Shown here in pieces: positions 1 through 64,000 of a stretch of DNA of 64,000 nucleotides. Source of the DNA: an uncultured bacterium (GTDB lineage: Bacteria > Omnitrophota > Gorgyraeia > Duberdicusellales > CBEUCJ01); the NCBI GenBank assembly GCA_965541615.1, contig CBEUCJ010000001.1:3754-67753 (forward strand), read 5' to 3'. The notes beneath the pieces are model-generated. The model made no database searches and was not told the origin of the DNA. It saw only the letters and a list, made by a program, of their open reading frames with translations. How positions within the stretch are numbered: the first letter of the stretch is position 1; every line of letters starts with the position of its first letter. A program made the translations under genes and the position numbers.

Positions 1-2452
1 TGATCTGTGCATTTACTTTAAATTCTCTCTTTAATCTATCCACAATTATCTCTAAGTGAAGTTCACCCATTCCGCACAAAAGAGTTTGCTGAGTTTCTGT
101 ATCTATTTCTACTTTGAAAGTAGGATCTTCTTCTAAAAGTTTAGATAAAGCTTTTGCTAATCTATCTTGATCTGCCCTAGAGTTAGGTTTAATGTTTAAA
201 AAAACTACAGGTTCTGGAAATTCCATCTTTTCTAAGATTATGGGGTTTTCAAGATCACACAGAGTATCACCTGTAGAGACTGAATTCAAACCCACAGTAG
301 CAGCTATATCTCCACAGAAAACAGCTTCGATCTGTTCTCTTTGATTAGCATGCATTCTAAATAGTCTCCCAATCCTTTCTTTTTTATTCTTTGTAGCATT
401 TAAAATGTAACTGCCTGCTTTTAATACTCCTGAATAAACTCTAAAATAGATGAGTTTTCCCATATGAGGATCTGCCTGAATTTTAAATGCTAAAGCTGTA
501 AAAGGAGCAGAATCTGAGATTTCTCTTTCTATCTCTTTATTAGGATCTTTAAAATCTATTCCTTTTACAGGAGGAAGGTCCTGTGGAGAAGGCAAAAACC
601 TAACCACTCCATCTAAAAGTTGCTGAACACCTTTATTTTTTAAAGCTGAACCACAAAATACACAAAAAACTTTATTTTCAATTACAGCTTTCCTCAAAAC
701 ACTGATTATTTCCTCTTTTTTTATCTCTTTTTGTGCTAAATATTTTTCTAACAAATTCTCATCTAAACTGGCTACCTTTTCTAACATCTTTTTTCTATTT
801 TCTTGAGCTACTTTTATTAAATCTTGGGGTATCTCTTCTTCAGAAAATTTTTCTCCCAAAGAACTTTCGTCAAATACATAAGCTTTCATTTCTAAAAGAT
901 CTATTACTCCTTTAAAATTTTCTTCTGCACCTAAAGGTATCTGTAATAAGACTAAATTTGCTTTTAAATTTTCTTCTATCTCTTTTACAACTCTAAAAAA
1001 ATCTGCTCCTTTTCTGTCCATCTTATTTATAAATATTAATCTGGGCACTTTGTACCTCTCACATTGATACCATACAGCTTCACTTTGAGCTTCCACTCCT
1101 TCTACAGCTGAAAATACTATTATTGCTCCATCTAAAACTCTTAAAGACCTTCTAACTTCTGCTGTAAAGTCTACGTGACCTGGAGTATCTATTATATTTA
1201 TTTGAGTATCTTTCCAATAGCAGGTAGTAGTAGCTGAGGTAATGGTAATCCCTCTTTCTTTTTCTTGAGGCATCCAATCCATTTGAGCTTTACCTTCATG
1301 GACTTCCCCTATCTTGTGAGAGCGTCCTGTATAATAGAGTATCCTTTCTGTAAGGGTGGTCTTTCCTGCATCTATATGAGCCATTATGCCTATATTCCTT
1401 ATCCTATCTAAGCTGATTTTTCTTTCTAAAAATTCTTCTTTGGGAATTTCTTTTTTCTCCTCTGACCTTTCTGTTTTTTCTTCTACACATGTAAGCTCAG
1501 GTTCCTTATCCTGAACATCTTGAGAGCTTTCAGATAAAGTTTTTTCAGCTACCAATTCTTCAGGTTCTTTAGATTCTGGTAAACTTTCAGACTTTTCTTC
1601 TATAGGTTTTTTATCTGAAATCTCTTCTGAAGATCTCTCTTTGATTAAAACCTCATTTGAGGTTTGAGAAATTTCTTGTGGTGTTTGAGATTCTCTTTCT
1701 ACAAACTCAGATTTCTGTAATTTTTCAATTAATCTTTTGATATCTGTTTCTTTTAATTCCAATTCCCTTTTCTTTAAAGTTAGTTCTACTTTTAATTCTT
1801 CACATTTTTCTTTCAGCTTTTCATTTTCTTCTTTTAACTTGTTATACTCTTCTATAGAGACAAAAGAACTCATCTTCTCTTTTTTTCTAAGTTCATCTAT
1901 TATCTTTAATTTTTGATCTATATCTATTTGATACCTTGAAATCTTAAGTTTTAGATTTTCTATTTCTTCCTTTAATTTTTTGTTCTCATTCTCTAAATCT
2001 TTATTCTGCTCTAAGATTTCTTTCTTTTCTTTATTTAACCTTACATTTTCAGAAAAAACCTTTTCCAATTCTTTTTCCTTCTCTTCAAGAATTCTCTTTA
2101 ACTTAATATTTTGTTCTTTTAAATTCTTAGCTTTGTTTTCTGAAATTTCTATCCATTTCTTCTGTTCTTCTAATTTTGAAAGTGCTTCTTTTTCTGCAGA
2201 TTTTGCTTTTTCAAACTCTTTTTTTAATTCTGTAAATTCATTCTTTGTCTTTTCTAACTCTCTCTTTAAAGAATTCAACTTTATTTCTAATTTAAGTGTT
2301 TCATCTTGCTCATCTTTAATAAAAACTTCTTTTTCTTTTTCCTTTTCTTTTCTTTTTTTCTTTTTAAAGGGTTTAACTTTTGGAGGAGGAAAGAGAGTAA
2401 ATAAGAGTACAGTTATACCTATTGTGATTATAAAATACAAGATAATCCCCAT
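1..2452 (-). CDS. Elongation factor G-like GTPase (C-terminus beyond window) with a ~355-aa in-frame N-terminal extension (TM helix + K/E-rich coiled coil)
   Basis: Minus-strand translation from 1384 downward gives [57 protein letters not shown]...[12 protein letters not shown], the canonical EF-G G-domain. The same frame stays open upstream to ATG at 2452, where an in-frame TAG stop lies at 2524-2522. I verified by hand that codons 2452->2272 and 1500->1382 carry no stop. No separate minus ORF is listed here in the track, consistent with one ORF running off the window edge. The N-term is [21 protein letters not shown], followed by [10 protein letters not shown] and long heptad-like E/K repeats. 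Confidence 0.7.
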
Positions 2453-2502
2453 TTTTATATAAAATATACAATAAAACTTATTATTTTTTCCAGAGTAGCA
2501 AA

Positions 2503-3576
2503 TTAAATAGAAAAGTGCGAACTAAAGAGATTAGAGAAATACTTAGAGTCAGGAACGAATCCAAAGACTTCTTTCCATACTAAAGCTGTCTCCATACATA
2601 AATAGATCGGTACATCTTTAAAATACATCTTCAGATTATCTAACATAAATTTGTAAATCTCTCTTCTTATATGTCTAAAGTACCTGTATTTATTATCATT
2701 ACTTAAAATAAACTCCCCATTTAAGATTTTGGTATCAGGGAATCTTTCTTTTATTACTTGAGGAGTGCGAGGAGGAAACCTCAAAGTACCCAAAGAAATC
2801 CATGCTATTTTTTTTGGATAAAATTTTCTTAATCTCTTAATGACCTCAAGATAAATATCTTTGTAATCAGGTGAATAAATAATAGGATCAAAATGAAACC
2901 CTACATACCACCCTTTTTGTTGCAATAGGTAAGCTGATTTCAGTCTCTTGTTCAAAGAGGCTGTATACTTTTCTTCTTCTTTTACTATCTTTTGAGGATT
3001 CAAAGACCAGCTTACAACTATATTTTTTAAAGGTTTTAAATTCAGTAAAGACTTTATATTATCAGATTTTGTCTTTAACTCTAAAATTACAAAAGGAAGT
3101 TTTTTGAAATAAAAATAAAGGATATCTAATTGAGGTAAAATATCTTCTAAAGTTAAAGAATCACAAAATTCACCTGTTCCTATTCTCATAAATTTCTTCC
3201 TTTTACTTAAAAACTGTGCTACTTTTTTAATCTTTTCTTCCAAATTCAGATAAAAACTCGTTGCTCTTATATTCTGATAGATCTGCAAATAACAGTAACT
3301 ACAATCAAAAGGACAACCTACCATGGTATCTAAAACAAAGTAACCACAACTTATACTCCCTTTTGAGCAAGGGCACTTTGAAAGAATCTTTCCTCTTTGA
3401 AGAGTAAGATAAACGTTATTTTTTCCTAAATCTAATCTTTGAGATTTTATATATAAATCTTCTTTAGAATTTAAAATAACTAAAGGTGCTTTTATTTTTT
3501 TACAAATAGAAGAGATTTCTTTTGCATATCTTTTAAAAACTGATTTATCTGTAAAGATTTTTTTTATCTTTATCAT
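2503..3576 (-). CDS. splB: Spore photoproduct lyase-like radical SAM DNA repair protein (SplB family)
   Basis: [12 protein letters not shown] CxxxCxxC motif; length and overall similarity to SP lyase family. Confidence 0.6.
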
Positions 3577-4514
3577 AAAGTCTTAAAAATCTCTGAGAGC
3601 TTTTCTTTATCTATATGAGAGAGGGTATTAACTTTGGTGATGAAATCCTTGATATTTTGAACTTTAAAACTAAATATTAATTCCTTTTCTTCAAAATTCT
3701 GAGGGAACTCTACTTTTATATCTTGGAGCTTAAGATTATTGATTAAATTTTTTACTTTATCTTTTGCTGCAGAATAACGAGGGTAAGCTTTTCTAAAAAG
3801 ATATTCTCTTAAAGTCTGAAATAATTGCTTTGGAGAGGTGTGTTCTTTTTTTAGAAAAGATTGAATCTTTTTTAAGATATCTTTTTGGCTCCTTTTATTT
3901 CTTATCTTAAAATAAAAATCTAATAAATCATTAGCTTTGTTTCTTCCTAAAAAAAGTTTATTAAAAACTTCTAAAAATACTTTTCTTTCAGCTTCATTAA
4001 GTCTTAGTAACCTTAAACAGGTCTCTAAATTTATTCTTTCTTTACAGAGTAGAATTTTAGCTGAGTCTTCTAACTCATGAATGTAGTATATCTTGTTTAA
4101 GTAATGGGGATTAGAAGGTAAATTCAAACTCTGAGAAAAGTTTTCAGCTATCTGAGACCAGCTAAGTTTACAGATCTCTTTTAATCCTTTCAAAACATTT
4201 ATTTTCTCTACCAGATTTAAATCTCTCTTTGCTAAGTTATCTAAGAAACCTAAAATAAAAGCATCTTTATTTGAAATCTTTATTACCAGAGCTTCAAATT
4301 CTTTTATACCCAATTTTTTAAGAACAAAAATCCTCCTTTTACCACAGATTATTTTGAATTTATCTTTTTCTTTCTTCAGAATAGGATAAGATAGTAATCC
4401 CACTTTTTTTATAGACTCATAAAGCTTTTCTTCATATAAAGGATAGCTTATAGTAAAGCTTTCTTCTAAAAGTATCTGTTCTGTTTTTACTTTTAAGATA
4501 CCCATTTTTCTCAA
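3573..4514 (-). CDS. ParB/Srx-like N-terminal domain protein
   Basis: GLLSYPILKK..KFKIICGKRRIFVLKKLG resembles the ParB N-terminal GERRxRAAKxAG box. 4-bp overlaps with both flanking genes. Confidence 0.5.
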   Translation of the reverse strand: MRKMGILKVKTEQILLEESFTISYPLYEEKLYESIKKVGLLSYPILKKEKDKFKIICGKRRIFVLKKLGIKEFEALVIKISNKDAFILGFLDNLAKRDLNLVEKINVLKGLKEICKLSWSQIAENFSQSLNLPSNPHYLNKIYYIHELEDSAKILLCKERINLETCLRLLRLNEAERKVFLEVFNKLFLGRNKANDLLDFYFKIRNKRSQKDILKKIQSFLKKEHTSPKQLFQTLREYLFRKAYPRYSAAKDKVKNLINNLKLQDIKVEFPQNFEEKELIFSFKVQNIKDFITKVNTLSHIDKEKLSEIFKTL

Positions 4515-5023
4515 AGAAAAGTATCTAACAGGCGGGATGTAAATTTTATCTCAGCTTCTACCAATTCCAAGTTATGCTCTAATATTAAGATTAAATGCTC
4601 AGGTAAATTTGATTCTGATTTTCTTTCTTCTAACCATTTTTTTACTCTCTTTAAACCCCTTAATCTTATCTTCAGTCTCCTTTTAGCTAATTCTTTATCT
4701 ACATAAGGGAAAAAGTAAAAAGAAAGATCCACATTTATAAAAGGCCTCTGAATCAATAAAAAATTATCATTCAAGAGTTTATAGAATCTTCTTTTCCCTT
4801 TAGGAGTAATAGAATAAACATACTTTTCAGGTCTCTTTCCTTCTTTTACTATTTTTTTAGTCACCAAACCTTTCAGTTCCAACATTTTTAGAGGATAGTA
4901 AATGGAATTTGTATCTATGGAAGCAAAGACTCCTTTTATTCTTTCTATAGATTTTTTAATTTGATAACCATGTTTTGGGCCATCCATTAATAAACCTAAA
5001 AGCACTAACTCTTGATGTAACAT
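4511..5023 (-). CDS. PadR family transcriptional regulator
   Basis: N-terminal winged HTH LLGLLMDGPKHGYQIKKSIE...YYPLKMLELKGLV typical of PadR. Confidence 0.65.
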   Translation of the reverse strand: MLHQELVLLGLLMDGPKHGYQIKKSIERIKGVFASIDTNSIYYPLKMLELKGLVTKKIVKEGKRPEKYVYSITPKGKRRFYKLLNDNFLLIQRPFINVDLSFYFFPYVDKELAKRRLKIRLRGLKRVKKWLEERKSESNLPEHLILILEHNLELVEAEIKFTSRLLDTFL

Positions 5024-5026
5024 CTT

Positions 5027-5977
5027 TTAATCCTCTTCTTTAAATACACCTATTTTTCTATACTTTTTGTATCTCTGATCAATGAGTGTTTCTATATCCA
5101 TTTTCAATAACTCTGAAAGATTTCTTAAAAGAGCTTCTTTTAAATTGTTAGCTGCAGTTTGAGGATCACGATGAGCTCCTCCTAAGGGTTCAGGTATTAT
5201 CTCATCTATTATACCTAACTCTAATAACTCTTGAGCTGTTAACTTTAAAGCTTTAGCTGCTAACTCTGCTTGAGAAGAATCTCTCCATAGTATTGAAGCG
5301 CAACCTTCAGGAGAAATAACTGAATAATAAGCATTCTCTAACATTAAAATCCTATCACCTACACCTATTCCCAAAGCACCACCTGAACCTCCTTCACCTA
5401 TTACACATACCAAAATTTGAGTCTTTAAAGAACTCATAGCTCTCAGATTTTCAGCAATAGCTAAAGCTTGACCTCTTTCTTCAGCTCCTATTCCAGGATA
5501 AGCTCCTGGAGTGTCAATAAAACTCACAACAGGCAGTTTAAATTTCTCTGCTAACTTCATACACCTTAAAGCTTTTCTATAACCTTCAGGATGAGCACAT
5601 CCAAAGTTTCTATACAAATTTTCTTTAGTATCATGTCCTTTTTGATGTCCAATAAGCATTACTTTATAACTATCTATCTTACAGAATCCACATACAATAG
5701 CTTTATCATCTCTGAATAACCTATCTCCATGTAATTCTATAAAATCAGAAGTTATCATTCTTACATAATCTAAGGTAAGAGGTCTCTGAGGGTGTCTTGC
5801 TATCTGAACTTTTTGCCAGGGTGTTAAGTTTCCATAGATTTCTTTTTTTAAGTTCTCTAATTTTTGAGTCAAAGACTCAATAGTTAAAGATAAATCTACC
5901 TTTTTTTCCTCTTGGAATCTTTTTAACTCTTTTATCTTATCTTCTAATTCTATTATTGGTCTCTCAAAATCTAACAT
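5027..5977 (-). CDS. accA: Acetyl-CoA carboxylase carboxyltransferase subunit alpha
   Basis: [11 protein letters not shown]...[15 protein letters not shown]...[17 protein letters not shown], AccA signature regions. Confidence 0.9.
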
Positions 5978-5979
5978 CT

Positions 5980-6804
5980 TTAATCTATTATCTTTACAGA
6001 TGTGCCTACAGGAAGGAGAATGTAAAGTTCCTCAATATCTTTATTGTGCATTCTTATGCATCCTTGAGTAACGTGTTTGCCTATACTTTTAGGATCATTT
6101 GTACCATGGATTCCATAACCTGAAATATTTAATCCTAACCAATAGTCTCCTAATATGTTTTGAGGTGCTCCATAAGGAATCTCTTTTCCATCTTTAAACC
6201 AAGTAGGGTGCTTTATTCTATTTATTATTTTAAACTCACCTGTAGGAGTGTGATTATTTTTACCAGTAGATACTCTGTAAGTCTTTATTATTTTATCATC
6301 TGTTTTTAGAAATAAGAGATTTTGAGATTTATCTATTACTACATAGAACTTTGCTTTGCAGACTTTTAACTTTTGACCTACTCTTATAAGATCTGATTTT
6401 AAGTCATTTGCTACTTTTATGTAATCTATGGTAGTGTTAAATTTTTTGGCTATCTTTTCTAAGGTATCTCCTGGCTTTACTATATAAAAAGTGCTAAACT
6501 CATCTGGATTTTTAGAAAATAAAAGTTTGATGTTTAAATCTTCTATCTTCTTTTTAGCTATCCTCAAAAGATTTACATCTTGAGGAAACTGAGACATTAT
6601 TCTAAGATAAATTTTTTTTGCTTCTTCAAATCTCTTTTCTTTTTCTAAATTTTTGGCTAATTCTAACATCTGCATAGAAATTTCATTTTTTTTAGAAAAG
6701 GAGCTCTCTTCTTCCTTATTTAACTTATTTAAAAATGAAAAATAAGAGATAAATCCTATACAAAAGATTAAAACTACCCACAGAATAAGCCTCTTCATTT
6801 TCAA
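5980..6804 (-). CDS. LysM domain-containing L,D-transpeptidase (YkuD-like)
   Basis: N-terminal TM; Lys[23 protein letters not shown]; catalytic HGTN...GCIRMHN motif of the L,D-transpeptidase domain. Confidence 0.75.
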
Positions 6805-7280
6805 CCTCCAATAATTATTCCTATTAAAACCCCTAAAAAAGCACCAGCTATTACCTCTAAAGGAGTATGACCCAAAAATTCTCTTATCTTGTTATCTGCT
6901 ATTTTTTTGCCTTGATAAAGATCCTCTAAAATTTTATTCAAAATCTCAGCCTGCTCACCAACACTCCTTCTCATAGTTTGAGCATCGAACATTACAACCA
7001 AAGCAAAAACACAAGCTAATCCAAATAAAGGATTATTAAAACCTGCATTTAAACCAACTGATGTTGCTAAAGCTGTTACTCCTGCAGAATGTGCTGAAGG
7101 CATACCTCCTGTTTCAATTAGCCATTTAAAATCAAACTTTCTTTCCTTTAAAACTCCACAAAAAACTTTTATAATTTGAGCTGTAGCCCAACCTAAAAAA
7201 GCTGAGATCAAAAATTTATTTTTAAAAATTTCTGAAAAATTCTCCATAATGACTCTTAAAAACTCTGAGTTTGAATTCAA
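6801..7280 (-). CDS. DUF212 / divergent PAP2 (acid phosphatase/vanadium haloperoxidase-related) membrane protein
   Basis: GMPSAHSAGVTALATSVGL...VVMFDAQTMRRSVGEQAE conserved DUF212 core. Confidence 0.65.
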   Translation of the reverse strand: MNSNSEFLRVIMENFSEIFKNKFLISAFLGWATAQIIKVFCGVLKERKFDFKWLIETGGMPSAHSAGVTALATSVGLNAGFNNPLFGLACVFALVVMFDAQTMRRSVGEQAEILNKILEDLYQGKKIADNKIREFLGHTPLEVIAGAFLGVLIGIIIGG

Positions 7281-7325
7281 AAAGAAATTATAGTATAATC
7301 ACTCCAAAAAGCAAGCAATTAAAAT

Positions 7326-8858
7326 ATGCTTACAAAATTAAATAGTTTTTCAATCATAGGTATTAATGCTTTAAATGTTGAAGTCCAAGTAGATGTCTCA
7401 AAAGGTCTACCTCAGACTTTGATCGTAGGTTTAGCAGATTCTGTAGTCAAAGAAAGTAAAGAAAGAATAAAGGTAGCTATAAAAAACAGTGGATTTAAAT
7501 ACCCTTTAGGAAGGGTCACAATAAATCTTTATCCTGCAGATACAAAAAAAGAAGGTACTCAATTAGACCTTCCGATAGCTTTAGGGATTTTGGCTTCCTC
7601 TAATCAATTAAACCCTAACTTATTAAAAGACTTTGTATTCTTAGGTGAATTAGCTTTAGATGGCAGTTTAAAAAAAACTAAAGGTATCTTAATCTCAGCT
7701 TTGGAAGCTAAAGCTAAAGGATTTAAAAATCTCATAATCCCAAAAGAAAATCTAAATGAAGCTGCATTTTTAGAAGATGTAAATGTATGGGGAGCTGAGT
7801 CTTTAAATCAAGTAATATTTATTTTACAAAATTTAGAACTATTTCCTCCATCTAAAAAATCAGCCAAAGAATTTTTAGAAGTTAACTCTAACTATCTTTA
7901 TGACTTTTCAGAAGTAAAAGGACAGTTCCAAGCAAAAAGAGCAATAGAAGTAGCAGTAGCAGGTTTCCATAATATATTAATGATTGGACCACCTGGCTCT
8001 GGAAAGAGTATGCTTGCAAAAAGGATCCCTACTATTATGCCTAAGATGGAGTTAGAAGAAATATTAGAAACTTCTAAAATCTATTCTGCTTTAGGACTGC
8101 TTCCAGCTGATAAACCTTTAATAACTCAAAGACCTTTTAGAAATCCTCATCATACAGCTTCTGAAGTAGCTTTGATTGGAGGAGGTAATCCTCCTACACC
8201 TGGTGAAATAAGTTTAGCTCATAATGGAGTGCTATTCTTAGATGAATTACCTGAATTTCACAGGGATGTTTTAGAATCTTTAAGACAACCTTTAGAAGAT
8301 GGATTTGTAAACATCTCAAGAGCTAAATCCTTTTTTAGATTTCCTGCAAAGGTAATGTTGGTAGCAGCTATGAATCCTTGTCCATGTGGATATTACACTC
8401 ATCCTAAAAGGACTTGCAGGTGTTCTTCTTCTAAGATAACCAAATACTTATCTAAAATCTCTGGTCCTTTATTAGATAGAATAGATATACACATACAAAT
8501 ACCACCTGTAGAATTAAAAGACTTAGATACAAATCTGCCTCAAGAAGATTCTGAAACCATAAGAAAAAGAGTTGAAAGAGTAAGAAAGATTCAAAAAGAA
8601 AGATTTAAATCAGAAAATATCTTTTTCAATTCTCAAATGTCACCCAAACACATAAAAAAATTTTGCATAATGCAAGAGGAGGCAAAAGAATTATTAAAAA
8701 AGGCTATGAATGAATTGAAACTTTCTTTAAGAGCTTATGAAAAAATATTAAAGTTAGCTAGAACCATAGCAGATTTTGAAGAAAAAAGATTAATAGAACC
8801 CCATCATATAGCTGAAGCTATCCAGTATAGAGTCTTAGATAGAGAATTCTTTAGATGA
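7326..8858 (+). CDS. comM: YifB/ComM family Mg-chelatase-like AAA+ ATPase
   Basis: N-terminal Lon-like domain, Walker A GPPGSGKSM, typical 510-aa length. Confidence 0.85.
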   Translation: MLTKLNSFSIIGINALNVEVQVDVSKGLPQTLIVGLADSVVKESKERIKVAIKNSGFKYPLGRVTINLYPADTKKEGTQLDLPIALGILASSNQLNPNLLKDFVFLGELALDGSLKKTKGILISALEAKAKGFKNLIIPKENLNEAAFLEDVNVWGAESLNQVIFILQNLELFPPSKKSAKEFLEVNSNYLYDFSEVKGQFQAKRAIEVAVAGFHNILMIGPPGSGKSMLAKRIPTIMPKMELEEILETSKIYSALGLLPADKPLITQRPFRNPHHTASEVALIGGGNPPTPGEISLAHNGVLFLDELPEFHRDVLESLRQPLEDGFVNISRAKSFFRFPAKVMLVAAMNPCPCGYYTHPKRTCRCSSSKITKYLSKISGPLLDRIDIHIQIPPVELKDLDTNLPQEDSETIRKRVERVRKIQKERFKSENIFFNSQMSPKHIKKFCIMQEEAKELLKKAMNELKLSLRAYEKILKLARTIADFEEKRLIEPHHIAEAIQYRVLDREFFR

Positions 8859-9592
8859 AAATATATATAGGTACTTCAGGGTATAATTATTCTCATTGGA
8901 GAGAAGTTTTTTACCCTAAAGATTTACCTCAAAATAAATGGCTCTGGTTTTACTCTCAACATTTTAACTGTGTAGAGTTAAATGTAACTTTTTATAGATT
9001 GCCTTCAAAAAAGACTTTTCAAAGTTGGTATAAAAAGACTCCTAAAGATTTTAAATTCGTAGTTAAAGCTTGGAAACAGATCACTCACATAAAAAGACTC
9101 AAAAATACTTTAGAATACTTAAAGATTTTTTTTGAAAATGTTAAAGAACTAAAAGAAAAATTAACCTGCATCTTATGGCAGATGCCTCCTTCTTTAAAAA
9201 AAGATACCCAACTCTTAAAAGATTTTCTAAAAGAATTATTCAAAATAAGAATTGCTAAGAAAATATTCCATTCAATTGAATTTAGACATAAAAGTTGGTT
9301 TGTAGAAGAGGTTTATAAAGTTTTAAAAGAGTATAACGTAAATTTATGTATAGCTCATTCTCAAAAATGGCCTTTTATCAAAGTCTTAACTTCAAATTTT
9401 TTGTATTTAAGATTCCATGGAGGAAAAATTTTATATGGTAGTGAATACTCTTTAGAAGAATTATCAGAATTTAAAAAGATAGTAAAGGAATTTGAAAAAG
9501 ATATAGAAGTCTTATTCAGTTTTTTTAATAACGATGCTTATGGGTTTGCTGTAAAGAATGCTCTTCAATTTAGAAGACTTTTAGAAAAATGA
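8855..9592 (+). CDS. DUF72 (YecE-like) protein
   Basis: MKIYIGTSGYNYSHWREVFYP... matches the DUF72 N-terminus. 4-bp overlaps with neighbours. Confidence 0.7.
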   Translation: MKIYIGTSGYNYSHWREVFYPKDLPQNKWLWFYSQHFNCVELNVTFYRLPSKKTFQSWYKKTPKDFKFVVKAWKQITHIKRLKNTLEYLKIFFENVKELKEKLTCILWQMPPSLKKDTQLLKDFLKELFKIRIAKKIFHSIEFRHKSWFVEEVYKVLKEYNVNLCIAHSQKWPFIKVLTSNFLYLRFHGGKILYGSEYSLEELSEFKKIVKEFEKDIEVLFSFFNNDAYGFAVKNALQFRRLLEK

Positions 9593-11550
9593 AAAAATAC
9601 ATCTTACATAAAGAATCTGGTCTTTTATCAAAAGTAGATTATGAAAAAGAATTGAATGAACAACAATTAAAAGTAGTTTTAGAAGGAGATGGTGCTTGTT
9701 TGGTCTTAGCAGGTGCAGGAACTGGTAAAACAAGAACTCTGGTTTACAGAACAGCTTTTTTAATTGAAAAAGGGATCCCTTTGAAAAATATATTTTTAGC
9801 TACATTTACCAATAAAGCTGCTAGGGAGATGGTAAAGAGAATAGAAATTCTATTAAAAGCAGATTTAGAAAATCTATGGGCAGGAACTTTCCATCATTTA
9901 GCTAATTTAATCTTAAGAAAAGAAGCCAAAAAAATAGGATTTAATGAGAGTTTTACGATTTTAGATAGAGAAGATTCAAAGGAGATCTTATCTGAATGTA
10001 TAGAAGAATTAAAACTAAATAAAAAAGAAAAGATGTTTCCTAAAACTCAAGTAATCCAGAAGATCTTTAATTTATCTATTAATAGTTTAGAAAGCATTGA
10101 AAATATAGTAAAAGAAAACTTTGATTACCTCTTAGATTTTGTAGAAGAGTTTAGAGTCCTCTTTAAATATTTTAAAAGAAAAAAGAAAAACTCAAACTTA
10201 ATGGATTTTGATGATCTTTTATTTTATCTCTATGAGATTTTAAAAGATGATTCTGTTAGGAAAAAATATGCTTCAAAATTTCTTTATATCTTAGTAGATG
10301 AATTTCAAGATACTAACAAAATTCAATTTGAGATATTAAAAGCTCTCTCTGAGATACATAAAAACATTTTGGTAGTAGGAGATGACTGCCAATCTATTTA
10401 CTCTTTTAGAGGAGCTTACATTAAAAATATCTTAGATTTTCCTAAAGTCTTTAAAAATTGTAAAATTTTTAAATTAGAGATAAACTATAGATCTACTCCT
10501 CAGATATTAAACTTAGCGAATAACATAATTATCCATAACAAAAATCAATTTCATAAGTTTTTAAGTGCTACAAAAAAAGATGGAATAAAACCAATCATAG
10601 TCTGTTGTAGAGACATATGGCAACAGGCAAAATTCGTTACTCAAAGAATAATGGAGTTAGTTGAAACTGGCATCCCTCTAAATGAGATAGCTGTACTTTT
10701 TAGATCGAGATTTCAATCTGCAGAATTAGAATTAGAACTTTTAAAAAAACAGATACCTTATGTGGTAAGAGGTGGTTTAAGATTTTTTGAACAAGCTCAT
10801 ATAAAAGATGTCTTATCTTATCTAAAACTGATTTTAAATCCCAGAGATGAACTCTCTTTTAAAAGAGCTTTAAAACTCCATGAAGGAATAGGTACAGCTT
10901 TCTCTCAAAAAATCTGGAAAAAGTTCTCAGAATTAAATTATGACTTTTTAAAAATTTTTAAAGAGAAGATACCTTTGAATAAAAATGCTGAATTAGGATG
11001 GCAAGATTTTAAAAGATTGATCTCTAAATTAATGAATATAAGTTCTCCTTATAAAATGATAAAAGAAATCCTTGATAGTTTTTATAGAGATTACTGTTAC
11101 TTAGCTTTTGAAGATCCTAAAGAAAGGATTTTAGACTTAGAACAGTTAATGAGGATAGCTGAAAACTATGAATCTTTAAAAAAATTTATCAGTGATTTAA
11201 GTCTCTTTGAAGAATTCAAAGGAGAAATAGTTAGAGGTGCTTTTACTGAAGAGACACTTATATTAACTACTATCCATCAAGCAAAAGGCTTAGAATGGGA
11301 GGTAGTCTTTATTATAGGGTGTGTCGATGGACAATTTCCTCATCCTGAAAGTTTTGAATCTAAAACTAAATTAGAAGAAGAAAGAAGACTATTTTATGTA
11401 GCTGTGACCAGAAGTAAATCTCAGCTTTATATTACTTATCCAACTATAAGATATGATTTTAGATCAGGAGCTATCCTCACCAAAAGATCACAGTTTATTG
11501 AAGAGCTCAAAAAAGATCTATTTGAAGAGTGGGAAATAGAAGAAGTTTAA
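9589..11550 (+). CDS. UvrD/PcrA/Rep family ATP-dependent DNA helicase
   Basis: LVLAGAGTGKTRTLVYRTAFLI Walker A, DEFQDTN motif II, characteristic C-terminal helicase motifs. Confidence 0.85.
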   Translation: MKKYILHKESGLLSKVDYEKELNEQQLKVVLEGDGACLVLAGAGTGKTRTLVYRTAFLIEKGIPLKNIFLATFTNKAAREMVKRIEILLKADLENLWAGTFHHLANLILRKEAKKIGFNESFTILDREDSKEILSECIEELKLNKKEKMFPKTQVIQKIFNLSINSLESIENIVKENFDYLLDFVEEFRVLFKYFKRKKKNSNLMDFDDLLFYLYEILKDDSVRKKYASKFLYILVDEFQDTNKIQFEILKALSEIHKNILVVGDDCQSIYSFRGAYIKNILDFPKVFKNCKIFKLEINYRSTPQILNLANNIIIHNKNQFHKFLSATKKDGIKPIIVCCRDIWQQAKFVTQRIMELVETGIPLNEIAVLFRSRFQSAELELELLKKQIPYVVRGGLRFFEQAHIKDVLSYLKLILNPRDELSFKRALKLHEGIGTAFSQKIWKKFSELNYDFLKIFKEKIPLNKNAELGWQDFKRLISKLMNISSPYKMIKEILDSFYRDYCYLAFEDPKERILDLEQLMRIAENYESLKKFISDLSLFEEFKGEIVRGAFTEETLILTTIHQAKGLEWEVVFIIGCVDGQFPHPESFESKTKLEEERRLFYVAVTRSKSQLYITYPTIRYDFRSGAILTKRSQFIEELKKDLFEEWEIEEV

Positions 11551-11567
11551 TTTTTTAAATTAAAGAA

Positions 11568-12131
11568 TTAATCTCTGTTCTTTAATAAAAATAATGTCTC
11601 CTGTCTTGTCTTTTGATTCTTCCTAAATATTCCTCTCACACAACTCGTAATTATCTTTGAATCTTGAGCCTTTACTCCTCTCATACTAATGCATAAATGT
11701 TCTGCTTCGATTACGACCATTACTCCTTTAGGTTTTAATTTTTTCATTAAAACATCTGCAATTTGAGTGGTGAGTCTTTCTTGGACCTGCAATCTTTTAG
11801 AAAGGATCTCTACTACTCTTATTATCTTGCTTAAACCTGTGATTTTATTTTGAGGGATGTAAGCTATATGGCATTTACCAAAAAATGGCAACAAATGATG
11901 TTCACAGATAGAAAAAAAAGAAATATCTTTTAAAAGAATTATCTCATCATGTTCTTGAGCTAAAAATACTTCTAATTCTTTCTCAGGTGAGTATCTGTAG
12001 CCTGATAATAACTCTTCTAAACTTTGAGCTGCTCTTTTAGGGGTATCTTTTAAATCTTTCTTTTTTTTAAAATCAGGGGTTATCTCTTTTAGAATTATCT
12101 CAAATGCTTTTTCTATCTTTTTCTTATCCAT
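11568..12131 (-). CDS. folE: GTP cyclohydrolase I
   Basis: SICEHHLLPFFGKCHIAYIP active-site region. Confidence 0.85.
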   Translation of the reverse strand: MDKKKIEKAFEIILKEITPDFKKKKDLKDTPKRAAQSLEELLSGYRYSPEKELEVFLAQEHDEIILLKDISFFSICEHHLLPFFGKCHIAYIPQNKITGLSKIIRVVEILSKRLQVQERLTTQIADVLMKKLKPKGVMVVIEAEHLCISMRGVKAQDSKIITSCVRGIFRKNQKTRQETLFLLKNRD

Positions 12132-12214
12132 ATTTAAATAAGTAGCATTTCATTCCTAAATTATACTACATCATTCAAAGGCTCACTACATTAAAATTTA
12201 AAGATGTTTTATTT

Positions 12215-13591
12215 TCACTTACCTATACAAAATCTTGAAAATATATTTTCTAAAAGCTCTTCTGAATAGATTTTACCAGTAATCTTATCTATTTGAGTGA
12301 CAGCTTCTTTTAAATGTAACATTAAAAAATCTATACTAAAACCTGATTGTAAATCTTTTAAGAAATTTTCTAAAGAGATCTTGGCTTTTTCTAACAACTC
12401 TGTGTGTCTTTTATTAGAGACTATAATTTTTTCAGGTTCAACAAAATTTCCTTTGAATAAAAAATCTATCATCTTTTCTTTTAATTCTTCGATCCCTTCT
12501 TTTTTTAAACAAGATACAAAAACATGTTCTTTAAATCTTTCTTTTAAAAATTTAAGATTTGCTTTTGGAGGTAAGTCTATTTTATTTATTACCAAAATCA
12601 CAGGTAAATCTTTTAACTTTTCTATTAAAAACAAATCTTTATCTGTCAATTCTTGAGAAATATCAACGACCAATAAGATTAAATTCGCTTTTTTTATAGC
12701 TTCTTGAGTCCTTTTTAAAGCTTCTTTTTCTACTAAATCTCTTGGTGTAATTATACCTGCTGTATCAAAAAGATTTAAAGGGACTCCTTTAATGTTGGCT
12801 TCTTCTTTTAAAATGTCTCTTGTGGTACCTTCTAAAGGTGAAACGATAGCTCTTTCTGAAGCTAACAAACAATTTAAAAGAGAAGATTTTCCTACATTAG
12901 TCCTACCTGCTATTACTACATTCAGACCTTCTTTAAAAATTAAACCTTCTTCAGAAGATTTTAACACTTGGGTTATCTCAGTTAAAATCTTGTGTACATC
13001 TTCTCTAAGTTTATTAAAATCTATGGTATCTATTTCATCTTCAGGAAACTCAACTACTGCTTCTAAATGAGTAAGTATATTTAATAATTTTTCTCTTAAT
13101 GACTCTAAAAATTTTCTCTCTTTTCCTTGCAATTGATTTATACTTATCTCCAAACTCTGAGGAGTCCTCGCATAGATAACATCTAAAACAGCTTCTGCTT
13201 GAGTTAAATCTATTCTTCCATTTAGAAAAGCTCTCATAGTAAACTCACCAGGTAAAGCTAATCTAGCTCCCTCTCTTATTAGCAGAGACAAAGTTTCTTT
13301 TAAAGGCACCAAACCTCCATGGCAGGAAATTTCTACTACATCTTCAGTAGTGTAAGTGTAAGGCGCCTTCATTAAAAATACCAAAACTTCATCTATTATT
13401 TTTAAGTTTTGGGGGTCTCTAATAAATCCATAGTGAATAGTATGAGATTTTGCTTTTTTTAAGTCTTTCTTTTTTTTAGGGACAAAGATTTTACTCAAAA
13501 TATCAAAGCTTTGAGGACCTGACATTCTAACTATACCTATTCCAGATTTTCCTAAAGGAGTAGATATTGCACAGATAGTATCTTTCAGCAT
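12215..13591 (-). CDS. mnmE: tRNA modification GTPase MnmE
   Basis: N-terminal DTICAISTPLGKSGIGIVRMSG, G-domain GRTNVGKSSLLN, C-terminal CIGK tail. Confidence 0.9.
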   Translation of the reverse strand: MLKDTICAISTPLGKSGIGIVRMSGPQSFDILSKIFVPKKKKDLKKAKSHTIHYGFIRDPQNLKIIDEVLVFLMKAPYTYTTEDVVEISCHGGLVPLKETLSLLIREGARLALPGEFTMRAFLNGRIDLTQAEAVLDVIYARTPQSLEISINQLQGKERKFLESLREKLLNILTHLEAVVEFPEDEIDTIDFNKLREDVHKILTEITQVLKSSEEGLIFKEGLNVVIAGRTNVGKSSLLNCLLASERAIVSPLEGTTRDILKEEANIKGVPLNLFDTAGIITPRDLVEKEALKRTQEAIKKANLILLVVDISQELTDKDLFLIEKLKDLPVILVINKIDLPPKANLKFLKERFKEHVFVSCLKKEGIEELKEKMIDFLFKGNFVEPEKIIVSNKRHTELLEKAKISLENFLKDLQSGFSIDFLMLHLKEAVTQIDKITGKIYSEELLENIFSRFCIGK

Positions 13592-14889
13592 AAATTTTCT
13601 CTTATTTTTCCTACCAAATATACTGAACCTGTAACTAATATTAAATCTTTTTTATCACATAAATCTATTGCTTTCAAAATAGCTTTACAAGGATCTGGTA
13701 TTACTTGGGCTTTTTTAAAACTTTTCTTGATAAGATAAGGGTTTTGTGCTTTTTGGACTTCAGCTTTTGTCAAAATTATTTTTTTACACATATTGAATAA
13801 GATTTTTCCCATTTTTTTAAAATCTTTGTCTTTTGAGGTGCCAAATACCAAAATCACTCTTCTATCAGGAAAATGTCTTAATAAAGTATTTTTTAAAACC
13901 AAAATTGAAGCTGGATTATGAGCACAATCTAAAATAATTAAAGGTTCATTTTTTATTATCTCAAATCTTCCAGCTATTTTAACATTCTCTAAACCTTTTT
14001 TTATATCTTCTTCTTTAATCTTTAAACCTTCTTTTATTAGAATCTCTGTAATGCCTACTGCTACTCCTGAATTTAAAATTTGATGAAATCCTAAAAGAGG
14101 GATCTTTAAATTTTCTAATTTAAGGGCTTTACCTAAGTAAGAAAATTCTTGAAAATCTTTGTTGTAAGAAAGTTCTCTTACTTTTATCTCTTTGTTTACC
14201 TCTAAAAATTCACATTTTCTTTCTTTGCATATTTTTCTCAAAAAACTACTCACAGACTTCCTTTGAGGAAAAGAGACTACAGATTGAGCTTTTTTTATAA
14301 AACCTGCTTTTTCATAAGTTATCTCTTTTAAAGTCCTGCCCAATTTATCTTGATGGTCATAGTCTATTAAACCATAGCCTATATATTTCCCATAGCAACA
14401 ATTAGTAGCATCTAATCTGCCTCCTAAACCTGCTTCTAAAATTACAAAATCTGTTTTTTTCTTAAAAAAATAAAACAAAGCTAAAGCAGTATACACTTCA
14501 AAAAAAGAAAGATAACCTAATTTTTTAGAAAACCTATTTTTCTCCAAAACAGGTTTTAAGTGTCTGGTTAATTCTTCTAATTCAGATTCTTTTATAAAAC
14601 CTTCTTTATCTTTATTTGTCAAAACTCTTATCCTCTCTTTTAAATCAACCAAATGTGGTGAAGTAAAAAGACCTACTTTGTATTTTGTGCTCAATATAGA
14701 ACTTAAAAGATTTGAAATAGAACCTTTCCCTTTTGTACCTGCAATATGAATCACATTTAATTCTTGGTAAGGAAATCCTAAATCTTTTAATAGCTTTTTC
14801 ATCCTCTCTAACTTTAAACTTTTTTTGTAATCAAACTTTATCTTTTTCTCATAATTTATGAAAGAATCTAAATACTCTCTTACTCCCAT
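13585..14889 (-). CDS. folC: Folylpolyglutamate synthase/dihydrofolate synthase
   Basis: HIAGTKGKGS P-loop of the Mur ligase family; FolC length and layout. Confidence 0.8.
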   Translation of the reverse strand: MGVREYLDSFINYEKKIKFDYKKSLKLERMKKLLKDLGFPYQELNVIHIAGTKGKGSISNLLSSILSTKYKVGLFTSPHLVDLKERIRVLTNKDKEGFIKESELEELTRHLKPVLEKNRFSKKLGYLSFFEVYTALALFYFFKKKTDFVILEAGLGGRLDATNCCYGKYIGYGLIDYDHQDKLGRTLKEITYEKAGFIKKAQSVVSFPQRKSVSSFLRKICKERKCEFLEVNKEIKVRELSYNKDFQEFSYLGKALKLENLKIPLLGFHQILNSGVAVGITEILIKEGLKIKEEDIKKGLENVKIAGRFEIIKNEPLIILDCAHNPASILVLKNTLLRHFPDRRVILVFGTSKDKDFKKMGKILFNMCKKIILTKAEVQKAQNPYLIKKSFKKAQVIPDPCKAILKAIDLCDKKDLILVTGSVYLVGKIRENLC

Positions 14890-14922
14890 ATTTTTTCCGA
14901 AAGACTTAAAGTATTCAAAAGT

Positions 14923-16455
14923 TTAATGAAGGAAGTGTCTTATTTGAGTAAATACCATTGGAATTTTGTATTTATTGCAGGCTTTGATTACTTCTTCATC
15001 TTTAATTGAACCTCCAGGCTGAATAATAGCTTTGATTTTAGCTTTAAAGGCTTCCTCAATAGAATCAGGTTTTGGAAAAAAACCATCTGAAGCTAAAACT
15101 GCTCCTTTACAGTCACCAGCTTTTTGAATAGCTATCTTTACTGCATCTATTCTTGAAGGTTGACCTCCACATACTCCCAGAGTCCTTTTATCTTTTGCTA
15201 TACAAATTGCATTTGATTTTAAGTGTTTTACTACTTTAAAAGCAAAAATCAAATCTTCTAAAGTTTTTTTTGAAGGTTTTAAAATTGTGGGCATTTTTAA
15301 ATTTTTTTTATCTATAACTTTAGAATCTCTTTCTTGGACTAAAAAACCTAAATCTGTTCTTCTGAAATCTAAATTATCAGATTTAAATTTTAGATTTATC
15401 TTACAGACTATTAATCTTTTTCTTTGTGAAAAGATTTCTAAAGCTTTCCTTGTAAAAGAAGGAGCTAAAATTATCTCTTTAAAACCTGTTTTTAATATTT
15501 CTTTTGCTACTCTTTCTGTTACTCTTCTATTAAAACCTATAATCCCTCCAAAAGCTGATATAGGATCACCAGAATATGCTTTTAAGAATGCTTTCTTTAA
15601 ATCTTTATCACAAGCTAAACCACAAGGAGAATTATGTTTTACTATTACACAGCAACTTTCTTTAAAGTCTTTGAAGATGTTTAAAACTGCTTGGATATCT
15701 AAAAAGTTATTAAAAGACAAATCTTTGCCTTGCAGTTTTTCTATTAATTCTCTTTCTGAATCTAAAAATTTATAAAGATAGGCTTTCTGATGAGGGTTTT
15801 CTCCATACCTTAGTTTCAAATCTCTTTTTAAATGCAAAAGTAAATCTTGTGTAAATTTTTTTTCTTCTGAAAAGAATTTAAAAATTTCATAATCATATAG
15901 ACTGGTTATCTTAAATACTTCTTTAGCTAATCTCTTTCTCAAAAGTAAAGATACTTTTCCTTTATTTTCTTTTAATTCTCTTATTACTTCTTTATAAAAT
16001 TCTTTAGAAGGGACTACACATACATTTAAAAAATTCTTTGCTCCTGCTCTTAAAAGAGAGACGCCTCCAATATCTATAAATTCTAAAATTTCCTTAAAAT
16101 CTTTTAATTCTTTTAATTTCTCCTTAAATGGATAAAGATTTGTAACTACCATATCTATTGTTTCTATCCCCAAAGATTTTAAACTCTTTAAATCTTCTTT
16201 TTTTTCTTTTCTAGCTAAAATCCCTCCAAATATTTTTGGATGAAGGGTTTTTAGTCTGCCTCCCAAAATCTCAGGGAATCCTGTATAATCTTTAACTTCT
16301 ATGGTTTTAATTTGAGAATTTTTTAAAACTTGGGCAGTCTTTCCAGTAGAGATTATTTTTATCTTCAACTTTTCTAATTCTTTGCAAAACCAAACTATCT
16401 CTTCTTTATCATAAACACTAACCAAAGCTGTCTTTATCTTCAAAAATTCTCTCAT
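14923..16455 (-). CDS. purH: Bifunctional AICAR transformylase/IMP cyclohydrolase
   Basis: ALVSVYDKEEIVWFCKEL MGS-like N-term plus C-terminal AICARFT region; 510 aa. Confidence 0.9.
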   Translation of the reverse strand: MREFLKIKTALVSVYDKEEIVWFCKELEKLKIKIISTGKTAQVLKNSQIKTIEVKDYTGFPEILGGRLKTLHPKIFGGILARKEKKEDLKSLKSLGIETIDMVVTNLYPFKEKLKELKDFKEILEFIDIGGVSLLRAGAKNFLNVCVVPSKEFYKEVIRELKENKGKVSLLLRKRLAKEVFKITSLYDYEIFKFFSEEKKFTQDLLLHLKRDLKLRYGENPHQKAYLYKFLDSERELIEKLQGKDLSFNNFLDIQAVLNIFKDFKESCCVIVKHNSPCGLACDKDLKKAFLKAYSGDPISAFGGIIGFNRRVTERVAKEILKTGFKEIILAPSFTRKALEIFSQRKRLIVCKINLKFKSDNLDFRRTDLGFLVQERDSKVIDKKNLKMPTILKPSKKTLEDLIFAFKVVKHLKSNAICIAKDKRTLGVCGGQPSRIDAVKIAIQKAGDCKGAVLASDGFFPKPDSIEEAFKAKIKAIIQPGGSIKDEEVIKACNKYKIPMVFTQIRHFLH

Positions 16456-17147
16456 TTACTTACACTGAATTTAAAGGTAATAAAATCTGCATCTTGAACT
16501 ACATAATCTTTTGATTCTAATCTCACCAATCCTCTGTTTTTGGCTTCGCCTATTTTTTTACAACTTATCAAATCTTGGAAACTGATAACCTCTGCTTTTA
16601 TAAAACCTTTAGCTATATCTGAATGAATCTTACCAGCTGCTTCTATAGCTTTAGTTCCTTTCTTTATAGGCCAAGCTTTTAATTCTTTCTGATTACAGGT
16701 GAAAAAGAAAATATACCCAAAAAAATCAAAAACTTTTTTGAGTAACGAATTTAAATCTTTTAGTTCTCTGCTATCTATTTTCAAAACAGGTCTTATGCTT
16801 ATAAGAAAATTTAACTCTCCTTCTTGTTTAGAAATATCTATCTCTGAGATAAATCTTTCTTTTTCTAATTCTTCTTTAAGTCTTTCAAAAAACTTTCTTT
16901 TATTTTCAGAAGTCTCTTTCAAAATCTTTTTTTCTAAAGCATCTATATCTTCAATTATTAAATCTAAAACTTTTTCTTTAGTTACCAATACTCCTTCACA
17001 TCTTTGATAAAGAGAGCTCTCACAGAATTCAACTTGAGCATAAGTAACTTTGGGAGGATTAAAGATTTCTTTTAATCTTTCTAACCTTTGATCTAAAAAT
17101 TTATGTGTGCCTATATATTCTGTGGGTCCAAAGAAAGCTATCTTCAC
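16452..17147 (-). CDS. YchF-related TGS-domain protein lacking the N-terminal P-loop
   Basis: The C-terminal 90 aa (KAIEAAGKIHSDIAKGFIKAEVISFQDL...LESKDYVVQDADFITFKFSV) align with the YchF TGS/DUF933 tail. No GxxxxGKS Walker A is present. The upstream EF-G paralog ends only 7 bp away, so there is no room for the missing G1 region. Confidence 0.6.
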   Translation of the reverse strand: MKIAFFGPTEYIGTHKFLDQRLERLKEIFNPPKVTYAQVEFCESSLYQRCEGVLVTKEKVLDLIIEDIDALEKKILKETSENKRKFFERLKEELEKERFISEIDISKQEGELNFLISIRPVLKIDSRELKDLNSLLKKVFDFFGYIFFFTCNQKELKAWPIKKGTKAIEAAGKIHSDIAKGFIKAEVISFQDLISCKKIGEAKNRGLVRLESKDYVVQDADFITFKFSVSK

Positions 17148-17154
17148 TTAAAAA

Positions 17155-19182
17155 TTATTTCTTTGCTTCTGCTTCTTTTCTTCTTTTATATTCTTCTATT
17201 ATTTGCTGAGCTATCTGAGGAGGCACAGGTTCATAATGAGAAAATTTCATCGAATAAGAACCTCTTCCTCCTGTAATAGACCTTAAATCTGTTGCATATC
17301 TGTACATTTCTGCTAAAGGGACTTGGGCTTTTATGAGTTGATTTTTTCCTCTTGCTTCCATACCTAAGACTCTTCCTCTTCTTGAATTTATATCTCCTGT
17401 AACTTGCCCCATGAATTCTTCAGGGATTATTACCTCTACATCCATTATAGGTTCTAAAAGAATAGGACCTGCCTGTTCGACTGCCTTTTTTAAAGCCATG
17501 GAACCTGCTATCTGAAAAGCTATATCTGAAGAATCTACTGGATGATAAGAACCATCATAAAGAGTAACTCTTATATCCACTATAGGATAACCTGCCAAGA
17601 ATCCTTCTTCCATAGCTTTCCTTATACCTTTTTCTACTGAAGGAATAAAATTCCTAGGGATCTTTCCGCCTACAATTTTATCTACAAATTCAAAGAATTT
17701 TCCTCTTTCTAAAGGTTCTACTTCTATCCATACATCTCCATACTGACCACGACCTCCTGTCTGTCTTTTATATTTTCCTTGCACTTTAACTGATTTTGTT
17801 ATTGTTTCTTTGTAAGGAATTTTGGGTCTTCCTAATTCTACTTCTGCTCCAAATCTTCTCTTCATTCTTTGACAGATTACATTCAAATGGAGCTCACCTA
17901 CTCCTGAGATTATCAACTCTTTTGTTTGAGGGTCTCTTTCTACTTTAAAAGTAGGATCTTCTGTACTCAATTTTTGTAAAGCTCCTGATATTCTCTCTTC
18001 ATCCTGCTTTGTTTTAGGTTTTACAGATTGAGATATGCTAGGCGTAGGAAACTCAATTTTAGGGAATTCTACTAAAAAATTCTCTTCACCTAAGCTATCA
18101 TTAGTATGAGTATCTTTTAATTTAGCTACAGCTCCTATTTGACCTGCAAATAAACTATCTACAGTTCTCTGTTCTTTTCCAAAAAGTAAATACAACTGAC
18201 CAAATCTCTCTTTTGTCTTTGTAGTCACATTATAAAAACCTGTATTTGATTTTAAAAGGCCTGTCCAAATCCTAAAAATAGTTAGTTGACCTACATAAGG
18301 ATCGAATATAGATTTAAAGACCTGAGCTGAAAATTTAGAATCAGGTTGGGGTGTTAGTTCTTTTTCTTCTCCGTTTATTTTTACTTTTAAAGGAGGTCTT
18401 TCTTTGGGTGAAGGAAAGAATTCCAAAATTACATTTATTAATTCCTCTAATCCAATCTCATTCAAAACTGCTCCACACAATACCGGAAATATTTTTCTTT
18501 CAAGGATTCCTTTCTTTAAACCTTTCTTAATCTCTTCAGAAGATAATTCTCCTGTCTCTAAATATTTTTCTAATAAAGTGTCATCAGATTCAGCTACTAA
18601 ATCTAAAAGTTTTGAATAAAATTCTGAAACTTCTTTTACTTGTGAAGAATCTTTTTCTAAAACTGGAACTACTCCTTTGAAATTCTGTTCTTTGCCTATA
18701 GGTAAATATAAAGGGATTGCGTTCTTTGTAAGATTTTCTTTGATATCATTTAAAACTTTATAGAAATCTGCATTTTCTTTATCTAATTTATTTACAAAAA
18801 ATATACAAGGCAAGTTTCTTTTTTTAGCTTCTTCAAATGCAAATTCTGTTCCCAATTCTACCCCTGAAACTGCATCTATTACGATTAGAACACAATCAGA
18901 TACACTAAGAGGAGCTATAACTTCAGCTATAAAATCTTGGTAACCTGGAGTATCTATAAACTGAATGAAATGATCTTTGTAATTTGTGTATAAATAACTT
19001 GCATTTATAGAAGATTTTCTCTCTATTTCATCTGGTTCAAAATCAGAAACTGTCGTTCCTTGGTCTACTTTACCAAATCTATTAATCGCCTGTGTTTTAT
19101 AAAGAATTCCTTCTGCTAAAGTAGTCTTACCACTTTGAGCATGACCTGTAATACTAAAAACTCTTATCTTAGAGATATCCAT
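17155..19182 (-). CDS. Elongation factor G paralog (EF-G2-like translational GTPase)
   Basis: ITGHAQSGKTTLAEGIL P-loop, DTPGYQDF, EF-G domains II-V, 675 aa. Confidence 0.8.
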   Translation of the reverse strand: MDISKIRVFSITGHAQSGKTTLAEGILYKTQAINRFGKVDQGTTVSDFEPDEIERKSSINASYLYTNYKDHFIQFIDTPGYQDFIAEVIAPLSVSDCVLIVIDAVSGVELGTEFAFEEAKKRNLPCIFFVNKLDKENADFYKVLNDIKENLTKNAIPLYLPIGKEQNFKGVVPVLEKDSSQVKEVSEFYSKLLDLVAESDDTLLEKYLETGELSSEEIKKGLKKGILERKIFPVLCGAVLNEIGLEELINVILEFFPSPKERPPLKVKINGEEKELTPQPDSKFSAQVFKSIFDPYVGQLTIFRIWTGLLKSNTGFYNVTTKTKERFGQLYLLFGKEQRTVDSLFAGQIGAVAKLKDTHTNDSLGEENFLVEFPKIEFPTPSISQSVKPKTKQDEERISGALQKLSTEDPTFKVERDPQTKELIISGVGELHLNVICQRMKRRFGAEVELGRPKIPYKETITKSVKVQGKYKRQTGGRGQYGDVWIEVEPLERGKFFEFVDKIVGGKIPRNFIPSVEKGIRKAMEEGFLAGYPIVDIRVTLYDGSYHPVDSSDIAFQIAGSMALKKAVEQAGPILLEPIMDVEVIIPEEFMGQVTGDINSRRGRVLGMEARGKNQLIKAQVPLAEMYRYATDLRSITGGRGSYSMKFSHYEPVPPQIAQQIIEEYKRRKEAEAKK

Positions 19183-19267
19183 TCAACCACCTCCTTTATC
19201 TACAGAAAGTATTATCTAACTTTTCAATTCTATCAGAAAAAAGATTTTTTTCAAATTTGAATGATGA

Positions 19268-19987
19268 TTATTCTCTTAACTTGTGAGTGACAGGTACAAA
19301 TCTACACGGAATTATTTTTTTCTTAATCAACTTTCCTTCTCTTTTTATTCCCAAAACTAAATCTTGATAACCTTTCTTATTGTTTATGGGCGCTAAGATC
19401 CTGCCTCCTTCTTTTAGTTGCTCAATTAATTGAGGTGGAAAATCTTCTACTGCACATGTAATTATTATGGCATCAAAAGGTGAAAACTCTCTCCAGCCTA
19501 AAAGACCATTGCCCCATTTTACTTTTATATTTTTATAACCTAATCTTTTTAATCTTTCTTGAGCAGATTCAGCTAAAGATTTTATTATCTCTATAGTGTA
19601 GACTTCTTTTACAATCTCAGCTAAGACTGCAGCTTGGTATCCTGAACCTGTACCGATCTCTAAAACTTTATCGTCGGGTTCTAATTCCAATAATGAGGTC
19701 ATTAAAGCTACCATAAAAGGTTGAGATATAGTCTGACCTTTACCGATCGGTAAAGGTGTATCAGAATAAGCAAATTTTTGCCAAATCTTAGGAACAAACT
19801 CTTCTCTTTTAACTTTTAGCATAGCTCTTATTACCTTAGGATCAGTAATACCTCTATTTATAATTTGCTCTTTTACCATTTTCTCTCTTTCTTTTAAAAA
19901 AGGATCTTGTTGAGAATAAAGATTAAGAAAAAAGATTATACTGATTATAAAACTAAATACTCTTATCCAATTCTTTAAAATACTCAT
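19268..19987 (-). CDS. pcm: Protein-L-isoaspartate O-methyltransferase
   Basis: ISQPFMVALMTSLLEL...VLEIGTGSGYQAAVLA motifs. The ORF has a hydrophobic N-term, so the true start may be the internal MVKEQ (~19879) or the protein may be signal-anchored. Confidence 0.8.
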   Translation of the reverse strand: MSILKNWIRVFSFIISIIFFLNLYSQQDPFLKEREKMVKEQIINRGITDPKVIRAMLKVKREEFVPKIWQKFAYSDTPLPIGKGQTISQPFMVALMTSLLELEPDDKVLEIGTGSGYQAAVLAEIVKEVYTIEIIKSLAESAQERLKRLGYKNIKVKWGNGLLGWREFSPFDAIIITCAVEDFPPQLIEQLKEGGRILAPINNKKGYQDLVLGIKREGKLIKKKIIPCRFVPVTHKLRE

Positions 19988-21083
19988 ATAAAAGCTTTGC
20001 TCCTTTTATTAAAGAATCTTTAAAAACAAATTCATTTGCAGAATGTGCTTTAGATTTTACCCCTACCCCAAAACTAAAAGATTTTATCTTAAAATCATTT
20101 AAAATACTCATAACTGTAGCTCCTAAACTTCCTTTAAATTTGGGTTTTAAATTGCTGTCTTTTAAAACTTTAGCAAATCTTTCTATCCAGAAATTATTTT
20201 TATCTATCTCTATTGGCTTTTGAATATCTAAAATTTTGATCTTAAAGTTTTTTGTTATGCTACTCAGTATTTTTTTAATATCTTCCAAAATCTTTTTAGA
20301 ATCTAAAGAAGGTAAATACCTTATATCTAAACTGAATTTACAGTTAGGAGCTACAACATTTGGTTTTATACCACCTGAAATTGTACCTACATTCACAGTA
20401 GGAGCTCCTAAAAGAGGATGTTTTTTATGAGTAAATTTATGTTTATAAATCTTTTCTATAAATTCTGAAGCTTTTTTTATAGCATTTATTCCTTTTTCAG
20501 CAAAAGCTGCATGAATAGGTTTTCCTTTAATCTCTACTTCTATTTGCAATAAACCTTTTTGAGCAATTATTATTTCAAAATTATCTGAATCTAAAACTAA
20601 ACAAAAATCTCCTTTTAAAACTTTATTTTCTAATAAAGGAATTAAACCTTTGTGAGAACCTGCTTCTTCATCAGCAGTAGCACAAAATAAAATATCTAAG
20701 TTTTTTAATTTGTAGTTTTCTTTTAAACTGATGAGTGCTTCAAGACCTGTTGCTAAATTTCCTTTGCAGTCTGTGGTTCCCAATCCATAAATCTTGTTAT
20801 TTTTTTCTACTGCTTTCAAAGGGTCGGTATGCCAGTTGCCTGTTGCAGGGACTGTATCTAAATGAGGCATAACTATTAAGACTTTTTTTGAATTTTCAGA
20901 AGAGAGTTTAAATATCAGATTACTTCTTTTTCTAAAAAACTCTATTAATTCAGCTTTTATTTTATAGTTTTTTAAAAAATCTTTTAAGAATTTAGCTAAA
21001 GCCCTTTCATTTCCTGGAGGATTTTGGGTATCAATTTGGATACTCTTTTTTAATAAATACAAAAGCCTTTTTTGATTGATCAT
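19953..21083 (-). CDS. M20 family metallopeptidase (ArgE/DapE-like deacylase)
   Basis: HLDTVP..., GTTDCKG, ADEEAGS metal-binding motifs. Confidence 0.7.
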   Translation of the reverse strand: MINQKRLLYLLKKSIQIDTQNPPGNERALAKFLKDFLKNYKIKAELIEFFRKRSNLIFKLSSENSKKVLIVMPHLDTVPATGNWHTDPLKAVEKNNKIYGLGTTDCKGNLATGLEALISLKENYKLKNLDILFCATADEEAGSHKGLIPLLENKVLKGDFCLVLDSDNFEIIIAQKGLLQIEVEIKGKPIHAAFAEKGINAIKKASEFIEKIYKHKFTHKKHPLLGAPTVNVGTISGGIKPNVVAPNCKFSLDIRYLPSLDSKKILEDIKKILSSITKNFKIKILDIQKPIEIDKNNFWIERFAKVLKDSNLKPKFKGSLGATVMSILNDFKIKSFSFGVGVKSKAHSANEFVFKDSLIKGAKLLYEYFKELDKSI

Positions 21084-21084
21084 T

Positions 21085-22188
21085 TTACCTATATTTTAAA
21101 ATATAAACTGGTAAGTTTCCATAAATTACTCTCTTTTTTATCCTAAACTCTTTAAATAGATCTTTTAAAGGACTAAGTATTACTGCATTTTTCCATTTCC
21201 CTTTAAAAGAGAGTAATCTTTCTTTAAAATTTTCTAAGACTCTTTTTACCTTTCTTTTTGTTCCTATTCTCAATCCAAAAGGAGGATTGGTTACTATAAA
21301 ATCATAATTGAAATCTGCAGTCTGAGCATCAGCTAAAAAGAGATTTAAACTTAGATTTAAATTTTGAGCGTTTATTTTAGCTCCTTCTAAATGTTTTAAA
21401 GAATTATCAGAACCATAAATCTTTAATGCTTTTATATTCACTTTTTGTTTTAATTCTTCAGATAAAACTTTAAATTCCTTTAAAGGTAAAAATTTTAAAT
21501 TCCAAATAGCTAATTCTCTTTCTTTTAAATAGTTAGGGATCTTTAAAGCTTCTCTGTAAGCTTCGATTAGAATTGTGGCTGCTCCACAAAAAGGATCATA
21601 AAGAGAGTATTCCAGATTCCAACCAGAAAATTTAACTAAACTGTAAGCTAAACACGGATTTAACCCTGCCCGATGTATATAGGTTTTATACCTTCTTTTA
21701 TGGAGTCCTACACCTGTTGTATCTAACCCTATTAAGATTCTTTTCTCAATAACTTTACAGATTACTTTTATATCAGGCATCTCCAAATCAACTTTTAATC
21801 TTATCTTTTTCTTTTCTCTGTATCTATCTATTACTGCTTGACCTGTAATTTTGGCTATATCTTGTGAAGTGAAATTATGTGTGCCTTTTCTTTCAGATAC
21901 TATTCTAAAACTCTGATTTTTTTGTATAAATTCCTCAAAAGGTATACTTTTGGTAATGTAATAAATATCTTCTAAATCAGAAAACTCAGTATCTTTTAAA
22001 AGTATAGATACTCTTTCACAACTGTTTAATAAAAAATTTGCCTTAAATACTCCTAAAGCATCTGCTTTGCAGATTACTTTCCCATCTTCTTTTTTTTCTA
22101 TAAATACATTTAATTTTTCTTTTAATTCTGAATACAAAAAATCCTCTAAACCTCCTAAAGTAGAAAGCAACAACCTATACTCATTCAT
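21085..22188 (-). CDS. THUMP-domain class I SAM-dependent RNA methyltransferase
   Basis: THUMP region plus VTNPPFG catalytic motif. Start moved to internal MNEYRL (22188), giving an ATGA overlap with the upstream stop at 22185. The first 50 codons of the longer ORF lie inside the upstream gene. Confidence 0.7.
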   Translation of the reverse strand: MNEYRLLLSTLGGLEDFLYSELKEKLNVFIEKKEDGKVICKADALGVFKANFLLNSCERVSILLKDTEFSDLEDIYYITKSIPFEEFIQKNQSFRIVSERKGTHNFTSQDIAKITGQAVIDRYREKKKIRLKVDLEMPDIKVICKVIEKRILIGLDTTGVGLHKRRYKTYIHRAGLNPCLAYSLVKFSGWNLEYSLYDPFCGAATILIEAYREALKIPNYLKERELAIWNLKFLPLKEFKVLSEELKQKVNIKALKIYGSDNSLKHLEGAKINAQNLNLSLNLFLADAQTADFNYDFIVTNPPFGLRIGTKRKVKRVLENFKERLLSFKGKWKNAVILSPLKDLFKEFRIKKRVIYGNLPVYILKYR

Positions 22189-24215
22189 TTGAAGGCGTAT
22201 TTCTTTTCTTTTAAAAGACCATAAACTTCTTTTTTTATAGGAGGAGAAAATTTTAGGGGATTGAAATCTAACTGAGAAAATAGAAAATAACAGGTAGCAG
22301 AAACTGAACCTGTAGTTTTTCCACGAGGAGTCCTCCAACCATGACCTGTATCTACAAAGTCAGCTGAAGCATAAGGTAAACACCACTTCCCCTGACCTGT
22401 AGGTGAAGGTGAAATTATTATCATCTTTTGAAGTTCATTTAAAAAATAATTTGCTTTGTTTAAGAAATACAAAGCTTTTTCATAGTCTTTTTTTTCATAA
22501 TAATAATTACTCATGATTTTAAAAGCTAATACCATTTGAGCTGTCCATTCACAAGATATTACTCCTCCTCTTGGCAGATTCCGGTAAAGAGCAAAATCAA
22601 AACCTTCTACTTCTATATCTCTATCTTTTGTTTTGAACCTTACTTTTACTTTACAATTTTTTTCAGCAAAATCTATTATTTGAAAAGGGTCCATATTTAT
22701 TCTTTCTAATCTCTCAGGACCGATAGCAGCTATAGACCAAGCATAGGTATCAGTAGCTATAGTAGAATCTCCTTTCCCTCTATTTATAGGAATCTCAGAT
22801 TTGGTGTAAGAGTATTTCTTAAGCCACCTAAATACTTTATCTCTTATCCCTTTATAGAAATCATCTTGAGTTAATTCATAAAGCATATTAAAGAAAGCAT
22901 AACAGTCTAAGTTGTGTTCTGTACTATACCATCTGCATTTAGGACATCCTTTAAAACCTCCTTCTTCATCTTGCATTTTTAATAAGAACTCAGCTATTCT
23001 TTTGGCTAAATTTAGATAACTTCTATCTCCTGTAAATTTTATGTATTGCAAAACAGCTATTCCTATCCAGGCATTAGGTCCTGTATGAGTTATGTATTCA
23101 GCGACATTTCCTGTGTCTGAATAATAAGCATTAAAGAAAGCTCCTTCTTTTGAGGTCTTGGCTCTTTTATTATAAAAATCTAAAATCCGTTTTGCTCTAT
23201 CAAAGTCTTTAAATATTAAAAACTCACATACACACAGAGCTTGATCGTAAGTAAAAGCTATGTTTTTTAAGAAAGGGTCTCCTTCAAAACTGAATACCAA
23301 ACCTGTCCTTAAATTTTGGCGATTCTTTATCCAATTATAGAGGTAACTTATATTTATTTTCTTTAACTCAACTATCTTTTGCTTTAATCTAAAAAGATCT
23401 GCAGAGAACTTACTTTTTAAAAGAGCTATTTTACAAAGTTTATCTCTTAATTTTTCATTTTCTATTTTAAGAAGCAAAATTTTCTTTTGGAGATCTTTTA
23501 ACTTTGTTTCCTTTTCTTTTATCTTCTCTTTTATATCTTGATAACCTTTGGTATCTAATACACTGATTAACTTTTGTCTATAAAAATCGAGCTCAGATTC
23601 TAAAGCTTTGTATTTTAATTCTAATTCTTTTGCTTTCTTTATCTTTGCTTCATACATCTTTTTAAAATTCAAAAATTCATTATTTAATCTATAAAGAGAA
23701 TTTTTAAGTCTTTTTAAATTTTCAACTTTCTCTATATAGCTTTTAAGTAACTTTTTAGTCTGTAGATATGAAAGTCTAACTTTTACAAAAAGGTATCCTG
23801 AGATAAAGATTAAAAAACAGATAATAAGAACACTTAACTTAGGCAGGATTTTTTTAATTCTGGCATATCTTACTAATCTTTTCCTTTCTTTTTCAGAGAT
23901 TTCAGTAAATTCAACTCCCATTACATAAATATCTGAAGGTTTAGAAGGAATTTTCTTTGCCCATCTTACTGTGCCTCTTCCTACAATAGGAGGTCTGTTT
24001 AAAGGTATATTTATGAAAAATTTTATTTCTTTACCTAAAAGATTTCTTAAATCTTCTTTTATAAATCTGGCTTCTAAGGCTATGCCTCCAAAACTTATAT
24101 TTTTTGTAAAACCTTGTGACCAAGAAATTAAGACTTTTTCACCTTCTACAAACTCAAATTCAACAGGAAAAACACTATTTAATCTTATGTAATTTCTTTT
24201 TTCAGCTTTTTTCAT
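22185..24215 (-). CDS. PilZ domain-TM-coiled coil-(alpha/alpha)6 glycosidase-like fusion protein
   Basis: N-term RNYIRLNSVFPVEFEF...TKNISFGGIALE is a PilZ domain. It is followed by one TM helix, a ~150-aa K/E/L coiled coil, and a C-terminal domain with six-hairpin glycosidase-like features. Confidence 0.55.
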   Translation of the reverse strand: MKKAEKRNYIRLNSVFPVEFEFVEGEKVLISWSQGFTKNISFGGIALEARFIKEDLRNLLGKEIKFFINIPLNRPPIVGRGTVRWAKKIPSKPSDIYVMGVEFTEISEKERKRLVRYARIKKILPKLSVLIICFLIFISGYLFVKVRLSYLQTKKLLKSYIEKVENLKRLKNSLYRLNNEFLNFKKMYEAKIKKAKELELKYKALESELDFYRQKLISVLDTKGYQDIKEKIKEKETKLKDLQKKILLLKIENEKLRDKLCKIALLKSKFSADLFRLKQKIVELKKINISYLYNWIKNRQNLRTGLVFSFEGDPFLKNIAFTYDQALCVCEFLIFKDFDRAKRILDFYNKRAKTSKEGAFFNAYYSDTGNVAEYITHTGPNAWIGIAVLQYIKFTGDRSYLNLAKRIAEFLLKMQDEEGGFKGCPKCRWYSTEHNLDCYAFFNMLYELTQDDFYKGIRDKVFRWLKKYSYTKSEIPINRGKGDSTIATDTYAWSIAAIGPERLERINMDPFQIIDFAEKNCKVKVRFKTKDRDIEVEGFDFALYRNLPRGGVISCEWTAQMVLAFKIMSNYYYEKKDYEKALYFLNKANYFLNELQKMIIISPSPTGQGKWCLPYASADFVDTGHGWRTPRGKTTGSVSATCYFLFSQLDFNPLKFSPPIKKEVYGLLKEKKYAFK

Positions 24216-25303
24216 AATTTTATCTTCTGAGCTAATTCTATCCTTTTAGAGATTGGTGGGTGGTCAAAGAGTAAAATCTCTTTCCATAAAGGTGGGTTCT
24301 TTTCAGAAAGATTTTTTTCAGCTAATTTCTCCATTAAAGAAATAAAACTCTCTCTATCTTTTAAGGTTTTTAGAGTAAAGATATCTGCTTTTTTCTCCAA
24401 AAACCTTGAATAGGTGTTTTTTAAAGGAACAAAGATGAGATTAAAAATATAAAAAAACAATAAATATACAGGTAAAGTCTCAGGAGAATATAAAGAAGGG
24501 ATTTTAAAACCATCCAAAATAACATAAATTAAGTCTTTTAAAATAAAAAAACCTAAAAAAGATACGCATCCAGAAAAGATTATATTCTTTAAAACATCAT
24601 GGTTTTTTAAATGAGCTACTTCATGAGAGATTACTTGCAGAATTTCTTTAGGAGTGAAATCTTTTACTAAATTATCTGCTAAGATAACTTTTTGGGAGTC
24701 TCCCCATCCACATACAAAAGCATTAGACTTTGTAGTCTTTTTTGAAAAATCAGCTACGAATACTTTTTTTATATTTGTATTTAACTTTTCTAAAAGTTGT
24801 AAGATCTCTTTTTTTAACTCTGCTGATTCTAATTCTCTTACTTTATAAAATAAAGGCAATATTAAGTAAGGAAAAATTTTTGCAAAGATGATACAGAATA
24901 AAAAGAAAAATAACCAGCTGTATATCCACCAACTGTATCTGAAGTTTTTCAAGAAAAGATAAAATCCTATAACGAGTATAAGAAAAATAATGTAAGTAAC
25001 TAAATTTTGCTTTAAAAATTCTTTTGTCCAGCCTAAAAAATTGAGTTTCAAAAATTTAAATTTTTTTTCTACAAAAAAATCTATGAAAATATGTAAAGGT
25101 AAATTTATGATTAAAATAAAAAAGTAAAAAACAGAAAAGTAAAAAAATAAACTCAGCCAATAATTTTTAAAATAAATTATTCCTTTTAACTGTAAAAAAG
25201 CACCTGTCTTTAGAAAATAAATTAAGAAAAATAGGTTTAAAAAAATAGAAAAAAAGAAATTCAATGTTTTTAAAGTATGGTAAAGCTTTTCCTTATTTTG
25301 CAT
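24212..25303 (-). CDS. M48 family (Ste24/HtpX-like) zinc metallopeptidase
   Basis: Multi-TM N-term; HEVAHLKNHD HExxH motif. Confidence 0.75.
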   Translation of the reverse strand: MQNKEKLYHTLKTLNFFFSIFLNLFFLIYFLKTGAFLQLKGIIYFKNYWLSLFFYFSVFYFFILIINLPLHIFIDFFVEKKFKFLKLNFLGWTKEFLKQNLVTYIIFLILVIGFYLFLKNFRYSWWIYSWLFFFLFCIIFAKIFPYLILPLFYKVRELESAELKKEILQLLEKLNTNIKKVFVADFSKKTTKSNAFVCGWGDSQKVILADNLVKDFTPKEILQVISHEVAHLKNHDVLKNIIFSGCVSFLGFFILKDLIYVILDGFKIPSLYSPETLPVYLLFFYIFNLIFVPLKNTYSRFLEKKADIFTLKTLKDRESFISLMEKLAEKNLSEKNPPLWKEILLFDHPPISKRIELAQKIKL

Positions 25304-25310
25304 TTTGAAC

Positions 25311-25691
25311 CTATAGATTTTTTATCCTTTTTATTTTCTCTTTTAATTGAGAATAGTAAGGAGATTTCCTTAAATTTTCTAAATCTGGATCTTTTTCCAT
25401 ATAATCAAAGTCATCGTACCCTAAGATTATAGCTTTCTTCAAAGCTTTGAAAGCTTCTTTTATTTTTCCCACCAATGAATAACTACATGCTAAATTATAA
25501 AAGACTATGCTATTTTCAGGATTAATCTTAGATAGCTTTTCGTCTATCTTTAACCCTTCTTCATATAGACCTTTTTTGGTCAAAGCATCTCCTAATGCAG
25601 ATAGAGCCTGTAAAAATCTGGGTCTTTCAGAGACTATCTTTTTGTAAAATTCTATCTCAAAATCAAGTTGTGTTTTCTTTCTTTTCTTCAT
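25311..25691 (-). CDS. TPR repeat protein
   Basis: Tandem TPR-like helical repeats (ALGDALTKKGLYEEGLKIDEKLSKINPEN...). Confidence 0.55.
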   Translation of the reverse strand: MKKRKKTQLDFEIEFYKKIVSERPRFLQALSALGDALTKKGLYEEGLKIDEKLSKINPENSIVFYNLACSYSLVGKIKEAFKALKKAIILGYDDFDYMEKDPDLENLRKSPYYSQLKEKIKRIKNL

Positions 25692-27912
25692 ATTTGAATA
25701 TTACAGGTATATCTTTTAAGAACAAAAGTTCTTCAAATTTTTTCTTAAAATCTTCATATTCAGATAAAGTAACTTTCTCTTTTTTAATCTCATATAACTC
25801 TTCATAATATAATTTTCCCTCTTGAATATAGTACTTATTATAATAACTAAACCATCTAGAATTTATCTTTACTTGAGGAGGCAGAAAGTATATTTTAAAA
25901 GACTCTTTCAAAGGAATAGAAATTTTTATCCTCTTTTTTCTCAAAAATCCTAAAAACACAGGATACCTTCTTTGCTGAGCAGAAATTATTCTACCTGAAA
26001 TCTCAACCTCTGAAAGAGGAGGTAAAATCTTATATTTTCCTAAATCTTTAAAAAACATACTCCCTGAAAACTCATAATAAAGAATTAAAGGTTTATAAAA
26101 AAATTCTAAATTTTTTATCTCTACTCTCTTTAACTGGGCATCTTTGAGGATATCTTTTGCTTTCTCTAACAATTTTTCTTTAAAAATTTTAGGATGAGTG
26201 TATTTTAAAAAGTATCTTTGAGCTAAAGTAAATTCTCCTTTGGTAGTAATTTTTCTTTTAAAATTTAATTTATCCTTCTCAAAAGATACATCCATTTTTA
26301 CAAAGACCTCATTATCTTTCTTTAAAGGTGTCTTCATTATTTTGTAATTATTATCAAAAAATACCAACACAGTTCTAGCCTGATCAGAAAAAGGCAGATT
26401 ATAAATATCTGAAGTTTCTGCAGTAGGATCTAAAAAATAAAATTTATCTTTAATCTTAGCTAAAACTATACAGTGATTGAAATTTAAAGAAGGTTCTGAT
26501 TCTTTTATCTCAAAATTACCTCTTGTAGAGATTAAGACTGGCCAGGCTTTAATCTTTGCTGTTCTTAACATGGAAACTAAAAGTATACTTTGATCTTTAC
26601 AGTCACCATATTTATTTAAAAAGATATCTTTTGCATAATGAGGTGTAAAACCTGCTCTTCCGTATTCCACAGCTACATATCTTATATTCTCACAGCAAAA
26701 TTTGAATATTTCTTTTAAAGCTGAAAGCTTATCTTTTTTTGTCAATTCTCTTACCTTTTCTTTTATCTCTTGAGAAGGGGTTATTTTATCTTTGTAGAGT
26801 CTTATCCACCAATTATAAATTTCTTTCCAGTCAGAAAAACTTGTAATTAAAATATAAGGATTTATCTCTGAAATTGGAGGCATATTTGGCTCTCTTATGA
26901 TAGGAGGGATGTTTTTAAATTCCCATTTATAAATCTTTACATTTTCATCTTCCTGTACAACAGGAGCTAAATTAAAATTCTCAAAATTAAATTCTAGATT
27001 TCTTTTATAAATGTTAACTTTTCTATTTTTAGGAACAATTAACTTGAACTTTGCTATTTTTATAGGATACTTTTCTTTAAGAACATAAATTATTGAAAAA
27101 TCCTTTTTGTTTATTAATCTGGTTCTAACTATCTTTACTTTATATTCTATAACAGAACCTGGAACACATTCAGGCATAGATATTATTCTTACTCTCAAAT
27201 TACTGTACAAAGGAAATTCTAAATATTTAGATACATCTCTTATATTTTCTCTACCTACTTTTATTACTCTTTTATCTTTAGTAATAGTTTGAGCAGTCAA
27301 TTCAGCTATATACTCATAAGTAGAATCATATTCTATTTTTACTTCTCCTAACTCTTTTCCTCTTTCATTTAAGATCCTGGCTATAAAATGGACTAAACTC
27401 ACTTCTTTGTTATCAGGTGTGATTTGAACTACTTCATCTACTAACAGAATTTGAGCTCCACATTCAATATCCTGTTGAGTGACAGGTTTTGATAGTAACT
27501 CTTCTAAATATGAAGGTAACTTCTCAGAGATTTTCTTTTCAATCTTTTTTAGTAAGAGCTGAGCTTCTTTTTTATAATCAGAATTCTTTATGCTTTTTAA
27601 TATTTTTTTTGCTTCTTCAAATAAATTCTTTTTTATGAGTATTTTAGAGAATATTATCTTTGAATCTGGATCTAAATAGTCTTTTAAATCTTCATAAATT
27701 TCAAAGGCTTTCTGAAATTCAGACTTTTGATAATAGAGTCTAGCTAATAAAAGTTTTGCTCTCTTATCTTGAGGATGTTTTTTAAGATGTGCTTCTAATA
27801 AACTTTGTGCCTTTTTAAGATTTAAAATAGAATTTTCTAAAAGAAAGTGTGCTTTTTTTAAAGGAGAGCAACCTACAAAAAATAAAATCCATAATATATA
27901 GATTATCCTCAT
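25663..27912 (-). CDS. Transglutaminase-like/DUF3857-type large secreted protein with N-terminal TPRs
   Basis: Lipoprotein-like N-term (FFVGCSP). Transglutaminase core with YGDCKDQSILLVSMLR (Cys) and ...FNHCIVLA... (His). Confidence 0.6.
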   Translation of the reverse strand: MRIIYILWILFFVGCSPLKKAHFLLENSILNLKKAQSLLEAHLKKHPQDKRAKLLLARLYYQKSEFQKAFEIYEDLKDYLDPDSKIIFSKILIKKNLFEEAKKILKSIKNSDYKKEAQLLLKKIEKKISEKLPSYLEELLSKPVTQQDIECGAQILLVDEVVQITPDNKEVSLVHFIARILNERGKELGEVKIEYDSTYEYIAELTAQTITKDKRVIKVGRENIRDVSKYLEFPLYSNLRVRIISMPECVPGSVIEYKVKIVRTRLINKKDFSIIYVLKEKYPIKIAKFKLIVPKNRKVNIYKRNLEFNFENFNLAPVVQEDENVKIYKWEFKNIPPIIREPNMPPISEINPYILITSFSDWKEIYNWWIRLYKDKITPSQEIKEKVRELTKKDKLSALKEIFKFCCENIRYVAVEYGRAGFTPHYAKDIFLNKYGDCKDQSILLVSMLRTAKIKAWPVLISTRGNFEIKESEPSLNFNHCIVLAKIKDKFYFLDPTAETSDIYNLPFSDQARTVLVFFDNNYKIMKTPLKKDNEVFVKMDVSFEKDKLNFKRKITTKGEFTLAQRYFLKYTHPKIFKEKLLEKAKDILKDAQLKRVEIKNLEFFYKPLILYYEFSGSMFFKDLGKYKILPPLSEVEISGRIISAQQRRYPVFLGFLRKKRIKISIPLKESFKIYFLPPQVKINSRWFSYYNKYYIQEGKLYYEELYEIKKEKVTLSEYEDFKKKFEELLFLKDIPVIFKYEEKKENTT

Positions 27913-27929
27913 AGTTTTATTAAAAAACT

Positions 27930-29081
27930 TTAAAGAGAAGATAAAAATTCCTTAATTCTATTTAAAGCTTCTTTTAAAGTATCTATCTTTTGAGCATAAG
28001 TTATTCTTATAAAATTATCAAAATCTCCAAAAGCTATTCCTGGAACTACAGCTACTTTTTTTTCTAACAATAACCTCTTAGCAAACTCAACACTCTTTAA
28101 TCTAGATACCTCTATATTAGAAAAACAATAAAAAGCTCCGTTAGGCTTTGTTGTCTTCAAACCAATCTCATTCAAAAACTCTACTACCAGTTCTCTCCTT
28201 CTTTTATACTCTTTCTTCATAAGCTCTAATTCTTTTTCTCCTTTTTCTAAAGCTTCTAAAGCTGCCATCTGAGAAGTAATAGGTGCACATAACATTGAAT
28301 ACTGATGGATCTTGGTCATAGCTCCTATAATTTTTGAAGGAGCTGCTACAAAACCAATTCTAAAACCTGTCATTGCAAAATTCTTAGAAAACCCACTCAT
28401 ATATACAGTGCGCTTTTTTGCACTTCCAACTTTAGGAAAAGGAGTATGAATAAAATCATAAGATAACCTATCATAAATCTCATCACTGATTACCACACAA
28501 TCAAATTTTCTGATAACTCTCCATAGTTCTTTTAACTCTTCTTTGGTGTAAGATACTCCTGTAGGATTTGAAGGATAATTAAGAATTATGATTTTGGGTT
28601 TATTTTTTTTTAAAACTTCATAGAGTTTTTTAGGATTAATTTTAAAATCTGGTTCTTCTAATTTTAAGAATAAGTTTTGAGCTCCTTGCAAAAAAGATAT
28701 GGCTGGATAAGCTACATAAAAAGGTTCAAAGATTAAAACTTTATCTCTTTCATTTACAAGAGCTCTTATAGCTAAATCAAAAGCTTGACTTACTCCTACC
28801 GTGACCAAAATCTCAGTCTCAGGATCATAGCTTAAATCATAATATTTTTCAAGATATGAAGATATAGCTTTTCTTAAAGAAAATAAACCTTTGTTGGAAG
28901 TGTAAGAAGTGTAACCTTCTTCTAAAGAAAAAATAGCTCTTTCTCTTATATTCCAAGGGGTAGTAAAATCTGGTTCTCCTACTCCTAAAGAAATGACTTC
29001 TTTCATTCCTAAAACTAACTCAAAAAATTCTCTAATACCTGAAGGTTTTAATTCTTCCACTCTCTTATTAAGCACTATCAT
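27930..29081 (-). CDS. Class I/II pyridoxal-phosphate aminotransferase (aspartate/aromatic family)
   Basis: LGVGEPDFTTP, NPTGV, SGFSKNFAMTGFRIG PLP-lysine region. Confidence 0.8.
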   Translation of the reverse strand: MIVLNKRVEELKPSGIREFFELVLGMKEVISLGVGEPDFTTPWNIRERAIFSLEEGYTSYTSNKGLFSLRKAISSYLEKYYDLSYDPETEILVTVGVSQAFDLAIRALVNERDKVLIFEPFYVAYPAISFLQGAQNLFLKLEEPDFKINPKKLYEVLKKNKPKIIILNYPSNPTGVSYTKEELKELWRVIRKFDCVVISDEIYDRLSYDFIHTPFPKVGSAKKRTVYMSGFSKNFAMTGFRIGFVAAPSKIIGAMTKIHQYSMLCAPITSQMAALEALEKGEKELELMKKEYKRRRELVVEFLNEIGLKTTKPNGAFYCFSNIEVSRLKSVEFAKRLLLEKKVAVVPGIAFGDFDNFIRITYAQKIDTLKEALNRIKEFLSSL

Positions 29082-29082
29082 T

Positions 29083-29565
29083 TTAATAAGTAATAGCTAA
29101 CCTTTTATCTTCTTCTTTTTTTGTCAAAACTATGCCATCTTCTTTATATCTCTTTAACAAGAAATGGGTAACAGTGCCTTTTACTTCTTTTAAAGGAGCT
29201 AATTTCTCAGCTACAAAATCTGCAATGGTATGGAGATCTTTGCCCTCTACAATTAACAAAAGATCATATGTACCTGAGACTAAATAACAAGCTTTTACTT
29301 CTTTAAACTTATAGATTCTTTCTGCTATATGATCAAAACCCAGATTTTTTTCAGGAGTTACTTTTACTTCTATTAATGCCTCTACGATTTTATCTTCTTT
29401 TATAAGCTCTTTATTTATTACAGTTTTATATTTAAGAATTATACCTTCTTTTTCGTATTCTTTTATCTTTTTTTTAACATATTTAAGAGGTTTTTTTATT
29501 ATCTTTGAGATATCTTCTGCAGATAATTTAGAATTGTTCTCTAATAATTCTAAAATCTCATCCAT
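29083..29565 (-). CDS. Lrp/AsnC family transcriptional regulator
   Basis: N-terminal HTH plus C-terminal RAM domain layout; 160 aa. Confidence 0.75.
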   Translation of the reverse strand: MDEILELLENNSKLSAEDISKIIKKPLKYVKKKIKEYEKEGIILKYKTVINKELIKEDKIVEALIEVKVTPEKNLGFDHIAERIYKFKEVKACYLVSGTYDLLLIVEGKDLHTIADFVAEKLAPLKEVKGTVTHFLLKRYKEDGIVLTKKEEDKRLAITY

Positions 29566-29609
29566 AAAATATCCACCTCCCTTTAAGCTTTAAAAAATTA
29601 TATCATACT

Positions 29610-30161
29610 TTAAATCCTTATCCCAAAATCTTTGTAGAGAGCTTCAAAATCTCTATACCCTTTTCTCAAAAGATGTTCTATACACATAAAAAACACTCTA
29701 ACTGTAGCCCAACAGTCTTGTAAAGCCCTGTGGGAAGGCAAAGGTAAATTCAACTCTTTACACACATTTTCTAAAGAGTATTTTTTAAAATTAGGAAAAC
29801 AGAATTTAGTTATCTTTAATACATCTATTAATATCCTTTCTTTTAAAAAATGGGGAGAAAAATAGTTTTTTAAAAAAGACAGATCGAATTCTAAATTGTA
29901 ACCTAAAAGGAAACTATCTTTTATAAAATCCTCAAACTTTTTTATAACCTCTTCTATTTTTAAAGCAGATTTTACCATTTCATCTGTTATATGATGAATA
30001 AGTTTTGCTGAATCTGGAATAGAACGTTGAGGATTTACTAATTCCTGAAAAGTAAGGATTTTACCTGAACAAGTTAATTTTAAACCTGCTATCTCGATGA
30101 TTCTGTCACCTTTTTCAAAATCTAAACCTGTAGTCTCAATATCTAAAAAAACTAAATCCAT
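29610..30161 (-). CDS. DEDDh 3'-5' exonuclease (DNA Pol III epsilon-like)
   Basis: VFLDIETTGLD Exo I motif; H-x4-D near the C-terminus. Confidence 0.75.
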   Translation of the reverse strand: MDLVFLDIETTGLDFEKGDRIIEIAGLKLTCSGKILTFQELVNPQRSIPDSAKLIHHITDEMVKSALKIEEVIKKFEDFIKDSFLLGYNLEFDLSFLKNYFSPHFLKERILIDVLKITKFCFPNFKKYSLENVCKELNLPLPSHRALQDCWATVRVFFMCIEHLLRKGYRDFEALYKDFGIRI

Positions 30162-31486
30162 TTAAGTGTGTATTTTTTTATTAATTTTGGTAAAAATCTT
30201 AATTTTCTCTTTTTTAAATTCTCTATTCCTGAATCATCTCCACAGTTTAAGAATTTTTTATTTATCCTTTTTGCAAATTCTGTAAATAAGAAACTCGGTG
30301 CTCCTTTAAATTCTTTCAAAACTATTTCATATAAAATTAAAAAAGTATCTTTGTCTAAATCTTTCCCGATTGTAAAACCAACTAAATCTTTATTTACTCT
30401 TAAAACTAAGCCCTTTAAATCTAACTCTTGATAGTTATCTAAAATTTTTTCTAACATAAAAAAACTATCTAAAGCTAACTTCTTTTCATATTCATCTAAT
30501 TTTGTTTGCATCCACTTTTTGTAAACTTCTTTTATTTGTGTAAAGTCTTTCTCATTCAATTCTGAAAGCTGAAATTTATAATTTTTCTTAAAATAATTTT
30601 TTTCCCACCTTATAGTCTTAAATCTATCTCCTCTTAAAGTAGCTATATCAGAAGTCAAATACACGTATTCAGGAAAACTCTCTTTTAAAAAGAAATCTTT
30701 TTTAAATGAATTTACGTATTTAGGAGGAATATTCTCAATGGTAGCTAAGGTCTTATTCTCATTTAATTTATGCAAAAGCAAAAAAATACTTTTAATCTTA
30801 TCTAAACTGTAATCTGAACTCAGAAAAACATTGCAAAAACAATGGTCTTCAAAGAAAAAGATAACAAAATACTCACCATCTATCTTATTTTTCAAAACAT
30901 CTGATATTCCCTTATGCATAAAGTTAGGCACAAAATCAAAATAAGAATTCTCTTTAGGAGAGAAATCTTCAAAAATCTTTTTATCTTTGATCTCTAAATC
31001 TGTAAAATCTAAAGCAAAATCTAATTCTTCTATTCTCGTTAAAATTTTAATATCATCTAAAGGGTATCTATTTATAACAGAAGATTGTATTATTTCTCTT
31101 AAAACTCCAGGAGTTTTTAAAAAATCTCTAAGCTCTTTTACCTTTGATTCCAAAAAATCTTTATTTTCTTTATAAAAAGAGCAATTTTTATCTAAGCCTA
31201 AATAAACTTTATTTTCTATATTTAAAAGCAAAAAGGGGTAAAGCTTACAATCTAAAGGTCTTTGGGTATAAACTTTACATTTGTTGGTATCAATATCTAA
31301 AAGAGGACAATAAAATAAGTCTCCTTTTTTAGTTAACTTTATTTTTTTCAAATCATCTCTTTGAATATTGTGTCTTATCTCAAAACTCCTACTTACAGAG
31401 GGTCTAAAGATCGAATCTTTTGTAATAAATCTGCAACAGCCTTTACACTTTAAGCAGAAATTACTATCTATAAGCTCAAGTTGCAT
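30152..31486 (-). CDS. Hypothetical protein with YkgJ-type CxxCxxCC metal-binding N-terminus and an uncharacterized C-terminal domain
   Basis: CLKCKGCCRF near the N-term. The C-terminal half has no motif I can assign. Confidence 0.4.
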   Translation of the reverse strand: MQLELIDSNFCLKCKGCCRFITKDSIFRPSVSRSFEIRHNIQRDDLKKIKLTKKGDLFYCPLLDIDTNKCKVYTQRPLDCKLYPFLLLNIENKVYLGLDKNCSFYKENKDFLESKVKELRDFLKTPGVLREIIQSSVINRYPLDDIKILTRIEELDFALDFTDLEIKDKKIFEDFSPKENSYFDFVPNFMHKGISDVLKNKIDGEYFVIFFFEDHCFCNVFLSSDYSLDKIKSIFLLLHKLNENKTLATIENIPPKYVNSFKKDFFLKESFPEYVYLTSDIATLRGDRFKTIRWEKNYFKKNYKFQLSELNEKDFTQIKEVYKKWMQTKLDEYEKKLALDSFFMLEKILDNYQELDLKGLVLRVNKDLVGFTIGKDLDKDTFLILYEIVLKEFKGAPSFLFTEFAKRINKKFLNCGDDSGIENLKKRKLRFLPKLIKKYTLKWI

Positions 31487-31906
31487 TCAGAGACCTATGA
31501 ATTGAAGTATAAAATTTCTGATGCGAGCTCTATTATCGAAATCTATGAGGACTATCTGTTGCCAAGTACCTAGTAAAAGTTTTTTGTCTTTAAAAGGGAC
31601 CTGTAAAGAAGTCTTTAAAAATGTAGACCTTATATGAGAAAATCCATTGTCATCTCCCCAAGTAAGAGAATGATGGTATTTTTTATTTTGAGGAATAAGT
31701 CTTTCAAAAGCTTCCTTTAAATCTTTTATTAAATTGGGTTCATATTCAATAGTAGATACACCTGCTGTTGAACCTGGAATAAATATCAAAACATTTCCTT
31801 CTGAGATATCTAATTTTTTTAATTCAGCTTCTATTAAAGGAGTAATGTCTATTACATCACACACTCCTTTTGTAGAGATCTGTTTTTTTATAGTGTAAAT
31901 CTTCAT
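31487..31906 (-). CDS. yjbQ: YjbQ/UPF0047 secondary thiamine-phosphate synthase family protein
   Basis: GVCDVIDITP..., LIFIPGSTAGVSTIEYEP, HHSLTWGDDNGFSHIRS conserved blocks. Confidence 0.8.
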   Translation of the reverse strand: MKIYTIKKQISTKGVCDVIDITPLIEAELKKLDISEGNVLIFIPGSTAGVSTIEYEPNLIKDLKEAFERLIPQNKKYHHSLTWGDDNGFSHIRSTFLKTSLQVPFKDKKLLLGTWQQIVLIDFDNRARIRNFILQFIGL

Positions 31907-32229
31907 AAGACTTCAGAACCAGGAGCTACTTCTTTATCAGGTGAAATTATACTTACTATATCTTTGTTCTTATCCTGAGAAGCTAACAACATCCCTTCTG
32001 AAATTACGCCTCTCAAGTTAGCAGGAGCAAGATTTGTAACTACTACTACCTGTCTATTCATTAACTCTTTTTTAGAATAATATTTTTTTAAACCTGCTAC
32101 AAGTGTTCTTTTTTCTGTACCTAAATCTACTTTTAATACGTATAACTTTTCAGCATTTGGATGATCACTTACCTCAATGATTTTACCTACTTTTAAACCC
32201 ATATTTTTAAAATCTGAAATAGTAATCAT
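31903..32229 (-). CDS. tRNA-binding protein (CsaA/Trbp111-like OB fold)
   Basis: DFKNMGLKVGKIIEVSDHPNAEKLYVLKVDLG...RTLVAG...NLAPANLRGVISEGMLL matches the MetRS C-terminal/Trbp111 fold. Confidence 0.8.
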   Translation of the reverse strand: MITISDFKNMGLKVGKIIEVSDHPNAEKLYVLKVDLGTEKRTLVAGLKKYYSKKELMNRQVVVVTNLAPANLRGVISEGMLLASQDKNKDIVSIISPDKEVAPGSEVL

Positions 32230-32270
32230 TTTTTACCTCCTTATTATTTACTTTCCTTAAATCAATAATA

Positions 32271-32294
32271 TAATATAACTCATAATATAACTCA
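32271..32294 (+). repeat. Perfect 12-bp tandem direct repeat (TAATATAACTCA x2) abutting the nfeD start
   Basis: Copies at 32271..32282 and 32283..32294, ending 2 nt before the ATG at 32297. Overlaps the likely -10 region. Confidence 0.5.
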
Positions 32295-32296
32295 GA

Positions 32297-33565
32297 ATGC
32301 GAAAGATTCTTTTTTCTTTTTTCTTTTTATTAGCCTCTCAAGGCTTTTCTTTCCAAAAAATATTTGTTCTTAATATCAACGATTATATCATAAATCCTAT
32401 CTGTTATGAATACATCAAAGAAGGAATTGAAAAAGCTAAATCTGAATCTGCAAAGTTATTAATAATCAAATTAAATACACCTGGTGGACTATTAGAATCT
32501 ACGAGAAAAATAGTAACTGAGATTTTAAACTCTAAAGTTCCAGTATGTGTGTATGTGTATCCTAAAGGGGCAAGGGCTGCTTCAGCTGGTGTTTTTATCT
32601 TACTGAGTGCAGATATTGCTGCAATGAGTCCTCAGACTCACACAGGAGCTGCTCATCCGGTTTTAGCTAACAAATCCTGGGGGAATTTAGATGAAGAATT
32701 AAAAAAGAAGATTATAAATGATACTATCAGCTGGATAGAATCTATTGCAAAGAAAAGAAATAGAAATGTGAATTGGGCAAAAAGAGCAGTCTTAGAGAGT
32801 GAATCTATAGATGAGATTAAAGCTAAAAAGCTTAAAGTAATAGATTTTATAGCTAAAGACCTAAATGAACTTTTGAATAAGATTACAAAACAGAAAAATA
32901 TTAAGTTAAATTTGAATAATGTAAAGATAATAGAAATAAAAATGACTCTGAGACAAAAGATTCTAAATCATATAATAAACCCTCAGGTAGCTTACTTATT
33001 AATGCTTTTGGGTTTTTTTGCTCTCTTGTATGAAGTTACACATCCTGGTTTTGGATTTCCAGGGGTTTTCGGAGTAATAAGTTTGTTATTAGCTTTTTAT
33101 GCATTTCAGGTCCTGCCTATAAACTTTGTAGGTATTGTACTCACCATATTAGGAATCCTTTTTTTAATAATTGAAATCTTTACTCCTACTTTTGGAATCT
33201 TTACTCTGGGAGGAATAACTTGTTTAGCATTAGGAGCTCTTATGTTATTTAATCAACCTGCTCCTTTCTTAAAACTCTCTCTAAAGATAGTCTTTCCAGT
33301 GATTATCAGTATGGGATTAATTACTCTTTTCCTCTTAACTAAAATATTTCAAGCACACACAAAAAAACCTTTAACAGGTTTAGAAAGCTTAGTAGGTAAG
33401 ACTGGTGTAGCTTATACTAAAATAGATAAAAAAGGTAAAGTCTTTATAAAAGGTGAGATTTGGGAAGCACTTTCAGATACTGTTATAGAAAAAGATGAAG
33501 AAGTAATAGTAGAAAAAGTAGAAGGAATGAGATTGAAAGTAAAAAGGAGGGGAGAAAATGGGTAA
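32297..33565 (+). CDS. nfeD: NfeD family membrane-bound ClpP-class serine protease
   Basis: N-terminal ClpP-like domain ([22 protein letters not shown]), multi-TM middle, C-terminal OB. Overlaps the following SPFH gene. Confidence 0.8.
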
Positions 33566-34292
33566 ATGGATAATTTTAGGTTTTTTTATTCTTTACATTT
33601 TAAACTGTATTAGAGTCTTAAAAGAATATGAAAGAGGAGTAATATTTAGATTGGGTAGGGTTTTATCTACTCCTAAAGGTCCAGGGATATTTTTTATATT
33701 AAAACCTATAGACAAAATGGTCGTAGTAGACTTAAGGACTGTAACTTTGGATGTGCCTCCTCAAGATATCATTACAAAAGATAATGTGAGTGTAAAAGTT
33801 AATGCTGTAGTATACTACAGAGTAGTAGACCCTGTAAAAGCTGTAATAGAAATTGAAGATTATCACTTTGCCACTTCTCAAATCTCTCAAACTACTTTAA
33901 GAAGTGTTGTAGGTCAAGTTGAATTAGATGAACTCCTCTCACACAGAGATAAATTAAATACTTCTTTACAGGAGATAATAGATAGACAGACTGATCCTTG
34001 GGGAATAAAGGTATCTATTGTGGAGATTAAAGATGTAGACTTACCACAAGAAATGAGAAGAGCTATGGCAAGACAAGCTGAAGCAGAACGTGAAAGAAGA
34101 GCAAAAATAATCAGTGCAGAAGGTGAACTACAAGCTGCAGAAAAATTAAAAAAAGCAGCTCAAATCCTTTCTGAAAACCCTTTGACTTTCCAGTTAAGAT
34201 ACCTACAGACTCTGATTGAAATAACATCTGAAAAGAGTTCTACTGTAATTGTACCTTTACCCATTGAGTTTTTAAGAGGTTTTAAGTCTTAA
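33558..34292 (+). CDS. SPFH/band-7 (stomatin-like) protein
   Basis: [11 protein letters not shown]..., [20 protein letters not shown], and an A/E-rich C-terminal helix. Classic NfeD-stomatin pair. Confidence 0.85.
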
Positions 34293-34317
34293 AAGAATAT
34301 CAATAAGGAGGTTAAAA

Positions 34318-35961
34318 ATGAAAAAGAGATTTTTTATCTTAATAATCTTATTGTTCTTTATTTTATTTTTAACTATTTTATTCAAAAAACCTTTGATTAT
34401 AGAAAAGTACATCCCTTCAAATCCTGTCTTCTATTTGAACATAGATAACTTAGATAAACATCTTCTAAAAATAAAGAAGACTAACTTTTACAAAGCATTC
34501 TTGAAATTTATAGAAAAAGATACGCACTTATCTTCAAAAAAGACCCAAATAGAAAGATTTATTTCCCAAATAGGCAAAAAATTTATCTTTGGTGTTTATT
34601 TAACAGATCCTTCAAAGATTAAGTTTTTAGGAGCAATTGAAATTAAAAACCCTGTTTTGACAAAGACTCTTTTGTATAATTCTTCTACGAGTTATAAATA
34701 TAAAGGAGTTAACATAAGAAAGATTAAATTTAATAGCTCTCAAGAAAAATCTATAGATTTTTTATTCTTTAAAAATTACCTTCTATTTTCAAACTCTCAA
34801 AAAATAATAGAAAAATGTATAGACTTTTATAAAAATAAATCTCTCAAAACGAGCTTTTATTATTCAGATTTTTTCAAAAAACAAATCTCAAAAAAACACA
34901 AGCCAGACTTTCTTGGATACTTCAAAATACCTACCAAAATAACTAAAAGACCTGCTTGTATATCCCATTTTCCTGCTGTTGAAAGTATGTATTTTGAACT
35001 CCATAAAGCAGGAAAAGATATATTTTTTCTCAAGAGGATCTCAGTAATAAATCCTTTATTAAGATCTTTTATAAAGAAAACAGAAAGTTTTTCTTCCTTA
35101 GAATTTATTCCTGAAAATGCTACCTATCTTGATATTGAACTCTTTAATTTTGAAACTTTAAAACCTTTTTTGCAAATGTTTACTTTTAGAAAAAAATCAA
35201 AAAAGATACAAACTTTCTTAAAAAAACTCTTAAATAATTTAGAAAATGAATTTGGAATTCTCTTTTTAAAATTAGCAAGATCGAATAAAATGCCTTTTAT
35301 CTTTCAGGGGTGTATTTTCTTCCAAGTAAAAGATAAAGAAAAATTAAAGAATATCTTAAATAACATACTGAATTCTGGTGTTGAAAAAGAAAAAAATACT
35401 TTTAAAGTTGAAAGTAATCCTTTTTCTTACAAAGGATTCATTATCTACAAATTGAAAGTGACTCCTAACATTAACAAACCAGAAAACTTTTTTGAAGTAA
35501 ATTACTTCTTCATCAAAAATTTTTTAATAATAGGAGTAGGAGACATCTATTCTGAAATAATAAAAACTTTTAAAAAAACCAATCCAAATATTTTAAATAA
35601 TTTTTATTTCAAAAAGTTTTTTAAAAAAGGAAACAAAACAGGTTTAATTTACATTAATTACCAAAACCTTAGAAGAACTGTCAAAACTTTTTTTAAAAAT
35701 TTAAAGGAGTTAGCCCCATTCTTAGAAGAAAATCTCTTAAAAAATTTGGAAATATTTTTTGCTACACCTTTAAAGATTTCTCAGTTCTCCTTTGATCAAA
35801 GATATTTTGAAGATGGTAAAATAATCTCTGTTAATTATTTTAATTTAAAAGACTTACCTTACAAAGATTGGCAAAACTTTTTCAAAGCTGCAAAAGAAAC
35901 TTTTTTACTTTTAGAAAAATATAAAAAATTTATCCTGCGTAGTAAGTTAAGGAAATTTTGA
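34318..35961 (+). CDS. Hypothetical membrane-anchored protein (N-terminal TM, K/F/N-rich)
   Basis: Long ORF with a single N-terminal hydrophobic helix. No recognizable motif. Confidence 0.4.
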   Translation: MKKRFFILIILLFFILFLTILFKKPLIIEKYIPSNPVFYLNIDNLDKHLLKIKKTNFYKAFLKFIEKDTHLSSKKTQIERFISQIGKKFIFGVYLTDPSKIKFLGAIEIKNPVLTKTLLYNSSTSYKYKGVNIRKIKFNSSQEKSIDFLFFKNYLLFSNSQKIIEKCIDFYKNKSLKTSFYYSDFFKKQISKKHKPDFLGYFKIPTKITKRPACISHFPAVESMYFELHKAGKDIFFLKRISVINPLLRSFIKKTESFSSLEFIPENATYLDIELFNFETLKPFLQMFTFRKKSKKIQTFLKKLLNNLENEFGILFLKLARSNKMPFIFQGCIFFQVKDKEKLKNILNNILNSGVEKEKNTFKVESNPFSYKGFIIYKLKVTPNINKPENFFEVNYFFIKNFLIIGVGDIYSEIIKTFKKTNPNILNNFYFKKFFKKGNKTGLIYINYQNLRRTVKTFFKNLKELAPFLEENLLKNLEIFFATPLKISQFSFDQRYFEDGKIISVNYFNLKDLPYKDWQNFFKAAKETFLLLEKYKKFILRSKLRKF

Positions 35962-36006
35962 ACTTGTTATTCTATTAGATTAATATACAAAAATACTCAT
36001 TCCTTT

Positions 36007-36738
36007 ATGAAGGAGAAAGTTTTCCTTCATAAAACAAGAAAGCAGACTAACATTTTTATCTATCTCAAAGGCAAAAATAAGTATATTTTAAAATCAAAAC
36101 TCTTAGGAATTGATAAAGAATATAAAAATTTAAATTTTCTAAAAAAAGAGAATTTCTCTTTTATACCTAAAACTTCTCTTAAAAAAATTAAGGGAGCAAA
36201 ATTCTTAGTTCAAGATTTCATAAAATCTTCTCAATTTAAATATACTTCTGAAAAACTTTCTCTCTTAGCCAAAACAATAGGGCTCTTCATAATATTTAGG
36301 AAATATTTTAAAGAATATTTATATTTTAGAAAATGCAAAAAATTTTTAAAATCTCTTCTGCAAAAAGAGATTTTTAAAAAAAAGATAAAATACTCCTTTA
36401 TCTGTGGAAATCTTTCTAAGGATAATATCCTGTTCGAAAAAAGAAAATTATACATTATAGATTGGGAAAAAACAGAATTTGGAAACCCTGCTTACGATTT
36501 AACAAGTCTTTTTGAAAACAAAGACTTTTCTGAAATCTTATTTTTAAAATTTTATAAAAAATATGTAAATATTGATGAAGAATTCTTAGAAAGAGTAAGA
36601 TTCTATAAAATTCTACAACTTAGTGTTATTACTTCCTATTACAGATTTAACTTCTTAAATGAAATTATCCCCTTTTACTTACATGCATTTCTGATAAGAA
36701 GATTAAATAGAATTGAGAAGAATGATAGATGGAATTAA
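36007..36738 (+). CDS. APH/CotS/choline-kinase-like phosphotransferase
   Basis: LYIIDWEKTEFGNPAYDLTSLFEN matches the IDWE..G.P..DLA motif of aminoglycoside-phosphotransferase-fold kinases. Brenner-like ...SKDNILF. Confidence 0.55.
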   Translation: MKEKVFLHKTRKQTNIFIYLKGKNKYILKSKLLGIDKEYKNLNFLKKENFSFIPKTSLKKIKGAKFLVQDFIKSSQFKYTSEKLSLLAKTIGLFIIFRKYFKEYLYFRKCKKFLKSLLQKEIFKKKIKYSFICGNLSKDNILFEKRKLYIIDWEKTEFGNPAYDLTSLFENKDFSEILFLKFYKKYVNIDEEFLERVRFYKILQLSVITSYYRFNFLNEIIPFYLHAFLIRRLNRIEKNDRWN

Positions 36739-37970
36739 AACTTAAACTGAAAGACTTTTCAATAAAATATATATACTCAAAAAAAATATTCTTCTCTAAA
36801 AAAATCATAGTTGCTTTAGAAGGTTATGTTTGGAGAAGTAATTTCAAAAAACTCTCTCCTCAAGAAATAGTTAGGATTTACAAAAAAAGAAAAAAAGAGC
36901 TACTAGAGTTAGAAGGAAACTATTTAATCTGTATAGTAGACCTTAAAAATAAACTTTTAGAATTTTATTCAGATGTATGTGCAAGCATTCCTCTTTATTA
37001 TACAATAGATAAAAGTTGTTTAATTTGCTCTTCAAGAATAAAAACCCTTATCAGAAAAACAAAGACTAAAGTAAACAAAAGTGCTCTTTCTTTTTATGAT
37101 AAATTAAGCTACATACCTCCTCCTTATACTATCTTTGATAAGGTAAAAAAATTAAAACCGCATTATAACTATTTTGATTTTAAAAGATTATCCTTTATAA
37201 ATAGAGAATACAAAAGCAAAAAGATGAGTCTATCTACTTGTATAAAATCTTTACAAGAAAATATTAAAAATTATTGTAGTTATTATAAAAAAATTGGAGT
37301 TCTTGCAACAGGAGGTTTAGATTCAAGTTTTTTAATATATTTGGCAAAAGATTTTAAACCTCATCTTTTCTTTGCAGCTATTTTGGATAAATCTCTTAAA
37401 GAATATAATACTTATTCAATTAAAAGATGTAAAGCACTGGCAGATAAATTTAATTTAAAATTTGATGTTATCCCTATTAAGAAAGAAGAATATGTAAAAA
37501 GATTATTTTTAGTAGTAAAATTAATGGATGAACCAATTTATGATGAGGATTTGGCTGCTGTATATACTTTGTTTTATAAAATTAGTAAATTTTATAAAAG
37601 AGAAGGACTTATTTTAAGTGGTATGGGTAACAATGAATTGTTTGATTTTCCAAAAAGAAACTTGAAGGAGTTTTTATTCAAAAAGATACCTGAAGAAATA
37701 AATATACATAAAAAAATAGCTAAATCTTTTAATCTTGATTTTTATGCTCCTTATTTAAACAGAAATTTAATAAATTATGCGCTTACTACTGATTTTAAAA
37801 AAAGAAAAAATAAAAGATCTCTCAAAAGATTTTTAAAAATAAAGAAGATATTAAATTCTGAAATTGTAACTCAACCTTCTCAACACACACTGATTCCTCC
37901 AAATTTTATACCTTTATTGTTTAACAAAGATAGTTTTTTAAAATTTTGGAGGAGATACAATAATGCTTAA
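36729..37970 (+). CDS. Asparagine synthetase B-like PP-loop ATP pyrophosphatase lacking the N-terminal Cys nucleophile
   Basis: IGVLATGGLDSSFLIYLA is the SGGxDS PP-loop. The N-terminal ~190 aa resemble a class-II amidotransferase fold, but residue 2 is Glu (MELK...), not Cys. Confidence 0.6.
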   Translation: MELKLKLKDFSIKYIYSKKIFFSKKIIVALEGYVWRSNFKKLSPQEIVRIYKKRKKELLELEGNYLICIVDLKNKLLEFYSDVCASIPLYYTIDKSCLICSSRIKTLIRKTKTKVNKSALSFYDKLSYIPPPYTIFDKVKKLKPHYNYFDFKRLSFINREYKSKKMSLSTCIKSLQENIKNYCSYYKKIGVLATGGLDSSFLIYLAKDFKPHLFFAAILDKSLKEYNTYSIKRCKALADKFNLKFDVIPIKKEEYVKRLFLVVKLMDEPIYDEDLAAVYTLFYKISKFYKREGLILSGMGNNELFDFPKRNLKEFLFKKIPEEINIHKKIAKSFNLDFYAPYLNRNLINYALTTDFKKRKNKRSLKRFLKIKKILNSEIVTQPSQHTLIPPNFIPLLFNKDSFLKFWRRYNNA

Positions 37971-39030
37971 CAATGACAAGCTAAGAATCTTAGGGATAAT
38001 TAAGAACAAGGCTATCATAGGACCAAAGACTTTAGATATTCTGATAACTTCTCAATGCAATTTAAACTGTCTATTCTGCACAATACATTCTCCTTACAAT
38101 TCTGAAAAAATAAAAAAAGAACATCTTCCTTTTACTATCCTCAAAAAAGTAATAGATGATGCTTATAAACTGAAGGTAGAGAACATAACTTTAAGTGGAG
38201 ATGGAGAGCCTAGTTTACATCCTGAGATCTGTAAAATAATAGATTACATCAAGAAAAAAAAGTTTTTTCTTAATATAAATACAAACTTAGTATTCTCAAA
38301 AGACATCCTTAAATGTTTTCTCAAAGCAGATAAACTTTCTATAAACCTAAGTGCTTATGATGAGAAAACTTATTCTCATATTCATAGAGGGAATTCTTTA
38401 TCCTTTTCTCAACTTATTAATAACTTAAAAATAGCCTCTGAAATTTACAAAAAAAGGGGTAAACCTTCCATTGTAATAGTCTATGTAGTAAATAGCCTCA
38501 ATTATAAACACATATTAAAATTTGTGAAATTTATAAAAAACTTTCATATAAGCCACATAGACTTTAATCCTTTAGAAGTTAGACCATTTATTAAGAGATT
38601 TGCTTTATCCAAGAGAAAAATAATAAACTTTTGTAAATTAATCAATAAAGTTAAAAATGAAATTAATTTCTACAACAATCTCATTGAGCAAGAAGATCTT
38701 AGTATAAGTATAAATAAATGTTACATTCCTTTCTTTCATAGCAGAATAGAAGTAAATGGAACTGTTGCTTTTTGCTGCAAAAATGAGAATCTTATTATTG
38801 GCAACGTATATAAAGATAGCTTCTTAAACATTTGGAAATCTAAAAGAGCAGAGGAAATTAGAAAATCAGCTATATTTGAGTTTGATCTTTCTAAAAGAAA
38901 ATGGAAAGTATGTCAATCCTGTGAGAAGTATCTAAAAGAACGTAATCTCCTAATTCAAAAGGAAGTAGAATTTTTAATGAACAAATATGGAAAAAGCTTT
39001 ATTGAGATTAATTGGAATCAAAAAAGATAA
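37963..39030 (+). CDS. Radical SAM protein, family A (SPASM/twitch-like C-terminal Cys cluster)
   Basis: ILITSQCNLNCLFC CxxxCxxC at residues 31-38. C-terminal ...CYIPFF...GTVAFCCKNENLIIGN...CQSCEKY. Confidence 0.75.
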   Translation: MLNNDKLRILGIIKNKAIIGPKTLDILITSQCNLNCLFCTIHSPYNSEKIKKEHLPFTILKKVIDDAYKLKVENITLSGDGEPSLHPEICKIIDYIKKKKFFLNINTNLVFSKDILKCFLKADKLSINLSAYDEKTYSHIHRGNSLSFSQLINNLKIASEIYKKRGKPSIVIVYVVNSLNYKHILKFVKFIKNFHISHIDFNPLEVRPFIKRFALSKRKIINFCKLINKVKNEINFYNNLIEQEDLSISINKCYIPFFHSRIEVNGTVAFCCKNENLIIGNVYKDSFLNIWKSKRAEEIRKSAIFEFDLSKRKWKVCQSCEKYLKERNLLIQKEVEFLMNKYGKSFIEINWNQKR

Positions 39031-40012
39031 AGTTCTAACTGGCCCAGAAAGATTAGAAATTGAAATAATTAACTACTGCAACATAAATTGTCTTACTTGT
39101 TGGTTTTTTTCTCCCTTGGGTTCTTTTTATAAAGAAAAACCTTGGAAGATGGAACTGGAAGTATTTAAAAGAATAATTAATGAAGCTAAAATTTTAGGAG
39201 TGGAATCTATATGTATTCCTGGAATTGGAGAGCCTACCTTACATCCAAATCTTCCTGAAATGATATTAGAAACAAAAAAAGCAAGACTTCCTCTCCATAT
39301 AGCTACTAATCTGACTGTTACTTCTAAAAGAATCTTAAAATCTCTTTGCCTCTGCGATAGAATAGATATTACTTTATTAGCGCCTACAAAAGAGCTTTAT
39401 AAAGAATTGCAATCTCCTTCTTGCCCTGAATATTTTGACCAAGTATTGGAAAACATTACTTACTTAAAATCCTCTCAAAATCCTAACAAAAAACAGAAAA
39501 TATATATTATGTTTATATTAAATAAACTTAATTTTAAATATTTTAAAGATATACTAGAGTTAGCCAAAAAATTAAATTTAGATGGAATAGAAATACAACC
39601 TTTTGATACGACTCCTTTTAATAAAAATCTTTCTTTAGATTATTCAGAAATTAAAAGTTTTATTAAAGAAAAAAATAAGTTAAAGAAAAAGTATCCCTTT
39701 ATTGAAGATACTTTTTTTGAAGAATACTATAAAAATAAATTTGAGAATCAAAAACTTAAAAGATGTTATATGGGATACTTTACACTCTTAGTAGGAATAA
39801 AAGGTAAAGTAAAGGTAGGTTGCTTTTCTCCTCAATCTCCATCTGCAGGGAATATATATAAAAGAAGTCTTACTGAAATCTGGTATTCTCCTAAAGCACA
39901 AGAGATAAGAAATGAATATAAATATAACCTTGATAAAATTCATAAATCAGAATCTCATTGCCCTTTTTTGACAAGAAATCGTAAAATATCAAAAATAATT
40001 CAATTTTTTTAA
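38987..40012 (+). CDS. Radical SAM protein, family A (paralog)
   Basis: IEIINYCNINCLTC. Its N-terminal LLRLIGIKKDKVLTGPERLEIEI parallels LRILGIIKNKAIIGPKTLDILI of the upstream paralog. C-terminal Cys cluster is partly degenerate (GCFSPQ). Confidence 0.7.
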   Translation: MEKALLRLIGIKKDKVLTGPERLEIEIINYCNINCLTCWFFSPLGSFYKEKPWKMELEVFKRIINEAKILGVESICIPGIGEPTLHPNLPEMILETKKARLPLHIATNLTVTSKRILKSLCLCDRIDITLLAPTKELYKELQSPSCPEYFDQVLENITYLKSSQNPNKKQKIYIMFILNKLNFKYFKDILELAKKLNLDGIEIQPFDTTPFNKNLSLDYSEIKSFIKEKNKLKKKYPFIEDTFFEEYYKNKFENQKLKRCYMGYFTLLVGIKGKVKVGCFSPQSPSAGNIYKRSLTEIWYSPKAQEIRNEYKYNLDKIHKSESHCPFLTRNRKISKIIQFF

Positions 40013-41013
40013 GTTAATATGCTCTTTAGATGGATCTTTTTAAGGAAGTTTTGGAAGAAAATAGTCTCTTTAAAATCCAAATCTTTATCTACAAATTTTG
40101 AAATCATTTTAAATCCCCAAGATACATAATCTCTATAACTTAATGGAGTTTTTAAGGAATCAAAATATTCTCTGGTTTTTTTTATGAAAAAATAAAAAAT
40201 CTTCTCATTTACTTTAATGCGTCCATTATCGAGCTTAAGAAAAGACCATTTTTTTCGCATATTTTCTGACAAACACAAAAAGACATCTCCAAAAAAGACA
40301 TAAAAAGGAGGATGTAAACTTAAATCTAATAAATTTTTCTTTAGACAAGGAAAATCTTCTTCCATAAAGATATGTTTAAGAAACTTCTTATTCTTAACGA
40401 TCTTGATATATTCTTTTTTAAAACATTCTATGCTCTTAACATCCCACTCTATTAAGGCAGAGGGGGTAACATCTATATTCCTTAAACCTAAATTAATCAA
40501 AAAAGAAAAGTTCTCACTAAGCCTACAGCTTTCTTGAGGATGGACGGTCATTGTGCAAGAGATATCGATTCCTTTTTCTTTGCACTTCTTAATATTTTTT
40601 ATTAACTTCTCAAAGGAATCTCTATCTATTCCTCTCCTATGTTTAGAAGTAGTAAAAAAATCTCCATCTATTCCAATCTCTAAAGAGATTTTATTATCTT
40701 TCAAAAAGGAAATTATTTCCTCATTTAAAAGTAAACCATTAGTTTGAATTCCTATATTAATCTTAGGAAATTTTTTCTTTATATAATTTACTGTCTTTTT
40801 CACTAAAGGGAAAAAGAGAAATGGTTCTCCTCCACTAATCTCAAAATTACAAGGAGTAGCTAAATTAGTTTTTAAAAAGTCTATAAATCTTTTAATAGCA
40901 GAAAAATCTAAAGTTCTGCCTCTTTTGTCCTTAAAATAGCAATAATCACAATTCAAATTACATTTCTCAGTTATGTATATAAAAACATTATAAACAAACA
41001 GGTTATCGAACAT
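40009..41013 (-). CDS. Radical SAM protein, family B (no obvious C-terminal SPASM cluster)
   Basis: YITEKCNLNCDYCYF...ISGGEPFL. Paralogous to 51939..52988, which has ITEKCNLNCDYCFF...ISGGEPLL. Confidence 0.75.
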   Translation of the reverse strand: MFDNLFVYNVFIYITEKCNLNCDYCYFKDKRGRTLDFSAIKRFIDFLKTNLATPCNFEISGGEPFLFFPLVKKTVNYIKKKFPKINIGIQTNGLLLNEEIISFLKDNKISLEIGIDGDFFTTSKHRRGIDRDSFEKLIKNIKKCKEKGIDISCTMTVHPQESCRLSENFSFLINLGLRNIDVTPSALIEWDVKSIECFKKEYIKIVKNKKFLKHIFMEEDFPCLKKNLLDLSLHPPFYVFFGDVFLCLSENMRKKWSFLKLDNGRIKVNEKIFYFFIKKTREYFDSLKTPLSYRDYVSWGFKMISKFVDKDLDFKETIFFQNFLKKIHLKSILT

Positions 41014-42184
41014 TCTTTCTCAAATCAATAATGTGTCTAAATTTTCCTGTAGAAGTTTTTGGCACAGAACCTTTATAAATATTAAATTCAAATATGTCCA
41101 AAATCCTCAGTCTTTCAGAAATGGCTTTTTTTATCTTTTCAATTTTATCTTTATCAGAAGGAGAAAGATTTATCAAAACCTTATCTTTATAAGTGTAAGG
41201 ATTTTTATTTATCAGAAGGAAAAAATGAGGATGTTTTAAAATGCCTTGAATAGTCTCTATTATCTCCTGTTTAGAAAAAACTTCTCCATCAAGAAGAATA
41301 GAATCATCTGCTCTTCCTAAAACTTTTATATATTTTCTCCTACCCCTTTTTATTATCTCCACTATATCTCCTAAAATATATCTTATAAAAGGCATACAGA
41401 AATTTTCTAAATCAGTAATAACTATTTTCCCCTTTCCTAATTCAGAGACACTTCCATCGTCTTTTAAAATTTCTATATACAAACCATCTTCAAACAGTCT
41501 CATATATTCATCTTCAGGATCATCAGAAATAGCAAATCCTGAGAATTCCATAGATCCGTAATTATTAAATATCTCTACACCTCCTATTTTACATATAATC
41601 TCTTTAAAATCATTGGATAAATACTCACCAGTAACGATGCATTTTTTTATACTATGTTTTTTACCAATTCTGCTAAATACCTCATATATCTCATTCACAT
41701 AACCTTCAATAACTGTAGGATGTAAATCCTGAATAACTTTAATAACAAAATGTAAATGTTGTCTTGTTTTAATCGAACCTACAGGAATTCGACAAACACC
41801 TATCTTCCCTAAAGCCTCATCGATTATTCGTGCTGCTCCACTTATAGAATAAGATAACAAATTTAAGAAACGATCTTTTTTACTGAGACCGGCAGTCTTG
41901 TATATTTTTACTTGTCTTTTTATGTGTGCATCAAAACTTTTTTTGTTTCGGAGAATGAAAAAAGAATTAGTTGTACTCCCTGAAGTCATAGTAACAAAGT
42001 ATTCTTTCCCACTTCTTAAAAATTGAGAAATATCATTAAAATCCTCTCGTTTTAAAAAAGGAATATCTTCGATTTTTTTTATTTTAGAAACATCTACCCC
42101 TTTTTTTTGATGATAAAACTCTCTAAAATTTTTAAGTAGAGTTTTAATCTTTGAAAAAATTTTACTATTGTAATCATAGGACAT
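41003..42184 (-). CDS. PaaK/CapK/F390-synthetase-like adenylate-forming ligase
   Basis: VTMTSGSTTNSFFILRNKKSF carries the T-S-G-S-T P-loop of acyl-adenylating enzymes. The layout is the ~390-aa short-form adenylating ligase. Confidence 0.65.
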   Translation of the reverse strand: MSYDYNSKIFSKIKTLLKNFREFYHQKKGVDVSKIKKIEDIPFLKREDFNDISQFLRSGKEYFVTMTSGSTTNSFFILRNKKSFDAHIKRQVKIYKTAGLSKKDRFLNLLSYSISGAARIIDEALGKIGVCRIPVGSIKTRQHLHFVIKVIQDLHPTVIEGYVNEIYEVFSRIGKKHSIKKCIVTGEYLSNDFKEIICKIGGVEIFNNYGSMEFSGFAISDDPEDEYMRLFEDGLYIEILKDDGSVSELGKGKIVITDLENFCMPFIRYILGDIVEIIKRGRRKYIKVLGRADDSILLDGEVFSKQEIIETIQGILKHPHFFLLINKNPYTYKDKVLINLSPSDKDKIEKIKKAISERLRILDIFEFNIYKGSVPKTSTGKFRHIIDLRKNVR

Positions 42185-43145
42185 AATTTAAAGCTCCCAT
42201 CGTAGATAAACATCCCTTGCAACCATGATAATTAATTTTCTTTATCATTTTAATACGGTTCTTAGTAAATTCATCCCAATTAAAATTCTCAATATTCCCT
42301 AAAGGAGCTGCATGCGGACAAGAATAAATCTCTCCTGTTGCTCTTATAAAGATTAACTTCGAAGGAGTGCAGCATTTTTTTGCTATCTCTTTTTTAACCT
42401 GTCCATTAGATAAATATTCATATAATACTTTTAGCTGATTAATGTTGCAGATAGGTTGTTTATCTTCAAATATTTTTTCTATCTCTTCTTTACATATTTC
42501 TTTCCAATTAGGATCTTTCTCTTTAATATTTATTTTTGAGTTATAATGATAGTAAGAAGGAGTATTCTCTGAAAATATTTCAAACTCAACATTACAACCA
42601 ATTTTTTTAGAAAGTGTATAAACAGAATAAATATCAGAAGCATTAAAAGGATTTATAACAAAATTAACAGTTGTATCTATTCCTCTTTTAACTAAAATTC
42701 TAATCGTTTCTAACACTTTCCAAAAAACTGGTTTACCCCGTAAGTAATTATGCGTACTTTCTAATCCATCTAGACTTACATTGAATGACATTCTTTCTAA
42801 GAATTCATCTGATAAAGAATATACAAATCTTTTAACCTGCAAAGGTAATGTTCCATTAGTAGTTATATTAAAATGTTTTATTTTGCCTCGCAAAATGTAG
42901 AGATAAAGAGATTTAAAAAAATTATTTAATAATTCCTCTTTAATAAATGGCTCTCCACCTGTAATACCAAGACAAGAAATACACTGTAAATTTTGAAGTA
43001 TAAGAGAAATAACTTTGTATAACTTTAAAAGATTAATATCTTTTTCCTTCTCTTTCCAAATATTACACAATTTACATTGCAAATTGCATTTATTAGTTAG
43101 CATTACTAAAACCCAAGGTTCAAATATACTATTTTTTCCGTGCAT
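42174..43145 (-). CDS. Radical SAM protein, family C (SPASM-like C-terminus)
   Basis: MLTNKCNLQCKLCNIWKEKEK...ITGGEPF; C-terminal CCTPSKLIFIRATGEIYSCPH...CKGC. Paralogous to 49915..50865 (ITNQCNLRCKICSIWKEKEK). Confidence 0.75.
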   Translation of the reverse strand: MHGKNSIFEPWVLVMLTNKCNLQCKLCNIWKEKEKDINLLKLYKVISLILQNLQCISCLGITGGEPFIKEELLNNFFKSLYLYILRGKIKHFNITTNGTLPLQVKRFVYSLSDEFLERMSFNVSLDGLESTHNYLRGKPVFWKVLETIRILVKRGIDTTVNFVINPFNASDIYSVYTLSKKIGCNVEFEIFSENTPSYYHYNSKINIKEKDPNWKEICKEEIEKIFEDKQPICNINQLKVLYEYLSNGQVKKEIAKKCCTPSKLIFIRATGEIYSCPHAAPLGNIENFNWDEFTKNRIKMIKKINYHGCKGCLSTMGALNYVL

Positions 43146-44244
43146 AAAAATTTTTTATCTCTTTACACACCCTAACTGCTTCTCCAGGTTCCATATAAGA
43201 AAACAACGGTAATCTTAATCCCATTTTCCAGCATTTAAATGCCACATTAAATTCATTATAATTGAACTTTCCAAATTTTTTAAATACCACCAAAGGAGGA
43301 TAAGAAGATTCACAAACTATGCCTTTTCTGTAAAGATATTTAATGAGAGAATCTCTCTTCTCAGCAAGAATAAAAAAGCAAGGTCTCACTGTTACACTAT
43401 CATCTGAATCAGGAAAAATAGTGACTTCATTTACCTCTCTAAGCTCTTTCTCATAAATCTTTCTTAATAGAATCTTTTTCTCTTCTATCTCATTGAAATG
43501 TTTCAGTTTAACATAAACAGTCAAAGCATCTAAGAAACTAATGTTATGAAACTTTCTATCCAGTTTGAATAGTCCATTTCTACCTTTAAAGATATCTAAA
43601 AAGTTCTCTCTTATCCTTTCTTTATCATTTTTATTTTTCAATAATACTGCTCCTCCATTGCCAGAAAAAGAAGAAATCGTTTTAGCGTAACTGAAACTAA
43701 GTGTTCCTATATCTCCAAAGCTACCAACTCTTTTATTTTTATATTTTGTCCCTATAGCCTGACATGCATTATCAATAATTTTTATATTATACTCCTTAGC
43801 AATATTAACTATCTCATCTATTTTACAACTATGCCCAAACATATGTACCATAATTATCACCTTTGTCTTTGGAGTAATTTTTCTTTTCAACTTTCCAGCA
43901 TCTATTAGCATATCTTCTTCAGAGATATCCACAGGAACAACCTTTGCTCCTGTATACCAAATTGCCAATGCTACAGAAATGTAAGTCGTTGCCGGTATGA
44001 TAACTTCATCTCCTTTCTTTACATTAAGAGATAATAAAGAAAGTTGAATAGCATCTGTCCCAGAATTTACCAAAAGAGTATCTTCTACTCCCATAAATTC
44101 TGCAATACTTTTCTCACATTTTCTCAAAAAATTAATATAACCGTCTACCTCCTCAATATTCTTAACTTCTTTAATTAAATACTTTATGTATTCTTTAAGC
44201 AACAATTTATCTGCCCTATTAGCTGTAATAGAAATCTTATCCAT
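43129..44244 (-). CDS. DegT/DnrJ/EryC1/StrS family PLP-dependent sugar aminotransferase
   Basis: LLVNSGTDAIQLSLLSLNVKKGDEVIIPATTY...VHMFGH...IIDNACQAIGTKYKNKRVGSFGDIGTLSFSYAKTI (Schiff-base Lys). Confidence 0.8.
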   Translation of the reverse strand: MDKISITANRADKLLLKEYIKYLIKEVKNIEEVDGYINFLRKCEKSIAEFMGVEDTLLVNSGTDAIQLSLLSLNVKKGDEVIIPATTYISVALAIWYTGAKVVPVDISEEDMLIDAGKLKRKITPKTKVIIMVHMFGHSCKIDEIVNIAKEYNIKIIDNACQAIGTKYKNKRVGSFGDIGTLSFSYAKTISSFSGNGGAVLLKNKNDKERIRENFLDIFKGRNGLFKLDRKFHNISFLDALTVYVKLKHFNEIEEKKILLRKIYEKELREVNEVTIFPDSDDSVTVRPCFFILAEKRDSLIKYLYRKGIVCESSYPPLVVFKKFGKFNYNEFNVAFKCWKMGLRLPLFSYMEPGEAVRVCKEIKNFYARKK

Positions 44245-44260
44245 ATCTATAATTTCATAT

Positions 44261-45112
44261 CTATAATTTTATGTTTAAGTTTATTTGAATTAATCTTTCA
44301 TCTTTTATGACATAAGAAAACCATCCAATGTTTAAATAAAAATTATATTCACATTTACAATAAGAATTTAATATTTCAATCAAAGATTTTTTCCATTTTA
44401 TATCCTCTAAAAATATTCTAAAGATGTCAGCACATCTAACAATAGGTTTATCTACCATCCAGCCTATCTGTTCAAAAACTTCGTTTGAACACTCTACAAT
44501 ATAAGACTGTTCTCCTCGAAAAGGTTTTGCTTTAACTTTTTCAAATAAAGAAAAGAAATCTTTTCTTAAAATTTTAGAAATAAAATAATCTTCTCTTAAG
44601 TTAAAAGAAAAAGTTACTTTTTTAACCTTCTTGTTATTGCAACAGAATCCTATCATATAGTAATTATCTTCATCTAAAAAATGCACAATTCTTTTCATTT
44701 TCTTTATTATTATACGGCAATCTATTTTAAATTCTTTCTTAATGCAAGAAATAATCTTAGGGATTAAATCTACCTTATTGTTTTTAAATTCTAAATAAAA
44801 TTCATCAATTACTGTCTTTTCATTAATGCCTACTATAAAAATATCTACTAAATGTAAATAATAAGATAACAATTTTTTCAAAAACACTGCTTCAGGGAAT
44901 AAAAGTATATCTTCAGGAGAATATAAATCAAACCAGAGAGTAACAGTATCTTTATAATTATCTGATCTAATTATTAAGGTAATATCAGGGACATATTTTT
45001 TGTTCTCAAGAAGATTTTTAAAAATATATTTTTTTATCTTAGCAGGATAATTTTTAATTAGAGAATTGTATAATATTATCTTTCTAATCTTATCTTTCTT
45101 TTGAATATCCAT
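44261..45112 (-). CDS. Hypothetical protein
   Basis: 283-aa ORF in operon context with no assignable motif. Confidence 0.4.
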   Translation of the reverse strand: MDIQKKDKIRKIILYNSLIKNYPAKIKKYIFKNLLENKKYVPDITLIIRSDNYKDTVTLWFDLYSPEDILLFPEAVFLKKLLSYYLHLVDIFIVGINEKTVIDEFYLEFKNNKVDLIPKIISCIKKEFKIDCRIIIKKMKRIVHFLDEDNYYMIGFCCNNKKVKKVTFSFNLREDYFISKILRKDFFSLFEKVKAKPFRGEQSYIVECSNEVFEQIGWMVDKPIVRCADIFRIFLEDIKWKKSLIEILNSYCKCEYNFYLNIGWFSYVIKDERLIQINLNIKL

Positions 45113-45180
45113 TTTGTCTTTGCTACTTTTTTACATTCTTTTCTTATTCTCTAAAAATCTTTTCTTTTTAAAACAATTTA

Positions 45181-46383
45181 TTACACTAAAGAATTTAGAA
45201 GTTTTATAGTATTAGCTATCCCAGAAAACCAGTCTTTATTAATTTTTATATTCTCATTTTTCGCCTCTAACAATTCTTTAACTTCTTTTTCAAATAAAGA
45301 AAAGGTAAAATCATTTTTCTCAATCACTCGTGAACACAAATACTTTTCTACTTCTTTCGCTCTCCATCTTTGCTCAGTAGTATAGTAAGGTAAAATTAAA
45401 GACTTTTTTTTATAATATAACAATCTTACTATTGTATTGTAACCTGCCATATTTATGCTCAAATCACATTCTTTAAGATGGGCATCGAAAAAAGAGTGAG
45501 GTAAAAATTTTATCAATCTAACATTTTTTAAGTTTTTGGAAAACTTTTTATACTCCTTTAACTCTTCTGAAGATGTAGCAGGTCCACAGCAAATAACAAA
45601 AGAAAGATCTTTATTATTTTTCGCAAGGAGTAGAGAAGCCAAAATTATTTTTTTATTTACTATTCCTCCACCTCTACTCACCAATATTAATCTCTTTTTT
45701 TTCTTTTTTAGAAATGGAAATTTCAAATCTTTTTTATTGTATTTTTCTTTAGGGAAAGTATCTAATATAAAACCAGTAAAAAAAATCTTTTTTGAAAATT
45801 CCTTAAAAACTTTTGAAATCTCCTCTACTCCTTTAGGATGTAAATATTTATAATATCTGAGGCAAAATTCTGCTGGAGAGTGAATAAGTATTAAATCATA
45901 AAAATCTTTAACATATTCGTAAAGATTCTCACTCCAACTTAGATATCCACAACTGCTAACTATTTTGCAATTAGTTTTCTTTTTTAAATATTCAAGTATG
46001 TAAGGAATTTCAAAAGACCAAAATTCCTTTCCAAAAGGAAAATATTCAGTAATGAAAACATCAGGCTTTTGCTTTGCTACTATCTTTTTCATAAGCGAAA
46101 GTCTTTCTTTCAACATCTCTTCCATCTTCTTATGAATTACCATCTTTTCATAAATCTTTCTACTTTCTTCTATAAAAAGACCTCTTTTATCCAAAGAATA
46201 AGGAAGTAAATACACTTTAGCAAAATTCGACAAAGGTATAAATCTTTGCTTTTTCCCACCCTGCAATATAGTAATCTCTATTCTCCTTCCATAAAATTCT
46301 TTTAGAGCTTTCACTATAGAGAATATCCGAGTAGAATGTCCTAAAGTATTGTAATGATTAAAATAAAAAATTACCCTGAACAT
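45181..46383 (-). CDS. PseG/SpsG/MurG-like GT-B fold glycosyltransferase or sugar-nucleotide hydrolase
   Basis: N-terminal MFRVIFYFNHYNTLGHSTR resembles the G-x-G-H-x-x-R loop of PseG/SpsG/MurG enzymes. C-terminal Rossmann half ends in the GT28 C-terminal-style ...AGYNT motif. Paralog of the next gene. Confidence 0.5.
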   Translation of the reverse strand: MFRVIFYFNHYNTLGHSTRIFSIVKALKEFYGRRIEITILQGGKKQRFIPLSNFAKVYLLPYSLDKRGLFIEESRKIYEKMVIHKKMEEMLKERLSLMKKIVAKQKPDVFITEYFPFGKEFWSFEIPYILEYLKKKTNCKIVSSCGYLSWSENLYEYVKDFYDLILIHSPAEFCLRYYKYLHPKGVEEISKVFKEFSKKIFFTGFILDTFPKEKYNKKDLKFPFLKKKKKRLILVSRGGGIVNKKIILASLLLAKNNKDLSFVICCGPATSSEELKEYKKFSKNLKNVRLIKFLPHSFFDAHLKECDLSINMAGYNTIVRLLYYKKKSLILPYYTTEQRWRAKEVEKYLCSRVIEKNDFTFSLFEKEVKELLEAKNENIKINKDWFSGIANTIKLLNSLV

Positions 46384-46406
46384 CTAAGACTCAAAATAAA
46401 ATTACT

Positions 46407-47615
46407 TTATTTTAATAAATCTTTGTCAAGAAAAGATAAAAACTCTTTTAAAAATAATTCTTCATCACAAAACCATTCTTTGTTTATACTTACAGCTTTT
46501 TCACTCATTGAATAGATTAAACTTTTTTCTATCTCTTTTTTTAACTTCAAAGGTGTAAGCAAAAAATAATCTAAAACACTTACTCCCATAATATCTCTAA
46601 GTAATTTTGCTCTTGCTATTTGTTCTTTATAGTCTCCGTTTTTTTTATATCCTTTAAAAGGGATTAATATGGCTCTCTTTTTAAAATATATAATAGCAAC
46701 ACAAGTATTATAAGAGCCTGTAGATATACACACATGAGATTCTCTGAGCAAATCTTTTAGATTAGATGCGTATTTTACTAAAGAAGCATTTTTAACAACC
46801 TTTTTACTAAATAAACTGCAAAAATACCTCCACTCTTTTTGAGAAGTAGAAGGACCTGCTACGATTATAAAATGAAATTTCTCATTTAACAAATCACTTG
46901 CTTTTATAGCGCACGAAATTATTTTAGGATAATAAGCACCTCCTCCCCTAGTAACTAACACTTTGATCTTATTTTGTTTGAAATTTAATTTAACAGGCTC
47001 TTTAAATTTTAACTTTGAGGGGAGTAGATACCCTGTAAACACAATTTTATGAGAGTACTTTTCAAATATATTTAAATATTTTTCTCTTTCAATTTTATTC
47101 TTATAAAGTTCAGAAATATAAAACATCTCTTCTTTGGGAGAGTGAATGAAAATTTTCTTATAAAAATGAACAAAAGTCTCAAAATCAGCAATAGATTTTT
47201 TAGAAATAACAGGGTATCCTGCACTAGAGAATATCGGTTTCCCTTTTTTCTTAAAATCAGATAAAACAGGTAACAACTCATATTTACATAGATTTCTTCC
47301 TAAAGGAAAAAACTCAGTAATAAATACAGAAAAATCAAATTTTTTCATAAGATTAAAAAGGAAGATAGCTCTTTTTAATAATACCTCTTTATTTATTTCA
47401 TAGTTTCCATAAAAAGATCGACGAGTAAATAGAGAAAATGGAAGAGGAAGAATTTTAACATACGAAGGAAACCTTAAATAAGAATGTGGTAGACTTGCTT
47501 GGATAAAATAAAAATCACTTGAAATCCTTTTTTTTAATACTCTTAATAGGGATAGTAATCTACTTGTGTGTCCTAAACACTCATAATGAGCATAATAAAA
47601 ACCTATTCTACCCAA
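46407..47615 (-). CDS. PseG/SpsG/MurG-like GT-B fold enzyme (paralog)
   Basis: MGRIGFYYAHYECLGHTSR; same architecture as 45181..46383, with ...TGSYNT near the C-term. Confidence 0.5.
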   Translation of the reverse strand: MGRIGFYYAHYECLGHTSRLLSLLRVLKKRISSDFYFIQASLPHSYLRFPSYVKILPLPFSLFTRRSFYGNYEINKEVLLKRAIFLFNLMKKFDFSVFITEFFPLGRNLCKYELLPVLSDFKKKGKPIFSSAGYPVISKKSIADFETFVHFYKKIFIHSPKEEMFYISELYKNKIEREKYLNIFEKYSHKIVFTGYLLPSKLKFKEPVKLNFKQNKIKVLVTRGGGAYYPKIISCAIKASDLLNEKFHFIIVAGPSTSQKEWRYFCSLFSKKVVKNASLVKYASNLKDLLRESHVCISTGSYNTCVAIIYFKKRAILIPFKGYKKNGDYKEQIARAKLLRDIMGVSVLDYFLLTPLKLKKEIEKSLIYSMSEKAVSINKEWFCDEELFLKEFLSFLDKDLLK

Positions 47616-47832
47616 AAGAATCTATCAGAAATTTTTTAATAAAATCTCTCTCCTTTTTACCCTTCCTTAGAACTACAACTACTTTTCTTTCTCATTTTTC
47701 TAAACCATTGTATCTCTCAAGATGAGAATCGTCAACATTGAGAGTTGTAAGACTAACAGTCAAATGCAACTTGAAAAAATTAAAGAACTTGAATTCGCTA
47801 ATCATTAAATTAAAATGGTAACAGGAATAATT

Positions 47833-48870
47833 ATGAAAAATAAACTCATATTAGACATTTTGCAAAATAAAGTAAATTATGGACCACAAATAGCAAATAT
47901 CTATATCAATTCTCAATGTAATTTGAAATGTGAATACTGCTGGTTTCATTCTTTTCTTAATAAAAAAAAGATGCCAAATAGAATTATTCCTTTTTCAGCT
48001 ATTCAGAAAAATATAAATGAACTAAAAGAATTAGGAACAAAATACATAGTATTAAGCTCTCATGGCGAACCATGGCTTCATCCTCAGATTCAGAGTATAA
48101 TATCCTATATAAAAAATCAAGGACTTTATTTAAGAATAACCACTAATCTTACTTTTAAAGAGAAAAAATTACGCTTACTCTTTGCCCGAGCAGATTTTTT
48201 AGCTGTAAACTTTTCTGCTCCTGAAAAAGAATTATATAAAAAAATTCATTCCCCCTCTAATTCTTCTACTTTTGAAACAGTAGTAGAAAATCTTAGTCTC
48301 TATTCTAGTTTGTATAGAAAAAGGAAAAAACCCTTTGTAGAAGTAAGGTATATAATTACCAAAAATAATTACAGGTATATAGACAAGATGCTTAAATTAG
48401 CCAAAAAATTAAGAATACCTCAAATAAGATTCAGAATTTTTGATCCTACTCCTTCTACAAGAACCCTTCTTTTAAGTAAAGAAGACTACTTATCTTTAAA
48501 AAATATGATTAAAAGAATTCTTAAAAAATATTCTAATTGCAAAACCAATTTAGAAAAACTTTATGAACATATTGGAAATGAAGGAAAGGTAAACTTCCAA
48601 CTCAATAGATGCTTTGTAGGATGGTTAAGAATCTCTTTAGAGTTAAATGGAAAGATTGGTTTTTGCTGTCAAAATGATAAACTTATAATTGGAAATTGGA
48701 AAAAAGACTCTATAAAAAAAGCTTGGTTTAGTGACATTGCAAATAAATTAAGGAAAAAATTAAAATACGATTTTAATTTCAAAAAAAGAGAATGGAAAAA
48801 TTGTCTTTTTTGTTTCATGGAAGAAGAAAATCTTTATATAGATTCAATATTAAAAAAATTTGGTGAATGA
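47833..48870 (+). CDS. Radical SAM protein, family A (paralog)
   Basis: IYINSQCNLKCEYC; C-terminal CFVGWL...GKIGFCCQNDKLIIGN...CLFC. I prefer the start at the internal ATG 47833 (MKNKLILDIL) because AGGAA sits 6 nt upstream and the N-termini of the other paralogs match it. The ORF track start is 47815. Confidence 0.7.
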   Translation: MKNKLILDILQNKVNYGPQIANIYINSQCNLKCEYCWFHSFLNKKKMPNRIIPFSAIQKNINELKELGTKYIVLSSHGEPWLHPQIQSIISYIKNQGLYLRITTNLTFKEKKLRLLFARADFLAVNFSAPEKELYKKIHSPSNSSTFETVVENLSLYSSLYRKRKKPFVEVRYIITKNNYRYIDKMLKLAKKLRIPQIRFRIFDPTPSTRTLLLSKEDYLSLKNMIKRILKKYSNCKTNLEKLYEHIGNEGKVNFQLNRCFVGWLRISLELNGKIGFCCQNDKLIIGNWKKDSIKKAWFSDIANKLRKKLKYDFNFKKREWKNCLFCFMEEENLYIDSILKKFGE

Positions 48871-49946
48871 ATTTATTAGACCAATTAAGAATAATCAGTA
48901 TCCATAAAGATAAATTACTGGTTGGTCCAAAATCTATATATATAGATATAAATACAGAATGCAATCTAAATTGTAACTTTTGTTGGATACATTCTCCTTT
49001 AAATAAAAAACCTCTTTATAAAAAACCTCTTTTACTTAGTTTTGAAGATATTAAAAAAATTATAGACAAAGCTTATGAATGGCGCTGTGAAGAGTTAATT
49101 ATCTCTGGAGATGGAGAACCTACACTCCATCCTGAATTTAAAGAAATAGTAAGATACATAATCAAAAAAAATTTCAGAGTATTTCTCACTACAAACGCTA
49201 CCTTTAACAAAGAATTACTAAACTCAATATTGAATATAGATTATCTTTACATTACTTTTTCTGCTCCCCAAAAAGATTTATATTTCAAAATTCAATCACC
49301 TAAAAATCCTTATATGTATGAAAAGGTATTGAGAAATATCAAAATATTAAGCAAATTTAAAGAAAAATATAAAAGACCTTATCTAAATATAGCTTTCATT
49401 ATAAATAAAACTAATTATAAAACCATTCCAGATATGCTTAAATTAGGAGAAAAATTAAAAATAGACAAAATAACTTTCAGAATTATGGAAACTACCCCTT
49501 ATACAAAGAAACTCTCTCTCAGTAAGCAAGAAAAACAAGAGTTAATAAAAATAATAACAAAAACATTAAAATATAAAACAAATCTCATCCATAATTTAAA
49601 AGAAATAAAAGAGGGGATTTTAAAATACAATAAGAGTCCTTTCAAATTAAAAAGCTGTTTTACTGGATGGTTTAACCTATTCATAGATTTTAATAAAAAT
49701 GTGGGATTGTGCTGCCACAATGAAAAGTTAATAGTTGGGAATTTAAAAAAGAAATCTTTAGAAGAAATATGGAAAAGTAAATTAGCCCATAAGAAAAGAT
49801 TAATGTGTAAGTATGAATTTAATTTAAAAAAAGAACCTTTTAAAGGGGAATGTCAATGGTGCCATTGGTATAGAGAAAATAGAGAAATTATGGAAAAGTT
49901 ACAAAATCTTCAAAATGATAGAAGAATTAAAAGAAATAACTTTTGA
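48867..49946 (+). CDS. Radical SAM protein, family A (paralog)
   Basis: IDINTECNLNCNFC; C-terminal CFTGWF...VGLCCHNEKLIVGN...CQWCHWY. Confidence 0.75.
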   Translation: MNLLDQLRIISIHKDKLLVGPKSIYIDINTECNLNCNFCWIHSPLNKKPLYKKPLLLSFEDIKKIIDKAYEWRCEELIISGDGEPTLHPEFKEIVRYIIKKNFRVFLTTNATFNKELLNSILNIDYLYITFSAPQKDLYFKIQSPKNPYMYEKVLRNIKILSKFKEKYKRPYLNIAFIINKTNYKTIPDMLKLGEKLKIDKITFRIMETTPYTKKLSLSKQEKQELIKIITKTLKYKTNLIHNLKEIKEGILKYNKSPFKLKSCFTGWFNLFIDFNKNVGLCCHNEKLIVGNLKKKSLEEIWKSKLAHKKRLMCKYEFNLKKEPFKGECQWCHWYRENREIMEKLQNLQNDRRIKRNNF

Positions 49947-50865
49947 GATAACTAACCAATGTAACTTAAGATGTAAAATCTGCAGTATATGGAAAGAGAA
50001 AGAAAAAAGAATCTTGCATCTTGACCAAATAAAAAAAGTCTTAGAATCTATTCATAATCCTGTAACAGTATCTTTAACAGGTGGAGAACCTTTTCTGCAT
50101 CCACAAATAAATCAAATATACAGGTATCTATTCAAACTCTTCCTCAAAAAAAAGGTAAAAAACATAGATATTTCCACTAATGGATACTCAACAAAAATAC
50201 TTCAATTCATAAAGATTAATCAAAATTACCTTCAACCTTTATCTTTCTCAATAAGCTTAGATGGAGTTAAAGAAACCCACGATCTTCAAAGAGGCAAAAA
50301 GGGTGCTTTTGAAAATACATTGAAAAACATCTTAGATATAAAAAAATACAACATTCCCATAACTTTAAAATTTGTAATTTCTAAAATAAATTATCGTGAC
50401 TTAATGAAGATATATAAGTTATCAAAAAAAATAAATATACCTTTAGCAGTAAAACTCGTAGAAAGAGTTCCTAATTATTACCATCGTAGCGAAAAAAGAA
50501 AAAAAATTTTGTGGAATAAAAAAGAAATTGAGTTCATAAAAAAAACTTTTGAAGATATTTTAAAAGATTTAAAAAATATAAGAAATAAATTTTTAATCTT
50601 TGTTTTTTTGAACATAAAACACTTCATAGAAGAAAACAATCTTAATTTTATAAAAAGATGTTTAACCCCCAAATATTCTTTATTCATTACTTCTTACGGA
50701 AAAATATACAATTGTCTTTATCAGGAAAGTATAGGAAATATCAAAGACTGGCCAAATTTAAAATGGGAAAAAGCTCACAAAATTTCAAAAAATGCACTTA
50801 AAGGGATCTGCCCTAAGTGCCTTTCTTACCACGGATATTTAAAAGAGTTTAATGTCAAGCATTAA
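49915..50865 (+). CDS. Radical SAM protein, family C (paralog)
   Basis: ITNQCNLRCKICSIWKEKEK...LTGGEPFLHP; C-terminal CLTPKYSLFITSYGKIYNC...CPKC. Confidence 0.75.
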   Translation: MIEELKEITFEITNQCNLRCKICSIWKEKEKRILHLDQIKKVLESIHNPVTVSLTGGEPFLHPQINQIYRYLFKLFLKKKVKNIDISTNGYSTKILQFIKINQNYLQPLSFSISLDGVKETHDLQRGKKGAFENTLKNILDIKKYNIPITLKFVISKINYRDLMKIYKLSKKINIPLAVKLVERVPNYYHRSEKRKKILWNKKEIEFIKKTFEDILKDLKNIRNKFLIFVFLNIKHFIEENNLNFIKRCLTPKYSLFITSYGKIYNCLYQESIGNIKDWPNLKWEKAHKISKNALKGICPKCLSYHGYLKEFNVKH

Positions 50866-51955
50866 AAAATGCAATTATACTTTCTATGATATATTCTGCC
50901 TCTTGCTCTTTCATAAATGAAAATAAAGGTAGATGTATTGCTTTATGATAGTATCTTTCACTGTTAGGAAACTTCCCCTTAGAAAATCTTTTGAAAATAG
51001 ACATCAAATGCAAAGGACAATAAGGCTCCTGCCAAATGATTCCTTTTTCTTTTAAGTACTTACCTAAACTATCTCTTTCCTTAGAAAAAATTACAAAATT
51101 TTGAGGAACAGAAACACTATCTTTTCTATCTTTAAAGATTTTTATACTTTTAATTTTCCCTAATCTCTCTTCATATATTTTTTTTATCTTTAAACGTGAT
51201 TTTATTATTTCCTTCAAATATTTAAATTTAACTTTAATAGAAATCAAATCCAAAAAATACATACGTGAAAATCTTTTTCCAGCATTAAGTAAAACTTCAT
51301 CGTCTTTCCAGATTCTTGTATAATCAAGCAATTTTTTATATCTCTCATTGTTGAAACAAACCATCCCCCCTCCCCCTCCACAACTTGAAAGGGGTTTATA
51401 ATAAGAAAATGAAAAACATGAAATATCTCCAAAAGAACCTAATTTTTTACCTTTATATTCTGAGCTCTCTGCTTGGCAACAATCCTCAATCACATATAAG
51501 TTGTATTCTTTGGCAATCTCTAAAATCTTTTCAATGTTACATGGTCTTGCAAACATATGGACTGCAATGATTGCTTTTGTATTTTTTTTAATATTTTTTT
51601 TGATTAAATTCTCATCTATCTCTAAATCTTCTTCTTTTATATCTACAAAAATAGGCTCTGCTCCTGTATAAATCACACTCAAAGGAACAGCTGGATAAGT
51701 TACATTAGGAAGAATAACACTATCACCTTTGCCTATCCCTAAGGTGAGTAAGCTTAAACACAGAGCATCTGTTCCTGAATTGACTGCAATAGCATATTTT
51801 GTGCCGATATATTTAGCAAAAGTAATCTCAAATTCTTTTAAAAGAAGCTCTATATCATTAATTCCTCTGATTTTTTTTAAATCTTTCTCTAATTGTTGCT
51901 GATACTCTTTGATAAGGGCTCGATCTATTCTATTATCTTCATATCTTATTACCAT
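50855..51955 (-). CDS. DegT/DnrJ/EryC1/StrS family PLP-dependent aminotransferase (paralog)
   Basis: AIAVNSGTDALCLSLLTLGIGKGDSVILPNVTY...VHMFARP...VIEDCCQAESSEYKGKKLGSFGDISCFSFSYYKPLSSCGGGGG. Confidence 0.8.
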   Translation of the reverse strand: MVIRYEDNRIDRALIKEYQQQLEKDLKKIRGINDIELLLKEFEITFAKYIGTKYAIAVNSGTDALCLSLLTLGIGKGDSVILPNVTYPAVPLSVIYTGAEPIFVDIKEEDLEIDENLIKKNIKKNTKAIIAVHMFARPCNIEKILEIAKEYNLYVIEDCCQAESSEYKGKKLGSFGDISCFSFSYYKPLSSCGGGGGMVCFNNERYKKLLDYTRIWKDDEVLLNAGKRFSRMYFLDLISIKVKFKYLKEIIKSRLKIKKIYEERLGKIKSIKIFKDRKDSVSVPQNFVIFSKERDSLGKYLKEKGIIWQEPYCPLHLMSIFKRFSKGKFPNSERYYHKAIHLPLFSFMKEQEAEYIIESIIAFFNA

Positions 51956-52988
51956 TGTTTTTACAAAAAAATAAATCTAATTTCTGAATCTCCTCACATA
52001 AATTTTGATAAACTTTAAATCTCTTCTCTAAATGAGCATCCTTACTTTTATTTAAAATAAGTCCAGCATTAAAATTGCTAAATTCTCTGTAACTTTTCTT
52101 TTCTTTGAAGAAAAATTTAATTTTCTCAAGATACTCTTTAAGATTCTTCTCAAAAATATAGATTTCTTTATTTGTCAATTTCATTATAAAAAAATCTTTC
52201 TGTAGTTCATAAGGGAAAGGTAAATAAGTCCAATTAGGAAGGACAAATCCATCTGGCCTTATAACCAAATCTAAAAAGAAATCGATTTTAAAACTATAGT
52301 CTTTACATACCAAATATTTATGCTCATTTTTTTCATATTCAAGGATTCTAACATATTGCTTAATAAATTCAGAAGCTTCTTTTTCCTTCCACTCTGCTAA
52401 AAAAGCTGGATGGACCTCTATAGCACTTAACCCCAGGGAAACTAATTCTCTAAAATTATTAAACATATACTTTGTCTCCTGAGGATGAACAGTCATTGTA
52501 GGAGTTAAAGTTAATTTATATTTTATCAGTAATTCTAAATTTTTTATACATTTATTAAAGCTTTCTCTATCAAGACCTTTTCTATGTCTAAAATTAGTCA
52601 AGAAACCTCCGTCTATACCTGGTTCTATAATCACATTATTCTCTTTTAAAAATTTTATTTTTTGAACACTCAAAAAATATAAATTTGTCTGTAAAGTAAT
52701 TTTGCTCTCTGAATGATAAATACGAACGTATTCTATTAAATCTTTCACAAAATTCCAACATAATAAAGGTTCTCCTCCAGAGATTACGAAATCATAATTT
52801 TTATTCGCAGGTAACATTCTTAATAAAGATAGTGCCTGTGAAAACTTAAGATTCTTTTTCCCTTCTCTTTTAAAAAAACAGTAATCACAATTTAAATTAC
52901 ATTTTTCTGTAATAAAGAGCCAAATGTTTCCTATTTTGAGTTTTTTAAAAATCTGATCGTTTTCTAAAATTTTTAAGACACCTTTCAT
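51939..52988 (-). CDS. Radical SAM protein, family B (paralog)
   Basis: ITEKCNLNCDYCFFKREGKKN...ISGGEPLL. Confidence 0.75.
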   Translation of the reverse strand: MKGVLKILENDQIFKKLKIGNIWLFITEKCNLNCDYCFFKREGKKNLKFSQALSLLRMLPANKNYDFVISGGEPLLCWNFVKDLIEYVRIYHSESKITLQTNLYFLSVQKIKFLKENNVIIEPGIDGGFLTNFRHRKGLDRESFNKCIKNLELLIKYKLTLTPTMTVHPQETKYMFNNFRELVSLGLSAIEVHPAFLAEWKEKEASEFIKQYVRILEYEKNEHKYLVCKDYSFKIDFFLDLVIRPDGFVLPNWTYLPFPYELQKDFFIMKLTNKEIYIFEKNLKEYLEKIKFFFKEKKSYREFSNFNAGLILNKSKDAHLEKRFKVYQNLCEEIQKLDLFFCKNNGNKI

Positions 52989-53055
52989 TTAAAATTAAAA
53001 AATACTCTTGCAGAATAATTCAAAATGTTATAATAAAATATCATCTTCATCTTGA

Positions 53056-53919
53056 ATGCTGTGGTTTTACATTTTAATCATTTTTACAGGCATTTTAACT
53101 ACAATCACAGATATAACCGAGCATAAAATAAAGAATAAACATCTTCTTTTTATAAGTCTTGTAGGAATCTTTTTATATATTATACTCTTCATAAAAAAGG
53201 AATTAAAGTTTTCCCTCAATATGTTACTCAATCCATTTGTAAGTTTAATCATTGGATTTATTCTTTACAAAAATAACTTGTGGCGTGCAGGTGATGGAAA
53301 ATTATTTTTTATTTACTCTCTGCTCTTACCTTTAAACAAGTATTCCTCAATACTTCCTTTTTCTTGTTTTACTTTATTTTTAAACACCTTCTTAATAGCT
53401 TTTTTATTTATATTACCAAGTGTTATTAAAAATTTTTTAAAAAACAAAGAAATTTTTAAAAAATTAATCTCCAAAAAAACTTTTTTATATTTTGGAAGAA
53501 TCTTTTTAATAACCTTTTGCCTTTCTTGGATGATAAGACCTCTCTTATATAAACTCCATTTAGAAAAAAATATTTTTTTTAATTTTATTCTCTTGTATAC
53601 AGGATACTCTTTTATTCGTTCTTCTTTTAAGAAAATTAAAAATAAATTTATTAGTTTTTACATCATACTTATAGCTTTAATCTTAAGATACCTTCTTTTC
53701 CCAGAGAGTCTTTCTATTACAAGCATAATAAATTATTTAAAATATTTATTTTCTTACTCTTTGATCATTTATCTTTTAAAGGATAAATCCATTTTAGACA
53801 AAACTTTTCAAAAAAGAGTCCCTTTTGCACCTTTTATGTTCATAGGTGCTTTACTTACTAATACAGATTTTTTGAAATGGGTCTTAAAAACTTTAGCTTA
53901 CCTGAAACGGTTAATTTAA
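53056..53919 (+). CDS. A24 family (prepilin peptidase/TadV/FlaK-like) membrane aspartyl protease
   Basis: Polytopic membrane protein. First Asp block TITDITEHKIKNKHLLF. Second block NNLWRAGDGKLFFIYSLLLPL matches the G-x-G-D-x-K-L active-site motif. No pilin gene is nearby. Confidence 0.5.
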   Translation: MLWFYILIIFTGILTTITDITEHKIKNKHLLFISLVGIFLYIILFIKKELKFSLNMLLNPFVSLIIGFILYKNNLWRAGDGKLFFIYSLLLPLNKYSSILPFSCFTLFLNTFLIAFLFILPSVIKNFLKNKEIFKKLISKKTFLYFGRIFLITFCLSWMIRPLLYKLHLEKNIFFNFILLYTGYSFIRSSFKKIKNKFISFYIILIALILRYLLFPESLSITSIINYLKYLFSYSLIIYLLKDKSILDKTFQKRVPFAPFMFIGALLTNTDFLKWVLKTLAYLKRLI

Positions 53920-55205
53920 ATAAGATTCTAATTTCTATAGAAAATTACATAGGAAAAGTTAAAAAAGAAGATTTTATTATACACATTCACATAGATGAAA
54001 AGAAAATTACTCTATCAGCAATAAAACTATTATATCTACTCTTAAACAATTATGAAGATAATTATTTTATTATCATTAAAAACCTTCCTTACTGTCTTAT
54101 GCCAGATGCTTTAGAACACATTGTTTACGAAAAGATTCCGAAGAATAAATATCATTATGATGAAATTTGTGAAAAATGTTACTTAAAGAACATTTGTCCT
54201 GGATGGAATGAATCTTTAAACATTGAGAGGAATAAAGTAAACTTACCTAAAGACATTCCTAAAGAAATAGTGATGGAAATAACTACTAAATGTAATCTTA
54301 ATTGTAGGTGTTGTAATTTAGATAAAAGCAACCCTATAAATGCTGAATTTAAAATAGTAAAAAATATAATAGATGAGTGCAAAACTTTAGGAATAAGAGC
54401 TGTAAGATTTACAGGAGGAGAACCTTTATTAAATCCTGATTTAGAAAAGATGCTCTCTTATGCAAAAAGAAATGGATTTTATGTATTACTCAATACTAAT
54501 GCTACTCTTTTAAATTCTCATCTATTAAAGATTTTAGAAAAAAATGTAGATAATGTCCTAATTTCTTTGCAAGGTTACAATCAAACTTCAGAAAGAAGAT
54601 TAACAAATTCTCACATAGATTTCAACAAAAAGCTTACTAACGTAATTAAATTGAATTTTAGAATCCCTATAGTAAGAATTGGTAGTGTAATATCTAAAAC
54701 TTTAATTGAAAATTTTAATAGATATTATTATCTATTAAAAAAGATTGGGATAAAACATTGGGAATTATACAGGCCTATTCTCAAAGATGATGAAGAATTT
54801 GAAATATCTAAAAAGGATTTGATAAAAATCATGTGTCTCTTAATTGAAATAAAAAAAACAGGAATGAAAACAAAAATTGCAAATCCTCTTCCTTTCTGTA
54901 TAGTAAAAAACAAAAAAATTTCTTTAATGAGCCTTTTGGGAGGAATAGCTGATGATGGACACTCAAGAATTGTGTGGGATGCAAAAGGATATTTTAAGCC
55001 AAGTTATTTTATAAATGTGTATTTAGGAAAAACTATTGAGGAATCTTGGCAGGCTCCTTTTTTAAAAAAGTTAAGATCCTTAGACTATCTACCTCAAAAA
55101 TGTAAAGAGTGTTATTATTTGAAATGGTGTAAAGGTGGAAGTAGAGCTTTAGCAAAAATTTTCAATAAGAATTATTTTTCTTCTGATCCTCTTTTTAAAA
55201 CTTAA
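53877..55205 (+). CDS. Radical SAM/SPASM-type protein with ~115-aa Cys-containing N-terminal extension
   Basis: MEITTKCNLNCRCCNLDKS CxxxCxxC at ~residue 130, TGGEPLLNPD, C-terminal CKECYYLKWCKGGS. N-terminal CEKCYLKNICPGW could bind metal or serve as a recognition domain. Confidence 0.7.
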   Translation: MGLKNFSLPETVNLNKILISIENYIGKVKKEDFIIHIHIDEKKITLSAIKLLYLLLNNYEDNYFIIIKNLPYCLMPDALEHIVYEKIPKNKYHYDEICEKCYLKNICPGWNESLNIERNKVNLPKDIPKEIVMEITTKCNLNCRCCNLDKSNPINAEFKIVKNIIDECKTLGIRAVRFTGGEPLLNPDLEKMLSYAKRNGFYVLLNTNATLLNSHLLKILEKNVDNVLISLQGYNQTSERRLTNSHIDFNKKLTNVIKLNFRIPIVRIGSVISKTLIENFNRYYYLLKKIGIKHWELYRPILKDDEEFEISKKDLIKIMCLLIEIKKTGMKTKIANPLPFCIVKNKKISLMSLLGGIADDGHSRIVWDAKGYFKPSYFINVYLGKTIEESWQAPFLKKLRSLDYLPQKCKECYYLKWCKGGSRALAKIFNKNYFSSDPLFKT

Positions 55206-55207
55206 TC

Positions 55208-56020
55208 TTACCAAATTTCTCCAAGAGTCTTTATATAAGAATTTAAACAAGCTTTCTTAATCTTTGAATTTTCTATAAGCTCACAAAGATTCTTATCTTT
55301 TTCTTTTCTTGAAAGATTAAAAATAGCTATATCTCTTGTTATTTTTTCTATCTTTTCTTTTGGATCTGAAGAAAATATTATCTCACAGGCAAACTGCTTA
55401 CATAAAGGAAGTTCTTCTCCTTTCAAATATCTTTCACAAGCTAAACAACTATATTTTTTAAAACCCCAAAATACAGCTATCATTTCTATAATATCATACC
55501 TATCTACACCGCTATTCTCAAAAGGAGAAAAAGAAATTGCTTTCAAAACTAAATCTGCATCACCATTAAAAACTCCTTCACAAAAAATTTTCTCCCAACC
55601 ACTTAAAATACTACAATTACCATTCTTAAAAGCAATGCAAACTTTTTCTGGATCCTTAAAAACTTCTTCATTTTCTTCAACAAAATCTCTGCATCTTCCT
55701 TCCCCTAAGTACCTCATAGATAACATACCATTCGCTGAGCTTCTACAATCTTCTGTCTCACATACATTTAAATCATCTTCTCTTACAGCAATATATTTTT
55801 GAAAGCACTCATAATATTTACTATTCTTTATAAATTCCATCTCTTTCTTTATTTTCTCTTCTATATCTTCTTTTTCTTCAGTTTTTTCTACAGAAAGTTT
55901 TTTAGGTAAAAAAATTACAACTTTTTTTTGCTGAGAAAAAGTCAATTGGAATATAAAAATAAAGGAAAAAACAAACAAGATTTTCTTCAACATTGATTTT
56001 AAAAATTTAATAAGAAGCAT
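55208..56020 (-). CDS. Cys-rich secreted/lipoprotein-like hypothetical protein
   Basis: N-terminal signal/TM (ILFVFSFIFIFQLTFSQQ); 14 Cys in the mature region. Overlaps the upstream small ORF by 14 bp. Confidence 0.5.
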   Translation of the reverse strand: MLLIKFLKSMLKKILFVFSFIFIFQLTFSQQKKVVIFLPKKLSVEKTEEKEDIEEKIKKEMEFIKNSKYYECFQKYIAVREDDLNVCETEDCRSSANGMLSMRYLGEGRCRDFVEENEEVFKDPEKVCIAFKNGNCSILSGWEKIFCEGVFNGDADLVLKAISFSPFENSGVDRYDIIEMIAVFWGFKKYSCLACERYLKGEELPLCKQFACEIIFSSDPKEKIEKITRDIAIFNLSRKEKDKNLCELIENSKIKKACLNSYIKTLGEIW

Positions 56021-56300
56021 GATTAGTATGAATAGAAGAATTTGTATGTGTAAAATGCACTTTTACGCAACAACCAGATGCAGAAGTACTACATTGAGGA
56101 GAGCAAACATTTTTATGACTTGAGTGCGAAGTATGACCTGCAAAAGAATGAGTTAAAGAACTCATTATTCCTAATGCAGAAATCGTTCCCAAACCTATTT
56201 TTAAAATATTTTCTTTAGAAACAAAACCTTTCTCATCTTTTATAAAATCTTTAATGTCTTTTTTAAGATTATTAAATTTATTTTTTTTACTTTTTTTCAT
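56007..56300 (-). CDS. Small precursor-like protein with charged leader, hydrophobic segment and a His/Ser/Thr/Cys-rich C-terminal tail (His-Xaa-Ser-like)
   Basis: Strong SD AAGGAGGTG 6 nt upstream of the ATG. Sequence: MKKSKKNKFNNLKKDIKDFIKDEKGFVSKENILKIGLGTISALGIMSSL-THSFAGHTSHSSHKNVCSPQCSTSASGCCVKVHFTHTNSSIHTNHASY. It starts 4 bp downstream of a SPASM maturase-type rSAM. Confidence 0.6.
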   Translation of the reverse strand: MKKSKKNKFNNLKKDIKDFIKDEKGFVSKENILKIGLGTISALGIMSSLTHSFAGHTSHSSHKNVCSPQCSTSASGCCVKVHFTHTNSSIHTNHASY

Positions 56301-56304
56301 TTTT

Positions 56305-57690
56305 TCACCTCCTTCTTATCCATGATTTAAATATTTTAACATTTTCTTCGTCTTCTAAAATTTTTTCAAAAATACACCTAAATTGGTAATTATAAATTTT
56401 GTAAATAAAAGAACACCAAATTTTAGGAACAAAATTTCTCTGTGTATAATAGTTTAACACAGGACACGTTCCTATCCAAGGCAAAAATGCAGAATTATAA
56501 TCCCACATGTTTACTACAGAAGTATACAAAAGATAAAGGAGCCTTTCTTTTTTAATTATATCCTCATAATTTTCTTTTAAAATATTTCCTAACTTAAATG
56601 TATCTTCATCTACCATCCTTGCTTCATCACAGGGAAAACAACTCCCATCAGGCATATAAGTTATCACATTTCTTCCTGCTCCACATGGATTCATCAAATC
56701 TACATACCCAGCATCCATTTTATTAAAAACTTTCTCTAAAATTACTCTTGCTATTCTTTCTTTTATATAAATCCCTTTTTTATTCAATTCCAAAATGTAA
56801 TCTAATGATTTTTTATAAAACTCACCAAACTCTTCAGCAGTGTATCCTAAATTCAACCAATTTCTGCATGCTACTCCTAATCTATTTACAGGTCTAAGAG
56901 AAATCTCCTCTTGCCCCCATCTTACATATTCATCTATTATCTCCTTATAATACTTTAAAGAATGTTTAGTAATTGTAGGTAATAAATGCACTTTCATCTT
57001 AAATTTCTTTCTAATTTTCTCAATCTTTTTTGCCACAATATCATAACTTCCTTTCCCATTTTTAAATATTCTATTTTTATCATGAAGAAACTTAGGACCA
57101 TCTAAAGAAGTACATATTTCAACATTAAATTTTTTTAAAAATTCCATTTTCTCTTCTGTAAGTAGTGTTAGGTTACTTACTAAAGCGATCCTTAAATTTA
57201 CCTCTTTTCTTTGAAACTTCTTAGCATTTTCTACTAAAAAAGAAACTATCTCCCAGTTAAGTAAAGGTTCTCCTCCTTGAAATTCTAAAGTTACATACGG
57301 ATTTCTCACATCAAAAATGAATTTTAAAACTCGTGTTGCAACCTCATAATTCATATTCTCTTTTTTAAAAGACCTTGTTTGACAGTATCTGCAACTTAAA
57401 TTACAAGCTGTGGTTACTACTGCAATATGAAGAGAAGTATCACTAAAAAGATGCCCATTCAGATTTCTATATTCATTAATCAAATTTTTCAAATTATTCT
57501 CATCTACAATTAAACCTTTTTCATATAATCTTTTAAATAAGGGAGTATTTTCTTTGACTTTTAATGAATTTAATTCTTTAAATTCTTCTTTTGTTAAAAA
57601 ATCCCAACCTCCTAAAAAATTGGATACAAGATATCTATCCTTAATAATAGTTGAATTAAAAGGTAAAATTGCAAATCTTCTATTCTCCAT
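56305..57690 (-). CDS. Radical SAM/SPASM domain peptide-maturase-type enzyme with N-terminal ~85-aa extension
   Basis: VVTTACNLSCRYCQ CxxxCxxC at ~residue 95 and ...FQGGEPLL. SPASM signature CGAGRNVITYMPDGSCFPCDE. The N-terminal extension is RRE/PqqD-like in length. Confidence 0.75.
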   Translation of the reverse strand: MENRRFAILPFNSTIIKDRYLVSNFLGGWDFLTKEEFKELNSLKVKENTPLFKRLYEKGLIVDENNLKNLINEYRNLNGHLFSDTSLHIAVVTTACNLSCRYCQTRSFKKENMNYEVATRVLKFIFDVRNPYVTLEFQGGEPLLNWEIVSFLVENAKKFQRKEVNLRIALVSNLTLLTEEKMEFLKKFNVEICTSLDGPKFLHDKNRIFKNGKGSYDIVAKKIEKIRKKFKMKVHLLPTITKHSLKYYKEIIDEYVRWGQEEISLRPVNRLGVACRNWLNLGYTAEEFGEFYKKSLDYILELNKKGIYIKERIARVILEKVFNKMDAGYVDLMNPCGAGRNVITYMPDGSCFPCDEARMVDEDTFKLGNILKENYEDIIKKERLLYLLYTSVVNMWDYNSAFLPWIGTCPVLNYYTQRNFVPKIWCSFIYKIYNYQFRCIFEKILEDEENVKIFKSWIRRR

Positions 57691-57711
57691 AACTTTAATT
57701 TATCACAGGTT

Positions 57712-58097
57712 TAAACTCATCTATTCCATCAATATCATGCAAAGCAGGAGCAAATTCATTCATTCCTGCTAACAGTATTTTTTGCAAAAATCGAGTGAAG
57801 AAAACATCCTTCCATTAGTTTGAATCTGTATGAGAAGATAACCTAACTTTTTAGCAAATCTAACTATTTCAAAAACATCTTTTCTAATAGTCACTTCTCC
57901 TTCTGTAAATACTACTTCTCTGCACCTTTTAAATAAGCTTCTTCTAATTCTTGTTTTATTTCTTGCGTTGTCTTATCAGGATATATACGTTTATCTGCAA
58001 CTACACAAAATTTACAATCATTTATACAAGAATGACCTACAAAGAGGACTAATCTTTTAACTTGAGGGGGGATTTTATAAAGAAGTTTTTGTTTCAC
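57712..58097 (-). pseudogene. Frameshifted, truncated radical SAM gene remnant
   Basis: Frame 1 (58097->57912): MKQKLLYKIPPQVKRLVLFVGHSCINDCKFC...YLKGAEK*. A second frame continues VFTEGEVTIRKDVFEIVRFAKKLGYLLIQIQTNGRMF...KKYC*. A third gives ILLAGMNEFAPALHDIDGIDEFKPVIN*. Together ~128 aa of an rSAM N-terminal half split over three frames. Confidence 0.6.
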
Positions 58098-58344
58098 TCC
58101 TCAAAAGGTAAATTAAATAATTTAAAAAATCAAAACAATTTTGTAGATTAAACTTATTCAATTTTAAAAAATAATATTTATTTTTTTCTTTAATAGAAAG
58201 AATAAACTCTGCATTCTCTTTTTGTAATCTTTCAAGTATCTCTTTTGAATAAAGATCTCTATGCAATTTTAAAAAAATATTGTTTCTGTTTATTTTTAAA
58301 AAAGGCAAGTTACTTTTTTGCAGATTTCTTTTCCTCTTCTTCAA
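58075..58344 (-). CDS. Hypothetical small protein (89 aa)
   Basis: ORF overlapping both neighbours; K-rich; no motif. May be a spurious overlap. Confidence 0.25.
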   Translation of the reverse strand: MKKRKRNLQKSNLPFLKINRNNIFLKLHRDLYSKEILERLQKENAEFILSIKEKNKYYFLKLNKFNLQNCFDFLNYLIYLLRSETKTSL

Positions 58345-58705
58345 GTTCTTTAATCAACTCTTCTATTTCTCTTTCTTCAGCTTCTTGCACCAAAGAAGGA
58401 GCAGCTGAAAATAAAGCTCTTTGTAGTAAAGTCTTAACTACCTCACCATTAACTTTAAGACTTTCAAAATAATGGGCGTAGTTAATTAATTCATTATAAA
58501 ATTCCATTCCTAATTTATCTAAATTTTCTTTTTTGTCTTTAGGAAACAGCCAAATTTCTACAGTTTTATTCTTTTTTTTATCCAAATAAATATACGCTCT
58601 ATCTAAAAATACATAACTAGCAGAATATACAGTTGAAAGAGGATAAACATCTAAATCTGTAGTCAATCTTACCCAATTTTTCCCTTTTTTTATAACCTTC
58701 TCCAT
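58310..58705 (-). CDS. Hypothetical small protein (131 aa) with acidic C-terminal tail
   Basis: MEKVIKKGKNWVRLTTDLDVYPLSTVYSASYVFLDRAYIYLD... followed by a polyglutamate-rich tail. Tightly coupled to the next gene (stop/start adjacent). Confidence 0.45.
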   Translation of the reverse strand: MEKVIKKGKNWVRLTTDLDVYPLSTVYSASYVFLDRAYIYLDKKKNKTVEIWLFPKDKKENLDKLGMEFYNELINYAHYFESLKVNGEVVKTLLQRALFSAAPSLVQEAEEREIEELIKELEEEEKKSAKK

Positions 58706-59158
58706 CTAATCCCAACAATTGCAGAACCAAATTTCTTTAACTTTCAAGACTCCAGGATTACCAGTTGATGTTGTTACTCTAGTGTGATTACTTTTTAATA
58801 CTGTTTTTCCTCCAGTGTAAAGATAGATATCTTTACCTCCATATGTAAAGATCGTAAAATCATCTCCATCTCCATAAGTAGGCGAATTTCTATTCCACAT
58901 TATTCCTGCAATATAATTACCACTAGCATCAGCTGCTCCTACACTTGGACCTTTTGAAATTCTTAAGTAATGGTAAGAACTTCCCTCAAAATTTAATTGC
59001 AAATATTTCATTCTTGTAATATAGCTTTCTAACTCTTTATATACTCCGTAAGGAGCAGGATAATAAGTAGTAATTGTGATCTTCTCTTGAGAATAAACTA
59101 CTATACTTCCACACAATAATACAACACTTATCCCTAAAATAATTATTTTTCTTATCAT
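58706..59158 (-). CDS. Secreted hypothetical protein (signal peptide; C-terminal CNCW)
   Basis: N-term MIRKIIILGISVVLLCGSIVVYSQE is signal-peptide-like. Gly/Thr/Tyr-rich beta-type sequence. Confidence 0.45.
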   Translation of the reverse strand: MIRKIIILGISVVLLCGSIVVYSQEKITITTYYPAPYGVYKELESYITRMKYLQLNFEGSSYHYLRISKGPSVGAADASGNYIAGIMWNRNSPTYGDGDDFTIFTYGGKDIYLYTGGKTVLKSNHTRVTTSTGNPGVLKVKEIWFCNCWD

Positions 59159-59262
59159 TATTTCATATTATCTCTCTCAAAGTAGATAATGTCAATAATA
59201 TTATTTTATTAAAACTTGATCTAACTTCTATTGCGCTTAGAATAAAATTTATAAAAACTTTT

Positions 59263-59988
59263 ATGAAGTTTACATTTATAAGAGACGACGATGTTTATAA
59301 AGATAGCTTAAAATTTAGGTATATCTTTTTTTTCTTAAAAAAAATCAAAATACCTACTATATATGGAGTAATACCTCAAAAAGTAGAAAAAAAACTAGTC
59401 GAATTCCTAAAAAAAGAAAAAAAGAAAGACCCAAATTTAATAGATATAGTTCAACATGGATGGAAGCATAAAAATTACAGTAAAGACATTAATAACAAAT
59501 ATGAATTTGGACCTACACGTTCATATATCCAGCAAAAAAAAGATATTCTAAAAGGCTATAAAAAAATGCAAAAATTATTCGGAGAATATTTTACTCCTGC
59601 TTTTGTACCTCCTTATCATGGATACAATTCAACTACTTTAAATATTATCGAAGAACTCAAAATCCCTTTATTTTCTGGAGAGAAAATAAATACAAGAAAA
59701 AATTTTTTAAATTTACCTATTAAAATTTCCTTAAATGACTATAGTGATAAAAAAATGAAGATTTTGGATCCAAAAATTTCAATAAAAAAATTTTTATTTT
59801 ATTTAAATTCAAATAGTGAAAAGACCATAGGAATTGTATTCCACCACTCTGGAATACTCTCCAAAAATGATCTTAATAATTTCAAAATCTTCTGTTTTTT
59901 TCTAAAAAAATTAGAAAAAGAAAAAAAGATAAAGTTTATCCTTTTTTCTTCTCTTTTGAAAAGAAAATTTTCAAATTTTTCAAGTTAA
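59263..59988 (+). CDS. Polysaccharide deacetylase (CE4)-like / DUF2334-like protein
   Basis: DVVQHGWKHKNYSK...FVPPYHGYNSTT resembles the His-containing motifs of CE4-type deacetylases. Weak assignment. Confidence 0.4.
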   Translation: MKFTFIRDDDVYKDSLKFRYIFFFLKKIKIPTIYGVIPQKVEKKLVEFLKKEKKKDPNLIDIVQHGWKHKNYSKDINNKYEFGPTRSYIQQKKDILKGYKKMQKLFGEYFTPAFVPPYHGYNSTTLNIIEELKIPLFSGEKINTRKNFLNLPIKISLNDYSDKKMKILDPKISIKKFLFYLNSNSEKTIGIVFHHSGILSKNDLNNFKIFCFFLKKLEKEKKIKFILFSSLLKRKFSNFSS

Positions 59989-60220
59989 CTTTCTTTTTCT
60001 TAAAATGCTCAACACATCTATCGAAATTAAATAAAATTTCCTTTCCTAAAGTATGCTTCTCATCGTCCTGATGGTATAAAGCGAACGCTAAGTCGAACCA
60101 ATTATCTAAATTTTGAGGATTTCTATTTATTGCTTTTAGAAAATATTTCTCTGCTTGTGAGAATTCTTCTGCAAAATAATAAAGATATCCAGCTAAACAA
60201 TAGGCAAACTCATCTTTATT
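59940..60220 (-). pseudogene. TPR-like ORF remnant without a canonical start codon
   Basis: Minus frame gives KWVKKNKDEFAYCLAGYLYYFAEEFSQAEKYFLKAINRNPQNLDNWFDLAFALYHQDDEKHTLGKEILFNFDRCVEHFKKKKVNLKNLKIFFSKEKKKG*. It has a TPR consensus but no ATG/GTG/TTG start after the upstream stop, and it overlaps the 3' end of 59263..59988. Confidence 0.3.
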
Positions 60221-60424
60221 CTTTTTTACCCATTTTCAAATTTTAGATCTCAACAAAGATAATAATTTAGGATTATCAAATATTTTTTCTGCTAATGTAT
60301 TGAAAATTACATCCTTGCGAGTACATCTATCTTCTAATTTATTCGTTGGATGCAAAGGAAGAATATTGGTATATTTTAAAAATTCTAATTTGACTTTATT
60401 CATCAAAAATATTTTATTAAAAAT

Positions 60425-60452
60425 TTGACTTTTTGGAAAGAATTGTTAAAAT
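60425..60452 (+). promoter_or_regulatory. Candidate sigma70-type promoter of rpmH (TTGACT-16-TAAAAT)
   Basis: TTGACT at 60425-60430 and TAAAAT at 60447-60452 with a 16-nt spacer. Only 9 nt to the rpmH ATG, so a near-leaderless transcript. Confidence 0.35.
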
Positions 60453-60461
60453 CAGAGAGCT

Positions 60462-60602
60462 ATGAAAAAGAGGTTAACTACTCCTACAAAATTAAAAGGA
60501 AAAAGGACTCATGGGTTTTTAAAAAGAATGAGCACAAGAGCTGGTAGAAAAGTTTTGAAAAGAAGAAGGAAAAAGGGACGCTGGAGACTTGTACCTGTAT
60601 AG
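60462..60602 (+). CDS. rpmH: 50S ribosomal protein L34
   Basis: [46 protein letters not shown] (46 aa), missed by the ORF track because it is under 60 aa. Confidence 0.9.
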
Positions 60603-60816
60603 AAGATTTTTACTTTTTTTAATATTTTTAATAGAATCTTTTAAAAAAATAAAAAGTTTCTTATTTCCATCTACTTGTAAATATATTCCTTCCTGTTCAG
60701 AATATTTGAAAATAGCTATAATAAAAAAGGGTATATTAAAAGGGTTTTTAAAGTTTCTTATAAGAATTTTGAAATGTAATCCTTTTTCAAAAGGTGGCTA
60801 CGATCCTGTAACTTAA
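60589..60816 (+). CDS. yidD: Membrane protein insertion efficiency factor YidD
   Basis: [26 protein letters not shown]...[14 protein letters not shown] matches the YidD consensus. Overlaps the rpmH 3' end by 14 bp. Confidence 0.85.
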
Positions 60817-60838
60817 AGTTTTCACGTGAAAACTTTAA
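60813..60838. promoter_or_regulatory. parS-like perfect palindrome (TTAAAGTTTTCACGTGAAAACTTTAA)
   Basis: 26-bp perfect palindrome centred on CACGTG. Its 16-bp core differs from canonical parS TGTTTCACGTGAAACA only at the two symmetric outer positions. Lies between the yidD stop and the yidC start. Confidence 0.6.
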
Positions 60839-60845
60839 TAATAAA

Positions 60846-62204
60846 ATGAAAGAAGTAAGATTGCTCTTAGCTTTTACTCTTTCTTTATTAGTCCTTTTCA
60901 TATTTAATCTTTTCTTTTATACACCTCCTTCTAAATTTGAAGAAAAAAAAGTAAATAAAACTCTTACTATACCTACTTCCAAAGATCTATACTTTGAAAA
61001 CGAATCTTTAAAAATAACCTTTTCAAAAGAATATGGTTTTATAAAAGAAATATATTTAAAAAAATTCTCAGAAACTCTCACTTACAAGAATCTTTTTTTC
61101 TTACCAAAGTTTAAAAGTAAAGATATTATAACAACCAGTAATTCAGTAATTTTTAAAGGTGAATTTGGTGAGATAAGATACAAAATAAAAAAATATTTTT
61201 TGACTGTCTCATTTAAAAATTTAAAGGATTCCTTAAAAGAATTTCTGATCTTTGAAAAGTATCCTGACAAAGAAAAGATCAATCAAAGATTTGTAGAAGT
61301 ATTTTATTACAAAAATAATAAGCTTTATAGAAAAAGAGGAAAAACTCAGATAGACAATTTTTCATGGGGAGGTATTAGAGGAAGATACTTTTGCCTAATT
61401 TTTGAACCAGATAAACCAATAAAATGGAAACATAAAAGAAAAAATGGAAAATTCATCTCTACAATTTTGGCAAATTCTGATTCTTTAACCATAAATTGCT
61501 TTATAGGACCTCAAATTAAGGAACTACTCAAAGATGAATGGCAACAGATACTTTATTATGGATTCTTTAGTGGAATTTCCAAATTTATATTAAAAATATT
61601 GAGTTTTTTACACAGTATATTTAAAAATTGGGGGCTCAGTATTATTGTCTTAACTGTCTTAATTTATATAATCCTCTTTCCTTTTACGATTCAAACCACA
61701 AAATCTACGTTAAAGATGCAAGAAATTCAACCAGAAATAGAAAGATTGAAAAAACAATATAAAGATAATCTCCAAAAGTTAAATAAGGAACTCTTAGAAC
61801 TTTACAGAAAACATAAAATAAACCCTCTAAGTGGGTGCTTACCTCTATTTTTTCAAATCCCTGTATTTATTGGATTATATCAAGCTTTAATGCGAGCTAT
61901 AGAATTAAAAGGAGCAAAATTTTTATGGATAAAGGATTTATCTCTTCCTGACAGAACTATAACTATAGGGAATGTAAATATAAATGTACTCCCTATATTA
62001 ACAGCTCTATTATTCTTTTTTCAACAAAAATTTTACTCAACACAAACTTCATCTGAACAGAAAAAATTTTTTGAAATTTTCTTCCCTTTATTTTTCGCAG
62101 TTATCTTTTATTCTTTTCCTTCAGGTTTTCTTTTATATTGGTTGTCTAACTCTATACTGACTCTTCTGTATTATTTAAGATTAAAAACTCTCAAAAATTT
62201 ATGA
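60846..62204 (+). CDS. yidC: Membrane protein insertase YidC
   Basis: N-terminal TM, periplasmic domain, conserved C-terminal 5-TM core (...PLFFQIPVFIGLYQAL..., FLWIKDLSLPD). Confidence 0.85.
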   Translation: MKEVRLLLAFTLSLLVLFIFNLFFYTPPSKFEEKKVNKTLTIPTSKDLYFENESLKITFSKEYGFIKEIYLKKFSETLTYKNLFFLPKFKSKDIITTSNSVIFKGEFGEIRYKIKKYFLTVSFKNLKDSLKEFLIFEKYPDKEKINQRFVEVFYYKNNKLYRKRGKTQIDNFSWGGIRGRYFCLIFEPDKPIKWKHKRKNGKFISTILANSDSLTINCFIGPQIKELLKDEWQQILYYGFFSGISKFILKILSFLHSIFKNWGLSIIVLTVLIYIILFPFTIQTTKSTLKMQEIQPEIERLKKQYKDNLQKLNKELLELYRKHKINPLSGCLPLFFQIPVFIGLYQALMRAIELKGAKFLWIKDLSLPDRTITIGNVNINVLPILTALLFFFQQKFYSTQTSSEQKKFFEIFFPLFFAVIFYSFPSGFLLYWLSNSILTLLYYLRLKTLKNL

Positions 62205-62210
62205 TATAAT
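62202..62210 (+). promoter_or_regulatory. Extended -10 promoter element (TGaTATAAT) for parAB
   Basis: TGnTATAAT at 62202-62210, 29 nt upstream of the parA ATG, immediately followed by the parS-like palindrome. Confidence 0.4.
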
Positions 62211-62217
62211 ATTTTTT

Positions 62218-62237
62218 AAGTTTTCACGTGAAAACTT
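62218..62237. promoter_or_regulatory. parS-like palindrome (AAGTTTTCACGTGAAAACTT), second copy
   Basis: Identical 20-mer to 60816..60835. Sits between the -10 element and the parA start codon (ATG 62239). Confidence 0.6.
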
Positions 62238-62238
62238 T

Positions 62239-63051
62239 ATGGGAAAAGTAATAGGAATTTGTAATCAAAAAGGAGGAACAGGCAAAACTACTACTGCAGT
62301 AAATTTATCTGCTTTTTTGGGATTAGCTGGAAAAAAAGTTTTATTAATAGATATGGACCCTCAAGCAAATGCTACGAGTGGTGTAGGAGTAGAAAAAAGA
62401 AACCCTAATATTTATGAATGCTTAATAGAAAATTTGGATTTTAGAGAGGTTATAACTAAAACAGAATTTCCAAATCTTTGGATTATACCTGCAAATGAGA
62501 GTTTATCTGGTGCAAGGGTGGAATTAATAGAGGTTGAAAATAGAGAGTTCAGGTTAAAAATGATTACTCAAACCTTAAAAGAAGATTTTGATTTTTTAAT
62601 AATAGATGCTCCTCCTTCTTTAGGGATTCTAACTATAAATGTTTTGACTTGTGCAGATTCTGTACTCATTCCTCTTCAATGTGAATATTACTCATTAGAA
62701 GGAATAGGACAATTAATGAATACTATAAATTTAGTCAAAAAAAATCTAAACCCTGATTTAGAAATTGAAGGAGTAATAATGACTATGGCAGATTTCAGGA
62801 CTACTCTCACTCAAGAAGTAATTTTAGAAGTTAGAAAATTTTTTAAAGAAAAGGTATTTAAAACCATCATCCCTAGGAATGTAAAATTAGCTGAAGCTCC
62901 GAGTTTTGGAAAACCTGTTTATTTTTATGATAAAAACTCTACAGGTTCTAAAGCTTATTTTAAATTGACTAAAGAGTTATTAAATGAAGAAATAGAAGGA
63001 GTATATAATGAAGAGAAAATTGGGCAAAGGGTTGCAGGCTTTAATACCTGA
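62239..63051 (+). CDS. parA: Chromosome partitioning ATPase ParA/Soj
   Basis: Deviant Walker A CNQKGGTGKTTTAVNL, DMDPQANAT, IIDAPPSLG. Confidence 0.9.
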   Translation: MGKVIGICNQKGGTGKTTTAVNLSAFLGLAGKKVLLIDMDPQANATSGVGVEKRNPNIYECLIENLDFREVITKTEFPNLWIIPANESLSGARVELIEVENREFRLKMITQTLKEDFDFLIIDAPPSLGILTINVLTCADSVLIPLQCEYYSLEGIGQLMNTINLVKKNLNPDLEIEGVIMTMADFRTTLTQEVILEVRKFFKEKVFKTIIPRNVKLAEAPSFGKPVYFYDKNSTGSKAYFKLTKELLNEEIEGVYNEEKIGQRVAGFNT

Positions 63052-63841
63052 GATAAAGACTTTTCCTAAAGAAGTTCAAAAAGTCAAAATAGAAGAGATT
63101 AAACCGTCTCCTTATCAACCAAGATTAAAAACAGATGAAAAAAGGATCTTAGAATTGATGAATTCTATACGAGAAAAAGGGATCCTGCAACCTTTAATTG
63201 TAAGAAAAAAAGAAACAGGCTTTGAGTTAGTAGCTGGGCACAGACGTTATGAAGCAGCTAAAAGATTGAATTTAAAAGAAGTCCCTGTAATTACAAAAGA
63301 ACTTACAGATAAAGAAGTATTAGAAATCTCTCTTATAGAAAATCTTCATAGAGAAAATCTTAATCCTATTGAAGAAGCTAAAGCTTTCAAAAGATTAATA
63401 GAAGAATTCAATTACACTTTAGAAGATATAGCTCATTTCTTAAGTAAAGACAAAAGCACAATCTCAAATACACTCAGACTTCTAAAACTACCTTCAATTA
63501 TCCAAAAATCTTTAGAAGAAAACAAAATCACACCAGGACACGCAAGAGCTTTATTATCCTGTGAAGACCCTAAAAAACAGATAATTATTTTTGAAAAAAT
63601 TTTAAATGAAAATCTGAGTGTAAGAGAAACAGAGAATTTAGTCCAAAAAGAAAGTCTCACAAAAACTAAAAAGTTTAAAAAAGATTTTAAAATCTTAGCA
63701 TATGAAGATGAATTGAGAAAAGATTTAGGGATAAAAGTAAAGATTACTCAAAGTAAGAAAAATATAAAAGTTATCCTTGAATTTTGTGATAAAGAAGAGT
63801 TAGAAAGATTTATAAGAAAAATAAAAAATGCCATCTTTTGA
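63008..63841 (+). CDS. parB: Chromosome partitioning protein ParB/Spo0J
   Basis: KRKLGKGLQALIP N-term, GILQPLIVRKKETGFELVAGHRRYEAAKRLNLKEVPVI ParB box, HTH (TLEDIAHFLSKDKSTISNTLRLLKLP). Confidence 0.9.
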   Translation: MKRKLGKGLQALIPEIKTFPKEVQKVKIEEIKPSPYQPRLKTDEKRILELMNSIREKGILQPLIVRKKETGFELVAGHRRYEAAKRLNLKEVPVITKELTDKEVLEISLIENLHRENLNPIEEAKAFKRLIEEFNYTLEDIAHFLSKDKSTISNTLRLLKLPSIIQKSLEENKITPGHARALLSCEDPKKQIIIFEKILNENLSVRETENLVQKESLTKTKKFKKDFKILAYEDELRKDLGIKVKITQSKKNIKVILEFCDKEELERFIRKIKNAIF

Positions 63842-64000
63842 AGATCTTCCAGATAATAAATCTAATCAAGCAACTTTAGTAATAATAAAACCTGATGGTT
63901 TAAAAAAATCACTGACAGGGAATATTTTGACTAGATTATCTGAGACAAGACTTAAAATAATAGGGGCTAAAGTCGTGAGAGTAACAAGAGAATTAGCAGA
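63838..64000 (+). CDS. ndk: Nucleoside diphosphate kinase (N-terminal part; continues beyond window)
   Basis: MPSFEDLPDNKSNQATLVIIKPDGLKKSLTGNILTRLSETRLKIIGAKVVRV matches the NDK N-terminus (TLVIIKPDG...). ATGA overlap with the parB stop. Confidence 0.75.

What the first reader, a model, noticed from the sequence alone, without database searches (positions are those of the whole stretch)
56007..58705. Candidate RiPP-like operon with a His-Xaa-Ser-like tail peptide next to a SPASM maturase rSAM, plus a decayed second rSAM and small accessory proteins
The 97-aa ORF at 56007..56300 is very likely translated, given its SD AAGGAGGTG at optimal spacing. It has a highly basic leader, a Gly-rich hydrophobic segment (KIGLGTISALGIMSSL) and a polar tail. 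The tail is full of His-x-Ser/Thr triplets (HTS, HSS, HFT, HTN, HTN, HAS) and carries 4 Cys (CSPQCSTSASGCC). The rSAM 4 bp upstream has an RRE-sized N-terminal extension plus a SPASM CGAG...G.C.PC signature, which is typical of peptide-modifying maturases. Further upstream lie a frameshifted rSAM remnant and two small proteins. The layout recalls the bioinformatically defined His-Xaa-Ser (Hxs) systems: HxsA repeat peptide, two rSAMs HxsB/HxsC and small HxsD. Here one rSAM has apparently been lost.
Basis: partly seen in the sequence, partly recalled or inferred. Interest (0 to 1): 0.8.

Follow-up and report, generated by a model that had tools for sequence, protein, structure and literature searches.

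The report
His-Xaa-Ser peptide system, one enzyme lost
This is a variant of the known His-Xaa-Ser system, in which radical-SAM enzymes modify a small exported histidine-rich peptide (an anti-phage defence in E. coli). It sits in what is probably an Omnitrophota genome and has lost one of its two enzymes, as many relatives have.

Summary
On the minus strand lie hxsD, a small HxsD-like ORF, an hxsC pseudogene, hxsB and a 97-aa precursor.

- **Family matches.** HxsB scores 398 bits against TIGR03978 (cutoff 370). HxsD carries Pfam PF27806. The peptide best matches NCBIfam HxsA3, at 49 bits against a cutoff of 65.
- **The pseudogene is real.** It has two frameshifts and an internal deletion of about 178 codons. 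Three further contigs from other datasets, 99.4% identical, carry the same lesions.
- **Relatives.** Seven to eight related Omnitrophota lineages keep an intact hxsC of 308-315 aa at this position. About 19 others have none and still keep intact hxsD, hxsB and hxsA. The window therefore shows an intermediate stage of a recurrent loss, not necessarily a dead system.

New points:
- The peptide core is 33% diverged between near-identical strains, against a 0.6% background.
- The number of C-terminal HxS triplets tracks the presence of hxsC.
- An A24-type (prepilin-peptidase-like) gene is linked to these clusters in both Omnitrophota and DPANN archaea.

The E. coli version was shown in 2026 to block phage DNA entry. 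Function here is inferred only. Verdict: a new variant of a known kind, of moderate interest.

The parts
56007..56300 (-). hxsA-like precursor peptide (97 aa). Basic leader (residues 1-34), invariant ILKIGLGTISALG hydrophobic segment, an SFA|GH signal-peptidase-like site, then a His/Ser/Thr/Cys-rich core ending ...HASY.
   Evidence: NF038309 HxsA3, 49.4 bits (cutoff 65), E=3e-13. Twenty homologues, all from Omnitrophota where named. Always directly downstream of hxsB. The leader family was found in 78 distinct peptides across 95 loci.
56010..56153 (-). Hypervariable core of hxsA (codons 50-97).
   Evidence: 47 of 144 nt differ from L001/L002/L003, against 56 of 9053 in the flanks and 1 of 147 in the leader. 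dS 0.53, dN 0.40. No template-like repeat anywhere in the window.
56305..57690 (-). hxsB: radical SAM/SPASM peptide maturase (461 aa) with an N-terminal extension of about 90 aa.
   Evidence: TIGR03978, 398.3 bits (cutoff 370), profile positions 2-466 of 466. PF04055, PF13186. Best solved relative is 5wgg, E=1e-22. 32-36% identical over full length to PGAP-annotated proteobacterial HxsB. dN/dS about 0.07 between the two strain alleles.
57695..58097 (-). hxsC pseudogene. Codons ~1-121 are spread over three reading frames, with frameshifts near 57915-57921 and 57775-57790. These are fused to the last 13 codons (...EFKPVIN*). About 178 internal codons are deleted.
   Evidence: Three-frame translation. 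The joined product best hits HxsC4 NF038332 at 63 bits, positions 5-123 of 335. Alignment to intact 308-315-aa homologues. tblastn pieces q11-59, q48-107, q104-121, q300-312. Identical lesions in L001/L002.
58075..58344 (-). Small HxsD-like ORF ('Drel'; homologous part 58099..58311) with a C-terminal FDFLNYLIYLxR motif. Start codon uncertain: a TTG overlapping hxsD by 35 nt, or the TTG at 58306-58308.
   Evidence: 73-74-aa homologues sit between hxsD and hxsC or hxsB in at least 12 lineages. NF038315 'HxsD-like' E=0.14 here and E=7e-5 for the L007 homologue, both below cutoff. Profile comparison with HxsD is not significant.
58310..58705 (-). hxsD (131 aa).
   Evidence: TIGR03976, 44 bits (cutoff 50), E=2e-11. 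The exact protein carries PF27806 (HxsD) in precomputed annotation, and 280 homologues exist, several named HxsD by JGI. AF2 model pLDDT 86, b-b-a-b-b plus long helices.
58706..59158 (-). 150-aa protein with an N-terminal signal/anchor and a TTYYPxPYGVY motif. Its stop abuts the hxsD start, so it is probably the first gene of the operon.
   Evidence: Zero-nt spacing. Homologues lie upstream of hxsD in L004-6, L009-11, L013-15, L027 and L030. The best promoter-like site, TTGACA-17-GATAAT, lies at 59195..59167 (consensus match only).
55208..56020 (-). Cys-rich secreted 270-aa protein. It overlaps the hxsA stop by 14 nt. Probable operon member, function unknown.
   Evidence: Homologues follow hxsA in L001-8, L011, L012, L026-28. 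In L092/L094 it is flanked by two hxsA paralogues. No Pfam or NCBIfam hit.
53056..53919 (+). A24-family (prepilin/preflagellin-peptidase-like) polytopic membrane protein (287 aa). Candidate leader peptidase; association is inferred from gene linkage only.
   Evidence: PF01478, 24.6 bits (GA 26.5), profile positions 2-103 of 104. The L007 homologue scores 43.7 bits. D19, N27 and G79-D80-x-K82-L83 are conserved in at least 96% of 50 homologues. Found within 7 kb of hxsB in 52 of 95 loci, and directly upstream of hxsD-hxsB-hxsA in DPANN loci.
53877..55205 (+). 442-aa radical SAM protein, translationally coupled to the A24-like gene by a 43-nt overlap. Conserved neighbour, role unknown.
   Evidence: PF04055, 69.5 bits. 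No NCBIfam family reaches its cutoff. Homologues are paired with the A24-like gene in most Omnitrophota loci.

Best explanation
The locus is a His-Xaa-Ser (Hxs/HXS) radical-SAM peptide-maturation cluster of the little-described HxsA3/A4-like subtype. It sits in a low-GC (27.7%) genome that is most likely Omnitrophota.

**Gene set.** A tightly packed minus-strand operon runs p150 - hxsD - small HxsD-like ORF - pseudo-hxsC - hxsB - hxsA - Cys-rich 270-aa gene.

**What is shown.**
- hxsB, hxsD and hxsA are intact.
- hxsC is a pseudogene with two frameshifts and an internal deletion of about 178 codons.
- The same lesions are present in three further contigs of the same species.
- The nearest sampled relative still has an intact hxsC. 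About 19 other Omnitrophota lineages have no hxsC beside hxsB but keep hxsD, hxsB and hxsA.

**What is inferred.**
1. HxsB is a SPASM enzyme resembling the solved structure 5wgg (which I identify from memory as the thioether-forming enzyme CteB). It binds the conserved leader (FIKDExGFVSKxxILKIG) and modifies the His/Ser/Cys core. HxsD acts as a partner.
2. The hydrophobic segment then directs export, with cleavage either at the signal-peptidase-like SFA|GH site or by the linked A24-type peptidase.
3. The result is a short His-rich peptide outside the cytoplasmic membrane.
4. The HxsC step has become dispensable in this lineage. In E. coli that step is thought to act with HxsD on the last HxS repeat.
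5. The cluster is probably still active as an HxsB-only variant.

**Function.** By analogy with E. coli HXS, the product would be an envelope-located peptide that hinders phage DNA entry. That last step is analogy only.
For: - **Family assignment:**
- **Pseudogene anatomy:**. It is identical in L001/L002, which are 99.4% identical to the window outside the hot-spot.
- **Intact hxsC at the same position:** L004-12, L027, L092, L094.
- **hxsC-less architectures:** D-Drel-B-A in L014, L015, L017, L020, L030, L031. D-B-A in L018, L019, L021-25. Gaps between hxsD and hxsB are too small to hold hxsC.
- **Tree:** on an HxsB NJ tree, lineages with and without hxsC are interspersed. Window+L001 is sister to hxsC-positive L011 at 78% bootstrap. 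L004 (hxsC-positive) groups with L017/L020 (hxsC-negative) at 70%. This implies at least 4-5 independent losses.
- **Constraint on hxsB:** dN/dS is about 0.07 in the diverged tract between the two strain alleles. Both hxsA alleles keep the frame, the invariant Cys78, and His and C-terminal Tyr residues.
- **HxS repeats track hxsC:** median 3.5 C-terminal HxS triplets in 8 hxsC-positive loci against 1 in 19 hxsC-negative loci. This fits HxsC acting on that array.
- **E. coli mechanism and the HxsC-HxsD complex:** PMC13128918.
- **Operon structure:** overlaps or 0-5-nt spacers, no terminator-like site, and the best promoter-like site upstream of p150.
Against: - In E. coli all four genes, including hxsC, are required for HxsA processing and defence (PMC13128918). 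An hxsC pseudogene could mean the system is inactive.
- The small HxsD-like ORF lacks the ATG start its homologues have.
- The window's hxsA allele has lost one nearly invariant His (position 88). It keeps only one canonical HxS triplet in its last 15 residues. This could be drift.
- Only +/-7 kb was inspected in relatives, so an hxsC copy elsewhere in those genomes is not excluded.
- Eight other rSAM genes lie within 18 kb in the window and could substitute.
- The NJ tree has weak support at several nodes.
- The peptide, HxsD and HxsC-type proteins all score below the curated NCBIfam cutoffs.
- No chemistry, export or phenotype has been tested. PADLOC v2 has no model for the system.
Confidence: 0.6

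Rival explanations
1. Decaying, non-functional remnant. Loss of hxsC inactivated the system, and hxsB, hxsA and the small ORFs are on their way to pseudogenisation.
For: - E. coli genetics: deleting hxsC abolishes HxsA cleavage and defence (PMC13128918).
- The small HxsD-like ORF has lost its ATG.
- The window's hxsA allele deviates from family invariants: H88 is replaced by S, there are three extra Cys, and only one C-terminal HxS triplet remains.
Against: - hxsB is full length with all Cys motifs, scores above the HxsB trusted cutoff, and shows dN/dS of about 0.07.
- hxsD and hxsA are intact in both alleles.
- About 19 species-level lineages retain intact hxsD-hxsB-hxsA without hxsC. That would not be expected if hxsC loss were inactivating.
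- The 33% divergence of the core cannot be neutral drift when flanking synonymous divergence is 0-4%.
Confidence: 0.28
2. Same biosynthetic machinery, but the product is not a phage barrier. It would be a secreted or surface His-rich peptide with another role: metal binding, a bacteriocin-like RiPP, or a surface factor for cell-cell contact in these ultra-small, possibly host-dependent organisms.
For: - The cluster is syntenic across Omnitrophota from 28% GC to high GC. It is embedded in envelope-glycan genes (DegT, GT28, polysaccharide deacetylase) next to rpmH-yidC-parAB, not in a mobile defence island.
- The peptide lacks the peptidoglycan-binding domain that E. coli HxsA needs.
- A conserved leader with a hypervariable core is typical of RiPP precursors (the generalisation is from my own knowledge).
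- HxsB-plus-peptide loci are common in DPANN and CPR genomes.
Against: - The only experimental function for any Hxs system is anti-phage (PMC13128918).
- Strain-level hypervariability also fits an arms race.
- Nothing here tests metal binding or antimicrobial activity.
Confidence: 0.3
3. The rSAM is not a peptide maturase but, for example, an anaerobic sulfatase maturase or cofactor enzyme. On this reading the 97-aa ORF is an unrelated small membrane protein.
For: Weak generic similarity to anSME (TIGR03942, 102 bits; PDB 4k37, E=4e-16) and to pVip models.
Against: - anSME scores 102 bits against a cutoff of 349, whereas HxsB scores 398 against 370.
- The peptide gene follows hxsB in every related locus, and its leader family co-occurs with hxsB in 78 distinct cases.
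- No sulfatase gene is in the neighbourhood.
Confidence: 0.02
4. The core hypervariability is produced by a diversity-generating retroelement or by silent-cassette conversion within the locus.
For: The variable region is the 3'-terminal ~140 nt of the ORF, flanked by invariant sequence, as in DGR targets.
Against: - No template-like repeat of the core and no second hxsA copy exists in 64 kb.
- Substitutions include all base classes, and many adenines are conserved.
- No reverse transcriptase was noticed among the genes examined.
- The adjacent 3' kilobase of hxsB is also diverged, at 5% and mostly synonymous. That points to recombination with a diverged allele.
Confidence: 0.03

Closest known systems
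E. coli/Klebsiella HXS anti-phage system (HxsA-D; Li et al., Nat Commun 2026, PMC13128918; TIGR03976-TIGR03979)
   Same: - An HxsB-family SPASM rSAM: above the TIGR03978 cutoff and 32-36% identical over full length to annotated HxsB.
- An HxsD-family small protein.
- A second rSAM of HxsC type, present ancestrally.
- A ribosomal substrate with a hydrophobic export segment and C-terminal His-x-Ser triplets.
   Different: - The substrate is 97 aa, not 214 aa, and has no peptidoglycan-binding domain.
- It has a long conserved leader of about 35 aa ahead of the hydrophobic segment, and only four H-x-[ST] triplets.
- Gene order is D-(Drel)-C-B-A instead of D-B-C-A.
- hxsC is a pseudogene, although hxsC is essential in E. 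coli.
- An extra HxsD-like ORF is present, with a Cys-rich protein and an A24-peptidase/rSAM pair linked to the cluster.
- The host is Omnitrophota. The paper reports 99.7% of HXS systems in Pseudomonadota.
- Function is untested.
NCBIfam HxsA3 / HxsA4 / HxsC4 / HxsD-like models (NF038309, NF038313, NF038332, NF038315)
   Same: These are the best-scoring models for the peptide (HxsA3), for the hxsC remnant and its intact homologues (HxsC4), and for the small ORF's homologues (HxsD-like). The leader type K-I-K-K-x-I-x-x-F-L-x-x-E-E-G-x-I-S-K is shared with DPANN and CPR peptides. One of those (L038) passes the HxsA4 cutoff.
   Different: All window and Omnitrophota proteins score below the curated cutoffs: 49 against 65 for the peptide, 150-175 against 500 for HxsC4, and 12-23 against 41 for HxsD-like. 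The Omnitrophota peptides replace most of the HxS repeats with a variable, Cys-containing core.
Paraburkholderia-type hxsA2-hxsD-hxsB-hxsC plasmid loci (for example NC_018696.1)
   Same: A short precursor of about 95 aa, ending in tandem HxS repeats and a C-terminal ...S-Y. It is adjacent to hxsD, hxsB and hxsC.
   Different: HxsA2 has a plain N-terminal signal peptide without the extended leader. The gene order differs and hxsC is intact.
SCIFF/CteB-type rSAM-SPASM thioether maturases (PDB 5wgg)
   Same: This is the closest solved structure to HxsB (E=1e-22, residues 50-427). It shares the rSAM core and SPASM domain, and the match reaches into the N-terminal extension. The Omnitrophota peptides carry one invariant Cys.
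   Different: TIGR03974 scores 124 bits against a cutoff of 425, so HxsB is not a member. Many DPANN and CPR HxsA-like peptides have no Cys at all, so thioether formation cannot be the general chemistry.

Membership tests
His-Xaa-Ser (Hxs/HXS) system | HxsB-family radical SAM/SPASM maturase (TIGR03978) | tested here: met
   398.3 bits against a cutoff of 370, full-length match. 32-36% identity to PGAP-annotated HxsB.
His-Xaa-Ser (Hxs/HXS) system | Second, adjacent radical SAM enzyme HxsC (TIGR03977 or variant), intact | tested here: not met
   Only a pseudogene is present, with two frameshifts and about 178 codons deleted. No other HxsC-like gene exists in the 64-kb window; the best other hit is 27% identity to a generic rSAM. 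Intact homologues in relatives score 86-106 bits on TIGR03977 (cutoff 268) and 150-175 on HxsC4 (cutoff 500).
His-Xaa-Ser (Hxs/HXS) system | HxsD small protein (TIGR03976 / PF27806) | tested here: met
   PF27806 is recorded for this exact protein, P0023. TIGR03976 gives 44 bits, E=2e-11, just under the cutoff of 50.
His-Xaa-Ser (Hxs/HXS) system | Substrate HxsA with tandem His-Xaa-Ser repeats near the C-terminus | tested here: inconclusive
   Four H-x-[ST] triplets are present, of which one lies in the last 15 residues, and the C-terminus is ...HASY, as in HxsA2. The best model, HxsA3, gives 49.4 bits against a cutoff of 65. TIGR03979 gives no hit. The family consensus has (HxS)4-Y.
His-Xaa-Ser (Hxs/HXS) system | E. 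coli-type HxsA architecture: short signal peptide plus peptidoglycan-binding domain | tested here: not met
   The protein is 97 aa with no Pfam domain. The hydrophobic segment lies at residues 32-50, after a long charged leader.
His-Xaa-Ser (Hxs/HXS) system | Canonical gene order hxsD-hxsB-hxsC-hxsA (99.6% of systems per PMC13128918) | tested here: not met
   The order here and in Omnitrophota relatives is hxsD-(HxsD-like)-hxsC-hxsB-hxsA.
His-Xaa-Ser (Hxs/HXS) system | Anti-phage activity by blocking DNA entry; rSAM-dependent modification (+8 Da) and N-terminal processing of HxsA | not testable with these tools
   Known only from E. coli experiments (PMC13128918).
rSAM/SPASM RiPP maturases with a leader-recognition (RRE-type) N-terminal domain | CxxxCxxC rSAM motif, SPASM auxiliary-cluster domain, N-terminal peptide-binding domain | tested here: inconclusive
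   The CxxxCxxC motif (C96/C100/C103) and SPASM (PF13186, 24.1 bits > 21.5) are met. The N-terminal ~90 aa is present, and the match to PDB 5wgg starts at residue 50. No RRE model was run.
Peptidase A24 (type IV prepilin / preflagellin peptidases), for the linked 287-aa protein | Two catalytic Asp motifs in a polytopic membrane protein; Pfam PF01478 | tested here: inconclusive
   PF01478 gives 24.6 bits, just under GA 26.5, but covers positions 2-103 of 104. The L007 homologue scores 43.7 bits. D19 and G79-D80-x-K82-L83 are at least 96% conserved in 50 homologues. Cleavage of HxsA is untested. The small residue at the putative -1 site is not significantly tied to presence of the A24-like gene (40/45 against 24/33 Gly, p=0.08).
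Diversity-generating retroelement target | Template repeat near the variable region and a reverse transcriptase; adenine-specific substitutions | tested here: not met
   No repeat of the core exists in the window. Substitutions are of all kinds.

The most novel reading that the evidence does not exclude
The HxsA3/A4-type clusters of Omnitrophota, DPANN archaea and CPR bacteria would form a distinct, cross-domain pathway. HxsB alone, with HxsD, matures a leader-bearing, membrane-targeted His/Ser-rich peptide. A dedicated A24 (prepilin-peptidase-like) protease removes the leader at the conserved LKxG|hydrophobic junction. The result is a pilin-like anchored or released surface peptide, whose core is swapped between strains like a cassette. 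HxsC would be an optional module that acts only on tandem C-terminal HxS repeats and is lost when those repeats shrink. On this reading the window records that transition. It would also show that HXS-type envelope peptides are a common feature of ultra-small, host-associated prokaryotes rather than a proteobacterial speciality.
Probability: 0.2. Interest if true: 0.75.

Novelty: new variant of a known kind. Interest (0 to 1): 0.5.

Why it matters
The HXS system has just been shown in E. coli to stop phage DNA in the periplasm. Its chemistry (+8 Da on an SHRSS motif) and the division of labour between its two rSAM enzymes are unresolved.

This locus and its relatives offer a natural dissection of that question:
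- hxsC has been lost repeatedly, while hxsB, hxsD and the peptide persist.
- The number of C-terminal HxS triplets falls with the loss. This points to HxsC acting on the repeat array and HxsB on something else.
- The family is common outside Pseudomonadota, in Omnitrophota, DPANN and CPR genomes, with a different precursor design.
- An A24-type peptidase is linked to it and is a testable candidate for the unexplained N-terminal processing.
- The strain-level cassette-like core variation suggests ongoing selection on the product.

None of this overturns current understanding. It extends a known system.

Tried and rejected
- **Exact-sequence look-ups.** The organism is therefore inferred only from relatives, which are Omnitrophota MAGs.
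- **Source species among GTDB representatives.** The window's own species is not there; the best HxsB identity is 65%.
- **PADLOC v2.** Only generic rSAM similarity to pVip models was found. There is no Hxs model, so the result is uninformative.
- **DGR or silent-cassette explanation for the core.** No repeat, no second hxsA and no HxsC copy exist in 64 kb. A weak leader-like tblastn hit at 44379..44495 lies in no plausible ORF and is chance.
- **Is the small ORF an HxsD paralogue?.** hhalign gave 5% probability over 28 columns. Only sub-threshold NF038315 hits support the name.
- **HxsD fold.** The model is good (pLDDT 86), but no PDB match has E<0.01. The weak resemblances are to Rpb11-like and T3SS-chaperone a/b folds. 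It is not an obvious PqqD/RRE winged helix.
- **Core hypervariability in the Velamenicoccus-like clade.** This is not supported. The differences there are between two paralogues (a and b), and orthologues are about as diverged as their flanks.
- **Gly at the putative A24 cleavage position against presence of the A24-like gene.** Not significant.
- **Biopython bootstrap.** It timed out and was replaced by a numpy implementation.

Full report
**Observation.** The window has 27.7% GC. Between 55208 and 59158 the minus strand carries a tightly packed gene series:

| Gene | Coordinates | Note |
|---|---|---|
| 150-aa signal-anchored protein | 58706..59158 | |
| 131-aa ORF | 58310..58705 | start abuts the previous stop |
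| 89-aa ORF | 58075..58344 | |
| rSAM remnant | 57695..58097 | readable only in three frames |
| 461-aa rSAM/SPASM protein | 56305..57690 | |
| 97-aa ORF | 56007..56300 | 4 bp after the rSAM; SD AAGGAGGTG 5 nt before its ATG |
| Cys-rich 270-aa ORF | 55208..56020 | overlaps the 97-aa stop |

One correction applies. Only four triplets are true H-x-[S/T]; 'HTN' is not one.

**Family assignment.**
- The 461-aa protein matches TIGR03978 (HxsB) over the full profile at 398 bits, above the curated cutoff of 370. Every other rSAM peptide-maturase family and the sulfatase maturase fall far below their cutoffs.
- The 131-aa protein matches TIGR03976 (HxsD) at 44 bits (cutoff 50). The exact protein carries Pfam PF27806 (HxsD) in precomputed annotation, with 280 homologues, several named HxsD.
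- The 97-aa peptide's best model is NF038309 (HxsA3), E=3e-13, 49 bits against a cutoff of 65.
- Joining the three frames of the remnant gives a 134-aa product. Its best hit is NF038332 (HxsC4), positions 5-123 of 335, and it also hits TIGR03977 (HxsC).
- HxsB is 32-36% identical over full length to PGAP-annotated HxsB on proteobacterial plasmids. In the Paraburkholderia example I opened (NC_018696.1) the locus reads hxsA2-hxsD-hxsB-hxsC, and that HxsA2 ends ...HSSHSSHSSSSY.

**State of knowledge.** The system was defined bioinformatically (Haft & Basu 2011, as cited in PMC9062424). In 2026 it was shown in E. coli to be a broad anti-phage system. HxsB, HxsC and HxsD mature HxsA through N-terminal processing and a +8 Da change on an SHRSS motif. 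HxsA is then exported and blocks phage DNA entry. All four genes are required, HxsC binds HxsD, and 99.7% of detected systems were in Pseudomonadota (PMC13128918). I found no literature on the HxsA3-type.

**The hxsC pseudogene is real.**
- Aligned with intact homologues, the remnant comprises HxsC residues ~1-121, interrupted by two frameshifts near 57915-57921 and 57775-57790.
- This part is fused in frame to the last 13 residues (...EFKPVIN*). About 178 internal codons are missing.
- Three contigs from other datasets (L001 from JGI, L002 from ENA, L003 from Logan) belong to the same species. They differ at 56 of 9053 background positions.
- L001 and L002 carry exactly the same lesions. This is not an assembly error.

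**Relatives.**
- The peptide has 20 homologues, all from Omnitrophota where named, including Ca. Velamenicoccus archaeovorus.
- Seven to eight lineages have hxsD, a 73-74-aa ORF, an intact hxsC of 308-315 aa, hxsB and hxsA: L004-6, L007/8/12, L009, L010, L011, L027, L092, L094.
- A scan of GTDB species representatives found at least 582 HxsB relatives.
- Among the Omnitrophota-clade loci, about 19 have no hxsC next to hxsB. Six read D-Drel-B-A, seven read D-B-A, and the rest have a gap of 220-324 bp. The spacing leaves no room for hxsC.
- On an HxsB NJ tree the two states are interspersed. Window+L001 is sister to hxsC-positive L011 at 78%. L004 (hxsC-positive) groups with L017/L020 (hxsC-negative) at 70%.
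- Because hxsC sits at the same position in distant branches, repeated loss is more parsimonious than repeated gain. I estimate at least 4-5 losses, and the window shows one in progress.

Caveats: only +/-7 kb was inspected, and several nodes are weak.

**Is the system still constrained?** Between the window and L002, hxsB codons ~150-450 differ at 5.2% of sites, almost all synonymous (dS 0.16, dN 0.011). This shows an enzyme under purifying selection in both lineages that contributed alleles. hxsD and hxsA are intact. This argues against simple decay, although in E. coli hxsC is essential.

**Hypervariable core.**
- The last 48 codons of hxsA differ at 47 of 144 nt (dS 0.53, dN 0.40).
- The 49 leader codons differ at 1 nt and the flanks at 0.6%.
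- Both alleles keep the frame, the Cys doublet, and the His and C-terminal Tyr residues.
- No template repeat, second hxsA copy or other donor exists in the window, so a DGR is rejected.
- The pattern fits recombinational exchange of the core between conserved arms (the leader, and the HASY-stop), or an import from a diverged allele. This is typical of RiPP precursors; that generalisation is my own knowledge.
- The same was not seen in the Velamenicoccus-like clade. There two paralogous precursors flank the Cys-rich gene.

**Precursor family.**
- A leader profile finds 78 distinct peptides across 95 loci.
- The consensus is K-(I/L)-P-K-I-K-K-x-I-x-x-F-L-x-x-E-E-G-x-I-S-K-x-x-L-L-K-x-G. It is followed by a hydrophobic stretch, an AxA-like site, then HxS repeats ending in S-Y or S-W.
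- DPANN and CPR versions carry up to 33 HxS triplets, and one passes the HxsA4 cutoff.
- Omnitrophota versions have few triplets and a variable core with one invariant Cys.

**HxS repeats and hxsC.** The number of HxS triplets in the last 15 residues has a median of 3.5 in 8 hxsC-positive loci and 1 in 19 hxsC-negative loci. The one-sided Mann-Whitney test gives p=4e-4, not phylogenetically corrected. L027, L017 and L020 are exceptions. The window allele has 1 and the L001 allele has 3. This fits the E. coli proposal that HxsC-HxsD acts on the last HxS repeat. It also suggests that HxsC becomes dispensable as the array shrinks.

**Extended neighbourhood.**
- A 287-aa polytopic protein at 53056..53919 (+) matches Peptidase_A24 over the whole profile at 24.6 bits (GA 26.5). 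The L007 homologue scores 43.7 bits.
- Its two Asp motifs are at least 96% conserved in 50 homologues.
- It overlaps a 442-aa rSAM gene at 53877..55205.
- An A24-like gene lies within 7 kb of hxsB in 52 of 95 loci. In DPANN archaea it is the first gene of a co-directional A24-hxsD-hxsB-hxsA operon, for example L035 1092..4659.
- This makes it a candidate for the unexplained N-terminal processing, with cleavage at the conserved LKxG|hydrophobic junction. The evidence is linkage only, and the Gly is not significantly tied to the gene's presence.
- The cluster sits in an rSAM-dense envelope-glycan region close to rpmH-yidD-yidC-parAB. It is syntenic across the phylum, which is unlike a mobile defence island.

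**Mechanism.**
- *Shown:* gene content, pseudogene anatomy, conservation patterns and linkage.
- *Inferred:* HxsB recognises the leader through its N-terminal extension. Its closest solved relative is 5wgg, which I identify from memory as CteB. It modifies the core, and HxsD assists. The HxsD model has pLDDT 86 and no informative fold match. The hydrophobic segment exports the peptide, and cleavage leaves a ~45-aa His-rich product at the envelope.
- *Analogy only:* a role against phage DNA entry.

**Verdict.** This is a new variant of a known kind. The points of interest are the recurrent, here half-completed loss of hxsC, its link to HxS repeat number, the A24 linkage across domains, and the cassette-like core variation.

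Noticed in passing
window 38987..57690: Unusual density of radical SAM genes: nine intact ones (38987-40012, 40009-41013, 42174-43145, 47815-48870, 48867-49946, 49915-50865, 51939-52988, 53877-55205, 56305-57690) plus the hxsC pseudogene. They are interleaved with two DegT aminotransferases (43129-44244, 50855-51955) and two GT28 glycosyltransferases (45181-46383, 46407-47615). Parts of this set are syntenic in other Omnitrophota loci. Their substrates are unknown.
   Followed up: partly
window 53056..53919 (+) and 53877..55205 (+); L035 1092..4659: An A24-type (prepilin-peptidase-like) membrane protein overlaps a 442-aa rSAM gene by 43 nt. The A24-like gene is within 7 kb of hxsB in 52 of 95 loci. 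It heads an A24-hxsD-hxsB-hxsA operon in DPANN archaea.
   Followed up: partly
window 55208..56020 (-); L092 3901..5288; L094 2629..4009: A Cys-rich secreted protein of about 250-276 aa, with no family hit, follows hxsA. In Velamenicoccus-like loci it is flanked by two paralogous hxsA genes.
   Followed up: partly
window 58706..59158 (-): A 150-aa signal-anchored protein with a conserved TTYYPxPYGVY motif abuts the hxsD start. It recurs upstream of hxsD in several Omnitrophota lineages. No family hit.
   Followed up: no
L034-L091 (loci from genome contigs): HxsB relatives with HxS-repeat peptides are common in genomes labelled DPANN archaea (Woesearchaeota, Aenigmatarchaeota, Nanoarchaeota), CPR bacteria (Saccharibacteria, Parcubacteria), Elusimicrobia and Myxococcota. 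Peptides carry up to 33 HxS triplets (L038 8495..9076). This contrasts with the published statement that 99.7% of HXS systems are in Pseudomonadota.
   Followed up: partly
L004 2432..3102 (also L005, L006): In one Velamenicoccus-like lineage two extra genes are inserted between hxsC and hxsB: a DUF5674 protein of 113 aa and a 110-aa ORF. They are absent from the window and other relatives.
   Followed up: no
window 60462..63841: Origin-proximal gene set: rpmH (60462-60602), a yidD-like ORF (60589-60816), yidC (60846-62204), parA (62239-63051) and parB (63008-63841). No rnpA-sized ORF lies between rpmH and yidD, where it usually sits.
   Followed up: no
window 56305..57250 (-): The 3' two-thirds of hxsB is 5.2% diverged from the same-species contigs L001/L002, against a 0.6% background, and almost entirely at synonymous sites. 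The 5' third and the hxsA leader are essentially identical. This mosaic suggests recombination within the population.
   Followed up: yes

Follow-up and report, generated by a model that had tools for sequence, protein, structure and literature searches.

The locus lies in a 64-kb stretch of DNA that was analysed as a whole (the window) and comprises rpmH, yidD, yidC, parA and parB together with two palindromes (Table 1). Pfam and NCBIfam profiles identified rpmH, yidD and yidC as well as ndk, and synteny with related loci (L072 and L195-L199) shows that rpmH-yidD-yidC form the conserved left portion of a gene block in the origin region of Omnitrophota. ParA lacks an N-terminal DNA-binding domain, and its NCBIfam ParA-family matches all fall below their curated cut-offs.

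Table 1. Features of the locus, with positions in the window
Feature	Position	Strand	Description
rpmH	60462-60602	+	Identified by Pfam, NCBIfam
yidD	60589-60816	+	Identified by Pfam, NCBIfam
Candidate long-arm parS, copy 1	60816-60835	.	20-mer AAGTTTTCACGTGAAAACTT, in the 29-nt yidD-yidC gap
yidC	60846-62204	+	Identified by Pfam, NCBIfam
Putative parAB promoter	62181-62210	+	TTAAAA, 18-nt spacer, TATAAT with upstream TG; 10/12 consensus matches
Candidate long-arm parS, copy 2	62218-62237	.	20-mer AAGTTTTCACGTGAAAACTT, in the yidC-parA gap
parA	62239-63051	+	Soj-type partition ATPase, 270 aa; Pfam AAA_31, CbiA, ParA
parB	63008-63841	+	277 aa; Pfam ParB_N, HTH_ParB, ParB_C

Two palindromes beside yidC in an origin-like setting

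An exact search recovered the 20-mer at both places where the earlier note had reported it. These are the only two exact copies in the window, and no further match was found there at three or fewer mismatches. Chance expectation estimated from shuffles was 0.03 matches, and two copies occurred in none of 100 shuffles. The hexamer CACGTG is likewise present just twice in the window, both times within the sites, compared with a mean of 0.25 in Markov simulations, and over the 74 kb of genome examined the site was present in two copies only. Both copies are perfect 20-bp palindromes centred on CACGTG, with copy 1 reaching 26 bp (60813-60838), and both contain the 16-mer core GTTTTCACGTGAAAAC (60818-60833 in copy 1, 62220-62235 in copy 2). 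Copy 1 overlaps the yidD stop codon TAA (60814-60816) by a single base, its final A, and its end is separated by 10 nt from the yidC ATG (60846); parA begins about 1.4 kb further downstream. Copy 2 stops 1 nt short of the parA ATG (62239) and, as previously claimed, is placed between this start codon and the promoter-like element TGATATAAT (62202-62210), which supplies the yidC stop codon through its TGA. Both sites are retained in strain variants of this organism, but these are 98.4-99.5% identical and too alike to inform on selection.

The sites together with rpmH had also been taken to mark the origin-proximal region. The GC-skew analysis proposed as a check placed the cumulative minimum at about 60-62 kb, beside the sites, with skew climbing over the next 12 kb, and relatives carry dnaA-dnaN-gyrBA immediately upstream of rpmH. 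An origin-proximal location is thus supported by the skew minimum and by synteny, whereas tblastn found no dnaA, dnaN or gyrB in the window and no DnaA-box cluster or repeats were found near 57.6-60.5 kb.

Site sequence and the ParB recognition surface

The canonical chromosomal parS consensus is TGTTNCACGTGAAACA (PMC7022226). A search of the window for the canonical 16-bp consensus at three or fewer mismatches returned no match, and we therefore dropped the plain label of canonical parS. When the two sites are aligned in register with canonical TGTTTCACGTGAAACA, the central 12 bp alone agree. In place of the outer TG the sites read GT; this inversion yields the 16-bp core given above and results in a conserved G:C pair at ±8 instead of ±7. 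The earlier description of a universal consensus with a single differing outer pair needs correction, since 12 of 14 bases match in the 14-bp consensus core and the 16-bp consensus is mismatched at four positions (±7 and ±8). We refer to sites with the canonical inner 12 bp and this outer change from TG to GT as long-arm sites. As the usual tolerance in parS searches is about two to three mismatches or fewer to the consensus, a site with 4 of 16 mismatches is missed by canonical-consensus searches of this kind. The palindromes would be an apparently undescribed version of the near-universal parS; no account of the long-arm 16-mer or 14-mer, of a non-canonical parS, or of Omnitrophota or Elusimicrobia parS was found in the literature searched.

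By profile and predicted fold, the ParB encoded at the locus is a bona fide ParB. Pfam E-values were 1.7e-30 for the CTPase domain ParB_N (PF02195), 7e-36 for HTH_ParB (PF17762) and a weak 2.5e-4 for the C-terminal dimerisation domain (PF23552). The protein scored 175 bits against the NCBIfam parB_part model TIGR00180 (cut-off 58), while its score of 230.6 against the Noc model TIGR04285 remained under the cut-off of 315. An AF2 model (pLDDT 88.4) reached a TM of 0.86 to 6t1f_D, and the fold matches 6t1f, 7bnk and 1vz0. In the CTP-binding box, GERRxR reads GHRRYEA, with both arginines kept and the glutamate replaced by histidine.

DNA-contact columns were assigned by alignment to 1vz0, 7bnk and 7ng0 and are given in Caulobacter numbering. 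K149 (codon 63452-63454) occupies the R173 column, L138 (codon 63419-63421) the Q162 column and G177 the G201 column, where the glycine is retained. In Caulobacter, R173 hydrogen-bonds guanine 1 of parS, and R173 together with G201 has been reported as absolutely conserved among ParB orthologues (PMC7383237). Of this pair, the window ParB has G201 but a lysine at 173. Deep mutational scanning found R173 invariable in parS-binding variants, with no strong binder lacking it (PMC7383237).

Covariation of site type and ParB type

Five Omnitrophota loci of the R173 type (L001, L002, L003, L005 and L059) share yidC-parA-parB synteny with the window. In all five, canonical tGTTTCACGTG(A/G)AACa precedes parA, by 20-60 nt in four loci and by about 210 nt in L005; a long-arm site is absent from each. 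At locus L072, which encodes a ParB 56% identical to that of the window, ccGTTTTCACGTGAAAACgc (5594-5611) lies between TGTGATATAAT and the parA ATG; its 16-mer core is that of copy 2 while the flanks differ, and TGATATAAT is found upstream of the site in both the window and L072. The parS slot of orthologous loci is thus filled by a canonical site in R173 Omnitrophota and by a long-arm site in K173 Omnitrophota, which supports the earlier claim that the palindromes are chromosomal ParB sites.

Five further Candidatus Omnitrophota loci of about 20 kb each (L195-L199) were picked by ParB sequence alone. The long-arm site forecast from the ParB type held: all 17 parS-like sites were long-arm, all were located within the yidC-parA gap, and no canonical parS was present in these regions. 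Across the 28 sites of the K173 Omnitrophota clade, T occupies ±7 in every case and none is canonical; 24 have G at -8, 25 have C at +8, and ±9 is unconserved. Relatives carry their sites in arrays of 2-6, and the distance to parA varies. No K173 locus carried a canonical site. On the protein side, R173, G201 and H202 are present in 117/117 of the nearest non-clade homologues. ParBs of the window sublineage have K173 and L162, and among 124 Omnitrophota profile matches K173 was found in 122, L162 in 93 and S or T at position 201 in 123. Judged from these sequences, site type tracks the ParB contact residues, with the covariation amounting to about three clades' worth of independent events on a rough NJ tree and not to 100+ independent observations.

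The exact 16-mer is additionally found in 2-5 copies clustered beside parAB in unrelated metagenome contigs, whose lineages are named as Elusimicrobiota and Armatimonadota. For 16 of 21 multi-copy loci, parA or parB lies within 1.5 kb. In Elusimicrobiota, long-arm sites accompany R173 ParBs at seven loci (L098, L132, L142, L153, L165, L169 and L185), so R173K is not required and other determinants must exist. This led us to reject a universal one-residue rule in which K173 would specify long-arm and R173 canonical sites. Another R173 locus, L094, combines a long-arm site with two sites of the canonical type, and the two classes may thus not be strictly orthogonal. Locus L201 of Armatimonadota encodes a Q173 ParB next to three copies of tATTGCACGTGAAATa, with A at ±7. 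This locus would lend independent support, as a single case, to a code linking residue 173 with the base at ±7. The cultured, R173-encoding Chthonomonas calidirosea has no parS-like site within ±10 kb of its locus, which is therefore uninformative.

Interpretation, alternatives and known systems

We consider it quite probable, based on sequence comparison, that the two palindromes are parS, that is, the nucleation or loading sites of a chromosomal ParABS system, and that they form a long-arm class of their own, whose core is GTTTYCACGTGAAAAC. Their identification as universal parS does not hold in that they represent a separate class paired with an altered ParB recognition surface. We infer that ParB binds to the sites with a changed preference, spreads from them and exerts repression there. 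ParB, whose gene lies 0.8 kb further downstream, would bind each site as dimers via the helix-turn-helix, close as CTP-dependent clamps and slide across the yidC-parAB region, building a partition complex that would be the substrate of Soj-type ParA action. The ParB of this lineage may have been re-tuned for the outer half-site through K149 in place of R173 and leucine in place of Q162. With copy 2 placed after the likely -10 element and ahead of the parA ATG, ParB bound there should reduce transcription of parAB and provide negative feedback. Promoter-like matches near the sites are not enriched over shuffles (13 compared with 11.6 expected), which makes the promoter evidence weak. Autoregulation of parAB by ParB through copy 2 is plausible, given its position. 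To our knowledge, chromosomal ParB proteins are not generally established as regulators of their own promoters. In Vibrio cholerae, limited repression through ParB spreading has been documented (PMC4010829).

The sites could instead be degenerate canonical parS bound by any ordinary ParB, in which case the outer change as well as R173K and Q162L would be neutral drift. Their central 12 bp are indeed identical to the consensus, R173 ParBs of Elusimicrobiota coexist with long-arm sites, and L094 carries both types. However, drift predicts a mixture, whereas the K173 clade shows T at ±7 in 28/28 sites, G:C at ±8 in about 86-89% and canonical sites in none, while the sister R173 loci have canonical sites only. 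The conservation of ±8 next to a random ±9, and the lack of strong parS binders without R173 in deep mutational scanning (PMC7383237), further make drift an unlikely explanation. At the level of RNA, the palindromes could act as hairpins at the yidD-yidC and yidC-parA junctions of one polycistronic transcript, where they might direct processing, cause attenuation or control the translation of yidC and parA. Both copies fold, at -9.6 and about -6 to -7 kcal/mol with z = -3.9 for copy 1, copy 2 ends 1 nt short of a parA start codon with no evident Shine-Dalgarno sequence, and ParB levels in Caulobacter are set by 5' mRNA structure (PMC13371061). Yet any palindrome will fold, and the z values of copy 2 (-1.8) and of its L072 counterpart (-1.35) are unremarkable. 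There is no T-tract, a terminator scan around both sites gave no hit, and scanning the window for Rfam families and for tRNAs returned nothing. Conservation applies to sequence and not to pairing, as the core stays invariant in relatives whose ParBs are 44-56% identical as well as between phyla, and compensatory changes are absent among the cores of relatives. The arrangement of the relatives' sites in arrays, with varying spacing to parA, also speaks against a hairpin function. With no terminator and an unremarkable hairpin energy for copy 2, we rejected an RNA element as the main explanation and regard this reading as very improbable.

CACGTG-centred palindromes serve various DNA-binding proteins, and as the ParB assignment is drawn from sequence, the sites might be operators of a different CACGTG-binding regulator controlling yidC and parAB. 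This is contradicted by the association of the 16-mer with parAB in at least three phyla, by its replacement of canonical parS at the orthologous position and by its covariation with ParB DNA-contact residues. No candidate regulator gene is conserved alongside the 16-mer at the L195-L199 loci, and the operator reading has a minute chance of being correct. A functionless chance duplicate or a small dispersed REP- or MITE-like repeat could account for the 22 identical bases common to both copies, but the expectation from shuffles and the presence of just two copies in 74 kb leave this reading a negligible probability. A lineage-specific selfish repeat is excluded by the cross-phylum conservation next to parAB.

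We see about an even chance that several phyla have naturally re-coded the near-universal recognition of chromosomal parS by ParB. In this reading, much of Candidatus Omnitrophota, the window organism included, would combine K173 and L162, often along with S/T201 and Q202, with a parS whose outer G:C pair has moved outward by one base. Elusimicrobiota and some Armatimonadota would use the long-arm site too, and some Armatimonadota would pair Q173 with A at ±7. parS is regarded as one of the most conserved bacterial protein-binding sites, and surveys rely on the canonical 16-mer, which means that long-arm lineages would be recorded as having no parS. The window lineage and more than 100 Omnitrophota ParBs break the reported R173/G201 conservation, and the site changes correspondingly, which offers a natural test of the rule derived from ParB/Noc engineering that links residue 173 to the outer base. 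Re-coding of this kind would provide a ready series for following the co-evolution of a DNA-reading protein and an essential genomic target with function retained. If the pairs discriminate against canonical parS, they would represent natural orthogonal centromere systems and, once validated, orthogonal ParB/parS pairs would be useful for multicolour labelling of DNA loci. The long-arm motif may also serve as an origin-region marker in genomes of uncultured Omnitrophota, Elusimicrobiota and Armatimonadota.

The canonical parS of Bacillus subtilis, Caulobacter crescentus, Thermus thermophilus and other bacteria resembles the window sites in being a perfect inverted repeat around CACGTG, with the inner 12 bp TTTCACGTGAAA and a tolerated variable base at -4 (T or C), which the long-arm sites share. 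It is likewise found beside parAB in the origin region in one to few copies, and its cognate ParB has the ParB_N, HTH_ParB and ParB_C domains and the 6t1f/1vz0 fold of the window ParB. In contrast, the window sites have T in place of the R173-read G at ±7 as well as G:C at ±8, and the window ParB has K for R173 and L for Q162. Noc and its site NBS (tATTTCCCGGGAAATa) are a known specificity switch within the ParB family and affect the same protein column, with R173Q in Noc compared with R173K here (PMC7383237). One of the two positions at which NBS differs is ±7, which is changed in the long-arm site too (PMC7383237), whereas the window site keeps its CACGTG centre (A6) and NBS is centred on CCCGGG. 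Noc is further defined by Q173, R201 and K179/K184, while the window ParB has K173, G201, T179 and K184 in Caulobacter numbering. Being the only ParB of the parAB locus and encoded alongside parA, it would be the partition protein itself and not a paralogue with a new role such as Noc. L201 is another natural chromosomal parS variant at ±7 accompanied by a change in the R173 column, but has A at ±7, a normal 14-bp G/A-to-C/T span without outward shift, and Q instead of K. Dedicated ParB/parS pairs of distinct specificities are found on plasmids and secondary chromosomes (Vibrio cholerae chromosome 2, Burkholderia replicons), where divergent plasmid-type ParB families act on unrelated site sequences. 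Compared with these, the window system is of the primary-chromosome Spo0J type, and its site departs from the universal one by a minimal change at two positions.

The two palindromes

The earlier note had described one 20-mer on either side of yidC, and a search of the window sequence found exactly this sequence, AAGTTTTCACGTGAAAACTT, at both places, with no third match at up to 3 mismatches in the 64-kb window. Shuffled sequences gave an expectation of 0.03 matches, and none of 100 shuffles held two. CACGTG occurs in the window only twice, once within each site (first-order Markov simulation mean 0.25). Copy 1 shares its first base with the end of the yidD stop codon and stops 10 nt short of the yidC ATG. 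Copy 2 is flanked upstream by TGATATAAT, in which TGA serves as stop codon of yidC, and downstream by the start codon of parA.

The chromosomal parS consensus given in reviews is TGTTNCACGTGAAACA (PMC7022226). That only the outermost pair departs from the consensus, as first proposed, holds for the 14-bp core but not for the 16-bp site: in register, the window site GTTTTCACGTGAAAAC and canonical TGTTTCACGTGAAACA have the central 12 bp alone in common. The outermost dinucleotide is flipped from TG to GT, which puts T in place of G at ±7 and a G:C pair at ±8 (long-arm site). As canonical TGTTTCACGTGAAACA also has no match in the window at up to 3 mismatches, a plain canonical parS identity was ruled out. 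The body of literature searched had no paper with the long-arm 16-mer or 14-mer, nor one treating parS in Omnitrophota, Elusimicrobiota or Armatimonadota.

Coordinates of features (window positions unless a contig is named; gene identities from Pfam and NCBIfam where marked)
Feature	Position	Remark
Upstream region compared with relatives	53000-60400	
HxsD-like gene	58310-58705	
Polysaccharide-deacetylase-like gene	59263-59988	
TPR-like ORF	59936-60406	minus strand
In-frame TGA of TPR-like ORF	60236-60238	
rpmH promoter-like element	60425-60452	L072:3723-3751 in relative
rpmH	60462-60602	Pfam/NCBIfam
yidD	60589-60816	Pfam/NCBIfam
rpmH-yidD junction	60589-60620	
Copy 1	60816-60835	perfect palindrome to 26 bp, 60813-60838
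yidC	60846-62204	Pfam/NCBIfam
TGATATAAT	62202-62210	
Copy 2	62218-62237	
parA, Soj-type	62239-63051	Pfam/NCBIfam
parB	63008-63841	Pfam/NCBIfam
GHRR	63236-63247	in parB
ENLHR	63338-63352	in parB
ndk		Pfam/NCBIfam; start of gene in window
HEPN/nucleotidyltransferase pair	L066:12992-13659	about 3 kb past window end
attATTGCACGTGAAATaat copies	L201:10653-10668, 10869-10884, 11042-11057	Armatimonadota

Site class and ParB residues in Omnitrophota

Scanning one genome from each GTDB species with ParB as anchor gave 65 loci, of which the nearest belong to Candidatus Omnitrophota, with ParB identities of at most 49%. The long-arm 16-mer was found in none of the 65, and canonical GTTTCACGTGAAAC in 40, often immediately 5' of parA (e.g. 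Omnitrophota and Endomicrobiia loci). A large protein collection held just three close ParBs: P0001 (same organism, 99%), P0002 (56%) and P0003 (51%). The P0002 contig (L072) is arranged dnaN-dnaA leftward, then rpmH-yidD-yidC-parA-parB-ndk rightward, and carries ccGTTTTCACGTGAAAACgc between TGTGATATAAT and the parA ATG, with 16-bp core and slot as in the window and unrelated flanks. Using a profile of window-clade ParBs, about 120 proteins were retrieved, many named Candidatus Omnitrophota, and five loci (L195-L199, including the complete chromosomes CP070684.1 and CP070807.1) were picked by protein alone as a prediction test. All five show gyrA-gyrB-x-dnaN-dnaA or equivalent followed by rpmH-yidD-yidC-gap-parA-parB-ndk-yicC-gmk-rpoZ. 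Within ca. 20 kb of each, 17/17 parS-like sites were long-arm, all inside the yidC-parA gap, and none was canonical. The consensus of 28 clade sites is GTTTYCACGTGAAAAC, with G at -8 in 24, C at +8 in 25 and ±9 unconserved. R173-type sister Omnitrophota loci (L001, L002, L003, L005 and L059) have the same synteny and exclusively canonical sites, located 20-60 nt upstream of parA except in L005, where the distance is about 210 nt. Because the same slot thus holds long-arm sites in one group and canonical sites in the other, the window sites are, as judged by sequence comparison, members of a lineage-wide class replacing canonical parS at the orthologous position. This supports the proposal of chromosomal centromere sites, and the two palindromes very probably constitute a ParB centromere.

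Jalal et al. [quoted passage not shown] Window ParB (numbering plus 24 for Caulobacter numbering) reads S146-K-D-K149-STISNTLRLLK...PG177HAR, and at the K149 column 1vz0 and 7bnk have R, Noc 7ng0 has Q. R173, G201 and H202 are found in all 117 nearest non-clade homologues (Q162 in 111), K173, L162 and G201 in the window sublineage (n = 3). The 124 Omnitrophota profile matches carry K173 (122), L162 (93), R200 (119), S/T201 (123) and Q202 (123). No K173 locus among those compared had a canonical site. An AF2 model of window ParB (pLDDT 88.4), in which K149 opens the recognition helix, superposes on parS-bound Caulobacter ParB 6t1f_D (TM 0.86, rmsd 2.3 Å), and the protein scores above the parB_part and below the Noc cut-off (NCBIfam). 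We lean slightly towards a true shift in ParB specificity.

Window ParB further carries GHRR for the CTP-binding box GERRxR and ENLHR for ENLQR, changes common to P0002 and P0003; GGRR is present in 57/124 Omnitrophota K-clade ParBs. In model ParBs, the GERRxR glutamate has been linked to hydrolysis of CTP and to opening of the clamp. As it is replaced here, CTPase behaviour may differ from that of model ParBs.

Other phyla and alternative explanations

An exact 16-mer scan of metagenome contigs yielded at least 120 loci. Among the matches listed, parA or parB lay within 1.5 kb of the site in at least 27 loci, including 10/18 flanked on either side by at least 2.5 kb and 16/21 multi-copy loci (up to 5 copies). 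Based on ParB tree and source names, the loci form three groups: the Omnitrophota clade, Elusimicrobiota (e.g. Elusimicrobia bacterium GWB2_63_22 and Ca. Avelusimicrobium) and Armatimonadota (Chthonomonadales). Endomicrobiia, sister to the long-arm Elusimicrobiota group, have canonical sites and R173. Since long-arm sites in Elusimicrobiota occur with either K173 or R173, K173 is not their sole determinant. In Armatimonadota the residue is R, Q or P (88, 25 and 14 of ca. 127 Chthonomonadales-like ParBs).

High-GC (≥0.64), mostly short soil contigs (e.g. L080, L083, L085, L088 and L114) make up 51/120 of the matches listed. Their palindrome reaches CGTTTTCACGTGAAAACG or longer in 45/51, and par genes are within reach in just two, one being L113 (site 1916) with a K173 ParB 9 kb off. 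A high-GC phylum with long-arm parS sites dispersed over its genomes may be their source.

An operator of another regulator, or a chance repeat, can be excluded given the linkage of the 16-mer to parAB across phyla and the shuffle results. Neutral drift of a degenerate canonical site is disfavored, as the two site types separate cleanly and ±8 is conserved. The palindromes might also act as an RNA hairpin; this was rejected as the main explanation because sequence rather than structure is conserved, a terminator scan found none, and relatives carry arrays of sites whose position varies.

Origin, parAB promoter and known systems

GC skew is negative across 1-60 kb, and the cumulative curve has its minimum at ca. 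60-62 kb, in the region of the sites, before climbing through 73.8 kb (past its end, the window was continued with a strain contig of 98.4% identity). Gene orientation flips at this minimum and dnaA adjoins rpmH in relatives, so the two sites are likely origin-proximal. The earlier note's origin-proximal assignment is thus backed by skew, orientation and synteny, but the window contains no dnaA, dnaN, gyrB or DnaA-box cluster and oriC itself was not found in it. Directly upstream of rpmH, relatives (L072, L195, L196 and L198) carry the gyrA-gyrB-x-dnaN-dnaA block, whereas the window holds radical-SAM/SPASM, HxsD-like and polysaccharide-deacetylase-like genes; dnaA of this organism must sit elsewhere in the genome.

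The classic gene order is rpmH-rnpA-yidD-yidC. In the window and in all Omnitrophota relatives examined (L072, L195-L199), rpmH ends inside the yidD ORF, with no rnpA in between. The rpmH promoter-like element (TTGACT, 16-17-nt spacer, TAAAAT/TATAAT with upstream TG) is kept in both the window and L072. The TGA of the TPR-like ORF is CGA in three 98.4%-identical strain contigs (L066-L068) and is a strain-specific nonsense mutation or sequencing error. A toxin-antitoxin-like HEPN/nucleotidyltransferase pair interrupts this organism's otherwise conserved ndk-remA-gmk-rpoZ-coaBC block.

Both sites would serve as ParB nucleation sites where ParB-CTP clamps load and then spread across yidC-parAB, forming the partition complex on which ParA acts. 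The putative parAB promoter (TTAAAA, 18-nt spacer, TATAAT with upstream TG) has 10/12 consensus matches, and its TGATATAAT element is common to the window and L072. ParB bound at copy 2 should hinder parAB transcription, as this copy lies between the likely extended -10 and the parA ATG. Since promoter-like matches were no commoner than in shuffles in the consensus scan, we propose such autoregulation tentatively, as plausible. Documented repression in chromosomal systems is limited and occurs through spreading (PMC4010829).

An Armatimonadota locus (L201; ParB P0294, Q173) appears to offer a second naturally occurring variant of parS, with three identical copies of attATTGCACGTGAAATaat (tATTGCACGTGAAATa, A at ±7) just 3' of parB-NUDIX. 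These resemble the Noc-binding site in their A at ±7 and parS in their CACGTG center. P0294 has Q at column 173 like Noc, yet retains G201 and is therefore not Noc. By the published rule Q173 reads adenine 1, and this one locus fits as independent support for a natural code between residue 173 and the ±7 base. The window site, relative to canonical parS, keeps the central 12 bp and has a re-coded outer half-site; on sequence grounds, the predicted system is by function an ordinary ParABS centromere, with this half-site and the ParB contact residues re-coded.
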